A stretch of DNA of 64,000 bases from Octopus bimaculoides (taxonomy: Eukaryota). Shown piece after piece: positions 1-64,000 of this stretch. Numbering within the stretch: position 1 is the stretch's first letter; each line of letters begins with the position of its first letter. The DNA is taken from NCBI RefSeq assembly GCF_001194135.2, contig NC_068987.1:184879-248878 (forward strand), given 5' to 3'. The position numbers and the translations under genes were made by a program. The notes under the pieces were generated by a model. That model made no database searches. It was not told the origin of the DNA and saw only the letters and a list, made by a program, of their open reading frames with translations.

Positions 1-9
1 CATAAATAT

Positions 10-50
<41 letters not shown>

Positions 51-1084
51 TATATATATATACATAAATATATATATATACATAAATATACATACACATA
101 TATATATATATATATATATACAGATATATATATATACATATAAACACATGTATAGTTTAAAGTTACAGAAAACAAAAGATGATGAGAAAACCTGCTGGTG
201 TTCCAGTTAAAACACACACACACACACACACATGCACATTAATTTTTAAAAACAAAAATTCTTCAAATCCCTTCTTTGACAATTTTATCAAATTTTGACA
301 CTTTAAAGACATCAGGTCGTTGCCATCATATTTCACCATTATTCAAGATCTGATGTCTCTAAAGTGGCAATAGATTATTTCATTCAACTTAGTGTGGGAT
401 GTGAAAACATGTAGGCAATCAATTACAAACCTGTTTCCTACACATTTGTTTTTTACATCTGTTGCACTATTTTAAAAAATTTTGTTTCCAGATAAGAAGA
501 TGGAGGACCATGAATGACTCCCTCAAGTAATTTAATTTGTCCTTCCTATAATCAATCCTTTCACACATGATGCTGGCTACGTTTTTATCATGCATTCAAC
601 ACCATCCATTTAGATGTTGAAGCAAGTGTTCCTGGACATTCCTTCACTCTGATCCATGTAGTGGAACCTATTTGTTACATGTTTTCCTTTGTTCAGTAAA
701 GCTAGTAGAGTCAAGTACCTTGCTCGAGGACTTAACACAGAATATTAAAGGCAGAGACTGATGACAATGTGATTAGATTTCACCAACTTTGTTAGACACA
801 CAAAACTTGAATAAATCTTTAATAAATATTGTTAGTTTTTATTATTTCTGGACTTTAAAACAGAACAAAAATATTTGTAATGGACAGAACGTCTCCAGGC
901 TGAAGATGTAGAAAGAAGGGAAGGACTAAGATATACAGCAGATGGCTTCTATTTCAAAATATATCTAAAACTGAGCTATGACAAGGGGAAACATTCAAAC
1001 TACATAACAATCAGACATATATTTATTTTTTTTTATTTCATGAAAAATGAAGTGTTTTTTTTTGTTCCTCGTGCTAAAACCTCT

Positions 1085-1261
1085 TCACCCTTCCTCCATA
1101 TTGGCTCTGATCCGATGTGAGGAATCTCTCTGCAAAGGTCTCTGTAACGGGTGAGCCAACAGCTGGGCCATACTGTCGTATAATTTAGTCAAATTCTTTG
1201 ACACTTCAAAAATGTAGGACTGGCCTTTGACATCAAGCGAACAAAGTTGGTCAAAGATTTG
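1085..1261 (-). CDS. BABAM1: BABAM1 last coding exon (QIFDQLCSLDVKG...LLAHPLQRPLQ...EEG*)
   Basis: ccttttcag acceptor; diagnostic LLAHPLQRP motif; TGA stop. Confidence 0.95.
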   Translation of the reverse strand, partial: QIFDQLCSLDVKGQSYIFEVSKNLTKLYDSMAQLLAHPLQRPLQRDSSHRIRANMEEG

Positions 1262-4200
1262 CTGAAAAGGAAAAAACAAACTCATTAAGAAACGAAAATG
1301 AAATCATCACCATGGCAACCACCACCACTATTGTTATATGACTCTATTCATCATCATCATGACGACGACGACCACCACCACCATTCTTTGTTACCATGCA
1401 CTTGACACCACACAACAATATCACTATTTGTCACCATTGTTCAACCTTTCATCTGTGAATACCAGCGTGCAGGGATCTAATTCCTATCTCTCATTAAACA
1501 ACAACAACAACAGCAACCACTTTGTAATCTCATGGACACCTAAACTACCAAGACCCCCATGCATGTCTTATATACTGAATTGCCAACAAGACAACCTGTT
1601 GAGGGCCACTGACCAGATCTGTGGATGGTGCAAAGTCCCCTCTTGACTGAAGATAATATGGTGGTGGGACAATGTAGTTGACAGGGCCATTAAGAAAAAA
1701 AAAACAGGCATGGAAGGACTGGAAGAACGGTGGTAGCAGGGAACTGTATCAGATTGCCAGAAGGGAAGCGAAGCTAGGAGACAGGTTTACTTAGCCAGAG
1801 GGGAAGCAGATAAGAAAAAAACTGCCAATGTTCTGCGTCATGAGGACCAGAGACTTGAAGTGTTTCGAATTGCAAGACAGAGTGTGAGAGAGAATCGTGA
1901 TGTCATTGGAGAGAAATGTGTCTGCATGGATGATGGTTCACTTGCATTTAATGATGCTGCAAAGAGAGAGACTTGGAGATGCTTCTATAAAAGGTTGCTA
2001 ACTGAAGAGAATGAATGGGAGAAAGAGAGTCTGCCAAATGTCAACCCAACAGAGGGACCAACTATCGAAATTGATAGAACCTTGGTAGATAAAGCGATTA
2101 AAAGTATGAAGACAGGGAAAGCCCCGGCCCATCAAAAATCACTGCAGAGATGCTCAAAATATCTGGCAGTGTTGGCTATAGCCTAGTCACCTGTATAGTT
2201 AACCAGGTGATGCATGAAGGACTCATTGCCAATGACTGGTGTTGCAGTACCATAGTCAACTGCTACAAAGGTAAAGGTGACGCTTTAGATACGAATAATT
2301 ACAGAGGTATCAAGTTGTTGGATCAGGTGATGAAAGTCACGAGAGGGTCATAGCCCAATTAATTAGAGAGAGAGTCAGTTTAGATGAGATGCAGTTTGGG
2401 TTCGTGCCTGGGAAAAGCACCACTGATGCTATATTTCTGGTAAGACAGCTGCAGGAGAAATACCTAGCTAAGGATAAACCTCTGTACCTGGCTTTCGTTG
2501 ACATGGAGAAAGCCTTTGACAGGGTCCTCCAATCCCTTATCTGGTGGTCAATACAGAAACTAGAGATAGATAAATAGTTGGTGAGAGCTGTACAAGCCAT
2601 GTACAGGGATGCTGTTCGTTAGGTGAAGGTTGGCAATGAGTACAGTGAAGAATTCCGGGTGGAGGTAGGGGTCCACCAAGAATCAGTCCTCAGCCCCCTC
2701 TTATTCATCATAGCAATAACATCAAGGCAATAACAGAGGAATTCAAGACAGGATGCTCCTGGGAGCATCCAGTTCTCTATGCTGATGACCTTACTCTAAT
2801 AGCTGAGTCACTACCAGGACTAGAGAAGACGTTTCAGGTGTGGAAGCAAGGTCTAGAATCGAAGGGCCTTAGAGTCAACACAGCTAAAACCAAAGTCCTA
2901 ATTAGTAGGAAGGCAGACAAATCACAAACCCCTTCAGGTAGATGGCCCTGCTTGATCTGTAGGAAAGGCACAGGTAGAAACTCTATAAGATGTACCCAGT
3001 GTAAGCTATGGACACATAAGAAGTGCAGTGATATCAAAGGAAGGCCAACTGCGAAGATAGTTTTTGTGTGTGGCAGATGTTCAGGTGCAATAAACATTGA
3101 AAATATGCAGTAAACAGCTTTCATCACATGCCAGGAGAGAAAAATTAGAAGTAGTTGATAGCTTCTGTTACCTTGGTAACCAAATCAATAGTAGGGGTGG
3201 ATACTCTATGAGTGTAGCTGCTAGAATAAGACTAGCCTGGGCAAAGTTCAGAGAGCTCTTACCTCTGCTGGTGACAAAGGGACTCTCGCTCAGAGTAAAA
3301 AGTAGATTGTATGATGCATGTGTGCAAACAGGCATGCTTCATGGCAGTGAAACATGGGCCTTGACTGCTGAGGATATGCGTAGGCTCACAAGGAATGAAG
3401 CCAGTATGCTCCGCTGGATGTGTAATGTCAGTATGCATACATGACAGAGTGTAAGCACCCTGAGAGAAAAGTTGGATTTAATAAGCATCAGTTGTGGTGT
3501 GCAAGAAAGATGACTGCAATGGTACGGTCATGTGGTGAGAATGGATGAGGATAGCTGCGTGAAAAAGTGCCACACCCTTGCGGTTGAGGGATCCTGTGGA
3601 AGAGGTAGACCCAGGAAGAGCTGAGATGAGGTGGTGAAGCACGATCTTCAAGCGTTGGGATTCATGGAGGCAATGATGAGCGACCAAGACCTTTGGAGAT
3701 ATGCTGTGCTTGAGAAGACCTGGCAAGCCAAGTGAGACCATAACCAGCCCATTTAAGAGGACCCTTCAATCATTGGGCAATGAACTGTGCTTGAAAAGAC
3801 CTGTTGAGGCAAGTGAAGTGATTGCCATAGCCAATGCCAGTGCCGCCTGACTGGCTCCTGTGCTGGTGGCACATAAAAAGCACCATTCATGTGTGATCGA
3901 TGCTAGTACTGCTTGACTGGCCCTCATGCCAGTGGCATGTAAAAAGCACCCATTACACTCTCAGAGTTGTTGGCATTAGGAAGGGCATCCAGCTGCAGAA
4001 ACCTTGCCAGATCAGATTGGAGCCTGGTGCAGCCTCCTGGCTTGCCAGTCCTCAGTCAAACCATCCAACCCATGCCAGCATGGAAGGCAGACGTTAAACA
4101 ATGATGATGATGATGATGATGACGATGATTGGGGGAGGGGAGGCTAACACCAGTAAAACAGAGAGTGGGAGGGTCAGTTTTGAAATAGAGAGCTTTGGAC

Positions 4201-5445
4201 AAAGATTGGAAACAAGTGAGCGATATTACTTGTATGACAGCGATACATGATGTGAAGACAAGGAGACCCAAACACTCATCCTCCTATCATCATCATCTTC
4301 ATCATTGTTTTAATGTCCACTTTTACCAAGTTTGTATGAGTCGGATGGAATACACAGCTGGATGCTCTTCCTGACACTAAACAAAGTAATTTTTCCCTCT
4401 GAGCAGAAATTTGGAAACAAACAACATTACTTGTATCACGTCAATACACACACACACACACACAACTAACTTCTTTCAGTTCTGTCCGCCAAATCCACTC
4501 ACACAGTTTTGAATTGGCCCCAGGGCAGCAAGACAAAACCTGAAACCATATTGTTGGGAAGTGAACTTAACATCCCTTGCACAGCCAATGGGGGCAGGAT
4601 GAGGTTGTGTCACTGTAGCTTAGATGGACCATGGCAAATCTAACTGCACTGACCACTGCTGTATTTTGCTTTTTTAAAGGAAATACCTACGATTGCATTA
4701 TCTAGTGTGTGTGTGCTCCTTTCCAAATTTAATATTGTAAGTTGCAATCTGAGGTAGGGAGACTTGGCTGCTATTTCTTGCACTACAAAAAGGCTTTGTT
4801 GTTATAAAGAGTTCTGATGGTGGTGTTGGAGTGGTAAGAGAAACAGACTTACCTCACAACAATTGTCTTCTGATGGAGGTTCGTGTACATAGAAGACATC
4901 AACAAACAGGAAAGGTGAGAGCAGGAGCAATTTCTGGACCTGATAAAAGATACAGAACAAATAGAGGCAGACCAAGGTTAGCAAAATTGCTCAGATTAGT
5001 GAAGATTGGTAGGGTCCCAAGCTATGGTTCATCACAGTTCTATATTGTAAATCCGTGGATGGGTCTCAGATAAACTGCTTTTTATTCAGAGTGATATATA
5101 AGAGACAAGTTAAAAAGAATGGTCGTCACACATAAATCCTTTATTGGAGCAAATTTGGCTTACAGCTGTTTCCAGTAATCATTGCAGGTACGTTACCGAT
5201 AGGTTTACTCAATTGGTCTTTTGATCAATTGATGTAAATTGAACGACCTAAGAAAATTGATGCTACTGGCTTTGAATAAAGTAGCAGTAATTTTCGTAGG
5301 TCATTCAATTTATCTCAATTGATCAATAAACCAATTGAGTAAGCATAATAATAATGTACCTGCAATGACTACTGGAAACAGCTGTAAGCCAAATTTGCTC
5401 TAATAAAGGAATTTTATGTAATGACCATTATTTTTAACTTGTCTC

Positions 5446-5500
<55 letters not shown>

Positions 5501-5695
5501 AAAATGAGACAACAAAGCCAAAAGGCTGTGTGGAATTTTCAGGACATTTATAAAGAGAAAGGTAGTCTTACAACTGTTTCTGCGATATTAGGGATATTCC
5601 TTCATCAGAGACAATGTGAGATGGTTAAATAGATGGTTAATTATGGCACTTACATAGTGTTAGCTGCCACCTTGGGCCTTCTGGATACCAATACC

Positions 5696-5732
<37 letters not shown>

Positions 5733-8700
5733 AGATGGATATAGATATATATACACACACACATACTGAGATGTGTAAACAACTACCAGTATATAAATGT
5801 ATACACACACGTGATTACATCTCCCAATACATAAACATATATATGTATATCCTTGTGAATAAATTTGTTGGATGGAAACTGGTAGAAACCCATCATATGT
5901 GTACGTATGCTGCTGTCTTGACATTACTCGATGGTAGTCAAGAAGCATGACCATCAGCAAAGCAATTCCCGGTGTTGACAAAGGGAAATATTACTTTACT
6001 TGCATACTGGTGAGTGTTGGTAACAGGAAGGACATCCAGCCATAGAGAAATCTGCCTCAACAGATTCCACCTAACCCATGCAAGCATGGAAAAGTGGACA
6101 TTAAAAGATGCTGATGATGGTGAAACACACACACATGATGGGCTTCCCAACAGTTCCCATCAACCAAATTTCCCTCACAAAGCATTGGTCATTCTGATAC
6201 TACAGAGTGGAAGATATGCCAGAAGTGCAAAGTCATTGAGATGGAACCTGAAATCCCAGGATTGTAAAAGAAACTTGTTAACTACACCCACCACACATCT
6301 AATATATATATATCCAAGTTGTAATTATTTGGCAAGTGTCGCACATTCAACATCTGGTTGTCTGATCTGAAACAGCTGTACATTAGAGAGATTATTTCAA
6401 ACATCCATTTAATGTTCGAGTCACTGAGAGACAGAGAGATATTTATATATACTATCCGATCGCAGATAACGAAACATCAAGACGACACTTTGGAGTCATG
6501 GCAGTAATGAAGAGAGAGAAGCAACTCAGGTGAGTTTTACACAGTGACAAAAGGAGGAGAGAAGGGGCAAGCAATAAATTAAATTCATTTAAAGTCAGAT
6601 TAAATTAAGATGAGTTAGAGTCATCATCATTTAACATTTGTTGCCCATACTGGCATCACCAAAGGGCAATTTGACCAGAGCTGACAAGTTGGGGACCTGC
6701 ACCAGACTCCAGTCTCATTAGGCATGGTTTCTATGGCTGAATGCCCTTCCTAACACCAAACACTTTAATTCTGGGTGCTTATGACATAGCACCACACGAG
6801 CACTTTTACATGGTGTCACATGGGCACTTTTACGTGGCACCTCCATGAGTGCTTCACTCAACCAGAAGGACCGGTCTTAACACTTCTGCTGGTGAAACAT
6901 GAGCTGTGATTGCTGAGGATATGTGGTAGGCTTGAAAGAAATGAAGCTACAATGCTTTGCTGGATGTGCAATGTCAGTTGGCATGTATGACATTGTATAA
7001 GGATCTTGAGAGAAAACAATTATGAGGTATGAGATGTGGTGGCGTGAAAGAGATGATTGTGCTGTTATAGGCATGTGATGTGTATAGATGAGGACAGCTG
7101 TGGAAGAGGTAGACCCAGGAAGACATGGAACAAAGTGATCTTCAAATATTGGGTCTCACAGAAGTGATGACAAATGATTGAGACCTTTGGTAATTTGCTG
7201 TGCTTGAGAAGACTCACCAAACCAAGAGAAATCACAGTCGTGGTCAGTGACATGTAAAAGGCAGGCATGCCAGTGCCATGTAAGAGGTCCCCACTACATT
7301 CTTGGAGTTGTTGGTGTTAAGAAGGGCATCCATCCAACAATAGAAACCATGCCAAATCAGACTGGAACCTGTGCAATGCTCTGACTTACCACTTCTAGTC
7401 AAGCCATCTAACAACCCATGCCAGCATGGAAAGTGGATGCTAATGATGATGATGAATATAAACATTATAAAATGTTGAAGCATTTCATCACTGATTTAAG
7501 AACTGTTCCCTAATGGTGCATTTCACATTTCACTGCACTTGGCAAGCAAGCCCACACAAATATCTGCACCCCACCACCTTTATGGGCTTCTCTTGAATCA
7601 TTGGTGTTCTGTCAGATTACCCCTGCAAGGTATCTGATGATGGAGCTCTTTCTGACCCACATTCAATCATGTGGCTTTCTCAAGGGTTTGCTTTTATCCC
7701 CTACACTCTTACTCCAACACAAAGACTTACTTGTCATCTTCTTCAATAACTTGCATTCACATAAATGGCACTCTATTCTTCCCTACCCTTCTACAACTGA
7801 GGTACCTTAAGTTAAATATCTGCATTGACTCCTCAGAAAAAGGTCCTTCAATGGGGGTCATCTCCTTTAACACAAACACACATTGCTGACCCTTTCTGTT
7901 CCCAGGAAACAGGGATCCTCAAAACCAGATTTTCTCAGGGTTCCTACAAATGCAAGGCAACCCCACTTCTGACCCTCAACTTAGAAATCACTCCATCACC
8001 TTTACTGATCTTTCTCTTCCCAATCAGGAAAAAATACTTCATATAATAATCACTGACTTTGCACTAAGTGTTTAGGTGAGGCTCACCAGAGGAGCACTGC
8101 TGCCATATCTGGGATGGTGTTATTGTGACACCCAAACACATATCTAACTGTATCCACAAAACAAAAGGGGACTCAACTGAAATCACTCCCTAATATGCCC
8201 CAGCCTTTGATCCACACAGGTGCTGCACCTCCTTTCTCTGCTTTCCCTGCCACGTCTACAATGGCCCCTGCTCATACCACCCCCAATCTCATCATCTACA
8301 CTATGCCCTCCCCTACCCTGACTCCTATTCACAGTCCTTCCTCTCTATATTCTTGTCTTTCTAGAATCCCCAAAGGTTTTCACAATGCTGATTACACTTG
8401 GTTCTCTAGAGCCATGGCCACCAGCCCTTTCAGACCAGTCCAATAAAAGAAAACCATCCAATTGTTTTCCATTCATGTAAAGACATGTGGGTGAACATGT
8501 ATTTGGAAACATGCATGGTGCACTTGCATGAAACGAGAGTGAATGGTAGTTTGAAATCCTTACCTCTTCACAGATATCCAGTTTACTCTGGGATCGGCCA
8601 AAGATAAGGATGATCCTTACAATATAAGGAGGGGGCAAAGTAGGGTCCTCCATGATGGGAAGTTCACAGTTGCGAAGGCTGAAATGGAGATGAGAAACAA

Positions 8701-11700
8701 GCAAAAGATTAAAGGTAAAGAACAAGAACAACAATAAGTGCCAATGATGGCAGGAGAAGAGGTTAAAGAGATAAGACATTCATTTGCAACAGGTGTACAA
8801 CAGGTGTATTTACACTTCAGTTTTGACATTATCAACCATATCAATATGAACCTAGTCAGTGCAATCAACTTTGTTAGTCAAAGTCAGCTCAGGGTCAATA
8901 TATTTCCTTAAATATACATAGTAAATAGGGGCTAAGCTCCTTTTGGATACTCAAGATGAGTGAGCTGCATCTTTTTAAGAGAGTAAAGAAATGTGAATAA
9001 GCAATATCTTTGTCATTATCTTGAAATACTAAAGAGTAAATTTATTCAATAAAATCGCCAATGGCTCCAACCATGGCCTCCAGACGACTTCCAAATCTCC
9101 TGCAACTCTTCTGGATGGTCTCCTTGCTTAAGTTGGTGAATGCTGCCATAATCCTTGCCTTCAGTTCATCTTTGGTGTTACAAGGAATTTTCTTGGTCTT
9201 TCGCTCAACTGAGCCCCACACACAATAATCAAGGGGGTTGCAGTCTGGTGAGTTAGGTGGCCAGATGTTAGGGGTGATGTGGTTGCAGAAATTGTCTGAC
9301 AGCCATGACTGGGTTCTGTTTGTGTGACACGGTGCAGAGTCCTGTTGCCAGAAATAGGGTCTTCCAGCAGCCACTCTCTTTGACCTAGGGCAGCACTACC
9401 TCCTCCAGGCACTTGATTTAGGCCTCCATGTTGAGTGTGAGGCCGAGTGGGAAGATGAATGTAGGCATAGCATCACCATCACTAGTGATCACTCCAAACA
9501 CCACAATGTTGATTGGATGTTTGATTTTTATCACTCTCGCTACATGTTTTGGGGACACGGCAAGCCAACGCTTGTTCTGTGAGTTCACCATCTGATCGTG
9601 GCAGAAGTTTTTCTCATCTGAGAAAAACCAAAGCATGTTCGGTTGGAGGGGATGCTTGAGTTTGTTCAAAAGCTTTGTAGTGTGGTCTTTCCCCTTGTCC
9701 TTAATGGCTTGGCATAAAAATTGGCTCTTCCTCATCTTGTACGAGGAATACCGAATGTTTTCGTGCCCAACCTGCCTGATAAGAATCTCAGACACTCCCA
9801 TGGCTCTGGACCTTATTGATTTGGAAGGTTCTTTGTTAATCATGGCCTGGATCTCACCAACAACTTCAAGAGTTCTTTTCTTATCAAAATGATCAGAGTG
9901 AGTATTCCGAGCTGCCATACCTTCGTAATTACCATTAGACTCATCAGCTATACTGTCATCAGATTGACACCCAAACACTCTGAAATGTTTGTATTGGAGC
10001 TTCTGGTGCAAATGCCAAGCAGTACAGCGTGTCGTTTCCAGATTTCTAGCAGAGTGAATAGTGTTATGATGCTGTTTTTCTTACAGACAGTGCCCAACTA
10101 ACCCTACTGTACTGTGTAGTCGACAAAATCAGAGACAAACAATGAGCATGCCCAAAATTAGAAATATAAAATAGTAAACAATTTATCCATCGCACCCTGC
10201 ATGTATATATATGTGGATATTTTACACCTGACATACTAAATGCCTGTATAATTTTCAGTAATGTAAGGTGTGACAATGTTTCTCAAATAAAACTTGTAAT
10301 TCATTTACAAAACTTTTTTTATGTTGCCATTCTTTTACAATTCTGCTAGAAATACTCACCGATACCAATGTCTGGTTTGAAAGAAGAATACTTTGCTCCA
10401 TTTGAGGGTGACAACATTTCAGTTGTTGATGTTGAAAGTCTGACAGATGACAATGCAGCTATCACAATTTCATCATCATCATCAATCACAGCTGCATTGT
10501 CATCTATCACAATTTCATCATCATCAGTCAGCTGACAATGCAGCTGTGACTGATGATGATGAAATTGTGATAGATGACAAGATTGAGATTGATGAGATTG
10601 TCAGATCTGAGGAGGAAGCTCGGTATAATTTGATGAACTTCCTTGTGTCAAGCAAATTCACTGAGAAGGTTTTGTCAGTTCAGGACTATAGCAGATGTCA
10701 TTTCTCAGAAGTGAATTGGTCAAGTTTGAAATATGTGAGCAGAAACTAGAATTGAGAAGTCTAAGAATAAACGTAGCAAAGACAAAAGTCACAGGAGAAA
10801 ATTTTTCTGATCTCTACTATCGTCAGGTAAGTGGCCCTTTTTGATGTAAAGGAGAGGTGTAAGCAGGAACTCTATACGAAATAGTGTAAGCAAGAGATGA
10901 AGCGAAATCACAGACTGAGTGAGAAAACATAAATGTGCAAGTGTGGCTAACATTAAGAATACTCATGAAATGAATTCTTTCAAATAACCAAAATACTCTG
11001 TAGAAATAGTAGACAGTCCTTTGTAATGAAGCCTTGTAAAAAAAAAAAAAATGTTACTATTAACATGTTTGGAGTTACAACCTGATGAAAATATTGGTAG
11101 AATATGGCAGAAAGATACAGATTAGACTAGTACTTACATAGTCTTCAGCACGGACCCAACATCAAGATTTGAACACTTGTAAGTTTCATCCAAATTTTCC
11201 AACAAATTTGCAATTTCCCTGGGGTCATTAGTAAAACTGTGGTACTAAAATAGATGAGAAGAAAAGAAATGGTTGAAGAGATGGCATCCCTAAAATCAAT
11301 ATTAGTTTTTTTAATGCAGTGATTGAGAAGAAGGGGTGGCTAGGGTAGTGTTTAACCAGTAGCTCAGCCCCGATCCAGTAAATCTGTTATTAAACATCAA
11401 AGTCAGAATCACACAGCAGAGTTGGATAAAAGTATGGTCCATGAAAACGAAAAAAAATACAAGCTCAGAATGGACTGTCAGAGAGAACACAACCTGTCTA
11501 GACTGGACAACCATAGGAAACATATCCTGTCTAGACTGGACAGCCATAGGAAACATATCCTGTCTAGACTGGACAGCCATAGGAAACATATCCTGTCTAG
11601 ACTGGACATTTGAGAATCTACACGTCGAGATGGTAACATTGTTTCACATACATTTAACCTGACCCCAAAAGGAAAAATCTACATCAGTCATGCACCACAT

Positions 11701-14700
11701 GTGGCCCATGGGACATTCGAAATGGCACACCTAATGAAAAATTACCTTGAAGGTGTTTGTAGTAATGCAGCTCACCTGGTGATGAGTTATGTCCAATGCA
11801 ATCCACTCCTTAGAAAGGGCTGTCAAGTCTGCTCTACATGGTCACTTGAATTGCTAGAAATAACAGCTTAATCTACATCAAATTACAACCTACCAGCCTC
11901 AAAAAGGATGGAAACTTGGAATCCTAAATATAGAAAAAGGTAAGATCGTATATGGAATGCCTTGGACCATAGGTTTGATTAACCAGAGCAGGACTAACGC
12001 TAAACAACAATATATGTAATTAACCACTGCATGCCAGAAGTAAAGTGTGTGTGTACACTTTCAAATGATTCTTCATCAGGTTATATTTTGGGTGCAACAT
12101 CTTCAATGGAAAGTGATCTGCTCAGGTAGAAGTGAACTGTGTTGTAGGACACCCACACACACACACAATATGGCCTACCCAGACAGCACTGTTATGTGGT
12201 AAAACATGCACAAACACACACACATTAATAAGCAAGGTGACCTACCCAGGTGGCAGTATCATGGAGTGTGACAAAAGCAAACCGATGATGGTTGTCTAGT
12301 CTGTGTTTACTTTGGACAAATAAACCAATTGTTCTTTTGACCAGTTGAAGAGTAGAAAAGCGATCTCTGAAATATTAAAAAGAGTTTTACGATCTTCACC
12401 AAACATCAGAACTGATTGATCAATCAACATGAAATTGTCAAATAAAATACGACCTAAAATATGTTGTCATCACCATGGCCACCACTGTCATTGCTGTCCA
12501 TGCTGTCCATGCTGGCACACTTTGCCACAGTCTGATAATATTCATTCAAAGTCATTATCCTCCTTAGAGAACCAAGTCTTGCTTCTACGTTTTATTTATT
12601 TATTTTTTTTTTTTTGTTGGGGGTCAACAGTTGAAGGTCCTGTCTCTAACCACTTAACAGAGTGAAATGAGTAGAGTTTAGAACTGAACTTTGTCTTCTT
12701 TTATGCTACATTTCTGGGAATAACCTCTGTTAATTTACTCTCTGCACCCTTCAAATCAAAGTAACAAGGCTTGGAAGGATATAAAAAAGGTAATTTGATG
12801 ATTTGGGTAAATAGTTTTTAAATTAATTATACATCACAATTATGTAATTATGCATTTGGTGTTGTTTATCTTAACGAAAACAGCTGCTGAGCAAAATAAA
12901 AGCAACATGTAAAATTTATGCTTTTCTGCTAAATATGAGACTAGAATATGGAAGATATTGCAAGCAAGATGTTGTCTCTCTTCCTCCAGCTGGGACTAAA
13001 GAAAAAGAGATGATAGTGTTCCACACGTCAGTAGTTTGGTAAGGGAGTAAAGGAGGTTAGTTCAACAGATGATTCCATCTCAGTAATTAAAGTCCATGAA
13101 TGATTCAGTAATGAAATGGAGTAGCCATCTCTATGGTAACAACATTTTCTCTAAAAAAAGGATTGACTCACCTCCCAGAATATTGGTTTCTGCTTGTTCT
13201 CTTTCTCTAAATACTGGGGTAGCTACATACCCGCCCCACCTAAGACAGTCATCGTTGATCCTTGCATCACCACGTCCTACTGTGTCCCAGGGAGCCATCC
13301 AACCCTTTCAACAGTATTCAGATGACTTCTGTGTCAAATGTAAAACTTATTTATTCACATTGTTTTCAATTAATCATGCATTATCTCATAGCTTTGAGAT
13401 TTCAACAATAAGACTGTTTACTTTTAGAATGACATTGCTGGGTAGGTTTGAGAGGCTGGATATGGTTGGTTTGATCAAGAAACAAATAGAATATTTGGAC
13501 CCTGGACATGGCTGCTTTAAATGCTAAAAGATTCAACACTTGTATTAATTAGTGCTATTAATTAGTGTCACTAAGCTGTGGTCGTAAATGTGTATCATTG
13601 GAGAGTATTACTGATCTTTGCTATCGAAGTGTGGTGAAATACAAAAATACGTTTAGACTTACCCAGCTCTTGAAAGAAATTTCATCCGTTCCATTTCTGA
13701 ACTGAGATCCAAACACAATACCTGTGTAAGAGGAGAAAATAGTATGGAGAAGAAGGAGAAAGAGAGAGGAGGGGGGGAGGTAAGAAGACATGTGAGAAGG
13801 AGGTGGTAAAACAGTAAGTATGGTATAAATCAATTAATAAACAGAAAACCAAGGAGAAAAAAAACAAATGTATACCCATTCAGAAAGCACACTACATTTG
13901 AGGCTTCTCATGTTCAACTTTTCTCTCAGGGCGCTTACACTCTGTCGTGTCTGCACACTGACATTACCCATCCAGCAGATCATACTAACTTCATTCCTTG
14001 CAAGCCTCTTTGCATCTCCTCAGCATTCATGGCCCATGTTTCACTGCCATGTTGCATGGCTGTTCACACACATCATACAGTCTACCTTTCACTCTGAGTG
14101 AGCGGCCCTTTGTTGCCAGCAGAGGTAGGAGCTTTCTGAACTTTGCTCAGGCTACCCTTATTCTAGCAGCTACGCTCTCAGAGCATCCACCCCCCACTAC
14201 AGTATTGGTCACTTAGGTAGCACAACTTTGCAACTGTTATCATTGACTTTCCCTCTGCAGTGGACTATCTTTCAATATACAGAACAATGCCCACCTCTTA
14301 GCTTTTTATCTTTGTTCCCAACAGAATGTATCTTCATTCTATGTACAATATGCTGAATCCGCTAGCATTCAACTTCATTCTCCCCATCAATATAGAGTGT
14401 GCTGCATCACAATTCTTTCCCTCTTCTCACCTTGATACACCACTGAACCACTCTTTCTGATTATGGATTTACCTAAAGAAGACCTGCTGATCCAATTAGA
14501 TTTAATTGGACCCCCCACCCCACCACCATCCTCCTGCTGCACATATTGAACCACAACAAATCTCATTGATGAGGAGCAAACTTTCCACTCCTCTAACCAA
14601 TATTTCTCCAATGATGGAATATTTGATTTATGGAGTCTTCACTCGATACGATGCTCCAAGAGCTGAGATATCCCAGAAACAGCTGCCAGGGACTACCTTT

Positions 14701-16670
14701 ACCAGTTTATACCATTTTTATCATTCGTTATGTAGTCAAATTTTTAGATTGAATCAAATGAAATCAAATCTCCTGGTCCTGCCCCCACTAATCCTTTGCC
14801 TCTTCACATTGCTTTCACTGAGTCAAAGGGAAGCCACCATTAGCCATTTTTGAAATGAGACATTTACACAACCACAACCGCAGTTCTAACTGGAATTTTG
14901 GTGGCACATCTATTTAAGCATTCAGAACACATACCTATTAGTATGAGTCATCTTGACCTTAACCTCTTATATATATATATATATCTAGAGAGAGAGAGAG
15001 AGACAATGGGCTTCTTTCAGTTTCCACCTACCAAATATAATCACAAGGCTTTCGTCAGCCTGAGACTACAGTAGAAGATACTTGCTCAAGGTGCCATACA
15101 GTAGGACTGAACTTGGAAGCAAGCTTCTTACCGTTCAGCCACGCCTGTGCCTATCTGTAAATAAACCAACACCAGTTGTCACGTAAACACAATCACACAT
15201 ATACACGACAGGCTTCTATACAGTTTCTGTCCAAATCAATTCCCAAGACATTAGTTGGTGCAGGACTATAGTAGAAGACATTTGCTCTGGGTGGTGTGTC
15301 GTGTGACCGAACTCAAAAGACACAGAGTTGTGACATGAACTTCTTAATTCCAAAACTAAACATGACATTAGATAATTGTTTTACATAAAGGAGAGAACAA
15401 AATAATTTTCTCTAATTCTGTTTAATCCTGTGGTGGCTTTAAGCTAATGACAGTCACGTGGTGATGTATATATATATAGAGAGAGATATTTTGCGTATGT
15501 AGACAAAATTCTTGTGTCTGGAGTTACATTGTACGTGTTTTGTTTTTTTTTATTATTATTCTATGTTGTATGTTCAGCTTTATCTTAAAGTAATATTTTC
15601 TTTATATCTAGTTTAATGTTCGAGTTTTTACAATATGTGTATAGTTAATTTTGGAACAACGTCATTAATTCATGAGGAGAGGGCGCAAGTTGATTACATT
15701 GACTGCATTATTTGACTAATACTTTATTTTATCAACTCTGAGAGGGTGAAAGGCAAAGTTGACCTTAGCAGTATTTGAACTCAGACGTTAAGAGACGGAA
15801 AAAAGTCGCGAAGCATTCTGTTCGGCGTGCAAAACGATTCTGTCAACTGATAAGACAATAAAAACACAACATACACATATAATATAACGATAAAGAAAAC
15901 ACAATTTCTAATAAAACAAACAGAAAATATAAATTCTATCCCAGACAAACTATGACTCAACAATACTTATGATTACGGTCAACATTTCAAAATATTTGTT
16001 TTAGGAATAAATATTTTGTGGGTCATATCTTTTGTTTTTGAAACATTTACGATGGTTAAACGTGTAGCTAGAACAACAGTAACAATTACAAAACACAACT
16101 CCCAGCTAACGAGGGAGCTCCTATGCGATCGTTCACCCTGTTAGAAATAGCAACTACATTTCTTTTAAATCGCATGCAACTATTAAAAGAACGGAAAGAA
16201 CACATTGAACAGAATAATCCGAGGAGAAATGGAATGGTTAAACTCCAACAACAATTACTGCTACTACTTACAAGTTTCTCGGGACAGTTAACACCGGCGC
16301 ATATTTTCGGGATGGCCACATGTTCCGAGTCTGTTTGGTCGTACTGTGTCCGTCGAAGGTCAGCAGGGAAGTTAGTAGACATCAAATTGCTTGCAGCGGA
16401 TGTAGGTCGACATCCGAGTTTCATGGTAGTGTCCACCTCTCGTAGATTAGCAATTAATGACGACGCCGATGAACTGGAATTGAGCGAAGTAGCAGAGGTA
16501 CAGGAACCAGACATCGCAGAAGATGGACTCGAAGCCGTGGTCGACCGTCCTGGCAACTCAATAATATCGTATTCAGGCAGCACACTTGCCACCAATTGGG
16601 CCTGCAGTTTCATTTCATTTTGTTCATTTCTCTCGGAATTTTTCATGTCGTGGTCTTCACTATTATCCAT
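1085..16670 (-). CDS. BABAM1: BRISC and BRCA1-A complex member 1 (MERIT40/NBA1), whole spliced CDS: join 16670-16272, 13721-13663, 12366-12246, 11244-11138, 8678-8564, 4939-4853, 1261-1085; 1065 nt, 354 aa
   Basis: All introns are GT-AG with consistent phases. The spliced protein has the MERIT40 hallmarks VNCPEK-LVLCLDLSSEM, FTNDPREI, ELP..PPPYIVRIILIFGR, PFLFVDVFYVH and SLDVKGQSYIFEV..MAQLLAHPLQRPLQ. Confidence 0.95.
1585..4110 (+). mobile_element. Decayed 5'-truncated RTE-clade LINE (RT, Cys-rich region, 3' tail with (GAT)n)
   Basis: ORF fragments [71 protein letters not shown]; many stops and frameshifts. Confidence 0.92.
4853..4939 (-). CDS. BABAM1: BABAM1 exon 6 (VQKLLLLSPFLFVDVFYVHEPPSEDNCCE)
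   Basis: cttttatcag acceptor, gtaagt donor, 87 nt, phase 0-0. Confidence 0.9.
5094..5451. repeat. About 360-bp imperfect foldback (palindromic) element in BABAM1 intron 5
   Basis: The left arm (gagacaagttaaaaagaatggtc...gcaaatttggcttacagctgtttccagta...) is the reverse complement of the right arm along almost the whole length. Confidence 0.9.
5450..5496. repeat. (TG)n microsatellite; representative of many TA, CA, GA, GAT and TCTG tracts (e.g. 14-140, 28009-28049, 56010-56086, 62128-62452)
   Basis: Direct reading. Confidence 0.95.
6875..7450 (+). mobile_element. RTE 3' fragment plus SINE-like tail
   Basis: gaaacatgagctgtgattgctgaggat, ggaagaggtagacccaggaagacatgg and catgccagcatggaaagtggatg match the 1585-4110 element. 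Confidence 0.8.
8564..8678 (-). CDS. BABAM1: BABAM1 exon 5 (LRNCELPIMEDPTLPPPYIVRIILIFGRSQSKLDICEE)
   Basis: ccatttcag acceptor, gtaagg donor, 115 nt; PPPYIVR motif. Confidence 0.93.
9040..10110 (-). mobile_element. Decayed Tc1/mariner transposase, maT (DD37D)-like
   Basis: WFFSDEKNF, VVFGVITSDG, WQQDSAPCH, WPPNSPDCNPLDYCVWG; frameshifted. Confidence 0.88.
11138..11244 (-). CDS. BABAM1: BABAM1 exon 4 (YHSFTNDPREIANLLENLDETYKCSNLDVGSVLKTI)
   Basis: ctattttag acceptor, gtaagt donor, 107 nt. Confidence 0.92.
11493..11608. repeat. 33-bp minisatellite, about 3.5 copies (cctgtctagactggacagccataggaaacatat)
   Basis: Near-identical head-to-tail units at 11493, 11526, 11559 and a partial unit at 11592. 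Confidence 0.95.
12246..12366 (-). CDS. BABAM1: BABAM1 exon 3 (DRFSTLQLVKRTIGLFVQSKHRLDNHHRFAFVTLHDTATW)
   Basis: aatatttcag acceptor, gtaggt donor, 121 nt; phase matches both neighbours. Confidence 0.92.
13663..13721 (-). CDS. BABAM1: BABAM1 exon 2 (VLCLDLSSEMERMKFLSRAG)
   Basis: ctcttacacag acceptor, gtaagt donor, 59 nt. Confidence 0.92.
13900..14360 (-). mobile_element. RTE LINE fragment
   Basis: Reverse complement of the RLYDAC/HGSETW/LEVVDSF region seen in the 1585-4110 element. Confidence 0.8.
16272..16670 (-). CDS. BABAM1: BABAM1 coding exon 1 (Ser-rich N-terminus ending in VNCPEKL)
   Basis: ATG in aaaATGG context; exon ends CTT|gtaagt; 399 nt, phase 0. Confidence 0.9.
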
Positions 16671-17529
16671 TTTGAAAGCTCAGACATTCCAGACTTGACG
16701 TAAATGTCGTGGTGGTCACACTTGCCACTTCTAATATTTGACAAAAGAAATTTCTTCACCGAAATTTTACAAGAGCAAAGGGGAGACAATCAGTGTTTGA
16801 CGAAGAAAAATAATTAAGAAAAGCAAAAAAAAAAAAAAAATTTAGATTTTTTAATAAATAGTTTTAAAGAAATAAATTGAATTTAATGGAGAACAACTTC
16901 ATCTGAAATGAGTTAATGTTTACAATATACACCGGCATGAAAAATCGCCCCCCCCCTCCTTTTTTCCCCTGAAATTTTTTCAGCGAATTCCTGTTTTCGA
17001 TGACGGAGATTCTGAACAGGCCGAAAACCATTTTTACAAAATTTTAAATCCCACCTCCCTACCCTATATTTTTTAAATTTTAACTTTTGTTTTTAATTGT
17101 TTTTTTTTCAATCGACGTGGGAAAATATGGAGATTANNNNNNNNNNNNNNNNNNNNNNNNNNNNNNNNNNNNNNNNNNNNNNNNNNNNNNNNNNNNNNNN
17201 NNNNNNNNNNNNNNNNNNNNNNNNNNNNNNNNNNNNNNNNNNNNNNNNNNNNNNNNNNNNNNNNNNNNNNNNNNNNNNNNNNNNNNNNNNNNNNNNNNNN
17301 NNNNNNNNNNNNNNNNNNNNNNNNNNNNNNNNNNNNNNNNNNNNNNNNNNNNNNNNNNNNATCTGCTCACCTTTCTGCAAAAGTTTCTTTCAGAGTAATT
17401 TCCCGCAGCAATATGACAAAATGAAATGAAAAAGTTAATTTTTTATTTAAAGAAATTCTGGAAATTTTTCTTCGCCGTAAATCCATTCATTTCTCGATAA
17501 ATAGATTCGTCGACGCGAGACCATTTCAT

Positions 17530-18295
17530 ATGCATCAGATGTGGTGTGCAAGAGATACGACTTCACTACTATGGTCATGTGCTGCTTATGGATGAGGAGA
17601 GCTGTGTGAAGGAGTGCCACTCCCTAACAGTGGAAGAAACCCGTGGAAGAGGTAGACCCAGGAAGACATGGGATGAGGTGGTGAAGCATGACCTTCGAAC
17701 GTTGGGCCTCACAGAAGCAATGACAAAAGACCGAGACCTCTGGAGATATGCTGTGATTGAGAAGGCCCGGCAATTAAAGTGAGATCACCATACCAGTGTC
17801 ACATAACCAGTCCATTTAAAAAGTACCTTTGAATCGTTGGGCAACTTTCCATGCTTGAGGAGACCCATTGAGTCAAGTAAAATCAAAATCACAATCACAA
17901 TCAGAATCTCAATCAAATCGAAATCAAAATGGAAACTGAAGTTGTGGCAGATGCCAGTGCCGCCTGACTGGCTCCCTGTTCCAGTGGCACGCAAAACGTA
18001 CCATCCGAACATGGTTGATGCCAGCCCCTTGCCCCGAGTGGCTCCAGTGCCAGTAGCATGTAAAAAGCACCATCCGAACATGGCCGATGCCAGTATCACC
18101 TGACTGGCTCCCATGCCGGTGGCACGTAAAAGCACCCACTACACTCTCGGAGTGGTTGACGTTAGGAAGGGCATCCAGCAGTAGAAACCTTGTCAGACCA
18201 GATTGGAGCCTGGTGCAACCTCCTGGCTTGCCAGTCCTCAGTCAAACCGTCCAACCCATGCCAGCATGGAAAACGGATGTTAAACAATGATGATA
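17530..18295 (+). mobile_element. RTE 3' end with 3' UTR/SINE-like tail
   Basis: ORF RLHYYGHVLLMDEESCVKECH..GRGRPRKTWDEVVKHDL; tail ccaacccatgccagcatggaaaacggatgttaaacaatgatgat. Confidence 0.88.
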
Positions 18296-18879
18296 ATCTG
18301 CTATGTGTCATCCATATATATTTAATATGCTATACGTATCTGTATAAACCCTATTCCACTATTGATTATTCTACAACATATATTCCACTGTTACCTTTTG
18401 TAATCAACTCACAGACAGGTAGCATGTCTTCAACTCACACCTGTTTACTTTTTACATGGTATGAATTTCTTGATTTAAGGAGAACAAAAAAAAATCCCCA
18501 AATATTTTGAAATTGCTTGAAAATTCAGAAGGCCAAGGCGTGTAGGGGGGGGGGCTCCTCATTTCTCTACCAAAAGTATTGTTCATTGGGAACTTTTGCC
18601 ATGAAAGTTAGTCATGTTTATGATATACATTTGTAGCTTTTGCAAGGGATATGTCAATTATGTTGTAGATATGCAACTTTTGCATCAACTAAACCAGCGA
18701 TCCCTTGAAAACTTCTTTGAAAGTGTATATAACCTGTTTGTAAGATCATGGACCCAGGTTTAAAGAAGCATATATTTTAGTAGTTTTTTATACTTACACT
18801 CGTACATTTATGAAATGAGGAAGAGTATTTATTATAGAAAATAACAATGTCAAGAAACAAGTAAATCATTGACTACTAC

Positions 18880-19248
18880 AGCTTGCTTACCAACCACATA
18901 GTTCTGGGTTCAGTCCCACTGCGTGGCACCTTGGGCAAGTGTCTTCTACTATAGTCTCAGGCCAACCAAAGCCTTGTGAGTAGATTTGGTAGGCGGAAAC
19001 TGAAAGAAGCCCGTCGTATATATATATGTATATATATGTGTATGTGTGTTTGTCCCCACAACATCGCTTGACAACCGATGCTGGTGTGTTTAGGTCCCCG
19101 TAAATTAGCGGTTCGGCAAAAATGACCGATAGAATAAGTACTAGGCTTACAAAGAATAAGTCCTGGGGTCGATTTGCTCGACTATAGGCGGTGCTCCAGC
19201 ATGGCCGCAGTCAAATGATTGAAACAAGTAAAAGAGTAAAAAGAGTAA
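18880..19248 (+). mobile_element. Near-complete tRNA-related SINE (family A)
   Basis: ggttcagtcccactgcgtggcaccttgggcaagtgtcttc head and aaacaagtaaaagagtaaaagag tail; partial copies near 15000, 22140, 37730, 42450 and 51400. Confidence 0.85.
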
Positions 19249-19448
19249 ACCTATGATATTTGGGAAGTGACAAATGAAATTTTATTTTCCTGTTATTTTG
19301 GCATTTTTATTTGATTCCCATGCTTTCATTAGCAATCTTCATCATGCTTCCAATTGGAAAAACCGAATATTCACACATACAAACCAAAATGTAATTATCA
19401 CAACGTTTAGTAAAACTCCAGTCATTAATGGTAATTCAGGTATTTCTA

Positions 19449-19658
19449 TTAGGTTGGTGCATAATTACTGCGATTTTTTTCAATAAATTTTATGCAACAA
19501 AAAATTTAAACAAAACGCCAAGTAGAAATTGAAATAGATGGTGAACATGCTCCGAAATAATCATTTAAAGATGTTTTTGGTTATAAAGGTTATTATTGTT
19601 TTTGCTGAATAAAATTTATTGAAAAAAAAAAAGCCGCAATAATTATGCACCAACCTAA
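19449..19658. mobile_element. 210-bp mariner-type MITE (MADE1/Hsmar1-like TIR) with TA target-site duplication
   Basis: TA|ttaggttggtgcataatta ... taattatgcaccaacctaa|TA. Confidence 0.9.
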
Positions 19659-20246
19659 TAATAGCAAGGATTTCAGAAACATAGGAATAAAGAGTAACCT
19701 CCCCTTATTTTCACAATACTTGTAATTGAATGTATATTACACGCACATACATACACATATGTATTATGCACATACATATGATAAAATGTTAAGTTTCTGT
19801 GCGCGCAATGATTAGGTCTCGAGTTTATGACGATCGAATAAACAGCAATTCTGTTAAAAAAAAATGTATTTCTTTATTATTAACAAAATATGGAATGTCT
19901 CTACTACGAACGACAGAACAGGTAACTCACACAACAATAAGGAGGTGAGTTGCTGTGTCTCTGACACAGCAACAATAGAATCCACTGGAACAGTTTAATT
20001 GATTCTAGAAGTTAAGAGATTTAGTTGTGCCGCTACTCCCGTCGTTCATTCTCCTCTTCACTGCCACAGACACTGATCTTTGCTTCTCCATTCTGTCTGT
20101 AAGCTTCTGGCTAATATACGACAGTTGTTCTTGTCAGAACAAAAATTCACCAAAGGTGAATTTTTTTTCTTCTACCAGTAAATTGAATGGGTCGTTAATT
20201 ATTGGCGACGGAAGCAGTATTAGTACCGAAAGGTAATCTGTATATC

Positions 20247-20362
20247 CAGGGTCAGCCCTAGGGTTGCTGGTACCCCGCTGACGGTCGTGGAAATTTCTTT
20301 GTTACGCCCTCCTTGGCGCCTCTGGTAATTGCCCGAGCTGCCGGTACTTTGAACCGGCCCTG
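20247..20362. mobile_element. 116-bp hAT-like MITE
   Basis: Ends cagggtcag / ccggccctg; flanks tgtatatc and tttatgtc match 6/8, consistent with a degenerate 8-bp TSD. Confidence 0.55.
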
Positions 20363-20909
20363 TTTATGTCCAACATAATGCGAATGCCTTGTTAGAAAAC
20401 ACCGAATATTGCGTTATTAGCCATGAGGGAACTTCTCAGATAGGTTCACCAAGCGCCTATAAGAGAGGATCTCTCAAGTCTAATAACGCAGTATTCCATG
20501 TTCTAACAAGGCATCCACATTAAGTTGGATAAACGGGTTGCTTTTTCAGTGGCTGATGTTTTTATGACAGCAGCAATATTTGAGTGGTTTGTATTGCTTA
20601 CTGGTTTCGATTCCCTGTTACACAAACAGTTTTCGTCAACTGACATAATATAACAGGTACGTATGTACTATGATTGTTGAGTGTGGTTTACCTCTAAATC
20701 TCTGGCTTGAACCGCAATTGAAAAATGTGATGTTGAGACTACCCATCAAAGGCGACTAGAAGTGGTTTCTCCTTGAGCGGGTAGGTATAGACATATATTT
20801 GAATATAAAGAGATTGAAGATTCTTAGAATCTTTGGATATATGTTTATAGATGTCTTGTTCAAAATGCTCAGAGATAAAAAAAAGTTATTAAAATTACGT
20901 CAGATTATT

Positions 20910-22138
20910 TGTACCTGGTCACAGGAGTAGTTGTATGGAGTACGAGAAGATGGCTCAGAAGGTGGGAAGCGTCATGAAGTTGTCGCTCGCCAAAGGAATT
21001 ATGGGAAGGATGGAGAAGAAAACGATTACCTATAAGGTGTACTCGTTGAAAGGAAAAAAGGCAGAAGTGGAAAAGACGCTGAGGGAACGTACATAACCAA
21101 AGGAAGAAGATATGGGACAATGGTCGTCCAATTTAGGACAGTAGAGGAGGCTGGCGAGTGTGGCGGTGAAAACAGAGGAGGTAGTGCTTCTGCCCACATA
21201 CCTTGGAAGAAAGACTTCCAAGGTGAGGGTAGAAGTAATTCCACTGGATATAGNNNNNNNNNNNNNNNNNNNNNNNNNNNNNNNNNNNNNNNNNNNNNNN
21301 NNNNNNNNNNNNNNNNNNNNNNNNNNNNNNNNNNNNNNNNNNNNNNNNNNNNNNNNNNNNNNNNNNNNNNNNNNNNNNNNNNNNNNNNNNNNNNNNNNNN
21401 NNNNNNNNNNNNNNNNNNNNNNNNNNNNNNNNNNNNNNNNNNNNNNNNNNNNNNNNNNNNNNNNNNNNNNNNNNNNNNNNNNNNNNNNNNNNNNNNNNNN
21501 NNNNNNNNNNNNNNNNNNNNNNNNNNNNNNNNNNNNNNNNNNNNNNNNNNNNNNNNNNNNNNNNNNNNNNNNNNNNNNNNNNNNNNNNNNNNNNNNNNNN
21601 NNNNNNNNNNNNNNNNNNNNNNNNNNNNNNNNNNNNNNNNNNNNNNNNNNNNNNNNNNNNNNNNNNNNNNNNNNNNNNNNNNNNNNNNNNNNNNNNNNNN
21701 NNNNNNNNNNNNNNNNNNNNNNNNNNNNNNNNNNNNNNNNNNNNNNNNNNNNNNNNNNNNNNNNNNNNNNNNNNNNNNNNNNNNNNNNNNNNNNNNNNNN
21801 NNNNNNNNNNNNNNNNNNNNNNNNNNNNNNNAATTTAGAAGACCCTCCCTCCCGGTGAAAAAGGTTACGAATGCATGGCGGAGAGAATGGTGTCACTAAA
21901 TGATGGAGAAAGGGGAAAAAGGATTGGACTGAAGGAGAAAAAGCAGTTCGGACCCAGAGGTGGCGAGTGGTGTTACTCAGTGTGGGGTGAGTAGCACACT
22001 CTTCGTAATATCATTTTCAGATATCATATTTTAATTTGTTATTCGTTATATCATATTTTATTTTTATATTTTTAATTGTTATATGTCCCCACATGTGTTG
22101 TAGTGTCCCTTTCTGGCAATTCTAAAAGAAATAAAGAA
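20910..22138 (+). mobile_element. Decayed ORF1-like (RRM/gag-type) retroelement copy, interrupted by an N-gap
   Basis: YITKGRRYGTMVVQFRTVEEA aligns with YITRGRRYATVEVQFTTEEEA of the 32930-34194 element; similar gtgtccc...aataaa 3' end. Confidence 0.65.
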
Positions 22139-23136
22139 GCTTGCCTCCCAACCACATGGTTCAGTCTCACTGCCTTCTGCTGTAGCCTCAGACTGATCAA
22201 AGCCCTGAGTGAATTTGGTAGATAGAAACTGAAAGAACCCCGTCATATACACGCCTTTTGTGTTGCTCCCACACCACTGCTTGACAACTTGATACGTCTG
22301 GTCCTATAACTTAGGGCACCGGCAAAAGGGATCGACGAAATAAGTACCAATCTTAAAGAAAAAACGTCCTGGGGTCAATTCATTCGACTGAAATTCTTCA
22401 AGGCAGACCCAGTGCTTATCGTCACTGTCTACAATTTTGTTCCAAATGCATTCAAAGTTGGTAACGGATTAACTTTTCTACACTAATTATGAAAATGAAA
22501 TTCAGTTTCCCTATAAATTCATAACTAAAAGCTTATTAGCCTTTAAAATTTGCAAAATTTTGGTATTTTAGCCAATCAGAAGCGAGTATTTTACACATCA
22601 ACGAGAAGTTCTGTTAGCTGATAGCGAAGAACGGTCTCCATAGTAACCAAAGATGCTGTGCATGCCCACAAAATGTAAAATCTCCAAATTGAGTGTCTGG
22701 GCATGTTTGAAGTGTGGAAACAAACGCCGTTCCATGGTTGACTCTAATCTTTGAATTTATGTGGAGATGATATGAGAAAGATAATTGAATTTATTAACTC
22801 CTAGAGTGTATGACAAACTTTCGTTCTTGAATTTTTTAAACTAATAAAAGCCTACTTTAAGCAAAGTTTTTACTTATTTTTAGCAACTCCTGTTGGTTTG
22901 CTCGTAGCTTTTACATATTTAATTTGCTCGCCAATGTTTTAAATGTTTTCCCCCGTTTACAGTAGCGAGTTTAATGTTATTGCATACAGGTACCCCCTCC
23001 TCCTCGTTACTGTGACGAACGCGCGGTTTGATGATTGACTGAAAATGATTAAACCTGTAGCATTTACGCAAAATTTTTCAGAAATTAATGAATGACAAAT
23101 TCGCGTACTACTAAAGCAGCGCGGTCCCGAACGCGC

Positions 23137-23375
23137 AGTCGTGAGTGGTCGATCCTAACCCTAACCCTAAACACGTATTCATTTGCACACGCGGGTTAGG
23201 GATAGGGTTAGGGATAGGGTTAGGGTTAGGGACAGGGTGAGGGGACAGGGTTGGGGTTAGGGACAGGGTTAGGGATAGGGGACAGGGTTGGGGTTAGGGA
23301 CAGGGTTAGGGTTAGGGACAGGGTTAGGGACAGGGTTAGGGATAGGGTTAGGGTTAGGATCGACCACTCACGACT
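23137..23375. repeat. Foldback element: perfect 32-bp inverted repeats enclosing a degenerate telomeric (TTAGGG/ACAGGG/ATAGGG) array
   Basis: 23137-23168 agtcgtgagtggtcgatcctaaccctaaccct is the exact reverse complement of 23344-23375. Confidence 0.92.
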
Positions 23376-24411
23376 AGCTAGCGCGGACGCGCNNNNNNNN
23401 NNNNNNNNNNNNNNNNNNNNNNNNNNNNNNNNNNNNNNNNNNNNTCTCATAAGTGTCAGAAAAACGGATATTTTTAAATAAAATTTTCTGCAAAAATCTT
23501 TCAGATTCGTTAGTTTACGAAAAGAGAGAGAAAAAATGGCGGATGGTCACTGTGACACACTTATGTTGCAAAATGAAATTTGAAGTTATGTAAGAATTAG
23601 TACCCGCCGAGCACTTTTTTTTTTTTTTGCATTAAAGTTCAGTATAATTGCAATTTTCACCATTTAAAAATATCCATTTTTATGAAAATTACGAGGAAAC
23701 AAATTCGAATGAGGTGGACGACACACGTTTATAGTTACTTCGGGTGTTTTATATACGTTGTATGTTTCGATCAATTTGATATCTTGGTCAAACATCAGAA
23801 GTGTAAATAAATGATATAACACACTTCTCTCAGATTTATATTCAAAGAAATCTTCCGAAAACCAAATTGCATTATATTCATCCCAATTTTTGTAAATATT
23901 GTTTTATAGGTCACCATCTGACATAAAAACTAATTTTCGACGGTATTCGAGAAATTCCTGTAAATAACTGCCAAATCATGCACGAGAATAAAGAAAAGGA
24001 CTCAGGCCTTAAATAAAGATTGTTTAGAGGTATTAAGATGGTAAAGTACGGTGAAGAAGAAGAATAACAAAAAGCATTCAATTCTATGATTCTGTTTATT
24101 TAATGCACGTTTGTAGCGGAAAATATATATGGCCATCACCAAATGCATCAATATATATATATATTTAAAAATATAGCATATTTAATGAATCGAACAAAGC
24201 TTATAATCATTTTAACAATTACATATAAAAAAAATAAATGGAAAATATATTTATCTTTTTAGCAATTTAAGTTTTCAGTAAAATATGTAAAAATTTACGT
24301 TTACGCCTTCTTAATGTTGCATGCTTGTGTGTGAAAGGGAAAAGCATAGAATTTGTCAAGATGAAAAAGTACTTTACTCTCTTTTAAGGAGCCTGTTCTA
24401 TGTATAATAAA

Positions 24412-25182
24412 CTACATTTGATTAGCTGGAGGCTCAAACTTGAGTTTTTTAGTTAACGTCGACATAATGCAAGGCATTTGTTTGCATTCTTTGAAATCAG
24501 GCGCCTTATCGCTTTCAAATTTCTTCGCAGCAACATGCTTAGAAACAGCTGTTAAAAGTATCATCATTTCGTATGTGGTGCCATATTTTATCAGAATTTT
24601 ACTTAGGATGTTAAAAAACCACGACCCTTCATCTTCATTTTTAAAAGACGAATAATCAGGACACGATGAAAAGTAAAGCAGCGTATCTTCCTCAAGTCGA
24701 TATTTTGAAACTAGTTCCTCGTTTGCATTAACTTTCTGCTGGTCATCAACATTTATATCAATCTTACTTCCTCGCGATGCTTCCACAAAAATCAATTTAG
24801 GTACTCCGATTAAAGATGAACATCTATCGGCCTTCAGATAAGAAAGCAAATCGTGAACCTCTGCCACATCCGCACATTCAGGCTTCGTTTCATCACTTTT
24901 CATAATTACACACAAAATGCAATCAATATCTTTGATATTAAACTCTTTAGAGACCTCACACATTTCTTCGAATGTGTGTACTTTGATATCTGTTTCATTA
25001 AATCCAAGTACTCCTAAGGCATTTCGAATGTTTTCTACTTCTTTTTGGAACGGTCCATCCTTGAAAATGTAGGCTACTCTTCTCTTTTTTTGTGTCATAA
25101 CATAATTATCGAAATATTTCTTTATATCTTCCGCGGTTAATTTGTTTATAGGCATTTTCGAAGAGCCAGTCTTGAAAGACAT
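24412..25182 (-). CDS. Caspase-3/7-like pseudo-protease 1 (intronless, no prodomain, catalytic His and Cys absent), 256 aa
   Basis: DCILCVIMKS (canonical VLLSHG), DRCSSLIGVPKLIFVEASRG (canonical QACRG), GSWFF, KQMPCIMSTLTKKL. Uninterrupted ORF. Confidence 0.88.
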   Translation of the reverse strand: MSFKTGSSKMPINKLTAEDIKKYFDNYVMTQKKRRVAYIFKDGPFQKEVENIRNALGVLGFNETDIKVHTFEEMCEVSKEFNIKDIDCILCVIMKSDETKPECADVAEVHDLLSYLKADRCSSLIGVPKLIFVEASRGSKIDINVDDQQKVNANEELVSKYRLEEDTLLYFSSCPDYSSFKNEDEGSWFFNILSKILIKYGTTYEMMILLTAVSKHVAAKKFESDKAPDFKECKQMPCIMSTLTKKLKFEPPANQM

Positions 25183-25428
25183 ATTGACTTTATCACATAA
25201 GCCAAACTGTACTTCCTGGTAATCAGCAGTTTCTCTCAGCTCACGTCATTTACACAAAGGCAAATTTCAATAAATCCATTTCCTTCGTTTTGAAAGATAT
25301 GTATCGAATATTTCATGTATTTCCAAAGTTCAAAATCAGTTTAAGACTCAGATGTGTGAGTAGTAATCATTTTAGGATTTTGGTCCCTTTTTGTGAATTA
25401 CCAGCAAACAATCGGAGATAGGGCACAC

Positions 25429-25829
25429 ATGGCGGAGACCTAACCCGCCCCTTCTACTTTATTTTCTAATTTAAAAAAAAAATTTTTTAACGGAAACACG
25501 TTTTCGGGTTTGATTTCGATTCTGAAAAAAAAATTGGCAAAAATCGCAACTTCACCCACCACCCATTTCTTCATTTTTCAGAATTTTTGGGGGGTGGGGT
25601 TGAATTACGTAGAAAATACGGAGATTATATAATTCTGAACAAAAATTGTTTGTAAAATTTCAATTTAAAAAAAAAAAAAACATCTCTCCCTTCCCGATTC
25701 TACAACCTTCAAGCAAGCTATCCACATGCTAGAAATAACAGCCAAATCTCACACAAACTCTGTTTCCCTTTAACTTCCAGAAATTTCGATATACACAGCG
25801 ATAGAGGGGTCGGGTTATGTCTCCGTAAT
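25429..25829. mobile_element. About 400-bp MITE-like element with about 24-bp imperfect TIRs, between the two caspase-like genes
   Basis: atggcggagacctaacccgcccct versus aggggtcgggttatgtctccgtaat. Confidence 0.6.
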
Positions 25830-26402
25830 GAGACCAGCGAAAATCAAAGCAATATTTGCTGTGAAGAGACAATCAAATCCAAACACGACAATCAATTAAA
25901 ACTCTCCCACCCCCTTAATGAATCGAATGTCCGAAAGAAGTTGTTTTTCGTAGACAAAATATAACATCAATTAACATAATCTGTAGGACTTTATTAAGAA
26001 TGAATATTTTCATAAGTTTTGATTAAATCAAAGAATCTATTCGGTCAGCAAATAACTCGATTTCCCTAAGGACCAAAATTGAGTAGAATTGTTTAGTACA
26101 GATTATTTAAAAGATTGAATAAAGCTTTCGTCATTTTAACAATTAAAACAAATGAAAAATACTAGATTTATCCGTTTAACAATTAAAGTTTTGGATTTGT
26201 ATTTTTTATGCGGTTTTTCTATTTTATGTATCATACATGTAAAATACATTAAAAAAATTACGTTTTAGGTTTCAAAAGTCAAACTACGTTTTATCTTGGT
26301 GCTACGCATGTGTGTGTGTGAAAGGTGGAGCATCAGAATTTTGTCACCGTAAGTCTCAGTAATTAAAATGAAAAACATATTCCATCTTAGCAGACCCTCT
26401 AT

Positions 26403-26494
26403 GGCGAAGGTAAAGAATACGTACACCAGGTGTTTAGGGTTAGTTGTAGGGGTTACGCCGAAAACCGGTGGTGTATGTATTCTTTACTTCCGCC
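26403..26494. mobile_element. 92-bp hairpin MITE with a 9-bp TSD-like flank, in the 3' region of caspase-like gene 2
   Basis: ggcgaaggtaaagaatacgtacacca / tggtgtatgtattctttacttccgcc; flanks accctctat and accttctat. Confidence 0.8.
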
Positions 26495-26523
26495 ACCTTC
26501 TATAAAATAAACTTCATTTAATT

Positions 26524-27255
26524 CTAATTACGTTCAAATTTCAGTTGCTTCGTTAACGTTGACATAATATAGGGTATTTGTTCACGGCCTCTGGTTTCCT
26601 CTTTAATACAGTTAGAAACAGCTGCCAAAATTGTCATAATATCATACGTGTTACCATATTCTTCCAGAACTTGCTTTAAAAATTGCATAAAATATGAGCT
26701 TCTTGTGCTATTATTGTCAGACGCACAAACGATGAGCATATCTGCAGTGCGTGGAATTGTATGCTCTTCTTCAAATCCAAAGCGGTCAGCATCGCATTTT
26801 TCGATAGCATTTTCGTCCTTCGAACAAGGAGTTGTTACTACAAAAATTAATTTGGGTTTACCTTTTAAAGATGGCACTTTTCTAAGTATTTCATTTAACG
26901 ATATAACACTGTCGTATGTTCGGATATAATTTCCTGGGTGCATATAACTTAGAAATGCACAAACAAAGCAATCCACGTCACGATCCTGAAACACTTCATC
27001 AAACTTTGATATTTCACTGGTTGACATATCAGTGTATTCAGTGATATTATCTGCCAGAAATCCAAGCCTTATTAATGCCTGTTTCAATAAATCTTTGTCT
27101 TGGGACGAAGCATCACGAGTTCCGTTGTTAGCGAAATTCGCATTGCTGAAAATATGGGCGAAACTGTTTTTTGTCGGCATTGGATCGTAATAACTATAAA
27201 AGCCCATAACATCTTCCTCCGCCGCCATGTTTAAACGTTTCACCGATGCACACAA
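26524..27255 (-). CDS. Caspase-like pseudo-protease 2 (intronless, no prodomain); likely start at the second ATG, 27228 (234 aa)
   Basis: TRDASSQD, DCFVCAFLSYMH, SLKGKPKLIFVVTTPC, ADMLI, EQIPYIMSTLTKQLKF; aaacATGG context at 27228. Confidence 0.85.
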   Translation of the reverse strand: MCASVKRLNMAAEEDVMGFYSYYDPMPTKNSFAHIFSNANFANNGTRDASSQDKDLLKQALIRLGFLADNITEYTDMSTSEISKFDEVFQDRDVDCFVCAFLSYMHPGNYIRTYDSVISLNEILRKVPSLKGKPKLIFVVTTPCSKDENAIEKCDADRFGFEEEHTIPRTADMLIVCASDNNSTRSSYFMQFLKQVLEEYGNTYDIMTILAAVSNCIKEETRGREQIPYIMSTLTKQLKFERN

Positions 27256-28005
27256 TTGAGGTCGTCACCCGCAACGGATTAGTATCAGTCAAATAATTGT
27301 TTCGAATTCTGACAGCAAAGCCAGCAACGTTAAGGATCTAGGGTGTAGTCCGTTACATGGATTCCAGTGCTTAAACGGTACTTTTTTTTTATCACCCTCG
27401 GAAGGACGAAAAGTACAGTTAAAATGGACAGAATTTGAACTCAAAACATAAAGAGCCGGAAGTACTTCCGCTATGTATTTTGCCTGACGTAATAACAATT
27501 CTACCAGATGACCATGCTAAAGAGGTACATTCAACCATTCTTTCACAGAGTGTGTATATAAGTACCAGTTGAGCACTGGGGGGGGGGATGTCGTCGATGT
27601 AATCGACTTAACTACTCCTGTATAGGAGTATAAAGATTGCACACCTCTGCCAAGCCAACGTCAGAGAGAAGGCTCATTAGCACAGTATGAATGTCGAGCT
27701 CAAATTCACAGCCCCCACGTCAGACCTTCGGTCGAGTGAACATACTGAAGCCCTTGCCCTGCAGTGATCGGAACATGGGCGTCTCCCCAAGTGTACCAAC
27801 CCTTAATTTTGTTTCCCTATGTTCTTGAAAATAGATATTTTTTCAGGAAATTTTCTAGAAATCAGCTTCAGATGAGGTAGATTTCGTTTATAATACAATT
27901 TGTTGTGAAAAAGATTCTTCCGTGGGTGAAATTTGTTACAGACACCTTTCAGAGTGTGTAAATTACGATTCTATTTGAATCTGATGTGTGTAAACGGAAA
28001 CGGTG

Positions 28006-28051
<46 letters not shown>

Positions 28052-28084
28052 TTGCAATTTTTTCAAAATTTCAAATTCACTGAT

Positions 28085-29200
28085 TTATGGATGTATCAAG
28101 TAGCATTTGATATAGACAAAGCGTTTCATGCTGGTCTTCTCCATAAACTCTCTACCTTTGGCATAAGTGGAAAGGTCTTTGATGTTGTCACTACATTTCT
28201 TTCTGGTTGTTGTGTGTCACTCTGGACAACATTACTTCTGAGCATGCCATCATCAATGCTGGCGTTTTTTTGTCCCAAAGCTCTATAGATCCAATTCCAT
28301 TACTCTTTTTAGATGAATGATCCATTCTGCCAATGTTCTTCAATCCATCAATGTTTACACTGATGATGACATTATTTTGGCTTTTTTGGAAATCGCTTTC
28401 ACTTGACACGGCTGGAATTTGGTACTAGTCTTGGGGGTGGATCTGCAGGCTATTAAAAAGTGGGGTGAGAAATGGCTAGTAGCTTTCAACCTTGGCAAGA
28501 CCAAACTTGTCTTTCAGTAGGAAACATGACCCCTATCTTTCTCTCATTTACATGAATTACAGGTGTGAGGTATCACATGATGAGACAATCAAACCAGTTG
28601 GGGAAAGGTCTTCTTCGAGTCTGCTTGGTTTTACTTTCTCACCTGAACTTTCTTGGGGTTCTTACAATCAGTTGGTTGGTCTGCTTCCCATAAAATTGGG
28701 TCACTGTATTGGTCAAAGGACTAGCTCACATCCGAGGCCATTTTGTATCTTTACAAGTCCAGAATTTGTCCTTGTATGGAATACTGTTGTCATATTTGGG
28801 TAGGTGAATCATCTCTGGTACTTATATACACAGTCTGTAAAAGAATGGTTGAATGTACCTCTTTAACATGGTCATCTGGTAGAATTGTTATTGCTTCCAC
28901 TCTTCAACTTTGCAACTCTTGTCACATCAACATATGTTATTGTCACAGCTCTGATTGATTTTCTCTTTAATTCCAGATCACTTTGCGCCCTCTTTTGCTG
29001 ATTTCAAACTCACAGCATCTTCAACCAAATGCTGTTGTGCTTCCGTGAATAAGGAAATCTTTTTCCAGGCATAGATTTTTTCCTCAAACTGCCAGACTTT
29101 AGGACTCTCTTCCATCTCATTATTTTCCCCCTTCTTAGGACCTTAACTCTTTCAAATATAAACTAGGTTCATTCCATTCATTTCAATTTCTCCTTCAAAG
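28085..29200 (+). mobile_element. Highly decayed CR1/Jockey-like LINE RT fragment
   Basis: VAFDIDKAF..GLLHKL..FGISG, tttacactgatgatgac (ADD-like), LLGFTFSPELSWG, IYLYKSRICPCMEYCCHIW. Confidence 0.8.
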
Positions 29201-29644
29201 TCTTTTATTCTAAGTGAATGCTCACTTTGTTTAGGACTTTCCTATAAAAAATATAAATAAATAAATGTGGCTATTGGAGAAGCATAGGAGTTAACAGAAA
29301 GATCTTAAATTTTGTACATTAGCTGAGAATATCTATAACTGATTGCTAAAATATAGCATGTAGTTGTTACAAAATAATATTTGGTTAAATTGTTCATTTG
29401 GAATCACAAGCAGAAGGAAGAATGAAATAAAGAATTATGGACAATGGAATGTGAAATCATGCAGAGTTTGAGTAAGTGGAGAATAGGGGAAGCAAATAAA
29501 TATTTCAGAGACGTATACAGAATGTTTATGAATTTGTTTTGCAAGATTCCTGATGTGAAGTCGTGTGTTCAAACAGATATTGTTGTATTTCGGGATGGTC
29601 ATTTTATTTATTTATTTTTTATCAAATAAACACACACACACACG

Positions 29645-29690
<46 letters not shown>

Positions 29691-30639
29691 TCATCATCAT
29701 CGTTGTTTAACGTCCGCTTTCCATGCTAGCATGGGTTGGACGATTTGACTGAGGACTGGCGAACCAGATGGCTGCATGAGTGAATTACAATTGAGGTATG
29801 CATGTATCATGTGGGTGTTCTATTTGTTGACCAATCACCTTTCAGAAAATCATGCCCCACCCGTCAAACACATCATTTCAGATGTGTTTGAGATTTGTGC
29901 TCATTTTCACTAGTTAAGCAGGTTAGTGCCAAAAGCTTTGCAGAATTCTGATGGCATTCAAGTAAGAAATGTCTCAGCTCTCACCAAGCAAATCAAGAAA
30001 AAAGCTTCAAAACTTTTTGACAGTCTCACAACTTCCAGGTAACTAATGGCCAAGCAAATTCACCTGAGTTGGTCCTTACATCCTAATTTTGCTACCAGGG
30101 AGCATTTGATAATTCATGCCTTCATGCTCATCTTTCCCTTAATAAAATCTGTTGTTAAACGTTTACAACTATGAAGGTGCCTTAGTGGTTACTGTATTCG
30201 ACTCACAATTGTAAGGTTGTGAGTCTGATTCCTGGTTATGTCCTTCAGCAAGACACTTTATTTCATGTTGCTCCAGTTCCCTCAGCTAGCAAAAGGGATT
30301 TGTACCTGCATTATGAAGGGCCAGCCTTGTTACACTCTGTACCACACTGAATCTCCCTGAGAACTACATAAGGGTACACGTGTCTGTGGAGTGCTCAGTT
30401 AGTATGTGCAACCAGCTTAATCTCACATCATGATTTGTATAGCATCAACTCTGACAATGGTAACAAGAAGAAAAAAATACCATTGTGTGACAGATTGACA
30501 GTCACTAGATATTTTACAGTTGTATCCTTTCCAATTAGGCTCCTTTGAAATATGTTTGCAGTTAGTATTATTACTAAGATACCCATCTCAGATTGAACTG
30601 GGTCTGACAGACTCATATCCCTCGTATATACTTTCCTCA

Positions 30640-32190
30640 TCATCGTCATTTAATGTCTGCTTTCTATGCTGGCATGGGTTGGACAGTTTGACTAAGAACT
30701 GGCATGCCAGGAGGCTGCACCAGGCTCCAATCTGATCTGGCAAGGTTTCTACAGCTGGATGCCCTTCCTAGTGCCAACCACTCTGAGAGTGTAGTGTGTG
30801 CATTTTGTGTGCCACTGGCACTGACTACACTCTGATGGTGCTTTTTATGTGCCTCCAGCATAGGAGCCAGTCAGGCAGCACTGGTATCAGCCATGCTCAA
30901 GTGGTGCTTTTTTACATTGCACTGGCATTGGCTACAACTACAATTTCATTCAGTTCAACAGGTCTTCTCAAACACAACATATTTCCCGACGATTGAAGAG
31001 TGCTTTTAAATGGGCCAGTTATGCAATACTAGCATTGGCCACAGCTACGATCTCACTTGGCTTGCCAGGTCTTCTCAAGCACAGCATATCGCCAAGGGTC
31101 TTGGCTGCTTATCATTGACTCTGAGGCCCAACATTTGAAGGTTGTATTTCACCACCGCTTCCCATGTCTTCCTGGGTCTACCTCTTCCACAGGTTCCCTC
31201 CACTGTTAAGGTGTGACACTTCACACAGCTGTCCTCATCCATATGTAACACATGACCATACCAGCACAATCGTCTCTCTTGCACACCAGATTTGATGCTT
31301 CTTATGTCAAACTTTTTTCTCAGGGTACTTACACTCTGTTGTATATGCACACTGAAATTACACATCCAGTGAAGCATACTAGCTTCATTTCTTGCAAGCT
31401 TACACATGTCCTCAACAGTCACAGCCCATGTTTCACTGCCATGTAGCATGACTGTTTGCATACATGCGTCATACAGTCTACCTTTCACCCTGAGCGAGAG
31501 ACTCTTTGTTACTAGCAGAGGTAGGAGTTCCCTGAACTTTGCTCAGGCTATTCTTATTCTAATGGCAATGCTCTCAGAGCATCTACCCCCATTACAGACT
31601 TGGTCATCTAGGTAACAGAAGCTATCAACTACTTCTATTTTTTTCCCCCTAGCATGTGACGGAAGCTGTTTTCTGCACATTTTCAGTGTTTATTGCACCT
31701 GTGCACATTTGCCACACACAAAAACTATCTTCCAGTTAGCCTTCCTTTGATATTGCTGCACCTCATGTCCATAGCTTATACCAGGTACATCTTATGGAGT
31801 TTCTACCTACACCCTTTCTACAGATCGAGCAGGGCCATCTACCTGAAGGGGTTTGTGATTTGTCTACCTTCCTATTTATTAAGACTTAGGTTTTTGCTAT
31901 GTTGACTCTAAGGCCCTTCAATTTTAGACCTTGCTTCCACACCTGAAACTTCTCTAGTTCAGGTAGTGACTCAGCTATTAGAGCAAGGTCATTAGCATAG
32001 AGGAGCTCCCAGAGGCAGTCTGTCTTGAATTCTTCTGTGATTGCCTGGAGGACTTTGGTGAATAAGAGGGGCTGAGAACTGATCCTTGGTGAAGCACTAC
32101 TTCTACCTGGAATTCTTCACTATACTTGTTGCCACCCTCACCTTACTGACAGCGTCCCTGTACATGGCTTGTACAACTCTCTCACCAACC
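30640..32190 (-). mobile_element. Decayed RTE LINE 3' half with tail
   Basis: ORF MKGRLYDACMQTVMLHGSETWAVT...GRGRPRKTWE; reverse-complement tail at 30640-30960. Confidence 0.9.
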
Positions 32191-32782
32191 ACTCATCTAT
32201 CCCTAGTTCCTTTATTTCAGAGTATTTTATTGTCACTGTTATATATATTACTCTTCTTATTTTCATTAGAAGTAGTGTGTCGAGAAGACACTCAACAAGA
32301 AATTGAAACAAAAGTGAAAAAAGAAAGACAAAAATGGTTTCAAATTTTGTCCCAAAGCCAGCGATTTTAGGGGAATGTATTTAGTCAATTACATCGACTC
32401 CAGCGCTCAGCTGGTACTTTCTGTTTACCATTTTGGTAAATTTATAGTTTCACAACAGACTCGATTTCGGTAGTAAATAATTTTTTTCTTCTGTGGCTTT
32501 TTTGGGTGCAATCGTCTTAGGTGACCTCGTAAGCTATTGGAAATGCATTTTTTTCTGCGGAAAACGGAGGGTGTGTGTGTGTGGGGGTGTCGGAACCTTG
32601 GAAATTCCCCTTTTGACCCCGTCTTCTGCGTTTTTTTGCTTTCATTGCAATCGTCTTAATTGACCTTATTTCATCGATCCCGAAAGGACAAGATGAGCTC
32701 AGCAAAATTTGAACTAAGAACTTAAAGAAATATTGATGAGCATTTTTTCCGACGCACTAACGATTCTGTCAATAATAATAAT

Positions 32783-32929
32783 AATTCTTTTCTACTCTAG
32801 GCACAAGACCCGAAATTTTGAGGGAGGGGGCCAGTTGATTAGATTGATCCCAGTACCCCCGAAAGGATGAAAAGCAAAGTCCACCTCGGCGGAATTTGAA
32901 CTCAGAACGTAAAGACAGACGAAATACCG
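32783..32929 (-). mobile_element. SINE family B, first segment (split by the 32930-34194 insertion; remainder at 34195-34232)
   Basis: ggatgaaaagcaaagtccacctcggcggaatttgaactcagaacgtaaagacagacgaaataccg continues as ctcagcatctcgcccccggcgtgctaacg after the insertion. Confidence 0.8.
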
Positions 32930-34194
32930 ATTTATTTATTAGGAATAAAGCCCTAAACATAGATGGGGACACCACAAGTACAGACAAGACTACAGTGGGG
33001 ATAAAAATCATAAAACGAATGAAAATGGACGCATGGGCCCCACTCCCATGCAGTACCATTTGAACCGTTATATGTATTATTTACAATTGTTCTTTTTTTT
33101 CCCTTTAATTTCATACTTTTTTTTTGTCTTTAGTAAAACTTCATCAGTGGTTCGATATCTCTCAAATCCACCACTGGTGGAAACTCTTTGAATTCCACCT
33201 CCACCCCTGGTGGGTCAATGTTATCTCCACACATCTCTTTCAATTTTCTGTAGTTCTCTTCTTCTATCAATATTGCCTTCATATCCTCTGCGTAGACGTA
33301 TGAAGGCCCCTTCACTCTTACTATTGAGTGTAACTTGATTATTTTTTTCTGTTTCAACATTTTGTGGGTACGTTACATAATACCATACTCCTACTCCTCC
33401 TTCATGTGGCCCCTTTCTCCACATGTGAAACACACTGGCCGCCTACCCTCCACAGTAACTCTCAGTCTCACATTTTCCGACAGCACAATCTCCTTCACCA
33501 CACTGTTCAAGTCCTCCGTCGTTGCCTGAATCGTCAATTCGATCCCACATCCCCAGCAATCTACCTTCTGGGTCCTTGCTGCCTTCAGTATCATCCCGTC
33601 CTTCGTACTACATATTATGGCTGTCATCAGCCATTCCTCTTTCAATTCGGGTGGCACCTTAACCCACACGTTTTTCACACTACGAGCACCCATTCCTTTG
33701 TGCAGTGCTTTATTGCTTCCTCCTCCGTTGTGAACTGCACCTCCACAGTAGCGTATCTTCTCCCTCTCGTAATGTATGTTGTGAATCTTTTTATATTCTT
33801 AACACATTCCTCTATGGCCTCTCTTGGTGCTATTTCTATATTTCTCGTGGCTGCCTTCATGGTTTTAAATATAACCTTTCTTTTTGTCACGTTGGCCGAT
33901 CGCTCTTCAGGCGGTGTCAGCTTCAAAATGTTTCCTTCCTTTGTGAGTAATTTCTCACTCGCCTTCATCGTTCTAGGCTACACTTTTATCTCGCGGACCC
34001 CCAACTCTCGCTCGTCTAGTCTTCTGCCCGGAGGCAGGCCGCATAACTTGGGCCTGCCTCCGGCTCCTCCTCCATTTTCTCACAATGGGAAACAAAACAA
34101 CAATTAACGAATTAACAACTTTGGCAACAATTCAAAAAACAATGGCAACAAGTCAATAAACAGTTCAACATAAACTCACCTATTAACTTCACAG
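32930..34194 (-). mobile_element. 1.27-kb ORF1-only retroelement (RRM-like region plus CCHC knuckle, no RT), decayed
   Basis: Fragments 33968-33675, 33693-33391 (…VEGRRPVCFTCGERGHMKEE*) and 33360-33130; ends in aataaataaat; inserted within a SINE. Confidence 0.75.
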
Positions 34195-34480
34195 CTCAGC
34201 ATCTCGCCCCCGGCGTGCTAACGTTTCTGCCAATAATAATAATAATACTAATAAAATGATTGTATACAGTGTTTAGGAGCAGAACCCGTCATTATAGGGA
34301 AAGTATTCATCTTTTCGAAAAACATTCAAGCAGTTCTTTGGAAGCAACCTCATGTTTTCCATTCAAAATGCATAACAGAAAGACTTCACGTTACGGAAAG
34401 ACTATAAGTCAGACGACATTTTCATAACACGTGGGAAGGCAGACGACACATTTTCCAACTTCCGCTCCCACAATCCATCG

Positions 34481-34498
34481 CTTCTTCCGCCTTTCTCC
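34481..34498 (+). promoter_or_regulatory. Pyrimidine tract just upstream of the eIF3h ATG (possible 5' TOP); ETS-like ACTTCCG about 20 bp upstream
   Basis: cttcttccgcctttctcc followed by accgcaaaaATG. Confidence 0.45.
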
Positions 34499-34507
34499 AC
34501 CGCAAAA

Positions 34508-34567
34508 ATGGCGACCAGAAAGTCTGCGAAAGAAAGCGTGATCGATTATGTCCAGATCGACGGACTC
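34508..34567 (+). CDS. EIF3H: eIF3h exon 1 ([20 protein letters not shown])
   Basis: aaaaATGG start; CTC|gtaagt donor. Confidence 0.92.
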
Positions 34568-37500
34568 GTAAGTAGTTAACTGTCTTATAATATTATGTCC
34601 AGATTGATTAATTTGTAAGTAATTAACTGTATTGTATTAGAACTTGATTGATTAATAATTAGCGCTGCTCTGCATCACTAATTTCATTATTTAAGTCCCA
34701 CGTTTGTGACAAATAAACGGGAAAATGAGAAAAACTGAATTTAAAATAAAAGAAAAAAGAAACGAGTCCTAGAATCGCAATTACTTTCGATAAAATAGGA
34801 ATTCTGAAAAACGAAGGAAAGCGAGTCCTCTCTCCACGAGGCCGGAGGGAAAAACTGTTTTAAATCTCCACGGATTTCTCATCATTAGACACAAAATACT
34901 TCATCATAAGTGGCAGAGGTAAAGAATACGTGCACCACCCGTTTTCGGCCAAACAAAATCCCTAATCACCGGGTTTGCGTAGTCTTTACTTTCGCCGTTA
35001 TCAGAATCGAATACTTAAATACAACAGTATAAAGACAATTTTCTTTTTGATAGAGACATTGTGTACATTAACAAAAGCAACCATGAAAACATTTTTTAAA
35101 ATGTCATTGTAGCCAAAAAGGGAACATTATGTTATAATCGGCCGTTATTAATGATTTGGCGTTTATTAGTATTTCCTGCCCACCAATTGTGTTCTTATGT
35201 GTAAAGAAAATCCATCACTGTTGGACTTGTCATGCAACCCCAGGTCAGTCCTTATCGAGCAGAAAAAAGACTCAGATGTGATCCAGTCGTGTTCCTTTCC
35301 GCCTCCCACTTTTTTTTAGGGACTAATGTAGCTACAATTTTCTTGAAGGTGGAGAAGCTCTGCGAAATTTCGAAAGTTCAATAAAAGATTTACACCCGTA
35401 GAGATTGAATTCAATAACACCCAACAAATAGAATAATATTAATAGAGTATATTATTAACGTGGAGACGGAATGGCCCTGTGGACAGGGCAGTGGAGTCGC
35501 GGTCGTAGGATGCAAGAGTGAAGACTACTGGTTTGGTCATATGTTGTATATGAATGAGGACAGTTGCTTAAAGAAGTGCCAATCGCTGAAAGTGGAGGGT
35601 ACTCGTGGAAGCTGCAGACCCTGGCACGTCGCCATCATCTCTCTTTTGCACTCTCACCCTCTCGCTCTGTCTCGTCCTTGATCACTGTCTGTCTCTTTCT
35701 CTTTCCTACTGACTTCGGTAACCATGTATCGCCTCTACAGCAAGACACCTGTTTCTATCCTGTCACACTCTAACCTCTCTTCACCTGGCACAAGACAACC
35801 TCCTCCAATACACCCACTCAAGAATCTTTGTTTTGTGAGTTACCTGGTGACCCTGCCAGAGCTGGTGCCATTTAAAAAGCATCCAGGCCACTCTGTAAAG
35901 TGGGTGGCATTAAGAAGGGCATCCAGCTATAGAAACCATCCCAAAACACAGGACTTGGTGCAGCTCCTGTCAAACCATGGAAAATGGACATGCAATTATG
36001 GTGATGATGCACACGACACATCACATCTGTGTGAGAGACTTGTACATATGTAAATATTGTAAGCATCTTAGCAGCACCTATTTGCTGATTGTGTTACTGC
36101 TTTTCCTATCTTCACATTCTTCATGGTGCTTTTGATTAGGGAGTCGACCCAAGTCATACATCTTCCTCATTCAGCAGCTTCTCATAATTATTTCTATGCT
36201 TCTTAGCATCAGTGATGTTGAGTGTTCCTTTTCGTAGGAAATGTTACAAAAGACATTCAAATAGAAGTTTGTAAGGAGTGATGTGTGGTGATGCGTGGGA
36301 CATGTTGTTTTGTCCTGATTGAGTAGACTTCTGATTTTTGTGGGCGCAGTCTTTTATTCAGACACTGTTTATTGAGAGTTGATATTATTCAATATGTTCT
36401 ATTTTTAAAGACAGTAAGGTATGATTTGAGGAATAATTTAGCTGCTATTTGTAGCAGGTGAAGCTGACTGTCTATGGCTCAACTTGCATCGTCGTCATCA
36501 TTTTATATCTGCTTTTCCTGTTGGCATGGATTAGGTTAGACCTTTCCCCACTTGCATTTCATCTAACACCCAAAACGCACGAGGGATGGGGCCACATAAA
36601 AAGTGGTGGTGCTATGTAGAAAATATGCAGTAGACTCTGTAAAATGGTTGGCATTAGGAAGGGCATCCAGCTGTAGAAACTTTGCCAGATCAGACTGGAA
36701 CCTAGTGTAGCTCCTGGTCTTGCCAGCTCCTGTCAAAGTGTCCAACCCTTGCCAGTATGGAAAATGGACGTTAAATCATGTTGAATGATGATGATAATGA
36801 GATATATANNNNNNNNNNNNNNNNNNNNNNNNNNNNNNNNNNNNNNNNNNNNNNNNNNNNNNNNNNNNNNNNNNNNNNNNNNNNNNNNNNNNNNNNNNNN
36901 NNNNNNNNNNNNNNNNNNNNNNNNNNNNNNNNNNNNNNNNNNNNNNNNNNNNNNNNNNNNNNNNNNNNNNNNNNNNNNNNNNNNNNNNNNNNNNTATATA
37001 TATATATATATATATGCAAATGAAATTTATCATGAAGGTAAATAATTTCTTGTCAGTGATTTTGATTTCTTAACGTTTTCTGATTCCTTCCATTCAAATA
37101 ATGTTTATTGTTGTGTTTACTTTTAGGTTGTGCTTAAGCTAGTTAAGCATTGTGTCGATGAAGGTTCTGGTGGAGCTGATTTTGTGCAGGGTGTCTTGCT
37201 GGGGTTGGTTGTTGATAACCGACTGGAAATAACCAACTGTTTTCCCTATCCACGACATCAAGAAGAAGAAGAACTTGATGAGTGTAAGTAGAAATCCTAT
37301 TTCGTATGTGTTCTAGACAAAGCTGCCCTTCCTGGGCCTCTTAAAACTAATGATCTTGCAAACCTATGTTGGTTACTGTAGATATTACATGTGTAACTCT
37401 ACAAGTGTTGTATACTTTGTGTTAAAGCTATACATTTGTTCTGCAGCATGTTCTAGAATCAGAAACAAACACTGCTTGTGCATCTGGTACCCGTGTCAGT

Positions 37501-39061
37501 GGTACGTAAAGAGCACCCATGCTGGAGGCATGTAAAGAGCACCTGTTGCACCTATGGTTGGTGTTTGGGAGAGCATCCAGCTGTAGAAACCATGCCAAAC
37601 CAGGCTGGAACCTAGCACAGTTCTCTGGCTTACCAGTTCCAGTCAAACCATCTAACCCATGCCAGCATGGAAAGCAGATGTTAAATGATGACCACATACA
37701 CACATTATATGTATAAGCACAAATGTGGCTGCATAGTAAGAAGTTTGCTTCCCAACCACGTGGTTCGAGATTCAGTCCCACTTCATGGCACTTTGGGCAA
37801 GTGTCTTCTATCAAAGCCTTATTAGTGGATTTGGTAGATGGAAATAGAAAGAAGCCTGTCATATATATGTGTATGTGTGTGTCTTTGTGATTGTGCTTGT
37901 CATCCATCAATTAACAACCAGTGTTGGTTTGTCATAAACTAGTGGCTCAGCAAAAAGAAACTGATAAAATAAGCATTAGGTGAAAAAAAAATTGTAGTAG
38001 GGTTGATTTGTTTGACTAAACCCTTTGAAGGCAGTGCCACAGCATGGCCACAATCTAATGACGGAAGCAGAAAATAAAAGATGTATGGATCCGCTTGGCC
38101 TCGTGGTTAGGGTGTTCAGTTCCTAGATTGGGCAGCACATTGTGTCCTTGAGCAAGGCACGTCAGTTTACAATGCTCCAATCTACTCGGCTGAAAATGAG
38201 TTCTTGCAAGAACTTTCGCCTGTTTCCAGATTAGACACGTTCTCTTGAAAGACTGGAAAGGAAGGACTTTTTGTCTGAGATACAAACACCCTCCCCACAC
38301 ACACACAACAGGTTTCTTCCAGGTTCTATCTATCAAAACCACCACAAAGTTTTGGTTGACATAGGGCTCTAGTAGAAGACATTTACCCAAAGTACCATGC
38401 AGTGGGACTGAACTTGAAATTGTGTGGTTGGGAAGCAATTTACCAGCTGGTTAAATAAATCTTTCACCTTTTGCTAAAAAAGACTTTTATATGTGTGTGT
38501 GTGTAAATAGATATATATTTTTCAAAAGAAAATTATATATATATAATAGATGAAGACAACATTCTGCTCAGATGGTTAAGAAGTTAGCTTCCTCATTGCA
38601 AAGAGCTGGGTTCAGTTCCACTGCATAGTATCTTTGGAACCAACTTTTTAAGTCTAGCTTCAAGTATATCAGAGAGTGTTTCTGTAATTCAGCCACTCAA
38701 TCTAGTTGTTAAATGTTGAATATATTGTTGTGAGGGTAGCTATATATATATAATGTATATATGTATGTGTGTGTGTAGTTGCATGACTTAGTGGTTAGGT
38801 TATTGTGCTCACAATTGCTAGATCGTTGGTTCATTTGTGGACCAAGTGGTGCATTGTGTTTTCAAGCAAAATACTTCATTTCATGGTTGCTCCTGTTCAC
38901 TCAGCTGCAAATGGGTAATACTGCAATAGAATAGTTTTCCTGCCAGGGAAATGGTCACCTGTTTGTCAAGCAAGTGGGGTGGTATCATTCAAAGGCTGAG
39001 ACAATGCAAAGTGCATTGTGATCAGAGATGTATAACTGCATCCGATAATCTGGTCAATACT

Positions 39062-39109
<48 letters not shown>

Positions 39110-42100
39110 GCACGGTTTATTTGCGATCAGAGTTGTTCAGCAACTGAGGTGCTACTGTATATATAATGGGCACTCATGTACCCACGCATTCCACCTTCCC
39201 ATTATAACAGGGTTTCTTAATCACCACCATCTTCTGCATAACCTCATTACACCCCACCTTTTTTTGCTGTTTACAGTTGGTGCATGTCTGTCTTCTATGT
39301 CTTCTCATTGTTGTTATTAGATTTTAATGACTCTAAATATATTATTTTCAGTTCGTTACCAGATTGAGATCTTCCGTAACCTGCGCCATGTCAATATTGA
39401 CCATCTCCATGTTGGTTGGTACCAGAGTACATATTTTAATTCCTTCATCAATCGTACTCTTGTCGACTCCCAGTATAACTACCAACACTCCATTGAAGAG
39501 TCAGTTGTGCTTATTTATGGTGAGTCATTATTCATGTTTTTTTATTTATTGTTTTTCAATTTCTACCACTCACAGAAATTTCTAGGGTTTTCATAAGCAG
39601 CTGATGATTTCAGCTGAGCTGGACCCTTCCTTTTAGACCCTACCCCCACCCCTTCCAAAGCACTAGTAACCTTGAACTCTTTACTGTGACTACCGTTATT
39701 TTGTGTTCCTGCTGTAGAAATTGCTGTTTGCTCCAGTTCAGCAAACTGGAAACAGTTTTTGTGGCTAGTGATAAGAAGGGCCAACACAATGATGCATCCT
39801 GGTCATGATAATTAGCTGTAAAAATGACCCCAGGCTAACTGCGATCAAGGTGGACTTGTGTGATTCATAAATCTAATAAACTGGTTATGTCTTTGTTTGA
39901 GATCATATTTTTTATGACTTAATTTAGGAAGGGAATGAGATCACGACTTTTGTTTTAGGGTCTCTGTGACAGGTGGGAGAAAAGAAAGAATATAAACTTC
40001 TTGTGAGCACTTGGTCATGGTAGGCACCCTGAGGAGGTGGTAGGGTTAACAAGAACAGTCCCTCTAACAGGCTTTCCGACAGATTCCTTCGACCAAATTC
40101 TGCTGAGGAGGTTTTGTCAAGGCTATAGTAAAAGACAAGCTACCGTGCTGTGTGATTTATAATTACATGGTTCATCATCATCATCATCATCGTTTAACGT
40201 CTGCCTTTCATGCTGGAATGGGTTGGACGATTTGACAGGAACTGGTCAGAACTGCACCAGACTTTTGTGTCTGTTTTGGCAAGGATTTTACAGCTGGATG
40301 CCCTTCCAAACACCAACCACTTTACAGTGTGGACTGGGTGCTTTTAAGTGGCACCTGCACTGACAGGGTCACCAAGTCTTTGCAAGACGAAGAACTACTT
40401 TCAAGTTTGGTGGAGCCCTGGTGAACCCCTACCTGTACACTGAATTTATCACTGTATTCATGGCTGACTCCCACCTTACTGACAACACCTCTCTGCATGG
40501 CTTGTACAGCTCTAGAAAGCCACTCCTCTACTTCTACCTTCCTTAGAGACCACCATATAACACAGTGGGGGACTCTGTCGAAAGCTTTTCCCAGGTTGAC
40601 GAAGGGTCAGTACAATGACTTACTTTTGGTCAAGTACTTTTCATGCAGTTGTCGCATTGGGAAGATGGCATCTGTGGTACTCTTCCCAGACACAAAACGA
40701 AACTGCATCTCATCTAGTTTAATTCTATTCCTAATCAATTGAGCTATAACTCTCTCAGTAACTTTCTTGACTTTGTCTAGCAATTTAATACTTCTGCAGT
40801 TGTTTCTATTTGTATTAGCTCTACACCATCTACTGCCCAGCTCTGTACCATATTTGCCCTTTATCACATAGCTAGCTCTCTATATCTCTACCCCCCCCCC
40901 CCTATTTCTGATGTNNNNNNNNNNCTCTACCCCCCCCCCCCTATTTCTGATGTAACTGCTTGCTAACTTTAGTTCCTCCTTCTCCTCTGCTGCCACCACC
41001 AACATCAACCTGCAGCAGCAGCCTACTTTCTGTGCTGTTATGGGTTGGACAGATTGTCACAATCTAAGTCAGTTCTTATTTCGAGTCACTGTCCTTCAAA
41101 ACGTGTCAAGGACCTCATCCCAAAGTTTCTATGTTGATATCTCACCAGCTCAACCCCAAACCCTGACTGAAGCAGTTTAAACTAAAACTATTTTTTTTGT
41201 TTTGAAATTTTCCTTAGATCCCCTGAAAACCTCTCAAGGGTTTTTATCCCTGAAAGCGTACCGTCTCACTGATGCCATGATGGAGTTTTACAGGGAAGGT
41301 GAATTCACCCCTGAATCAGTGAACAGGCTGAAGCTAAACTTTGAAAACATGTTTACTGAGATTCCCCTCGTTATCAAGAATTCTCATCTTGTTAATGTGC
41401 TTTTGTATGAACTTGAACAGAAGAAAAACAATGGAGAAAACTACCAATTTCTAGATTTGGCTACAAGGTATGACACTTGTTTATATTTAACTTTTTTCTT
41501 TGCGTGTGTGTGTGTGTGCTTGTATGTTATTTAGATCCTCAAATGTAGAAGCTCTCTGAACTTTGCCCAAGCTGTTCGTATTCTAGCGACTTCCTCCACT
41601 ACTGCTAACTTGGTCACCTAGGTAACAAAAGCTATCTACTGCTTCTAAGATTTCCCTGAGCATTTGAGGCAGTCTATTGTCTGCTCATATTGTACCTGCT
41701 CACTTGCCACACACAAAGACACTATTCTCAGTTAACTTTCCTGTGACATTGCTACACCTCTTATGTATCCAAAGCTTGCACTGGGTACAATGGGTGGAGT
41801 TTCCACCAACACCCTTCTCACATATTGAACAGGGTCATCTCCTGAAGAGATTTGTGATTTGTCTATTTTCCTACTTACTAGGGCTTTGGCTTTTGATAAA
41901 TTAACTCTAAGGCTCTTAGATACCAAGCCTTGCTTCCACATCTGAAATTTCTTCTCTCGCTCAGTTTGTGATTCAGCTATAAGAACAAGGTCATCAGCAT
42001 AAAGGAGCTCCCAGGGACAGCCGATCTCGAATTCTACTGTTAAGGCCTGGAGGACTAAGATAAACAAGAACTGAACCTTGGTGAACCCCTACCTGTACAG

Positions 42101-45049
42101 TGAATTCATTGCTATACTCATTGCCAACCATCACCTTACTTTCAGCATCCCTGTACATGACCTCACCAACCACTCATCTATCCCTAGCTTCTGCCTTGAC
42201 CACTAAATAAGGGAGCAGGGGATCTTGTCAGAGGCTTTCTCCATGTTGATTAAAGCCAGCTACAGAGGTTTATTTTTATCATTTTGTTTAAACACCAAGA
42301 AATTTGATTAAAGTCAAATTCTAGTTATGTTTGCCCCATTTCCTTTTACCCAAGGTAGCATAAGTAAAGGTACCCATTGTCATGATGGGTATCATCACAC
42401 TTGTATTATTATGAGGAATTAACTATGGTTAAGGTACAGACATGAGTGTGTGGTTAGGAAATTTGCTTTCCAACCACATGTGTGGCACTTTGGGCAAGAA
42501 GTGTCTTCTACTATATAACTCTGAGCTGAATAAAAGCTCTTTGTGTGAGTTTGGTAGACAGAAACTGAAAGAAGCCTGTTGTATGTGCCTGTGCTTACAT
42601 ATGCATTTCTGAGAAAATCACTCAGCTTCACATGGTCATGTTACTGTCACTTTCTTTTACTCTTTGCCTGACATCAAACCTCCTATATGCATTCTTCCAT
42701 TTCTATGTTAATCATCATCATCATCGTTTAACGTCCACTTTCCATGCTAGCATGGGTTGGACGATTTGACTGAGGACTGGTGAACCAGGTGGCTACACCA
42801 GGCTCCTCTTTTCTATATAATGTAAAATATGACAATAAAAACCAACCTACTGACCAACTTTTTTTTATATTAGCAATTTTTCGATGGGGATAAGCCTTGC
42901 TGCAGCATGGTAACGCAATTCTAATGATTAGTTGAAGAGCTGTTATCATATATTACTGTGAAATACTTGACAACAGTTCTGATGACTAATTCTTTGACAC
43001 CAACCTAAGGCCAATCCTGCTTCTCTGATACAAACTTCTTGTTTTAAAGCGATATTAATTAAAGCTTCGTGTTAATTTATGTTCTAAACACCAGTAAATT
43101 AATAATGACAAAGCTATTTTGCTAAATTCATTTTCTAAATTAATTGTGACAAAAGGAAGTGTTTTTTAACAGAAATATGGTAACATTAGGGTTAAAGGAA
43201 CAACTATTATCATGTGAAGTATTGTAAGTGAGACCTGATGGTCAATCATAATGTGTTCTGTACTACACTAGGTGTGTAGCCCTGTGTACTGTTGAAATTG
43301 TTGCTTACTGAAAATAACTGACTATATATATTGTACGTTTCTATTTGTAGCTCCATGTTAGAGAAGAATTTGCGTCAGTTGATTGAATGTGTTGATGATG
43401 TGGCAGCTGACACCAACAAATATTTGACGTTCCAGAAACACTTCCAAAGGCAGCAACAAGCCAAGCAACAGTATCTTCACAAAAGGGTAACCCTCTCCAG
43501 GACATTCCTTCTCTTCAAATTTAATTAATCCTTTTAAATAGCAATCACTGTCCTTTACTCGTTAGAAACTACGCAAATTAAAATGGTACTATTTACATTG
43601 AAAACCTCACCAAAATTTTGACATTGAAATTAGGTTGTTGTGAATTTAAGGGTGAGTGTGGCTGGCCCTTATTTTTGGAAAAATCTGAACTCTGAATGCA
43701 AAGAAGCAGAACCAAGTTGCAGTTCCCAGAGTAAGGGGTCGAGGGAGCTGTTTGCAATGGGACAGACTGTGAAGTAGGAGGGTGGCATCTGTGTTCATTT
43801 ATGCATGTGAAGTTAGTGCAATTGACGCTTCCCGACTTGCTTGTTTTGTCTGTGTTGGAAATTAAGAGGAGATGGTGCATTGGCAGAACAACTGACAAAA
43901 CATGTCTTGTGCTTACAATCTCATTCAGGTTAGTTTTTGCCTTTCATTCTTCTGTGGTTGATAAAATAAAGACTCAGTCAAGAACTTGGGTCAGTATCAT
44001 TGATACCACCTCTCCAACCAAATTTCAGGCATTGTGCCTAAATTAGAAGAAAAAGAAAAAAAAAATGAATCACCCCCATCATCATCATTATTTAATATCC
44101 ATTGTCCAGGCTGGCATGGGTTATACAGTTTGACAAGAGCTGGTAAGCTGAGGGGCTGCTCCAGACTCCAGTCTTATTTGGCATGGTTTCTACAGATGGA
44201 TGCCCTTCCTAATAATTCTTATTTTGGCACAGGGTCAGCAATTTTAGGGTTGTGGTAGGGCTACTTGATTACATCAACCCTAATACTTAACTAATGCTCG
44301 TTGTATTGACCCTGGGAAGGTGAAAGGCAAAGTTGACTTCAGTGGAATTGAAACCCTGTGTGATGAGCTGGTGGAAACGGTGTGAAGCTTTTGTCCAACT
44401 CGAATAATTCTGTGAGCGTTGTTCTGCTGCTGGTGGTGGTGATTGGTATTGGGAGGATGGATTGGCAGAAGCGTTTCTGTTGGACAAAATGGTGTGTGCT
44501 GCTTGTTTGTATGCCTTATGTTCTGAGTTCAAATTTCACAGTGGTCTGCTTTGCCATTCCTCCTACTCTGGGGTCAACAAAGTAAAATACATGTCAAATA
44601 TTGGAGTCAGTGTAATCAGCAAAACGTGTCCCTCTGAATTTCTGGCCATATGCTTACCTTAGAAACAATTCTTCAGGTTGGTAGAGCTTGGATGAACTGT
44701 TAATGCTGGGCAAAAGGCCTTGCAGTATTTCAAATTGACTTTTGGTCTCCTTTCCTCAAAATTGCTAGCCTTGTGTGAAAAATCAGAATTACTATTGTTA
44801 TTATTAATATTGTTATAATTTCAGCAACAAGAAATGAATGCTCGTGCAGCAAAAGGTGAACCCCCATTGCCCGAAGAGGACATTAACAAGCTATTTAAAC
44901 CAATTCAACCACCGGTACGTTTGGAAACTATGTTAATAGCTGGACAGATCGACTATTACTGTACACAAATAATGGACTTCACTTCACATAGTTTTGGGAA
45001 ATTATTCATGGCTGACAGTTTGCAAAGGGTCAACAATAATCTCAACTAA
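34508..45049 (+). CDS. EIF3H: Eukaryotic translation initiation factor 3 subunit H, whole spliced CDS: join 34508-34567, 37127-37283, 39352-39519, 41218-41467, 43351-43486, 44825-45049; 996 nt, 331 aa
   Basis: [91 protein letters not shown]; GT-AG introns with consistent phases. Confidence 0.97.
34912..34996. mobile_element. Second copy of the about 90-bp hairpin MITE (inverted relative to 26403-26494), in eIF3h intron 1
   Basis: ggcagaggtaaagaatacgtgcaccacccgttttcggc...ccctaatcaccgggtttgcgtagtctttactttcgcc aligns with the reverse complement of 26403-26494. Confidence 0.75.
37127..37283 (+). CDS. EIF3H: eIF3h exon 2
   Basis: cttttag acceptor, gtaagt donor, 157 nt. Confidence 0.95.
39352..39519 (+). 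CDS. EIF3H: eIF3h exon 3
   Basis: ttttcag acceptor, gtgagt donor, 168 nt, phase 1-1. Confidence 0.95.
40410..40870 (-). mobile_element. RTE RT fragment in eIF3h intron 3
   Basis: [43 protein letters not shown]. Confidence 0.88.
41218..41467 (+). CDS. EIF3H: eIF3h exon 4
   Basis: tccttag acceptor, gtatga donor, 250 nt. Confidence 0.95.
41530..42260 (-). mobile_element. RTE RT fragment in eIF3h intron 4
   Basis: [31 protein letters not shown]. Confidence 0.88.
43351..43486 (+). CDS. EIF3H: eIF3h exon 5
   Basis: tttgtag acceptor, gtaacc donor, 136 nt. Confidence 0.93.
44825..45049 (+). CDS. EIF3H: eIF3h last coding exon
   Basis: tttcag acceptor; [19 protein letters not shown]...NLN*. Confidence 0.95.
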
Positions 45050-45088
45050 TGTCGTAGTGCTTCTTAGTTGACCCTCTTGAATGTTTCA

Positions 45089-45116
45089 AATAAAAAGAGC
45101 TCAGCAATGTAATAAA
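45089..45116 (+). terminator. Candidate eIF3h polyadenylation signals (AATAAA at 45089 and 45111)
   Basis: Two AATAAA hexamers 40-65 nt after the stop, followed by T-rich sequence. Confidence 0.6.
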
Positions 45117-45761
45117 GGTTCGATTCTTTTTCTTTATTCCATGAAAATCTGTCAAATGTTATTTAGGAATCCTAAGAGTTTCACTTGTTTAGGGTTTAAG
45201 ATGTGGGTTTTTACATAGTTACCCTGCAATTCACTCTCAATCCATCAGGCTTATGAAGTCTAATTTACATCTGGTGTGTGTATATGTGCAGACACACAAT
45301 CACCATCATCATCATCATGATGTAACGTCTGTACTCGATGCCAGTCTGGGTTGGGACAGTTTGACAGGAGTGGCAAGGCTGGAGAGCTGCACCCTTCTGT
45401 TGTCTCTTTTGACATGGTTTCTATGGCTGGATGCCCTTCCTAATATGCCAACCACTTCACAGTGTGTGCAATGGGTGCTTTTGTGCAGCACTGACTTGCT
45501 GATGTGGGTTCTTTTTACTTGGCCCCCATCCCCCACGAGCCTGCAAGGTCAGGGACACTCAGCTGACGAGGGATGCAAGCAGCACAGCCATGAATTTCAT
45601 TTAGTTTGATGAGGTCTTCTCAAGCACAGCAAACTGCCACAAGTCTCACTGCCTTCTCATCCTCTCTGCGAGAGGCCCAACTGATGAAGATCCTTTCTCA
45701 CCACTTCATCCCATGCCTTCCTGGGTTTACCTCTTCCACAAGTTCTCTCCACATCTCTCTG

Positions 45762-45810
<49 letters not shown>

Positions 45811-47329
45811 NNNNNNNNNNNNNNNNNNNNNNNNNNNNNNNNNNNNNNNNNNNNNNNNNNNNNNNNNNNNNNNNNNNNNNNNNNNNNNNNNNNNNNNNNN
45901 NNNNNNNNNNNNNNNNNNNNNNNNNNNNNNNNNNNNNNNNNNNNNNNNNNNNNNNNNNNNNNNNNNNNNCCGAAAACCTTCCATATCTTGCCTCGATTCA
46001 GTGTGTAGTATATATATATATGTATATATATAAAACCTATGCCAAAGAAAATGGGCATTAAATGATGATATACATTTGTATGCACATATATACATGTATA
46101 TATATATAAATTGTAAATCCAAAAAATAACAACAAAACTACAAAGGATTCCGCGGTACACGTGTTTCAAGCTTTACATGTGTATAATATAATATGTGTAT
46201 AATTTACAATGTAAAGCTATCCTCAGCCGCAAAATTATTCCTCTCCCAGGAAATTATACCACCTTGGCGTTGAAGTAGGAAGAAAGGTGTGATGTAAGAG
46301 GTGAAGATCCTTTCGGTATTCTGTATAGTACTATATCTGGTATAATTCTCCACCCGGACATAATCTCTCCGGTCCTCCGAAAACCTTCCATATCTTGCCT
46401 CGATTCAGTGTGTAGTATATATATATATGTATATATATATATGTATGTGTATATATATATATATGCATGTGTATGTGTCTATGTATGTATGTATATATAT
46501 ATGTAAACACGTCTATATATATGTGTCTGTGTGTGTCATCATCATCATTGTTGTTTAACATCTACTTTCCATGCTGGCATGGGTTGGATGGTTTGACTGG
46601 CAAGGTTTCTACATCTGGATGCCCTTCCTAATGCCAACCACTCTGAGAGTGTAGTGGGTGCTTTTACATGCCACCGGCACGAGGGCCAGTCAGGTGGTAC
46701 TGGCATTGACCATGCTCGAGTGGTGCTTTTTACATGCCACTGGCACGGGAACCAGTCAAGCAGCATTGATAATGGTCACTTGTCATCACCTCTGTGAGGC
46801 CCAGCGTTCAAAGATCGTGCTTCACCACCTCAGCCCAGGTCTTGCTGGGTCTACCTCTTCCACAGGCTCCCTCTACTGCTAGGGTGTGACACTTTTTCAC
46901 ACACCTGTCCTCATCCATATGCAACACATGACCATACCAGAATATGCCAACTCTGAGGGTGTGGAAGGTGTGGGCCTGTGAGACGTACATACATCATCAT
47001 TGTTTGTATGTAGATATATGTATGTATATATATATATATATATATATATNNNNNNNNNNNNNNNNNNNNNNNNNNNNNNNNNNNNNNNNNNNNNNNNNNN
47101 NNNNNNNNNNNNNNNNNNNNNNNNNNNNNNNNNNNNNNNNNNNNNNNNNNNNNNNNNNNNNNNNNNNNNNNNNNNNNNNNNNNNNNNNNNNNNNNNNNNN
47201 NNNNNNNNNNNNNNNNNNNNNNNNNNNNNNNNNNNNNNNNNNNNNNNNNNNNNNNNCACACACCCCCAGAACCACGCTAATAGCTTAGGAGGGAAATTTA
47301 GAATTTCTCGTTTTATTGTGAATCGATTT

Positions 47330-48630
47330 TGATAAAACTTTTCCCAGCTGGTTTTGCACCCCATGGCAACACCGTTCTTATGTTTTCATTATTCTGTGTA
47401 GCGTCCTTTCTTTTTTATTTCAGATTCTTCAGTTTTTGGGTGAACCACGTGAATAGCTTTCGAATGAAATTAGCCCATCTAGACATTTTTTTAAAGAAAA
47501 TGAAGAGTAATGATAAATATATAGCAGACATTAAGTGTATATTTAACAGAGAACCATAATATCATAACATTTATTGACATAATGAATTATTTAGCCACAT
47601 GAGCGCCATTTCAATGGATAATTTCAAAAACCCTATCAGTCATGGAATCTGTCAATTTCTTAATAGTGGCAGGTTGGTCTGCCTCTGCTGCAGCTTTGAT
47701 GGCCGCCCATAAGACATCTTTCAACATAAGTTGGCGTCCATCGGCAGAAACATCTTGTTTAATGATGGACCAAAGATTTTTGATAGGGTTGAGATCTGGA
47801 GACACTGGCAGCAACATCATCAACCTCTCATCTTGTGTGCCATAAGACCCTTGTAATGTTTGGGTGGTCCTAGCAGAGTGGCAGAGAGTGCAGTCATGCA
47901 TGAATATGAGATTGCCATCAGTATGTCATCTAGGCAGGGAGATTGCAGAAGGTGGCTGCAGTCACTCTAACCACTTCAGGCACCTTGACTAAGCCAACAA
48001 GTCTGTCCCCAATGATACCAGCCCACAACATGACTCTTCCACCCTTGTTGTAAGCATTGGTGACTCTCATCTCCAAAATAGACCCAACTGTCAGGTCCAT
48101 CAAGGGTCACCCTGGTTTCATCAGTGAACAGAAGACAACAACTGTCATGTAGGGCCCATTGAAGCCTCCTGTGACAAGGCAGTTTCAGGGGTCCTCGCAT
48201 TGTCCCAAGGATGCAATTTCTGGAGGTGGGGAAAATGGCTTTGCTTGTTTGTCCAGGTTTCCCTCGTAACTTGCAGCCAATGTTCTTTAAATCCTTAGCT
48301 GTCAGTCTTGGAGTCACCACAACCGGATCGTTTCGTCTTTGGCGAATGGTCCTTCAGGAATTGTCTAACTTTGTCCACTTGATGACCTAACATCTCTGCA
48401 ATGACATGAAGAGAGGTGCCTTTAGCACTTTCATTGATGATGACAGACTTTTCTTCATTGTTAAGGGCCTTTTCCATGTCACATTGTTCTTAGAGTGGAG
48501 AGACGCTATTAGCATGGTTCACCCAAAACTGAAGAATCTGAAATAAAGAATAAAGGACGCTACACAGAATAATGAAAACTTAACAATGGTGTTGCCATGG
48601 GGTGCAAAACAGCTGGGAAAAGTTTTATCA
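47330..48630 (-). mobile_element. Decayed Tc1-family DNA transposon with about 120-bp inverted repeats
   Basis: 47331-47450 is the inverted copy of 48512-48629; ORF remnants LFTDETRVTLDGPD, MHDCTLCHSA, PVSPDLNPIKNLWSIIK. Confidence 0.88.
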
Positions 48631-51600
48631 AACCCTGGATATTTAGAAAACTGGTTTCTAATCAACCAGTGGTATGTTGTAATACTGTTACATATTCTCT
48701 GTATTTGATTTTCCAATTTGTGTCATTAGTTAAATGCCATAAAAGTTATCGAATTAGCTTCTAATTAACATGTCATTAAGTACCTGTAAGCAACATAGTT
48801 ATCTTTAGGTTTATTGATGTAAACTGAACCTCAATGTTTTAGCTTATCTACGGTTTTTGTGTGCTTTATCTTATTAACTGTAATATTACAAACAGTTGCA
48901 TTTAGGGCACCAATGATGTGCTGGAGATTTCTGATGTATTTGTGTTTATGTTTACCCCTGGCATTCATCACCTGTATGACCAGGCGTGACATAAGATAAG
49001 TATCAATTTATTGAGAAAACTTGTGAAGCTTACACCTGGTTGCTTAATAGAGAAGTCTCTCTTGAAATGTTCATATTTAGATGTACACTTTTCTTTTTTA
49101 TGGGAAAATTTTGTTGAATTATGATCCAAACAACAGGTTGATCGTGACATTAATGAAACAAAAATTAATTATTTATGAAATGTTTGGTCATGGCTTTGTA
49201 GGTAAGAAGTTTGCTTTGCTACCAGTTCAAACTCATTGGGTGGTACCTTAGCCTAATGCCCATTGTGAGTGATTTTGGTTGATAGAGGACACTGTAGAAA
49301 CCTGTCACACATGCGCGCGTGCACACGCAAAACATTTCTTCCCACAGACTTTGAGTTGACCACAGAAATTTAGAAGGAAACTGGAATCTGTTGAGAGACC
49401 ATTCATAGCAAAGTTGAACCTTCTCAGAGTTTATAATACCACTACCTGGATGTTAGGGGCCACCCCATTGTGAGTGTTGGTCTTTGCCTTCAATTTGAAA
49501 GCAAGGATTAACTTCAAAGTTGATATTAATCAGCTCCATAACCGTTTCAACATCCACCTATGTAATGTTAGTATTTCAGAGTTAAGGTGAAGTTGTGTTG
49601 CCTGGTGCACAGGCAATCGTTAGATCCTTGTTATAATTCTTGTTCTGAATTGTGTGTTGTGTTCTGGAGTAAAATGCTTCCTTTCTTGTTGCCGCTGTCC
49701 ACTGAGCTGTAAATGTGTAACCCCTGTGATAGAATGATGTCCTGTTCAGGTGTGGTGGTATTGTGATCTCATTCACTGGGACGCCCTGCTGACCAACATT
49801 ATGAATGTTGAAATTCGTGACACACTCAAGTAATACAACTTGAAAAGCAAAGTCTCTCATTAAAATCATTAAGAAAGAATTAATTATACTTTTGAATTAT
49901 TATTTAATGCTTGTCTTTTATGTTGGTGTGGCATGGATGGCTTGACAAGATCAAATGAGCCACTGACCAACCTGAAACTCTGATGGTCTGCTTTGGTTTG
50001 CTTTCTAGAACTGGACGCCTTTCCTAATGCCAATCACTTTACACCGTGTACTGAATGTTTTTTACTTAGCACTGGCACTAAGAAGATCACCACCAAGAAA
50101 CCTGCATGAAAAGATCCCTCTAATGAGATGAGGGGCAGGGTTCTAGGTGTTGAGAGGTTAATCTGTGACGGCAGGGCAAGAACAGGCGTCTTGTGGAGTA
50201 GACACACGGCTATCCTAGTTGTAAACAAAAGAAAAGAGAGAGATGAAGTGTCAGGGCATACTCTCTCACTACAAGAAAATGGATAAAGGGTGAATTGGGG
50301 ATGCCTGGGTGGATTGGTTTGAAAGGAGAGTGACTAACAAACAGACCTGGTGAATCTCAGTTGTCGGGGCCGAAGGAGAAATGAATTGAAAAGGTGGAGG
50401 AGGAGGAGGAGGAGGCAGAGAGACAGTTTGATAAGACTTTACTCTTGAAGAAGGGAGTGAGTTGTAGGACATTGGATAGAATCTCTTATAAGTCCTCTCA
50501 CTCTGCTTTAAGTTCAAACTCTGCCAAAGTCAACTTCCATTTTCTTCTTGTTTTGGGTTTGATAGGATAAGGTACCAATGATGTACTGGGATTGATGTAA
50601 TTGACTTACTTTCCCCTCAAAATTGCTGGCCTTGTGCCAAATGTTGAAACCATTAAAGGCTGCAGAATCATAGAAGAGGTTTGATGAAGATGCTTTGTGA
50701 TATTTCTTGTGGCTGTTTCGATTCTCAGTTAAAATTCTGTTTGGATCAACTTTGTCTTTCAACATTTCAAGGTTGATAAAAAAATCAAATAGCAGTTGAG
50801 CATTGAAGTGGATGTAATGGACTTTGCTCTCCTCCTAAAATTGCTGGCTTTGTGTCAGAATTAGAAAGAATCGATAGGAGGCAGACAAAATGTTTAGCAA
50901 TTCTTGCAGGCAAATGCTCCAAGTTTAAATTCTGTTGAGGAAGTCTTTACCTTTCATCCTTTTGGAGTTCAATAAAATAAGTACCGGTCGAGCACTTGGG
51001 TTGATGCAATTGGTTAGTCCCCCTCCCCTCAAAATTTCTGGCCTTGTGTTTATAGTAGACCGGATTATTAGAGAAGAGTAGTCAGTGGTTGGATTCTTTT
51101 GTAGGATGATAGTAACTGGTGAGAGGAGGTTATCTGTTGACCAGTGACCAGGTAGTGGTGGCAAATGGAGCAGACCGAACCTGTTGCTTGGGTCTTGGCT
51201 CAGCTCTCCATCTTTCTTCTATAAATGTTGCTGGTTCTGCAAATGGTTATGGACACTGCTTTCTCTCCTGATTATAAGAAAGGAGCTGCAATGGCCCTTG
51301 TGACACACACTCCTTCCACAAAGGTTTCACCACTTTCCTACAACCAGATTTCAGGAGTCTTTGTGAATTTTGTTTCCTAACTATGTAGTCTTAGGTTTAG
51401 TCTCACTGTGTGGCAGCTTGAGCAAGTTTCTTCTACCTTAACCTAAGGCTATAACCGAAAGCATTTGCCAAAGGTGCTATGCAGTGGGACTTAACTCAGA
51501 ACCATGTGGCTGAGAAGCAAACTTACCACACAACCATGGCTACATCACCATTATCATCGTTTAGTGTCCGTTTTCCATGCTGACATGTTTTAGACAGTCG

Positions 51601-52129
51601 GACTGGAAACTAGGCTCCAGTCTGATTTTGGCTTGGTTTCTACAGCTGAATGCCCTTCCTAACACCAGAGACGCCAAGGGTGTAAGCGGATGTCTTTTAT
51701 GTGCCACCATCATGGGTGCATTTTACATGTCATTGGCACTGGCCATGAGTCTTGTTCTCAAGCACAGCAAACTGCCAAAGGTCTCTCCGATCATTTGTCA
51801 TTGCCTCGGTGAGACCCAACATCCAAAGATCATAGCTTCACCACCTCATCCTATGTCTTCCTGGGTCTACCTCTTCCGTGTGTGTGGTGCTTTGTGTATC
51901 CTTCACATTAAATGACTTTGTAAACGAGTGTCACCATTGTACAAACGAGGTTGTTTCCAGTCTTCCATGGGAAACATGTCTGGTCTTGAGTAAATATTAC
52001 CTTGCACAGAAATAAGGGGAGAATGGCTACAGGAAGCCCACCTGGCCAGAGAAAACTTGGCATCAATAAATTTCTTGTGATCAATGCAAACATGGAAAAG
52101 TAGAGATTCAACAACAACAACGACGGTGG

Positions 52130-52690
52130 GGGGGGGGGAAGTCAATTACATCGACTGGTACTTATTTCATTGACCCTGGAAGGTAAAGTCAACCTTGGGT
52201 GAATTTGAACTCAGGATGTTAAGCATTTCGCTTGTGCTAATGATTCTGCTAGTTCACTGCCTTATAATAATAATAATAATAATAATAATGATCCTTTCTA
52301 CTAAAGGCACAAGGCCTGAAACTTTGGTGGGAGGGGAGGGCAAGGCGATTACACGGATACCTAATTTATTGACCCCGAAAGGATGAAAGGCAAAGTCCAG
52401 CAGAATTTGAACTCAGAACGTAAAGACAGACGAATTTTGCCGCCTTATAATAATAAAAATAATAATCCTTTCTACTGGCCTCAAATTTGGGGGAAGGGAT
52501 TAAGTCGATTACATTGACCTCAATGCATAACTGGTACTTAATATATCGACCCCGAAAGGATGAAAGGCAAAGTCGAACCCGGTGGAATTTGAACTCGGAA
52601 CGTAGCGGCAGACGAAATATCGCTAAGCATTTCGCCCGGCGTGCTAACGATTCTCTCAGCTCACCGCCTTATAATGATGATGATGATGAT
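52130..52690 (-). mobile_element. Three adjacent SINE family B copies separated by (AAT)n tracts
   Basis: Repeated gaccccgaaaggatgaaaggcaaagtc...ggaatttgaactc. On the minus strand the head has an A-box-like sequence and a GTTCAAATTC B-box. Confidence 0.8.
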
Positions 52691-53447
52691 AAAGCTATAC
52701 CAGCAGACACTGAAGCTGCCTAGTTGCAGTATTGAACCTGAGATCACCTTAGTGGAAATCAAATTTGTTTAAGCTGCAGTCCATGCCCTTTGCTTTTCAT
52801 TAAAAGATAAAGTAGTAGCGATATGCTGAGGTCTATGTTATTAATAAGAGGAGTTGGGGCATAGTTTGCTCGTTGCGAGGAAAAGAAGTCGTTATAATTG
52901 CTGTAAAAAAATGATGAGGAAACCAGCAGATCTGTGAACCAGTGGTTGGTGTTATATACGAATTGCTGTAGCTCTTTTTTTTTTTTTCAATTTAGTCTGG
53001 GTTGTGTATGTGTGGGTAACGGCGCCATCGTTTATATGTAAAATGCCCGTCAAGCTCACAGGCTGCAGCCTTGGAAGCATTCCGTTAGAGCACTTCTGTC
53101 GAACTGAATGCTTCCCATTCATTTACAGAGAACAGCCCCCGCCATCTAGCGACAAATGGGAGGTAACTTAATGTAAACAATGCGTGAGTAAGTGTTGCCA
53201 TGTGAACAAGAGGAGATAAGTGGAGGCGAAAAGTGAGTTGTGAGAGGTGGTTGGTGAGGTGAGGGGCAGGGAGGGCCACGAATCTCTCACATTCAGAAAC
53301 AGTTTGCGTGTCCGATAACAACAAAAGTTGTGAGAGGCCTCTGCCGTCTCCGTCGCTCTACTTTGTCGATTTTGTAAACTTTTAAACTCTTCTCCCCCCC
53401 CCCCCAACTCATGTTAAACCTTGTTTGCCAACAAATTAATTGCAAAA

Positions 53448-54467
53448 ATGACGAACTTACCAACAAACTTACGAACTTCCAAACATGTCTTTTACATAGT
53501 TTTGTTCATTATAGCTATTTATTTTCTCGTTATGGATATTATTCTCTACGTTACACTACAGAACAATGTACTCTGCGAAAAGAATGACGGCATGTACTCT
53601 CCCTTCCGTCCTCTAACTGTGAAACTTCTGATGACCGACCCCTTCGACCACTGGATTACGAGTCCACTCATGGAATACTTTGATGAACTCACCGGATTCA
53701 GCGATATTTTTTATTTCATTACTCCAAACATGATCAGTATTTTCCACATGTGCCTCACTATATTGGCTGGTAAACTGGTCAGTTCACCTTCCTTACACAC
53801 CCGCCGGATTGCTGTGTTAGTCTTTCAGATGCACGGTCTGTTGGACACGCTTGATGGAATAGTTTACCGTGCACGAACAGGTAAAGGGCATTTATTTCAA
53901 TCGCATCGCTCTACTGTGGGTTACGTTATCGACGGTGCGTGTGATACTATTGGTGGAACGGCGCTCTGTATAGGACTGGCTGTTAATTTGTGTCGTAATC
54001 CTCCGTCTAAAAGACAGCAAAATACCTTACCTTGGACAAAAACTGACCTGCTGATGGACAGTCCAAACGGGGCTGCTACAACTACTGAAAAACAAAATGG
54101 ACATGTGAGCAAATTCACGGCTTTTTTTCGTTGCTTTTCATTTGGTATGCAATTACTTCTGGCGGCTGCCATGTGGGACAAAAGTGTAGCCAGACTCTCA
54201 GCTATCCTTCAAGTCCCCATAAAAGATTCCTCTCTAGCTGCTCTTCAGGTAGAATCGTTACACTCTGCCAGTACATCTATTATATTTCTGTTGTGGCGAT
54301 ATTCTTCAGCCATAGCTTTACTTCAGATGGTTTTGTTTGCTATTTTTATAGATAAAGTCTGGGAATTCCTGACATTCATCCTTTACATCGGCTGGCCCGT
54401 CTTGATTGCTGTGATTTTCGTTACTGAACTCCACATAAGAGCTTTACGAGAGAAAATGCACATGTAA
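53448..54467 (+). CDS. CPES: Ceramide phosphoethanolamine synthase (CPES)-type CDP-alcohol phosphotransferase, intronless CDS, about 339 aa
   Basis: FLVMDIILY, TVKLLMTDPFDHWITSPL, FITPNMISIFH, LAGKLVSS..RRIAVLVFQ, LDTLDGIVYRAR..GYVIDGACD, DKVWEFL, VTELHI match the Drosophila Cpes pattern as I recall it. First ATG (aaaaATGA) at 53448. Confidence 0.9.
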   Translation: MTNLPTNLRTSKHVFYIVLFIIAIYFLVMDIILYVTLQNNVLCEKNDGMYSPFRPLTVKLLMTDPFDHWITSPLMEYFDELTGFSDIFYFITPNMISIFHMCLTILAGKLVSSPSLHTRRIAVLVFQMHGLLDTLDGIVYRARTGKGHLFQSHRSTVGYVIDGACDTIGGTALCIGLAVNLCRNPPSKRQQNTLPWTKTDLLMDSPNGAATTTEKQNGHVSKFTAFFRCFSFGMQLLLAAAMWDKSVARLSAILQVPIKDSSLAALQVESLHSASTSIIFLLWRYSSAIALLQMVLFAIFIDKVWEFLTFILYIGWPVLIAVIFVTELHIRALREKMHM

Positions 54468-55173
54468 ATACACACACATATACACACACGAACTTTGTCT
54501 AACCCCGTGGACGGAGCATAAAAGTTTATTTAAGATATTACGGAAATATTTAAACTAGAAAAAACTATTTAACCACCACAACAAAGGAAATAAAGTTCAT
54601 ACTGGAATTTACAATCTGACAAATCACCAAAAGCATAAAATTAACTGAGAAATCTGTAAAAAAAGAACAAGACCCCTAAAAAGTGGTGATCGAACTTTTG
54701 AAGTTAAATTTGGTTTCTCATGAATTTCCCTGAGGCCAAACAACTTTTCTGTGTCAACAACCTAAAGAACAACACAATATGTTTTCTTTTCTATATTTGT
54801 ACTATAATAGGCACATCTAAGATAAATTCTGAAGTTCAGTTGGAAACCACGTGATTCCATAATCGATCTCTTGGTCAAAGGTCTTCTACGATTGCTTCAG
54901 GCTGACCTACAACTTCTGAGGGTAGAATTGGGATACGGAAACTGTGCAGATGCCCGTCACTCTTGCGCGCGCGCGCACACACAAACACACACACACACAC
55001 ACATATATATCTGTGTGCCTATATTTACAACGGTTTAAGAACATTTGGTATTCATGTTATGTCCCAGAACTAACGGTTCGACAAACGGAGATCAATATGC
55101 TCTATACCAAATTGATGTTATTGCATATGTGTAAACCTGCAAAGGTGGTACCCCAGCATGGTCGCAGTCCAGT

Positions 55174-55210
<37 letters not shown>

Positions 55211-55315
55211 CTTTTATAAGTAATATTCTAAAAGAATATATAACTGAACTTATGTTGAGTGCTCAATTATTTTGAGCAAATAAATGTGTATATATGTATC
55301 ATCATCATCATCATC

Positions 55316-55966
55316 AATAAACTCATCAATAATATACTCAGGAAATCAATATCTAATATTTTGAAAGACATACATCCAACATGACACGTCAACATAATAA
55401 ATTTAAAATTTAAAATATAAATATCAATATATATAAAAATCTGAATATAGATAAATATATGTGTGAATATATATGCGTATAAAAATTTATGCGTAATTAA
55501 GCATGAATATTGTAAAGTCTAAAATATAAAATATAAAGAAACCTAAAATTTAAAGAGTTAAATATCTTACGATCGTTTCACGGATATTACTATAATCACA
55601 AAGTCATCCAAAGATCATCTTATTATCAGTAATTCTGCTCTTCAGAGATGCATTAAGAACCAATAGTACATATATATAATATTAAAACATTAGAAATATT
55701 AAAAAATTAAAAATAATAATAAAATATATACTGTCCTTTCTATAAATTGTCAAATTAATCCTTCTGAAATATGTAAAGTTCATTCCTTTCATCCTTTGTT
55801 GAAATTTTAAGAGTTAAACACTTATTTGTATAAGAATTGGTATATATTTTTCTAAATGTATAGAAGACCTCGGCAAAACTCATTCCGAATAGAGATTACG
55901 AACACGTCTAATGTCTTTCAAAATATTAAATATTGATTTCCTGAGTATATTATTGATGAGTTTATT
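55316..55966. mobile_element. 650-bp AT-rich element bounded by 56-bp inverted repeats (1 mismatch), probably Penelope-derived
   Basis: 55316-55371 aataaactcatcaataatatactcaggaaatcaatatctaatattttgaaagacat versus 55911-55966; contains the hammerhead motif below. Confidence 0.75.
55564..55649 (-). ncRNA. Minimal type I hammerhead ribozyme motif (Penelope-type)
   Basis: Minus strand reads AUCU-CUGAAGA-[G...AUUACU...AGUAAU...U]-GAAA-C-GAUC-G-UA-AGAU. This gives an intact core, 4-bp helix I and a palindromic GAUC loop on a minimal helix III. Confidence 0.6.
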
Positions 55967-56003
55967 AATTTATTAATAATATAAAAACACATATATACAC
56001 ACA

Positions 56004-56063
<60 letters not shown>

Positions 56064-56195
56064 AAGAGAGAGAGAGAGAGAGAGAGATGGTATTCCGTGG
56101 TACATTTAGAGTTTGTTGAAAAACATGATTTTTAACTCATTTCGATGTCAGGGTTTGTTGCTAACGATTGCTTATCCCCAGCAAGGAACAGACTG

Positions 56196-56240
<45 letters not shown>

Positions 56241-58282
56241 ATGCATGAATATTTCAGTCACTGGACTGAATATATATATATATATACATACACACACACA
56301 TACACAGAGGTGTACGCGTGTGTGTAACTTAAATGCCTTAAAAAAAAACCACGTTATGTTGTCAGTTTTATTGTTGCTATCTACGACAACAATGACAAGG
56401 TGGAATGTTTTGCGGTAAGTGAAGTTATCTTTCAAATTGTTTCGTTTACCTCTTGTTTGGTCGCGTCTATCAACGACTTGCACCTGGCCGCGCCAGGTTA
56501 GACTTTTTTCACCTGAGTCATATTTGTTGTGCAGATTGCTCGCCTCTAAATCTGTCCAGTAGAAGAAACTGCGCAACAATTACATTTTTTTCTTAAACGG
56601 AAGGAGATGCTGGGCCCGTGGTCTCTTCACTCACAGGCCCTTCAAAACCGGTGAGGTAATTGCCGTTGTGTATAATAAATATGTTGAATGATGGTGAGTT
56701 TGAAAATTTAATTCTATCAAACGAAACTACGAATGAATGACAGAAAAATAAAAAGTATAAAAAAATAACAGTAAAGAAAATCCTGCGGAAAAGTTTATTT
56801 TTGTATAAACGACCAACTTTGAACAACTCAACGTTTTGTACCTGTTTTAATCTGAATAAAATGAAAACCCGACACCTCACGTTTTTTCCTTCCAAATTCC
56901 GACACCAAGACATTTCCTTCAACTTTTTGTGTTGTTTAAGCCTCCGATCGACTCTGATCTGCCAACAGACTTGTGTGTGTGTGTGGGGGGGCGTAATCAC
57001 ACACGTACAGACGCGTGTGCGCTTAACGCAAACCTTTTCTGGTAAATATTTTAAGCTGTGTCATTAGTCAATATGATTAATGTAGAACAGATTTAAATAA
57101 CCCAGAGAAAAATCACTCACCACAAACACATGTGGACAGCATACCTAACTGGCGACAGCAATACACACACACACACACACACACACACACGCGCACACAT
57201 TTGAAAAAGTTTCAGGTTTTTGTTTAATTTTTTTTTTTTGATTTACTGAAAGTCAATCTCGAACCAATTCTGATCAAATAAAACTATGATCATCATATAT
57301 ATGCATTCCAAGCGTGGCCATCGCATATTTTGGAATGCAGTGGTAAGTTCATGGTTTTAACAAGCTGGAGCAGTACTTCTGCCGCGATACCCTCCACGAG
57401 TTTTAAAAGTAATTTGTAAAACGTGTCGTTCATTATTTAATTGTATCCCAACAATAATTAATAAACAATAATTTTGTAAATCTTTTTCTTTTGTTTTAAC
57501 TCTCCATGTATTTTTGTTCATCATTTTTCCCGACCACTACGCAATTAGATACGTTGCCATTTGAGGCTTATTGTACTGCTATTTCTAGCAGGTGAATCCT
57601 TTATCTGAATTATTTTGCCTTGCTGTGAAATTATAAACACTTTGTAAACTATATGACATGTCTAAACATTCCAACTGTGACTCTCCCAATTTTTATTCGC
57701 AATATATAAAATAATGAAGTCGTAGAAATACTGTCCATTGTATTTTTTTTTAAATAATGTTTTGTTATGTGAGTGAGATATCGCTGTTGTTTCTAGCCAG
57801 TCAATCGACTGCTTCCTCTGTCAGATGATGTTAATGGTAATAATCTTCTACGTGTTTTATTTCGTTTAATTTCAATTACGCGATTTAAAAAGTTTCTTTT
57901 TCACCATCCCCCCCTCTTTATCTTTCCTTTACTCTCACCGCCACCATTACTACTCCTCTCACTCACGCTCCTACACTCACGCTCCTACACTCATTCCTTC
58001 ACTCCCATTTTCACGTTTAATAATAGAAATAAATTTGGTATTTGGTTGACATTCCTCAACACACTGTGTGTGTGTGTGCAGCAGGTCGTTGTTGTTGGTG
58101 GTGGTGGTGGCTAGAGGAGGTCGACGGTGACATGGGTATGTAACGGTTGTGGTAGTGGTGGAAACAGGGATACAGGAGTTACGGTTGTGTTGGCCGTGGT
58201 GCTGGGTCATTGCCAGTGAAGTAACGTGCAAGTGGTTAACCTGTTAGACATAACAACTAAATCTTAAGAAATATTGGATCTA

Positions 58283-58836
58283 TTTTGAAACGGGGGCCAC
58301 ATTTTTCATTAATGTTTTACGTAGTGTTTTTGGTACCGAAAGACTTTCAAACTTCGTATACTTATCTATTTTGTGTTATAGAACAGAAAAATATTTTTGT
58401 ATTCGAATTTATTTCATGTAAAAAATTGTCTTATTTCGATAATTTCAACCAATCACTGACAAGTATTCAGTTGTTTATATTTACTCCTTTCGCTGATTAA
58501 GCGATGTAAAGCGTATTTAATCTCCATACCTTTGTTTTATTTGCTTTTTTCATTTTAAATTTGCTTTAACCCTAACCCTAACCCTAAGGTTAGGGTTAGG
58601 GTTAATTGTTTCAGAATCGTTTGTTTATGTAGTCGGCACTTAATGTATATCGGCTGAATGGACGTCAGTGATTGGTTGAAATTACAGAAATACGACAACT
58701 TTAACATGGAATAACTTATGGATTTCTTTTTTTTTAAAGAAGACTAAGAGAAAAAGATGTTTTATATGACACATTCTACCAGTGTTCCAAGTTTCAAAGT
58801 GTTTCGTTAATGAAAAATGTGGCCCCCGTTTTAAAA
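58283..58836. mobile_element. 554-bp MITE with nested inverted repeats and a central telomeric palindrome
   Basis: 30-bp TIR ttttgaaacgggggccacatttttcattaa; inner IR atttcaaccaatcactgac; centre ttaaccctaaccctaacc-ctaa-ggttagggttagggttaa. Confidence 0.88.
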
Positions 58837-59739
58837 CTGATGTTATTGGAATTACATCACTCGCATATAGTTTCTCGATTTGAAATCCATTGAGAGGAAG
58901 GATTAGAATCTACATTTCGTTCAAATATTTCTCCTCAGACATAATATTACTAAACACGTCTGCTGCGATTCTCTGCAACCATCACTTTCTCTCTCTCTCA
59001 CATACACACACACACTCTCTCTATCTCTGTTGATTCTTTTACCTTTATTGATCATCAAGTTACCATGACTCTTCCCAGCTCTGTTTTATTTCTTTCCTCC
59101 TCTCACCTGGAATGAGGACGATGCTAACGAGGTCCAATAAGACGTCAACAGCTCTCATATTGTCTCCTATGTTTGCGAGACTAATTAAAACACTACCAGT
59201 GATAAATATTGTCTTTACTGATTTGAAATAAATTCAGTAAAGAATTAATATTTCTCATTAGTTTTACACGGATACATTGAACCTTAACAGGATGATGAAG
59301 ATATTAATTTCAAAATTACAACAACACCAACAAAATAATGTTTATATCCTGAACCTTCTTCCTTAGAGAAACAATGTAGTGTGTTGTGCTTATTAACAAA
59401 CTTTAACGTAGAAGTCTGTGACTGTGTGTGTATTCAATATTTGCATATCATCTTTACAATCACCACCAATATATATATATATATATANNNNNNNNNNNNN
59501 NNNNNNNNNNNNNNNNNNNNNNNNNNNNNNNNNNNNNNNNNNNNNNNNNNNNNNNNNNNNNNNNNNNNNNNNNNNNNNNNNNNNNNNNNNNNNNNNNNNN
59601 NNNNNNNNNNNNNNNNNNNNNNNNNNNNNNNNNNNNNNNNNNNNNNNNNNNNNNNNNNNNNNNNNNNNNNNNNNNNNNNNNNNNNNNNNNNNNNNNNNNN
59701 NNNNNNNNNNNNNNNNNNNNNNNNNNNNNNNNNNNNNAA

Positions 59740-60480
59740 GCTAGCCATTTTCTTTTCTTCCATTTCACTATTGTCCTCTGCTGCAACTTGTATTACTAAC
59801 ATGCTAAACGATCCTTAAATTAACTTCGTAAACGAGATTGTAGAGATGCTTGAAAGGGGGCATGTTGATGTATGTTGCATCCAAGAGGTTAGGTGGAGAG
59901 GAGCTTCAGCTAGGTTCCTCACAGGCAAGACATATAGGTATAAAATCTTCTGGGAAGGTAACAGTGACAGAATAGGTAGTGTGAGCATACTCCTTGCTGA
60001 GAAATAGGTCTAGAAGGTCATAGAAGTAGTATGCGATAGAGTGCTTAAGCTCAGGCTAGTCTTGCATATGTCTCACAAGCGGGCCTACCAAATGAACGGA
60101 AGGAACACCTTTTATGATATTCTTCTGCAGGCTACCTCCAAGATGAGTGACAATGATCTCAACTTCGTGGCTGGGGAGAAACAGAAAAGAAGTTTGCCGA
60201 TGTTCAGCGATGTGTGGACTAACGAACTGGTAAGTCATAGGAAAGAAATGTGTGCGCATGGATGATGATGCACTTGCTTTTAATGAGTCTGCAAGGAAAG
60301 AGGCATGGAGATGCCACTATAAAAAAACTGCTGAATGTGCAAAATGAATGGGAGGAGGAGAATCTGCCAAAGGTTGAGTCAATTGGGGGACCAGCTACCT
60401 GAATTGACAGTACTCTAGTAGATAAAGCTATTAAGGATATGAAGACAGGGAAAGCCCCCCCCCCCCTGACCCATCAGGAA
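59740..60480 (+). mobile_element. RTE 5' fragment (APE endonuclease region), decayed
   Basis: VDVCCIQEVRWRGASARFL..YKIFWEG; later gataaagctattaaggatatgaagacagggaaagcccc as in the 1585-4110 element. Confidence 0.82.
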
Positions 60481-60484
60481 TAAT

Positions 60485-61317
60485 TTAAATGAGGAAAGGA
60501 GAAGTCAAATTGACATTACAATTATTTCTGTAAACGGATGATATTATTTATTCTATATCTCATATATAATGTTACGTAGACGCCATAACATGTGGAAATA
60601 TTAATGTGGAAATATGTAATGTGGAAATATGTAATGTGGAAATATGTAATGATGCTCCTCGCGTCCATGCATTTTCTTAGATGTCATGATTTGAAGACAC
60701 GATATCAATCTAATGGATTTTTGCGAGATGAGTTCTTTGGGGCATTATTATTTCACTTGTTTTAGTCATTTGACTGCGACCATGTTTACAATATGTAAAT
60801 AGACTGAAAGCTTTCACTTGATATTTTCTGTAAAATTAAGACAATTAATCATGATAAAAGGCAGATGAGTAAATCAAAAACCTCAAAGCATTTTCGGTGG
60901 AACGATAACCGGCCATTTAATAGCATTAACGCGACATTTGACATTTGCAATAAACAGACTAGCAAAAGAATGTCCACATTATGAACTCGTGCCCTCAAAT
61001 CATAACATCCAAAGAAGAAAACTGACCATAAGAATATTATTCTATGTTACAATATACTTAATTTATAGACCCAAAAGGATGAAAGGCAAAGGCAAAGTCA
61101 ACCTCAGAACGTGAAGACAGACGAAATACTGCTAAGCATTTCGCCCGGCGTGCTAACGATTCTGCCAGCACGCCGCCGCCCTGTATGTTACAATATATTA
61201 TGTCATATATTATATAACATTATATGAACTGCTCAGCGTTGGATGAAATATGGAATGATTTCGTTTGTTTACGGAAACAGTTGTAATGTCGATTTGACTT
61301 CTCCTTCCCTCATTTGA
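60485..61317. mobile_element. About 830-bp element with about 52-bp inverted repeats; contains a 15-bp tandem repeat and a nested SINE
   Basis: aaatgaggaaaggagaagtcaaattgacattacaattatttctgtaaac versus the reverse complement of 61268-61317; (aatgtggaaatatgt)n near 60600-60650. Confidence 0.7.
61057..61183 (-). mobile_element. Truncated SINE family B insertion with a 14-bp TSD
   Basis: tatgttacaatata at 61043-61056 and again at 61184-61197. Confidence 0.85.
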
Positions 61318-62143
61318 TGTGTACACATACACACACACACACACACACACATGGAAGCATGTGGTTTAGTGGTTCGGATGTTGCACTCATGGTCGTAAGA
61401 TTATAATCTAGATTCCTCTTCTTGTTGAACACCTCATTTTGTGTTGCTTGGTCCACTCAGCTGCGAAATATGAGTAATGAGTGATTGACACAGTCTGGCG
61501 TGATGTTGTATGCAATTAGGTCACGACTGTATTAGTAATTAGCAATATCAAATGAAACACTCTTCAAAGGAACAATCCTATTGTTAAAGAAACACGTGGG
61601 ATTTTATAGAAGCAATTACATATATATTCTTGAATTGTCACACTTCATTCTCATTTTTCGTCCTCATTCACCTGAATAAAAGCTTGTTTGTCAGTTAGTC
61701 TTCGTTACTAGTATCTCAGCCTACTTTCCATTGCTCGCTAAATTGTTCATCGAACCCATTTTGAAAATAAAATCCTGCTCCATTCACTGCTACAATCTTG
61801 TTGAATGCTCCAGCAACCTTCAATTCACTTTCTAAAACACTTCAACAGACGAAAGCTCAAAAGGAGCTTTTTTTGTAATGGATTTCATATTCTTTTATTT
61901 AACCAGACAGAAAAATTAAAGTCCTACAAGTTATTTTATTTCTCTACACATACAGAGCAACATTTATGGTTTCAGAACCGGTCTGGTTGCTTTTGTTATA
62001 GAAATAAATAGTTCAGTAACTTGTAGCACAGCTAGCATGTTTTGTTTTAATCACGCCAGATACTTTGGTTTAAATTAAGCGTTTAAAAACAAACCATCTA
62101 AAAGACTCCCAGTGCATTTTCAACTCATTTCTCTCTCTCTCTC

Positions 62144-62224
<81 letters not shown>

Positions 62225-62410
62225 NNNNNNNNNNNNNNNNNNNNNNNNNNNNNNNNNNNNNNNNNNNNNNNNNNNNNNNNNNNNNNNNNNNNNNNNNNNN
62301 NNNNNNNNNNNNNNNNNNNNNNNNNNNNNNNNNNNNNNNNNNNNNNNNNNNNNNNNNNNNNNNNNNNNNNNNNNNNNNNNNNNNNNNNNNNNNNNNNNNN
62401 NNNNNNNNNN

Positions 62411-62455
<45 letters not shown>

Positions 62456-62729
62456 GCGTGTGTGTTTATGCAGGCTGCGCAAATTTGTTTCTTGTTTTGA
62501 AAAGCATAATTTAGGTTTCGGCCAGTATTGGCCCAGGCCATGTCTAACTTAATAGCACCACCCAATGAAGTCTTTTAATCATATATGGGGCACCATGACC
62601 CACCCGAGCAAAGGGTTATTATTGTTGGAGACATATCCAGGAGTAGGAGGTTGGTCCGGGATTTTTTGAGAAATTTGTCCAGAGAACTTTTGAATTTTAT
62701 AGGATCTGTTACCGTTATGATGTATTGTG

Positions 62730-62768
62730 GGGTTAGGGTTAGGGTTAGGGTTAGGGTTAGGGTTAGGG
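62730..62768 (+). repeat. Interstitial telomeric repeat (GGGTTA)6GGG
   Basis: Perfect hexamer run. Confidence 0.95.
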
Positions 62769-62859
62769 TATATAAACTAGATTATTTTCTTTATTCTCTT
62801 ATGCAATATAATCACCTTCAGTCTCAATGACTGCTTTTATTCGAGATCAAAATCGTCTC

Positions 62860-63600
62860 CTTTGCTCGAATGAAATGGTCCGGGTTCACATCGGACATTA
62901 CTCTGACTGGCAGCTTTCAAAACAATCATTGGTGTTGTGTGGATGGTGATTGATGTCTCCCTCAGCAACGCTCCACACATAAAAGTCGAATGGATTGAGA
63001 TCAAGTGAACTTGGAGGTCAAATGTTAAGGGTCATGAAAATTGTCAGCCATCCATTCTTGGGTTTTCTGAGCCTTATGTGATGGTTCAGAGTCCTGCTGA
63101 GACACGTACAGCCGCCCATCCATAGCCTGACAACTATTTCCAGGACTTCAATGTAGCCAACGGAGTTAATTCTAAGACCTTGTGGAAAGGAACGAGGTGG
63201 CATCCCATATCCTTCTTTAGTGACAATTCCAAAGCCACGGCGCTGGTCCTGGTCAAAGTTTTGCTCGTCCGAGAAAAACTAAATCATGTTCTTCTGGGTT
63301 TTTAATTTGTTTAATAACCTTTTAGATCTGATCAAACGATTTTCCTTTTTTTTTCCTGTCATGGCCTCGCCTCATCACGTAAGACTTGTACCGGATGTCT
63401 TCATGGACAGCATTTCTGATTGACCCGTCTGACACATAGAGATCTTTTGTAATTGACCTCATGGATTTTCTGGAATTTCTGTCAATGATCTGCTGAACTA
63501 GTTGGATAAATTCGGGTGGTTCAGATGGTGGCGTCGGATCGTTGGGAATGCTTCTTGTGTTTCGATACTGATGGCACCATTCCATCGGACGCCTCTAACT
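62860..63600 (-). mobile_element. Second decayed maT/mariner-type transposase fragment
   Basis: IRYKSYVMRRG, FFSDEQNF-like segment, PPSSLDLNPFDFYVWSVAEG. Confidence 0.8.
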
Positions 63601-63699
63601 CTTTCTGAACATTGGTGACTTTTAAATTGCTGTGCTCAGCTTTTGAAGCCGCAACTACAGCTTGCCCCGTCATTTCTTGGATTAAGATGAGTGTGTCTG

Positions 63700-63910
63700 T
63701 CATTATTATTTTCAGCACATCATTCTCTAATAAAATTTGGGAATTGAAGGAAAATAGTATCGATTTTAACCTTAAATGGGAAATCATCAGGAAGGCAGAA
63801 CCCTATAAAAATAGTAGATACGGCTGTGGACTGTGCTCTATGGAAATTTATAAAGTTTTTAAACTTAAGGATAATCCTAATCTAATTATTGTCATTATTC
63901 GTCTTCTTCT
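63700..63910 (+). mobile_element. Penelope-like element, C-terminal (GIY-YIG-associated) fragment
   Basis: STSFSNKIWELKENSIDFNLKWEIIRKAEPYKNSRYGCGLCSMEIY resembles the W..K....W.I...A..Y...C.LC..E end of PLE endonucleases. Confidence 0.65.
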
Positions 63911-64000
63911 TTGTTGATTTATATAAGTTATTGTTAGTAGGGGTGTATATATTGTTATTTGTTCCATTATATTTTGCGTGCTTTAGTATCAATTTGTGTT

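Follow-up and report, generated by a model that had tools for sequence, protein, structure and literature searches.

Few pseudo-caspases are known, and those that have been studied (FLIP(L), CASPS18 and CSP-3) have each been informative on the thresholds at which caspases are activated. FLIP(L) is a paralogue of caspase-8, hence of the initiator type, and is recruited to the DISC by its two death effector domains (DEDs). It retains the caspase fold but neither the catalytic Cys nor the His, and its heterodimer with an active relative brings about inhibition or promotion depending on dose (PMC7586951). CASPS18 of Aedes aegypti has been described as a caspase-like decoy enhancing CASPS19 (Bryant et al. 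2010, cited in PMC4840389); it is not apoptotic itself and is thought to modulate its active paralogue. Two caspase homologues of C. elegans without a working active site, CSP-3 and CSP-2, were reported to restrain CED-3, and the fact that these in vivo roles were not reproduced (PMC3591282) is a warning against assuming a function for any pseudo-caspase. Among molluscs, the bivalve Cg3/7-like caspases are effector-like proteins encoded in lineage-specific tandem clusters, with the His and/or the Cys unconserved (Vogeler et al. 2021, PMC7836458).

The 64-kb stretch of Octopus bimaculoides DNA analysed here (hereafter the window) contains a gene, denoted g1, that invites comparison with these systems. 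It is an intact octopus gene for a caspase-3/7-like protein, kept as coding in several octopus species. The single-exon CDS (24412..25182, minus strand, as are all other features of the window mentioned below) specifies 256 amino acids, begins with ATG, is free of internal stops and ends with TAG at 24412-24414; its identification draws on the ORF, Pfam and PDB searches, AF2/Foldseek and the intact orthologues. Residues 47-247 match the Pfam family Peptidase_C14 (PF00656) at 4.8e-29, and a sequence search of PDB retrieves caspase-7 and caspase-3 as the closest solved structures (2e-27). The structure predicted by AF2 from a 91-sequence alignment has a pLDDT of 87.6 and a pTM of 0.85 (a run with a 10-sequence alignment reached a pLDDT of only 52 and was unusable), and all of the top 50 Foldseek matches of this model are caspase-7, -6 or -3 or Sf-caspase-1, with E-values down to 3.5e-20 and TM scores of 0.65-0.81. 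Both the sequence match, which extends over the p20 and p10 parts, and the superposition of the predicted structure thus assign g1 to the caspase fold of clan CD. Only about 33 residues precede strand beta1, Peptidase_C14 is the sole Pfam family above the cut-off, and neither a CARD, a DED nor any other long prodomain was found by the Pfam search in the short N-terminus. Having no long prodomain and being nearest to caspase-3/-6/-7 by both sequence and structure, g1 belongs with the effector (executioner) subtype, and the effector-type scaffold proposed in the original prediction is borne out by the confidence of the model and its best structural matches (TM 0.7-0.8). The motifs quoted there are likewise all in place, i.e. 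KSD (residues 95-97), DRCSSLIG (119-126), PKLIF (128-132), EASRG (134-138), DINVDD (142-147), SFK (179-181), GSWF (186-189) and KQMPCIMSTL (234-243).

The scaffold has been stripped of the residues on which caspase activity depends. We mapped the catalytic positions in three ways: by the HMMER alignment of g1 to caspase-7, by a 12-sequence alignment (A1) including human caspase-3 (identical to PDB 7xn4_A over 1-277), and by an independent 91-sequence alignment (A5), in which the columns where H, G, Q, C and R make up 90% or more correspond to residues 96, 97, 134, 136 and 181 of g1. Codon 96 (AGT, 24895..24897) accordingly places Ser at the position of the catalytic His (caspase-3 H121), as had been claimed, with Asn or Arg in the orthologues. 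An alternative alignment (fam) puts a gap of three residues over this position, so the residue "at" the His position depends on the alignment; a His is, at any rate, absent from the dyad loop of every g1 orthologue, the position reading KSD, KNV or KRD. The pentapeptide EASRG (24769..24783) stands in place of QACRG, with Glu134 at the S1 Gln position and Ser136 at that of the catalytic Cys; the codon of the latter is indeed TCG (24775-24777), two changes away from TGC or TGT. EASRG is identical across all g1 orthologues, in which the Ser codons are TCG, TCG and TCC. The replacement of SWR by SFK (residues 179-181, 24640..24648) also stood up in the alignments: Lys181 occupies the position of the second S1 arginine (caspase-3 R207), which the orthologues fill with Asn or Asp, so that the three of them read K, N or D. 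Three further losses had escaped the original prediction. A 12-residue deletion between Gln46 and Lys47 (25042..25047; alignments A1, fam and A5) removes the segment bearing the other S1 arginine, caspase-3 R64; it is common to all g1 orthologues, and intact paralogues carry "ETRHGSSKD" there. Caspase-3 Q161, which contributes to S1, is changed from neutral Gln to acidic Glu, and the linker no longer has its canonical P1 Asp.

Thus, all five of the caspase-3 residues R64, H121, Q161, C163 and R207 are deleted or replaced according to the aligned sequences, and the losses are common to the orthologues. Of the marks of an active caspase (the Cys in QACxG, the His in SHG, the S1 Arg/Gln/Arg set and the linker Asp site), g1 has none, and the protein is very probably catalytically dead. 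The loss of the dyad is fixed, as proposed, being the same in the orthologues of O. vulgaris, O. sinensis and a third octopod. Since identical replacements occur in four genomes, sequencing error can be dismissed as their source.

The linker between the subunits was originally noted for still containing Asp residues, and the hexapeptide DINVDD is present (residues 142-147, 24742..24759). What does not hold is the basis it was taken to provide for cleavage, as its Asp residues are not conserved among the orthologues and this part of the model is predicted with low confidence (pLDDT 62-69). Opposite the VEKxD|A site of the paralogues, the aligned position reads Q, P or S in the g1 orthologues in alignment A1 and D, T or I in fam; an Asp at the canonical P1 site is therefore unconserved in either alignment, as are the other Asp residues of the linker, and the suggestion that g1 may still be cleaved loses its footing. 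At the other extreme stands the segment KQMPCIMSTLTKKLKF (residues 234-249, 24436..24483), which comprises the end of loop L4, strand beta6 and the C-terminus and thereby includes the strand of the caspase dimer interface. Nine of the 15 columns at residues 235-249 are invariant in alignment A4, as against 23 of about 241 elsewhere, making the beta6/C-terminal stretch the most conserved in the octopod caspase family; it is invariant in A1 and kept in the three g1 orthologues. Conservation of beta6 is a general caspase trait and not evidence specific to heterodimers.

Intact orthologues of g1 were found in O. vulgaris (L001, 9974-10687), O. sinensis (L007, 8308-9018) and the third octopod (L002, 148-903). 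The last lies on a Logan contig for which we considered a transcript origin; the contig lacks a poly(A) tail and its flanking sequence, one insertion aside, agrees with that of the window, so it represents genomic DNA. Upstream of g1 in the window is a second single-exon gene, g2 (26524..27228), recognised from orthologues and alignments as another degenerate caspase homologue. It has Tyr for the His, VTTPC for QACRG and a deleted SWR loop and still has R64 and the linker site IEKCD|AD; it degenerated independently of g1. Its dN/dS is 0.56-0.67, and its orthologues (P0010 in O. vulgaris, P0159/P0160 in O. sinensis) have the same order and orientation as in the window, with g1 just downstream of g2 in both species and the tandem pair and its flanks collinear between species. 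This collinearity, together with the single-exon structure of the CDS in all octopod family members, catalytically intact ones included, led us to reject the reading of g1 as a retro-pseudogene. Existing annotations obscure the gene: in O. sinensis it has no model of its own and lies within the span of the g2 model, and in O. vulgaris its sole annotated product is a chimera ("isoform X2" p20-gag) spliced into a retrotransposon gag. No gag homologue occurs in the 64-kb window, and the chimera must therefore owe its gag part to a retrotransposon insertion in O. vulgaris.

In the phylogenetic tree, g1 falls within a clade restricted to octopods, and a literature search found no paper describing this cephalopod set. 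Degenerate members arose independently in at least four lineages (g1, g2, the P0004/P0005 clade and the P0008 clade), EASRG recurring in the P0004/P0005 clade, and the same genomes contain intact-looking paralogues (P0007/P0165, P0003 and P0011). The degenerate copies are often paired in tandem, the pairs being on different chromosomes; all persist as ORFs and change rapidly. Protein is made from one or more of the degenerate members, since A0A7E6FHF5, a paralogous Cys-to-Ser member of the P0005 cluster, is listed among the caspase-domain proteins detected in the skin mucus of O. vulgaris; the accessions of g1 and g2 were not found in the supplements of that proteome.

What might a dead caspase of this sort do? 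We give about even chances to g1 being a functional pseudo-caspase gene that has been retained with its fold but without Cys/His catalysis or P1 Asp binding, its product acting through contacts with other proteins rather than through catalysis. A more specific mechanism, the likeliest mode of action though somewhat short of an even chance, can be drawn by analogy with the action of FLIP(L) on caspase-8 and of CASPS18 on CASPS19: g1 would use its conserved dimer strand, beta6, to pair with octopod paralogues that are catalytically intact and so raise or lower their activation. Inside such a dimer it would remain a single chain because the canonical linker Asp has been lost. A dominant-negative or modulatory role exerted via dimerisation, which we infer from these features, is plausible.

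The likeness to the described systems is partial in each case. CASPS18 is, like g1, an effector-type paralogue without a long prodomain or catalytic residues, lineage-specific and a local duplicate beside a paralogue. It nevertheless belongs to another phylum and has an independent origin, its neighbour CASPS19 is active whereas g2 is degenerate too, and g1 has gone beyond the losses of CASPS18 in lacking both S1 arginines and the linker Asp as well. Compared with FLIP(L), g1 is effector-like and has no prodomain; the tandem N-terminal death effector domains of that family are absent, with no DED match and an N-terminus too short to hold them, so that g1 may work like FLIP(L) but stands outside the FLIP family. 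Like CSP-2 and CSP-3, it is a caspase homologue whose active site no longer works, but its single chain comprises both subunits, unlike CSP-3, which is essentially a small-subunit-only protein. The bivalve Cg3/7-like caspases are also molluscan, effector-like, tandem and lineage-specific and have also lost His/Cys, but they represent a separate expansion in a different molluscan class, and single-exon CDSs are a feature of the octopod genes. g1 is therefore a fresh example of the known "dead enzyme" kind of regulator and not a new type of system. As an effector-like paralogue without catalytic residues that is kept as a gene, it answers to the description of a decoy or pseudo-caspase, with the caveat that omega is around 1 in the closest pair.

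An alternative that we regard as unlikely, although it survives better than the others, is that g1 is a fast-evolving decoy or sponge that soaks up caspase inhibitors (IAPs or pathogen-encoded ones) or pathogen proteases. Such a conflict would explain both the rapid change of surface loops and the repeated birth of dead paralogues, and expanded caspase and IAP families of molluscs have been tied to immunity (PMC7836458; PMC8917759). The evolutionary rates fit this in several respects. At equal dS, g1 has roughly double the dN of the rest of the family (0.19 versus 0.09-0.12); substitutions cluster in the active-site loops, where dN is 0.30 as opposed to 0.13 in the fold core and omega in the closest pair is 1.11; and omega is high throughout the family (0.45-0.77), with its four or more independent degenerate lineages. 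Omega is, however, never significantly above 1, and the species are too few for site tests. Moreover, caspase-binding inhibitors mostly engage the active-site cleft or the neo-N-terminus made by cleavage of the linker, and g1, without an S1 pocket and without the linker Asp, offers neither of these usual targets.

Could the g1 ORF instead be a non-functional relic that drifts neutrally and is as yet undisrupted? Judged by substitutions, the divergence between the window and O. vulgaris is indistinguishable from neutral: at a dS of about 0.2, dN/dS lies between 0.90 (NG86) and 1.14 (YN00), the bootstrap interval being 0.57-1.49, and the identity of the aligned CDS (0.83) does not exceed that of the flanks (0.86). 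The missing gene model in O. sinensis would agree with a relic, too. Other signals, however, speak against it. When g1 is compared with the outgroup species, dN/dS drops to 0.47-0.58, with bootstrap intervals below 1. All four genomes, which sample three divergent lineages, have an intact ORF, and the probability of encountering no stop codon under neutrality at the observed substitution counts is 0.003-0.016, i.e. around 0.01, per pairwise path. Indels in the CDSs of g1 and g2 are rare (4-7 per kb) and in seven of eight cases multiples of three, the single exception, a gap of 2 bp, falling at the 3' end, at which the O. vulgaris ORF stops earlier; the flanking DNA has 19 indels per kb, only 6 of 30 being multiples of three. 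Neutrality would make this contrast improbable at the order of 1e-4 to 1e-5 (in-frame excess, Fisher P 1.7e-4 without and 9e-4 with the 2-bp event; rarity, Poisson P 1.7e-5). Drift affects the loops and not EASRG or the core strands, which are invariant, and the start codon is conserved among the species.

The start codon is preceded by a near-invariant block, which is a further argument against a relic. The CRE-like and ETS-like motifs originally reported upstream of g1 are real (minus strand, 29-66 bp upstream of the ATG: TGACGT, 25243-25248; CCAGGAAGT, 25211-25219), and both lie in the proximal block TGACGTGAGCTGAGAGAAACTGCTGATTACCAGGAAGT (25211..25248), a putative core promoter or 5' end that occurs once in the 64-kb window. 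This is what one would expect of a genuine proximal promoter or 5' end, as its 38 nt are 89-95% identical across three species (34-36/38, alignment A2) while the CDS is only 75-83% identical. Paralogues have TACC(A/C)GGAA just upstream of their own ATGs, and a palindromic double ETS-like site, CGGAAGTACTTCCGG (27456..27470), lies about 230 bp upstream of the ATG of g2 and is conserved in O. vulgaris; it and the site upstream of g1 are the only two matches to CMGGAAGT in the window. On the other side of the gene, the conserved blocks CAAATTCTATGCTTTTCCCTTTCACACACAAGCATGCAAC ... AAACTTAAATTGCTAAAAAGATAAATATATTTTCCATT (24235..24356) may represent elements of a 3' UTR. Identity to O. vulgaris is 0.90-0.97 over 24342-24400, and the 3' blocks are kept also in the third octopod, despite about 230 bp inserted there between the stop codon and the block. 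Given the stop-free ORFs, the rare and almost solely in-frame indels and the near-invariant CRE and ETS block, we judge g1 to be, in all likelihood, a selectively retained coding gene, and the relic scenario to be distinctly unlikely.

The proposal made in the original prediction, that g1 traps substrates or serves as a cleavable decoy, still binding Asp-containing substrates or being cut by initiator caspases, appears highly improbable. The retained caspase fold, the near-isosteric Cys-to-Ser change reminiscent of laboratory trapping mutants and the Asp residues in the linker of the window copy could all be cited in its favour. Trapping, however, needs an intact Asp-binding S1 pocket, and that of g1 has been destroyed (R64 deleted, Q161 changed to Glu, R207 to K, N or D); likewise, IEKCD|AD is kept by g2 and not by g1, where the linker Asp residues are unconserved. 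Finally, that g1 is a protease switched to a serine nucleophile is hardly credible: Ser136 and EASRG may be invariant in the orthologues and recur in the P0004/P0005 clade, but no conserved His or other general base is found at or near the dyad position (S, N or R), the S1 pocket is lost, and Cys-to-Ser caspase mutants serve as inactive controls.

Returning to the reading of g1 as a retained pseudo-caspase that acts by protein contacts, its wider meaning lies in the family to which it belongs. It is conceivable, albeit rather improbable, that this lineage-specific octopod family, with its at least four catalytic losses, supplies mixtures of dead and live subunits or inhibitor decoys that could tune apoptotic or immune thresholds; in such a tunable network, g1 would be the most diverged member, incapable of Asp binding or of being cleaved. 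Genes of the family are currently labelled "caspase-1-like", "caspase-7" or "caspase-3-like", which will distort tallies of apoptotic genes as well as the reading of "caspase" matches in cephalopod transcriptomes and proteomes. At the same time, one small octopod family offers a graded series, from intact members through those with only Cys changed to Ser and those with the His lost to those in which nothing is left of either the S1 pocket or the linker site. As orthologues exist in several sequenced octopus species, the parts of a caspase that non-catalytic regulation requires have become a practical object of study.

The pseudo-caspase gene (here g1) is an uninterrupted open reading frame (ORF) of 256 codons, running from ATG to TAG at window positions 24412..25182 on the minus strand. 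Residues 47-247 of its product match Pfam Peptidase_C14 (4.8e-29), the closest solved relatives are human caspase-7 and caspase-3 (~2e-27), and AlphaFold2, given a 91-sequence alignment as input, returned a confident model (pLDDT 87.6, pTM 0.85) whose low-confidence parts are the N-terminus and residues 101-110 and 141-160. The top Foldseek matches of this model in the PDB are effector caspases only (caspase-7, -6 and -3, and Spodoptera caspase-1; TM 0.65-0.81). Given these results, the label of an executioner-like scaffold in the original prediction is correct. The motifs quoted there are likewise present as described: Ser96 (AGT), Ser136 (TCG), EASRG at 134-138, SFK at 179-181 and DINVDD at 142-147.

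Alignment with human caspase-3 (reference sequence identical to PDB 7xn4_A over 1-277; its numbering is used for H121, R64, Q161, C163 and R207) reveals three further losses that the original prediction did not list, all confirmed in two further alignments. A 12-residue deletion takes out the segment with the first S1 arginine, R64 (in intact octopus paralogues this segment reads ETRHGSSKD); Glu replaces the S1 glutamine, Q161; and the linker position aligned with the VEKxD|A maturation site of the paralogues lacks a conserved Asp. In a separate 91-sequence alignment, the family columns for H, G, Q, C and R, all with a conservation of 90% or more, correspond to g1 positions 96, 97, 134, 136 and 181. 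One alternative alignment places a 3-residue gap over the His position, and the safest statement is that the whole His-position loop of g1 is devoid of His. With the dyad replaced, R64 deleted, Q161 changed to Glu and the R207 position replaced, all five residues defining caspase chemistry and Asp specificity are, judged from sequence, gone. The S1 pocket geometry was assessed by alignment; the substitutions show a protein predicted to be incapable of Cys/His catalysis and of holding a P1 Asp, with the fold kept.

The closest proteins to g1 are all from Octopus. HMMER, run exhaustively against 1.8 billion representatives, gave 1718 caspase-like matches, only two of them representing the g1 clade, namely P0002 (Logan assembly of SRR11869385) and P0006 (O. 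vulgaris). The O. vulgaris orthologue is an intact ORF (9974-10687 of locus L001, OX597820.1). A second caspase-like gene precedes it by 1.5 kb, and gene order and orientation agree with those in the window, where this neighbour (g2) occupies 26524..27228 on the minus strand. The g2-g1 pair is also present in O. sinensis, again with an intact g1. The window differs from O. vulgaris by a synonymous divergence of 0.18-0.21. For two other family members, the O. bimaculoides-O. vulgaris comparison yields 0.16-0.21, which puts the window about as far from O. vulgaris as O. bimaculoides is.

The O. sinensis RefSeq gene LOC115213954 (the g2 orthologue, isoforms X1 and X2) extends over 16.8 kb (6001-22824 of locus L007, CM016865.1), with the intact g1 ORF (8308-9018) inside its span; this ORF may be included in transcripts that read through from g2, or annotation may just have overlooked it. 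For the g1 orthologue of O. vulgaris a single product is annotated, CAI9725199 ("isoform X2"), a chimera joining 9974-10400 to 17211-17876 of L001. Its GT donor (GGAA|GTAAG) arises from the Gly-Ser-Lys codons immediately after EASRG, and its acceptor is an AG within the gag ORF of an LTR retroelement ~7 kb downstream. The donor sequence also occurs in the window (~24765-24773), in which no counterpart of the gag part was found. A gag zinc-knuckle sequence in supplement file 9 of PMC11431876 is identical to the C-terminus of the chimera, so a similar caspase-gag fusion model exists in O. bimaculoides.

The signal for maintenance of g1 is mixed. Two results count against constraint and would suit a relic not yet broken: for the window against O. 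vulgaris, NG86 gives a dN/dS of 0.90 and YN00 one of 1.14 (bootstrap interval 0.57-1.49), and aligned identity in the coding sequence (0.83) is no higher than in the flank (0.86). On the side of constraint, dN/dS against the third octopod species is 0.47-0.58 with intervals below 1 (the rate estimates rest on three independent lineages), the start codon is aligned in all three species, and only 0.3-1.6% of simulations of neutral substitution at the observed levels leave the ORF free of stops. Indels in the g1 and g2 coding sequences, at 4-7 per kb, are multiples of three bar one event of 2 bp at the very 3' end, O. vulgaris stopping earlier there, as against 19 per kb in the adjoining non-coding DNA, with 6 of 30 being multiples of three; this difference (Fisher P 1.7e-4, 2-bp event excluded; Poisson P 1.7e-5) also counts for constraint. 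Within g1, dN is 0.30 in the former active-site loops versus 0.13 in the core, and no change is seen in EASRG, the beta strands or KQMPCIMS.LTK..KF. The whole family evolves fast (omega 0.45-0.77, one intact pair included), g1 being the fastest. We consider it quite probable that g1 has been kept as a coding gene, under weak and uneven constraint, and rather improbable that it is a relic.

The CRE-like TGACGT and ETS-like CCAGGAAGT reported upstream of g1 are real and lie 29-66 bp from its ATG. Taken alone such motifs are short: CMGGAAGT has two matches in the window, and chance alone would give 3.0. They gain weight because a 38-nt block spanning both is identical at 34-36 of 38 positions in three species, the coding sequences being only 75-83% identical, and because the two CMGGAAGT sites of the 64-kb window precede g1 and g2, respectively; the latter site is the palindromic CGGAAGTACTTCCGG, conserved in O. 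vulgaris as well. A similar TACC(A/C)GGAA stands directly upstream of the ATGs of intact paralogues. Two blocks 55-180 bp past the g1 stop codon likewise show conservation across three species, and the flanks fit a working promoter (or 5' end) on one side and a 3' UTR on the other, both putative. The third octopod has ~230 bp of inserted sequence (~930-1160 of contig L002), which may be a SINE-like element, between the stop codon and these blocks.

The window is eukaryotic in character, with N gaps, microsatellites and transposon fragments. An ORF fragment at 41202-41534 (+) matches the C-terminal region of eIF3h (PF19445, 8.5e-38) and is presumably one exon of the eIF3h gene. An uninterrupted 348-aa ORF at 53421-54467 (+), with several hydrophobic stretches and a CDP-alcohol phosphatidyltransferase match barely above the cut-off (PF01066, 5.5e-5), may be a further single-exon gene. 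Transposon debris lies at 9042-10011 (-), 3097-3444 (+), 31075-31488 (-) and 41732-42067 (-). Two adjacent debris ORFs look Tc1/mariner-like by eye and have no Pfam match; the motif MLHGSETWA is common to three LINE-type reverse-transcriptase tail fragments, of which only the one at 41732-42067 has a (weak) RVT_1 match. The many N runs (e.g. 17100-17430, 21200-21830, 23290-23350, 45800-45960, 46950-47260, 59480-59740 and 62220-62400), which are assembly gaps typically beside microsatellites (CT/GA and AT-rich repeats), leave the g1 and g2 coding sequences untouched.

A neighbour-joining tree combined with a table of catalytic residues places g1 in a wider family, every fetched member of which has a single-exon coding sequence. 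Proteins P0007/P0165, P0003, P0011 and P0014 look intact (SHG, QACRG and S-x-R all there), and four degenerate lineages are separately supported. One is g1 itself (bootstrap 100). The g2 lineage has Tyr for His, VTTPC or VTTPR for QACRG and a deleted SWR loop, with R64 and the linker site IEKCD|AD retained. P0004/P0005/P0161 retain His and R64 and have Ser for Cys and Gly or Ile for R207. P0008/P0164 retain QACRG and have Cys for R64, Cys or Tyr for His, and Glu or Gly for R207. The O. vulgaris proteins P0161 (Cys to Ser, R207 to Ile) and P0008 (R64 to Cys, His to Cys, R207 to Glu) bear consecutive accessions, CAI9736556 and CAI9736557, on another chromosome (L006, OX597832.1), and therefore represent a second tandem pair of degenerate genes; their O. 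sinensis orthologues (XP_036367180 to XP_036367185) are consecutive too. P0013, P0015, P0016, P0017 and P0019 are long invertebrate models with two or three caspase domains, one intact and another degenerate, which may be genuine multi-domain proteins, or models in which tandem genes have been fused; domain 1 of P0013 (TSG and EASKG) repeats the g1 pattern of Ser for His, Glu for Gln and Ser for Cys.

The best-conserved feature family-wide is beta6 with the C-terminal stretch, where 9 of 15 columns are invariant versus ~10% elsewhere. This stretch is the dimer interface in caspase-3 and -7. Because of its conservation we infer that g1 might pair with intact paralogues and so alter their activation, by either inhibition or enhancement. 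The main rival is that g1 serves as a fast-evolving decoy for inhibitors or pathogen factors, to which its leading rate within the family would be suited. The substrate trap envisaged in the original prediction is unlikely, since the S1 pocket is left with neither of its arginines and has a Glu instead of Gln, and so is regulated cleavage, since the Asp residues in the linker of the window protein lack conservation. The canonical linker cleavage site is kept by g2, not g1; a cut at IEKCD|AD would expose an Ala-first neo-N-terminus, ADRF, resembling an IAP-binding motif, although to see g2 as a cleavable IAP sponge is pure speculation. Caution over pseudo-caspase function is warranted, as another laboratory did not reproduce the anti-apoptotic roles reported for CSP-2 and CSP-3 in C. 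elegans (PMC3591282).

As a pseudo-caspase or caspase-like decoy, g1 is of an already known kind. Catalytically degenerate, tandemly clustered effector-like caspases, resembling the octopod genes in both respects, have been noted in bivalves without functional work (PMC7836458). The octopod set is absent from squid and lophotrochozoan caspase surveys, and our literature searches found no paper on it; its proteins can already be found in public databases, labelled "caspase-1-like", "caspase-7" and the like. What gives the octopod family added interest is that it offers a natural series from partial to complete active-site losses.
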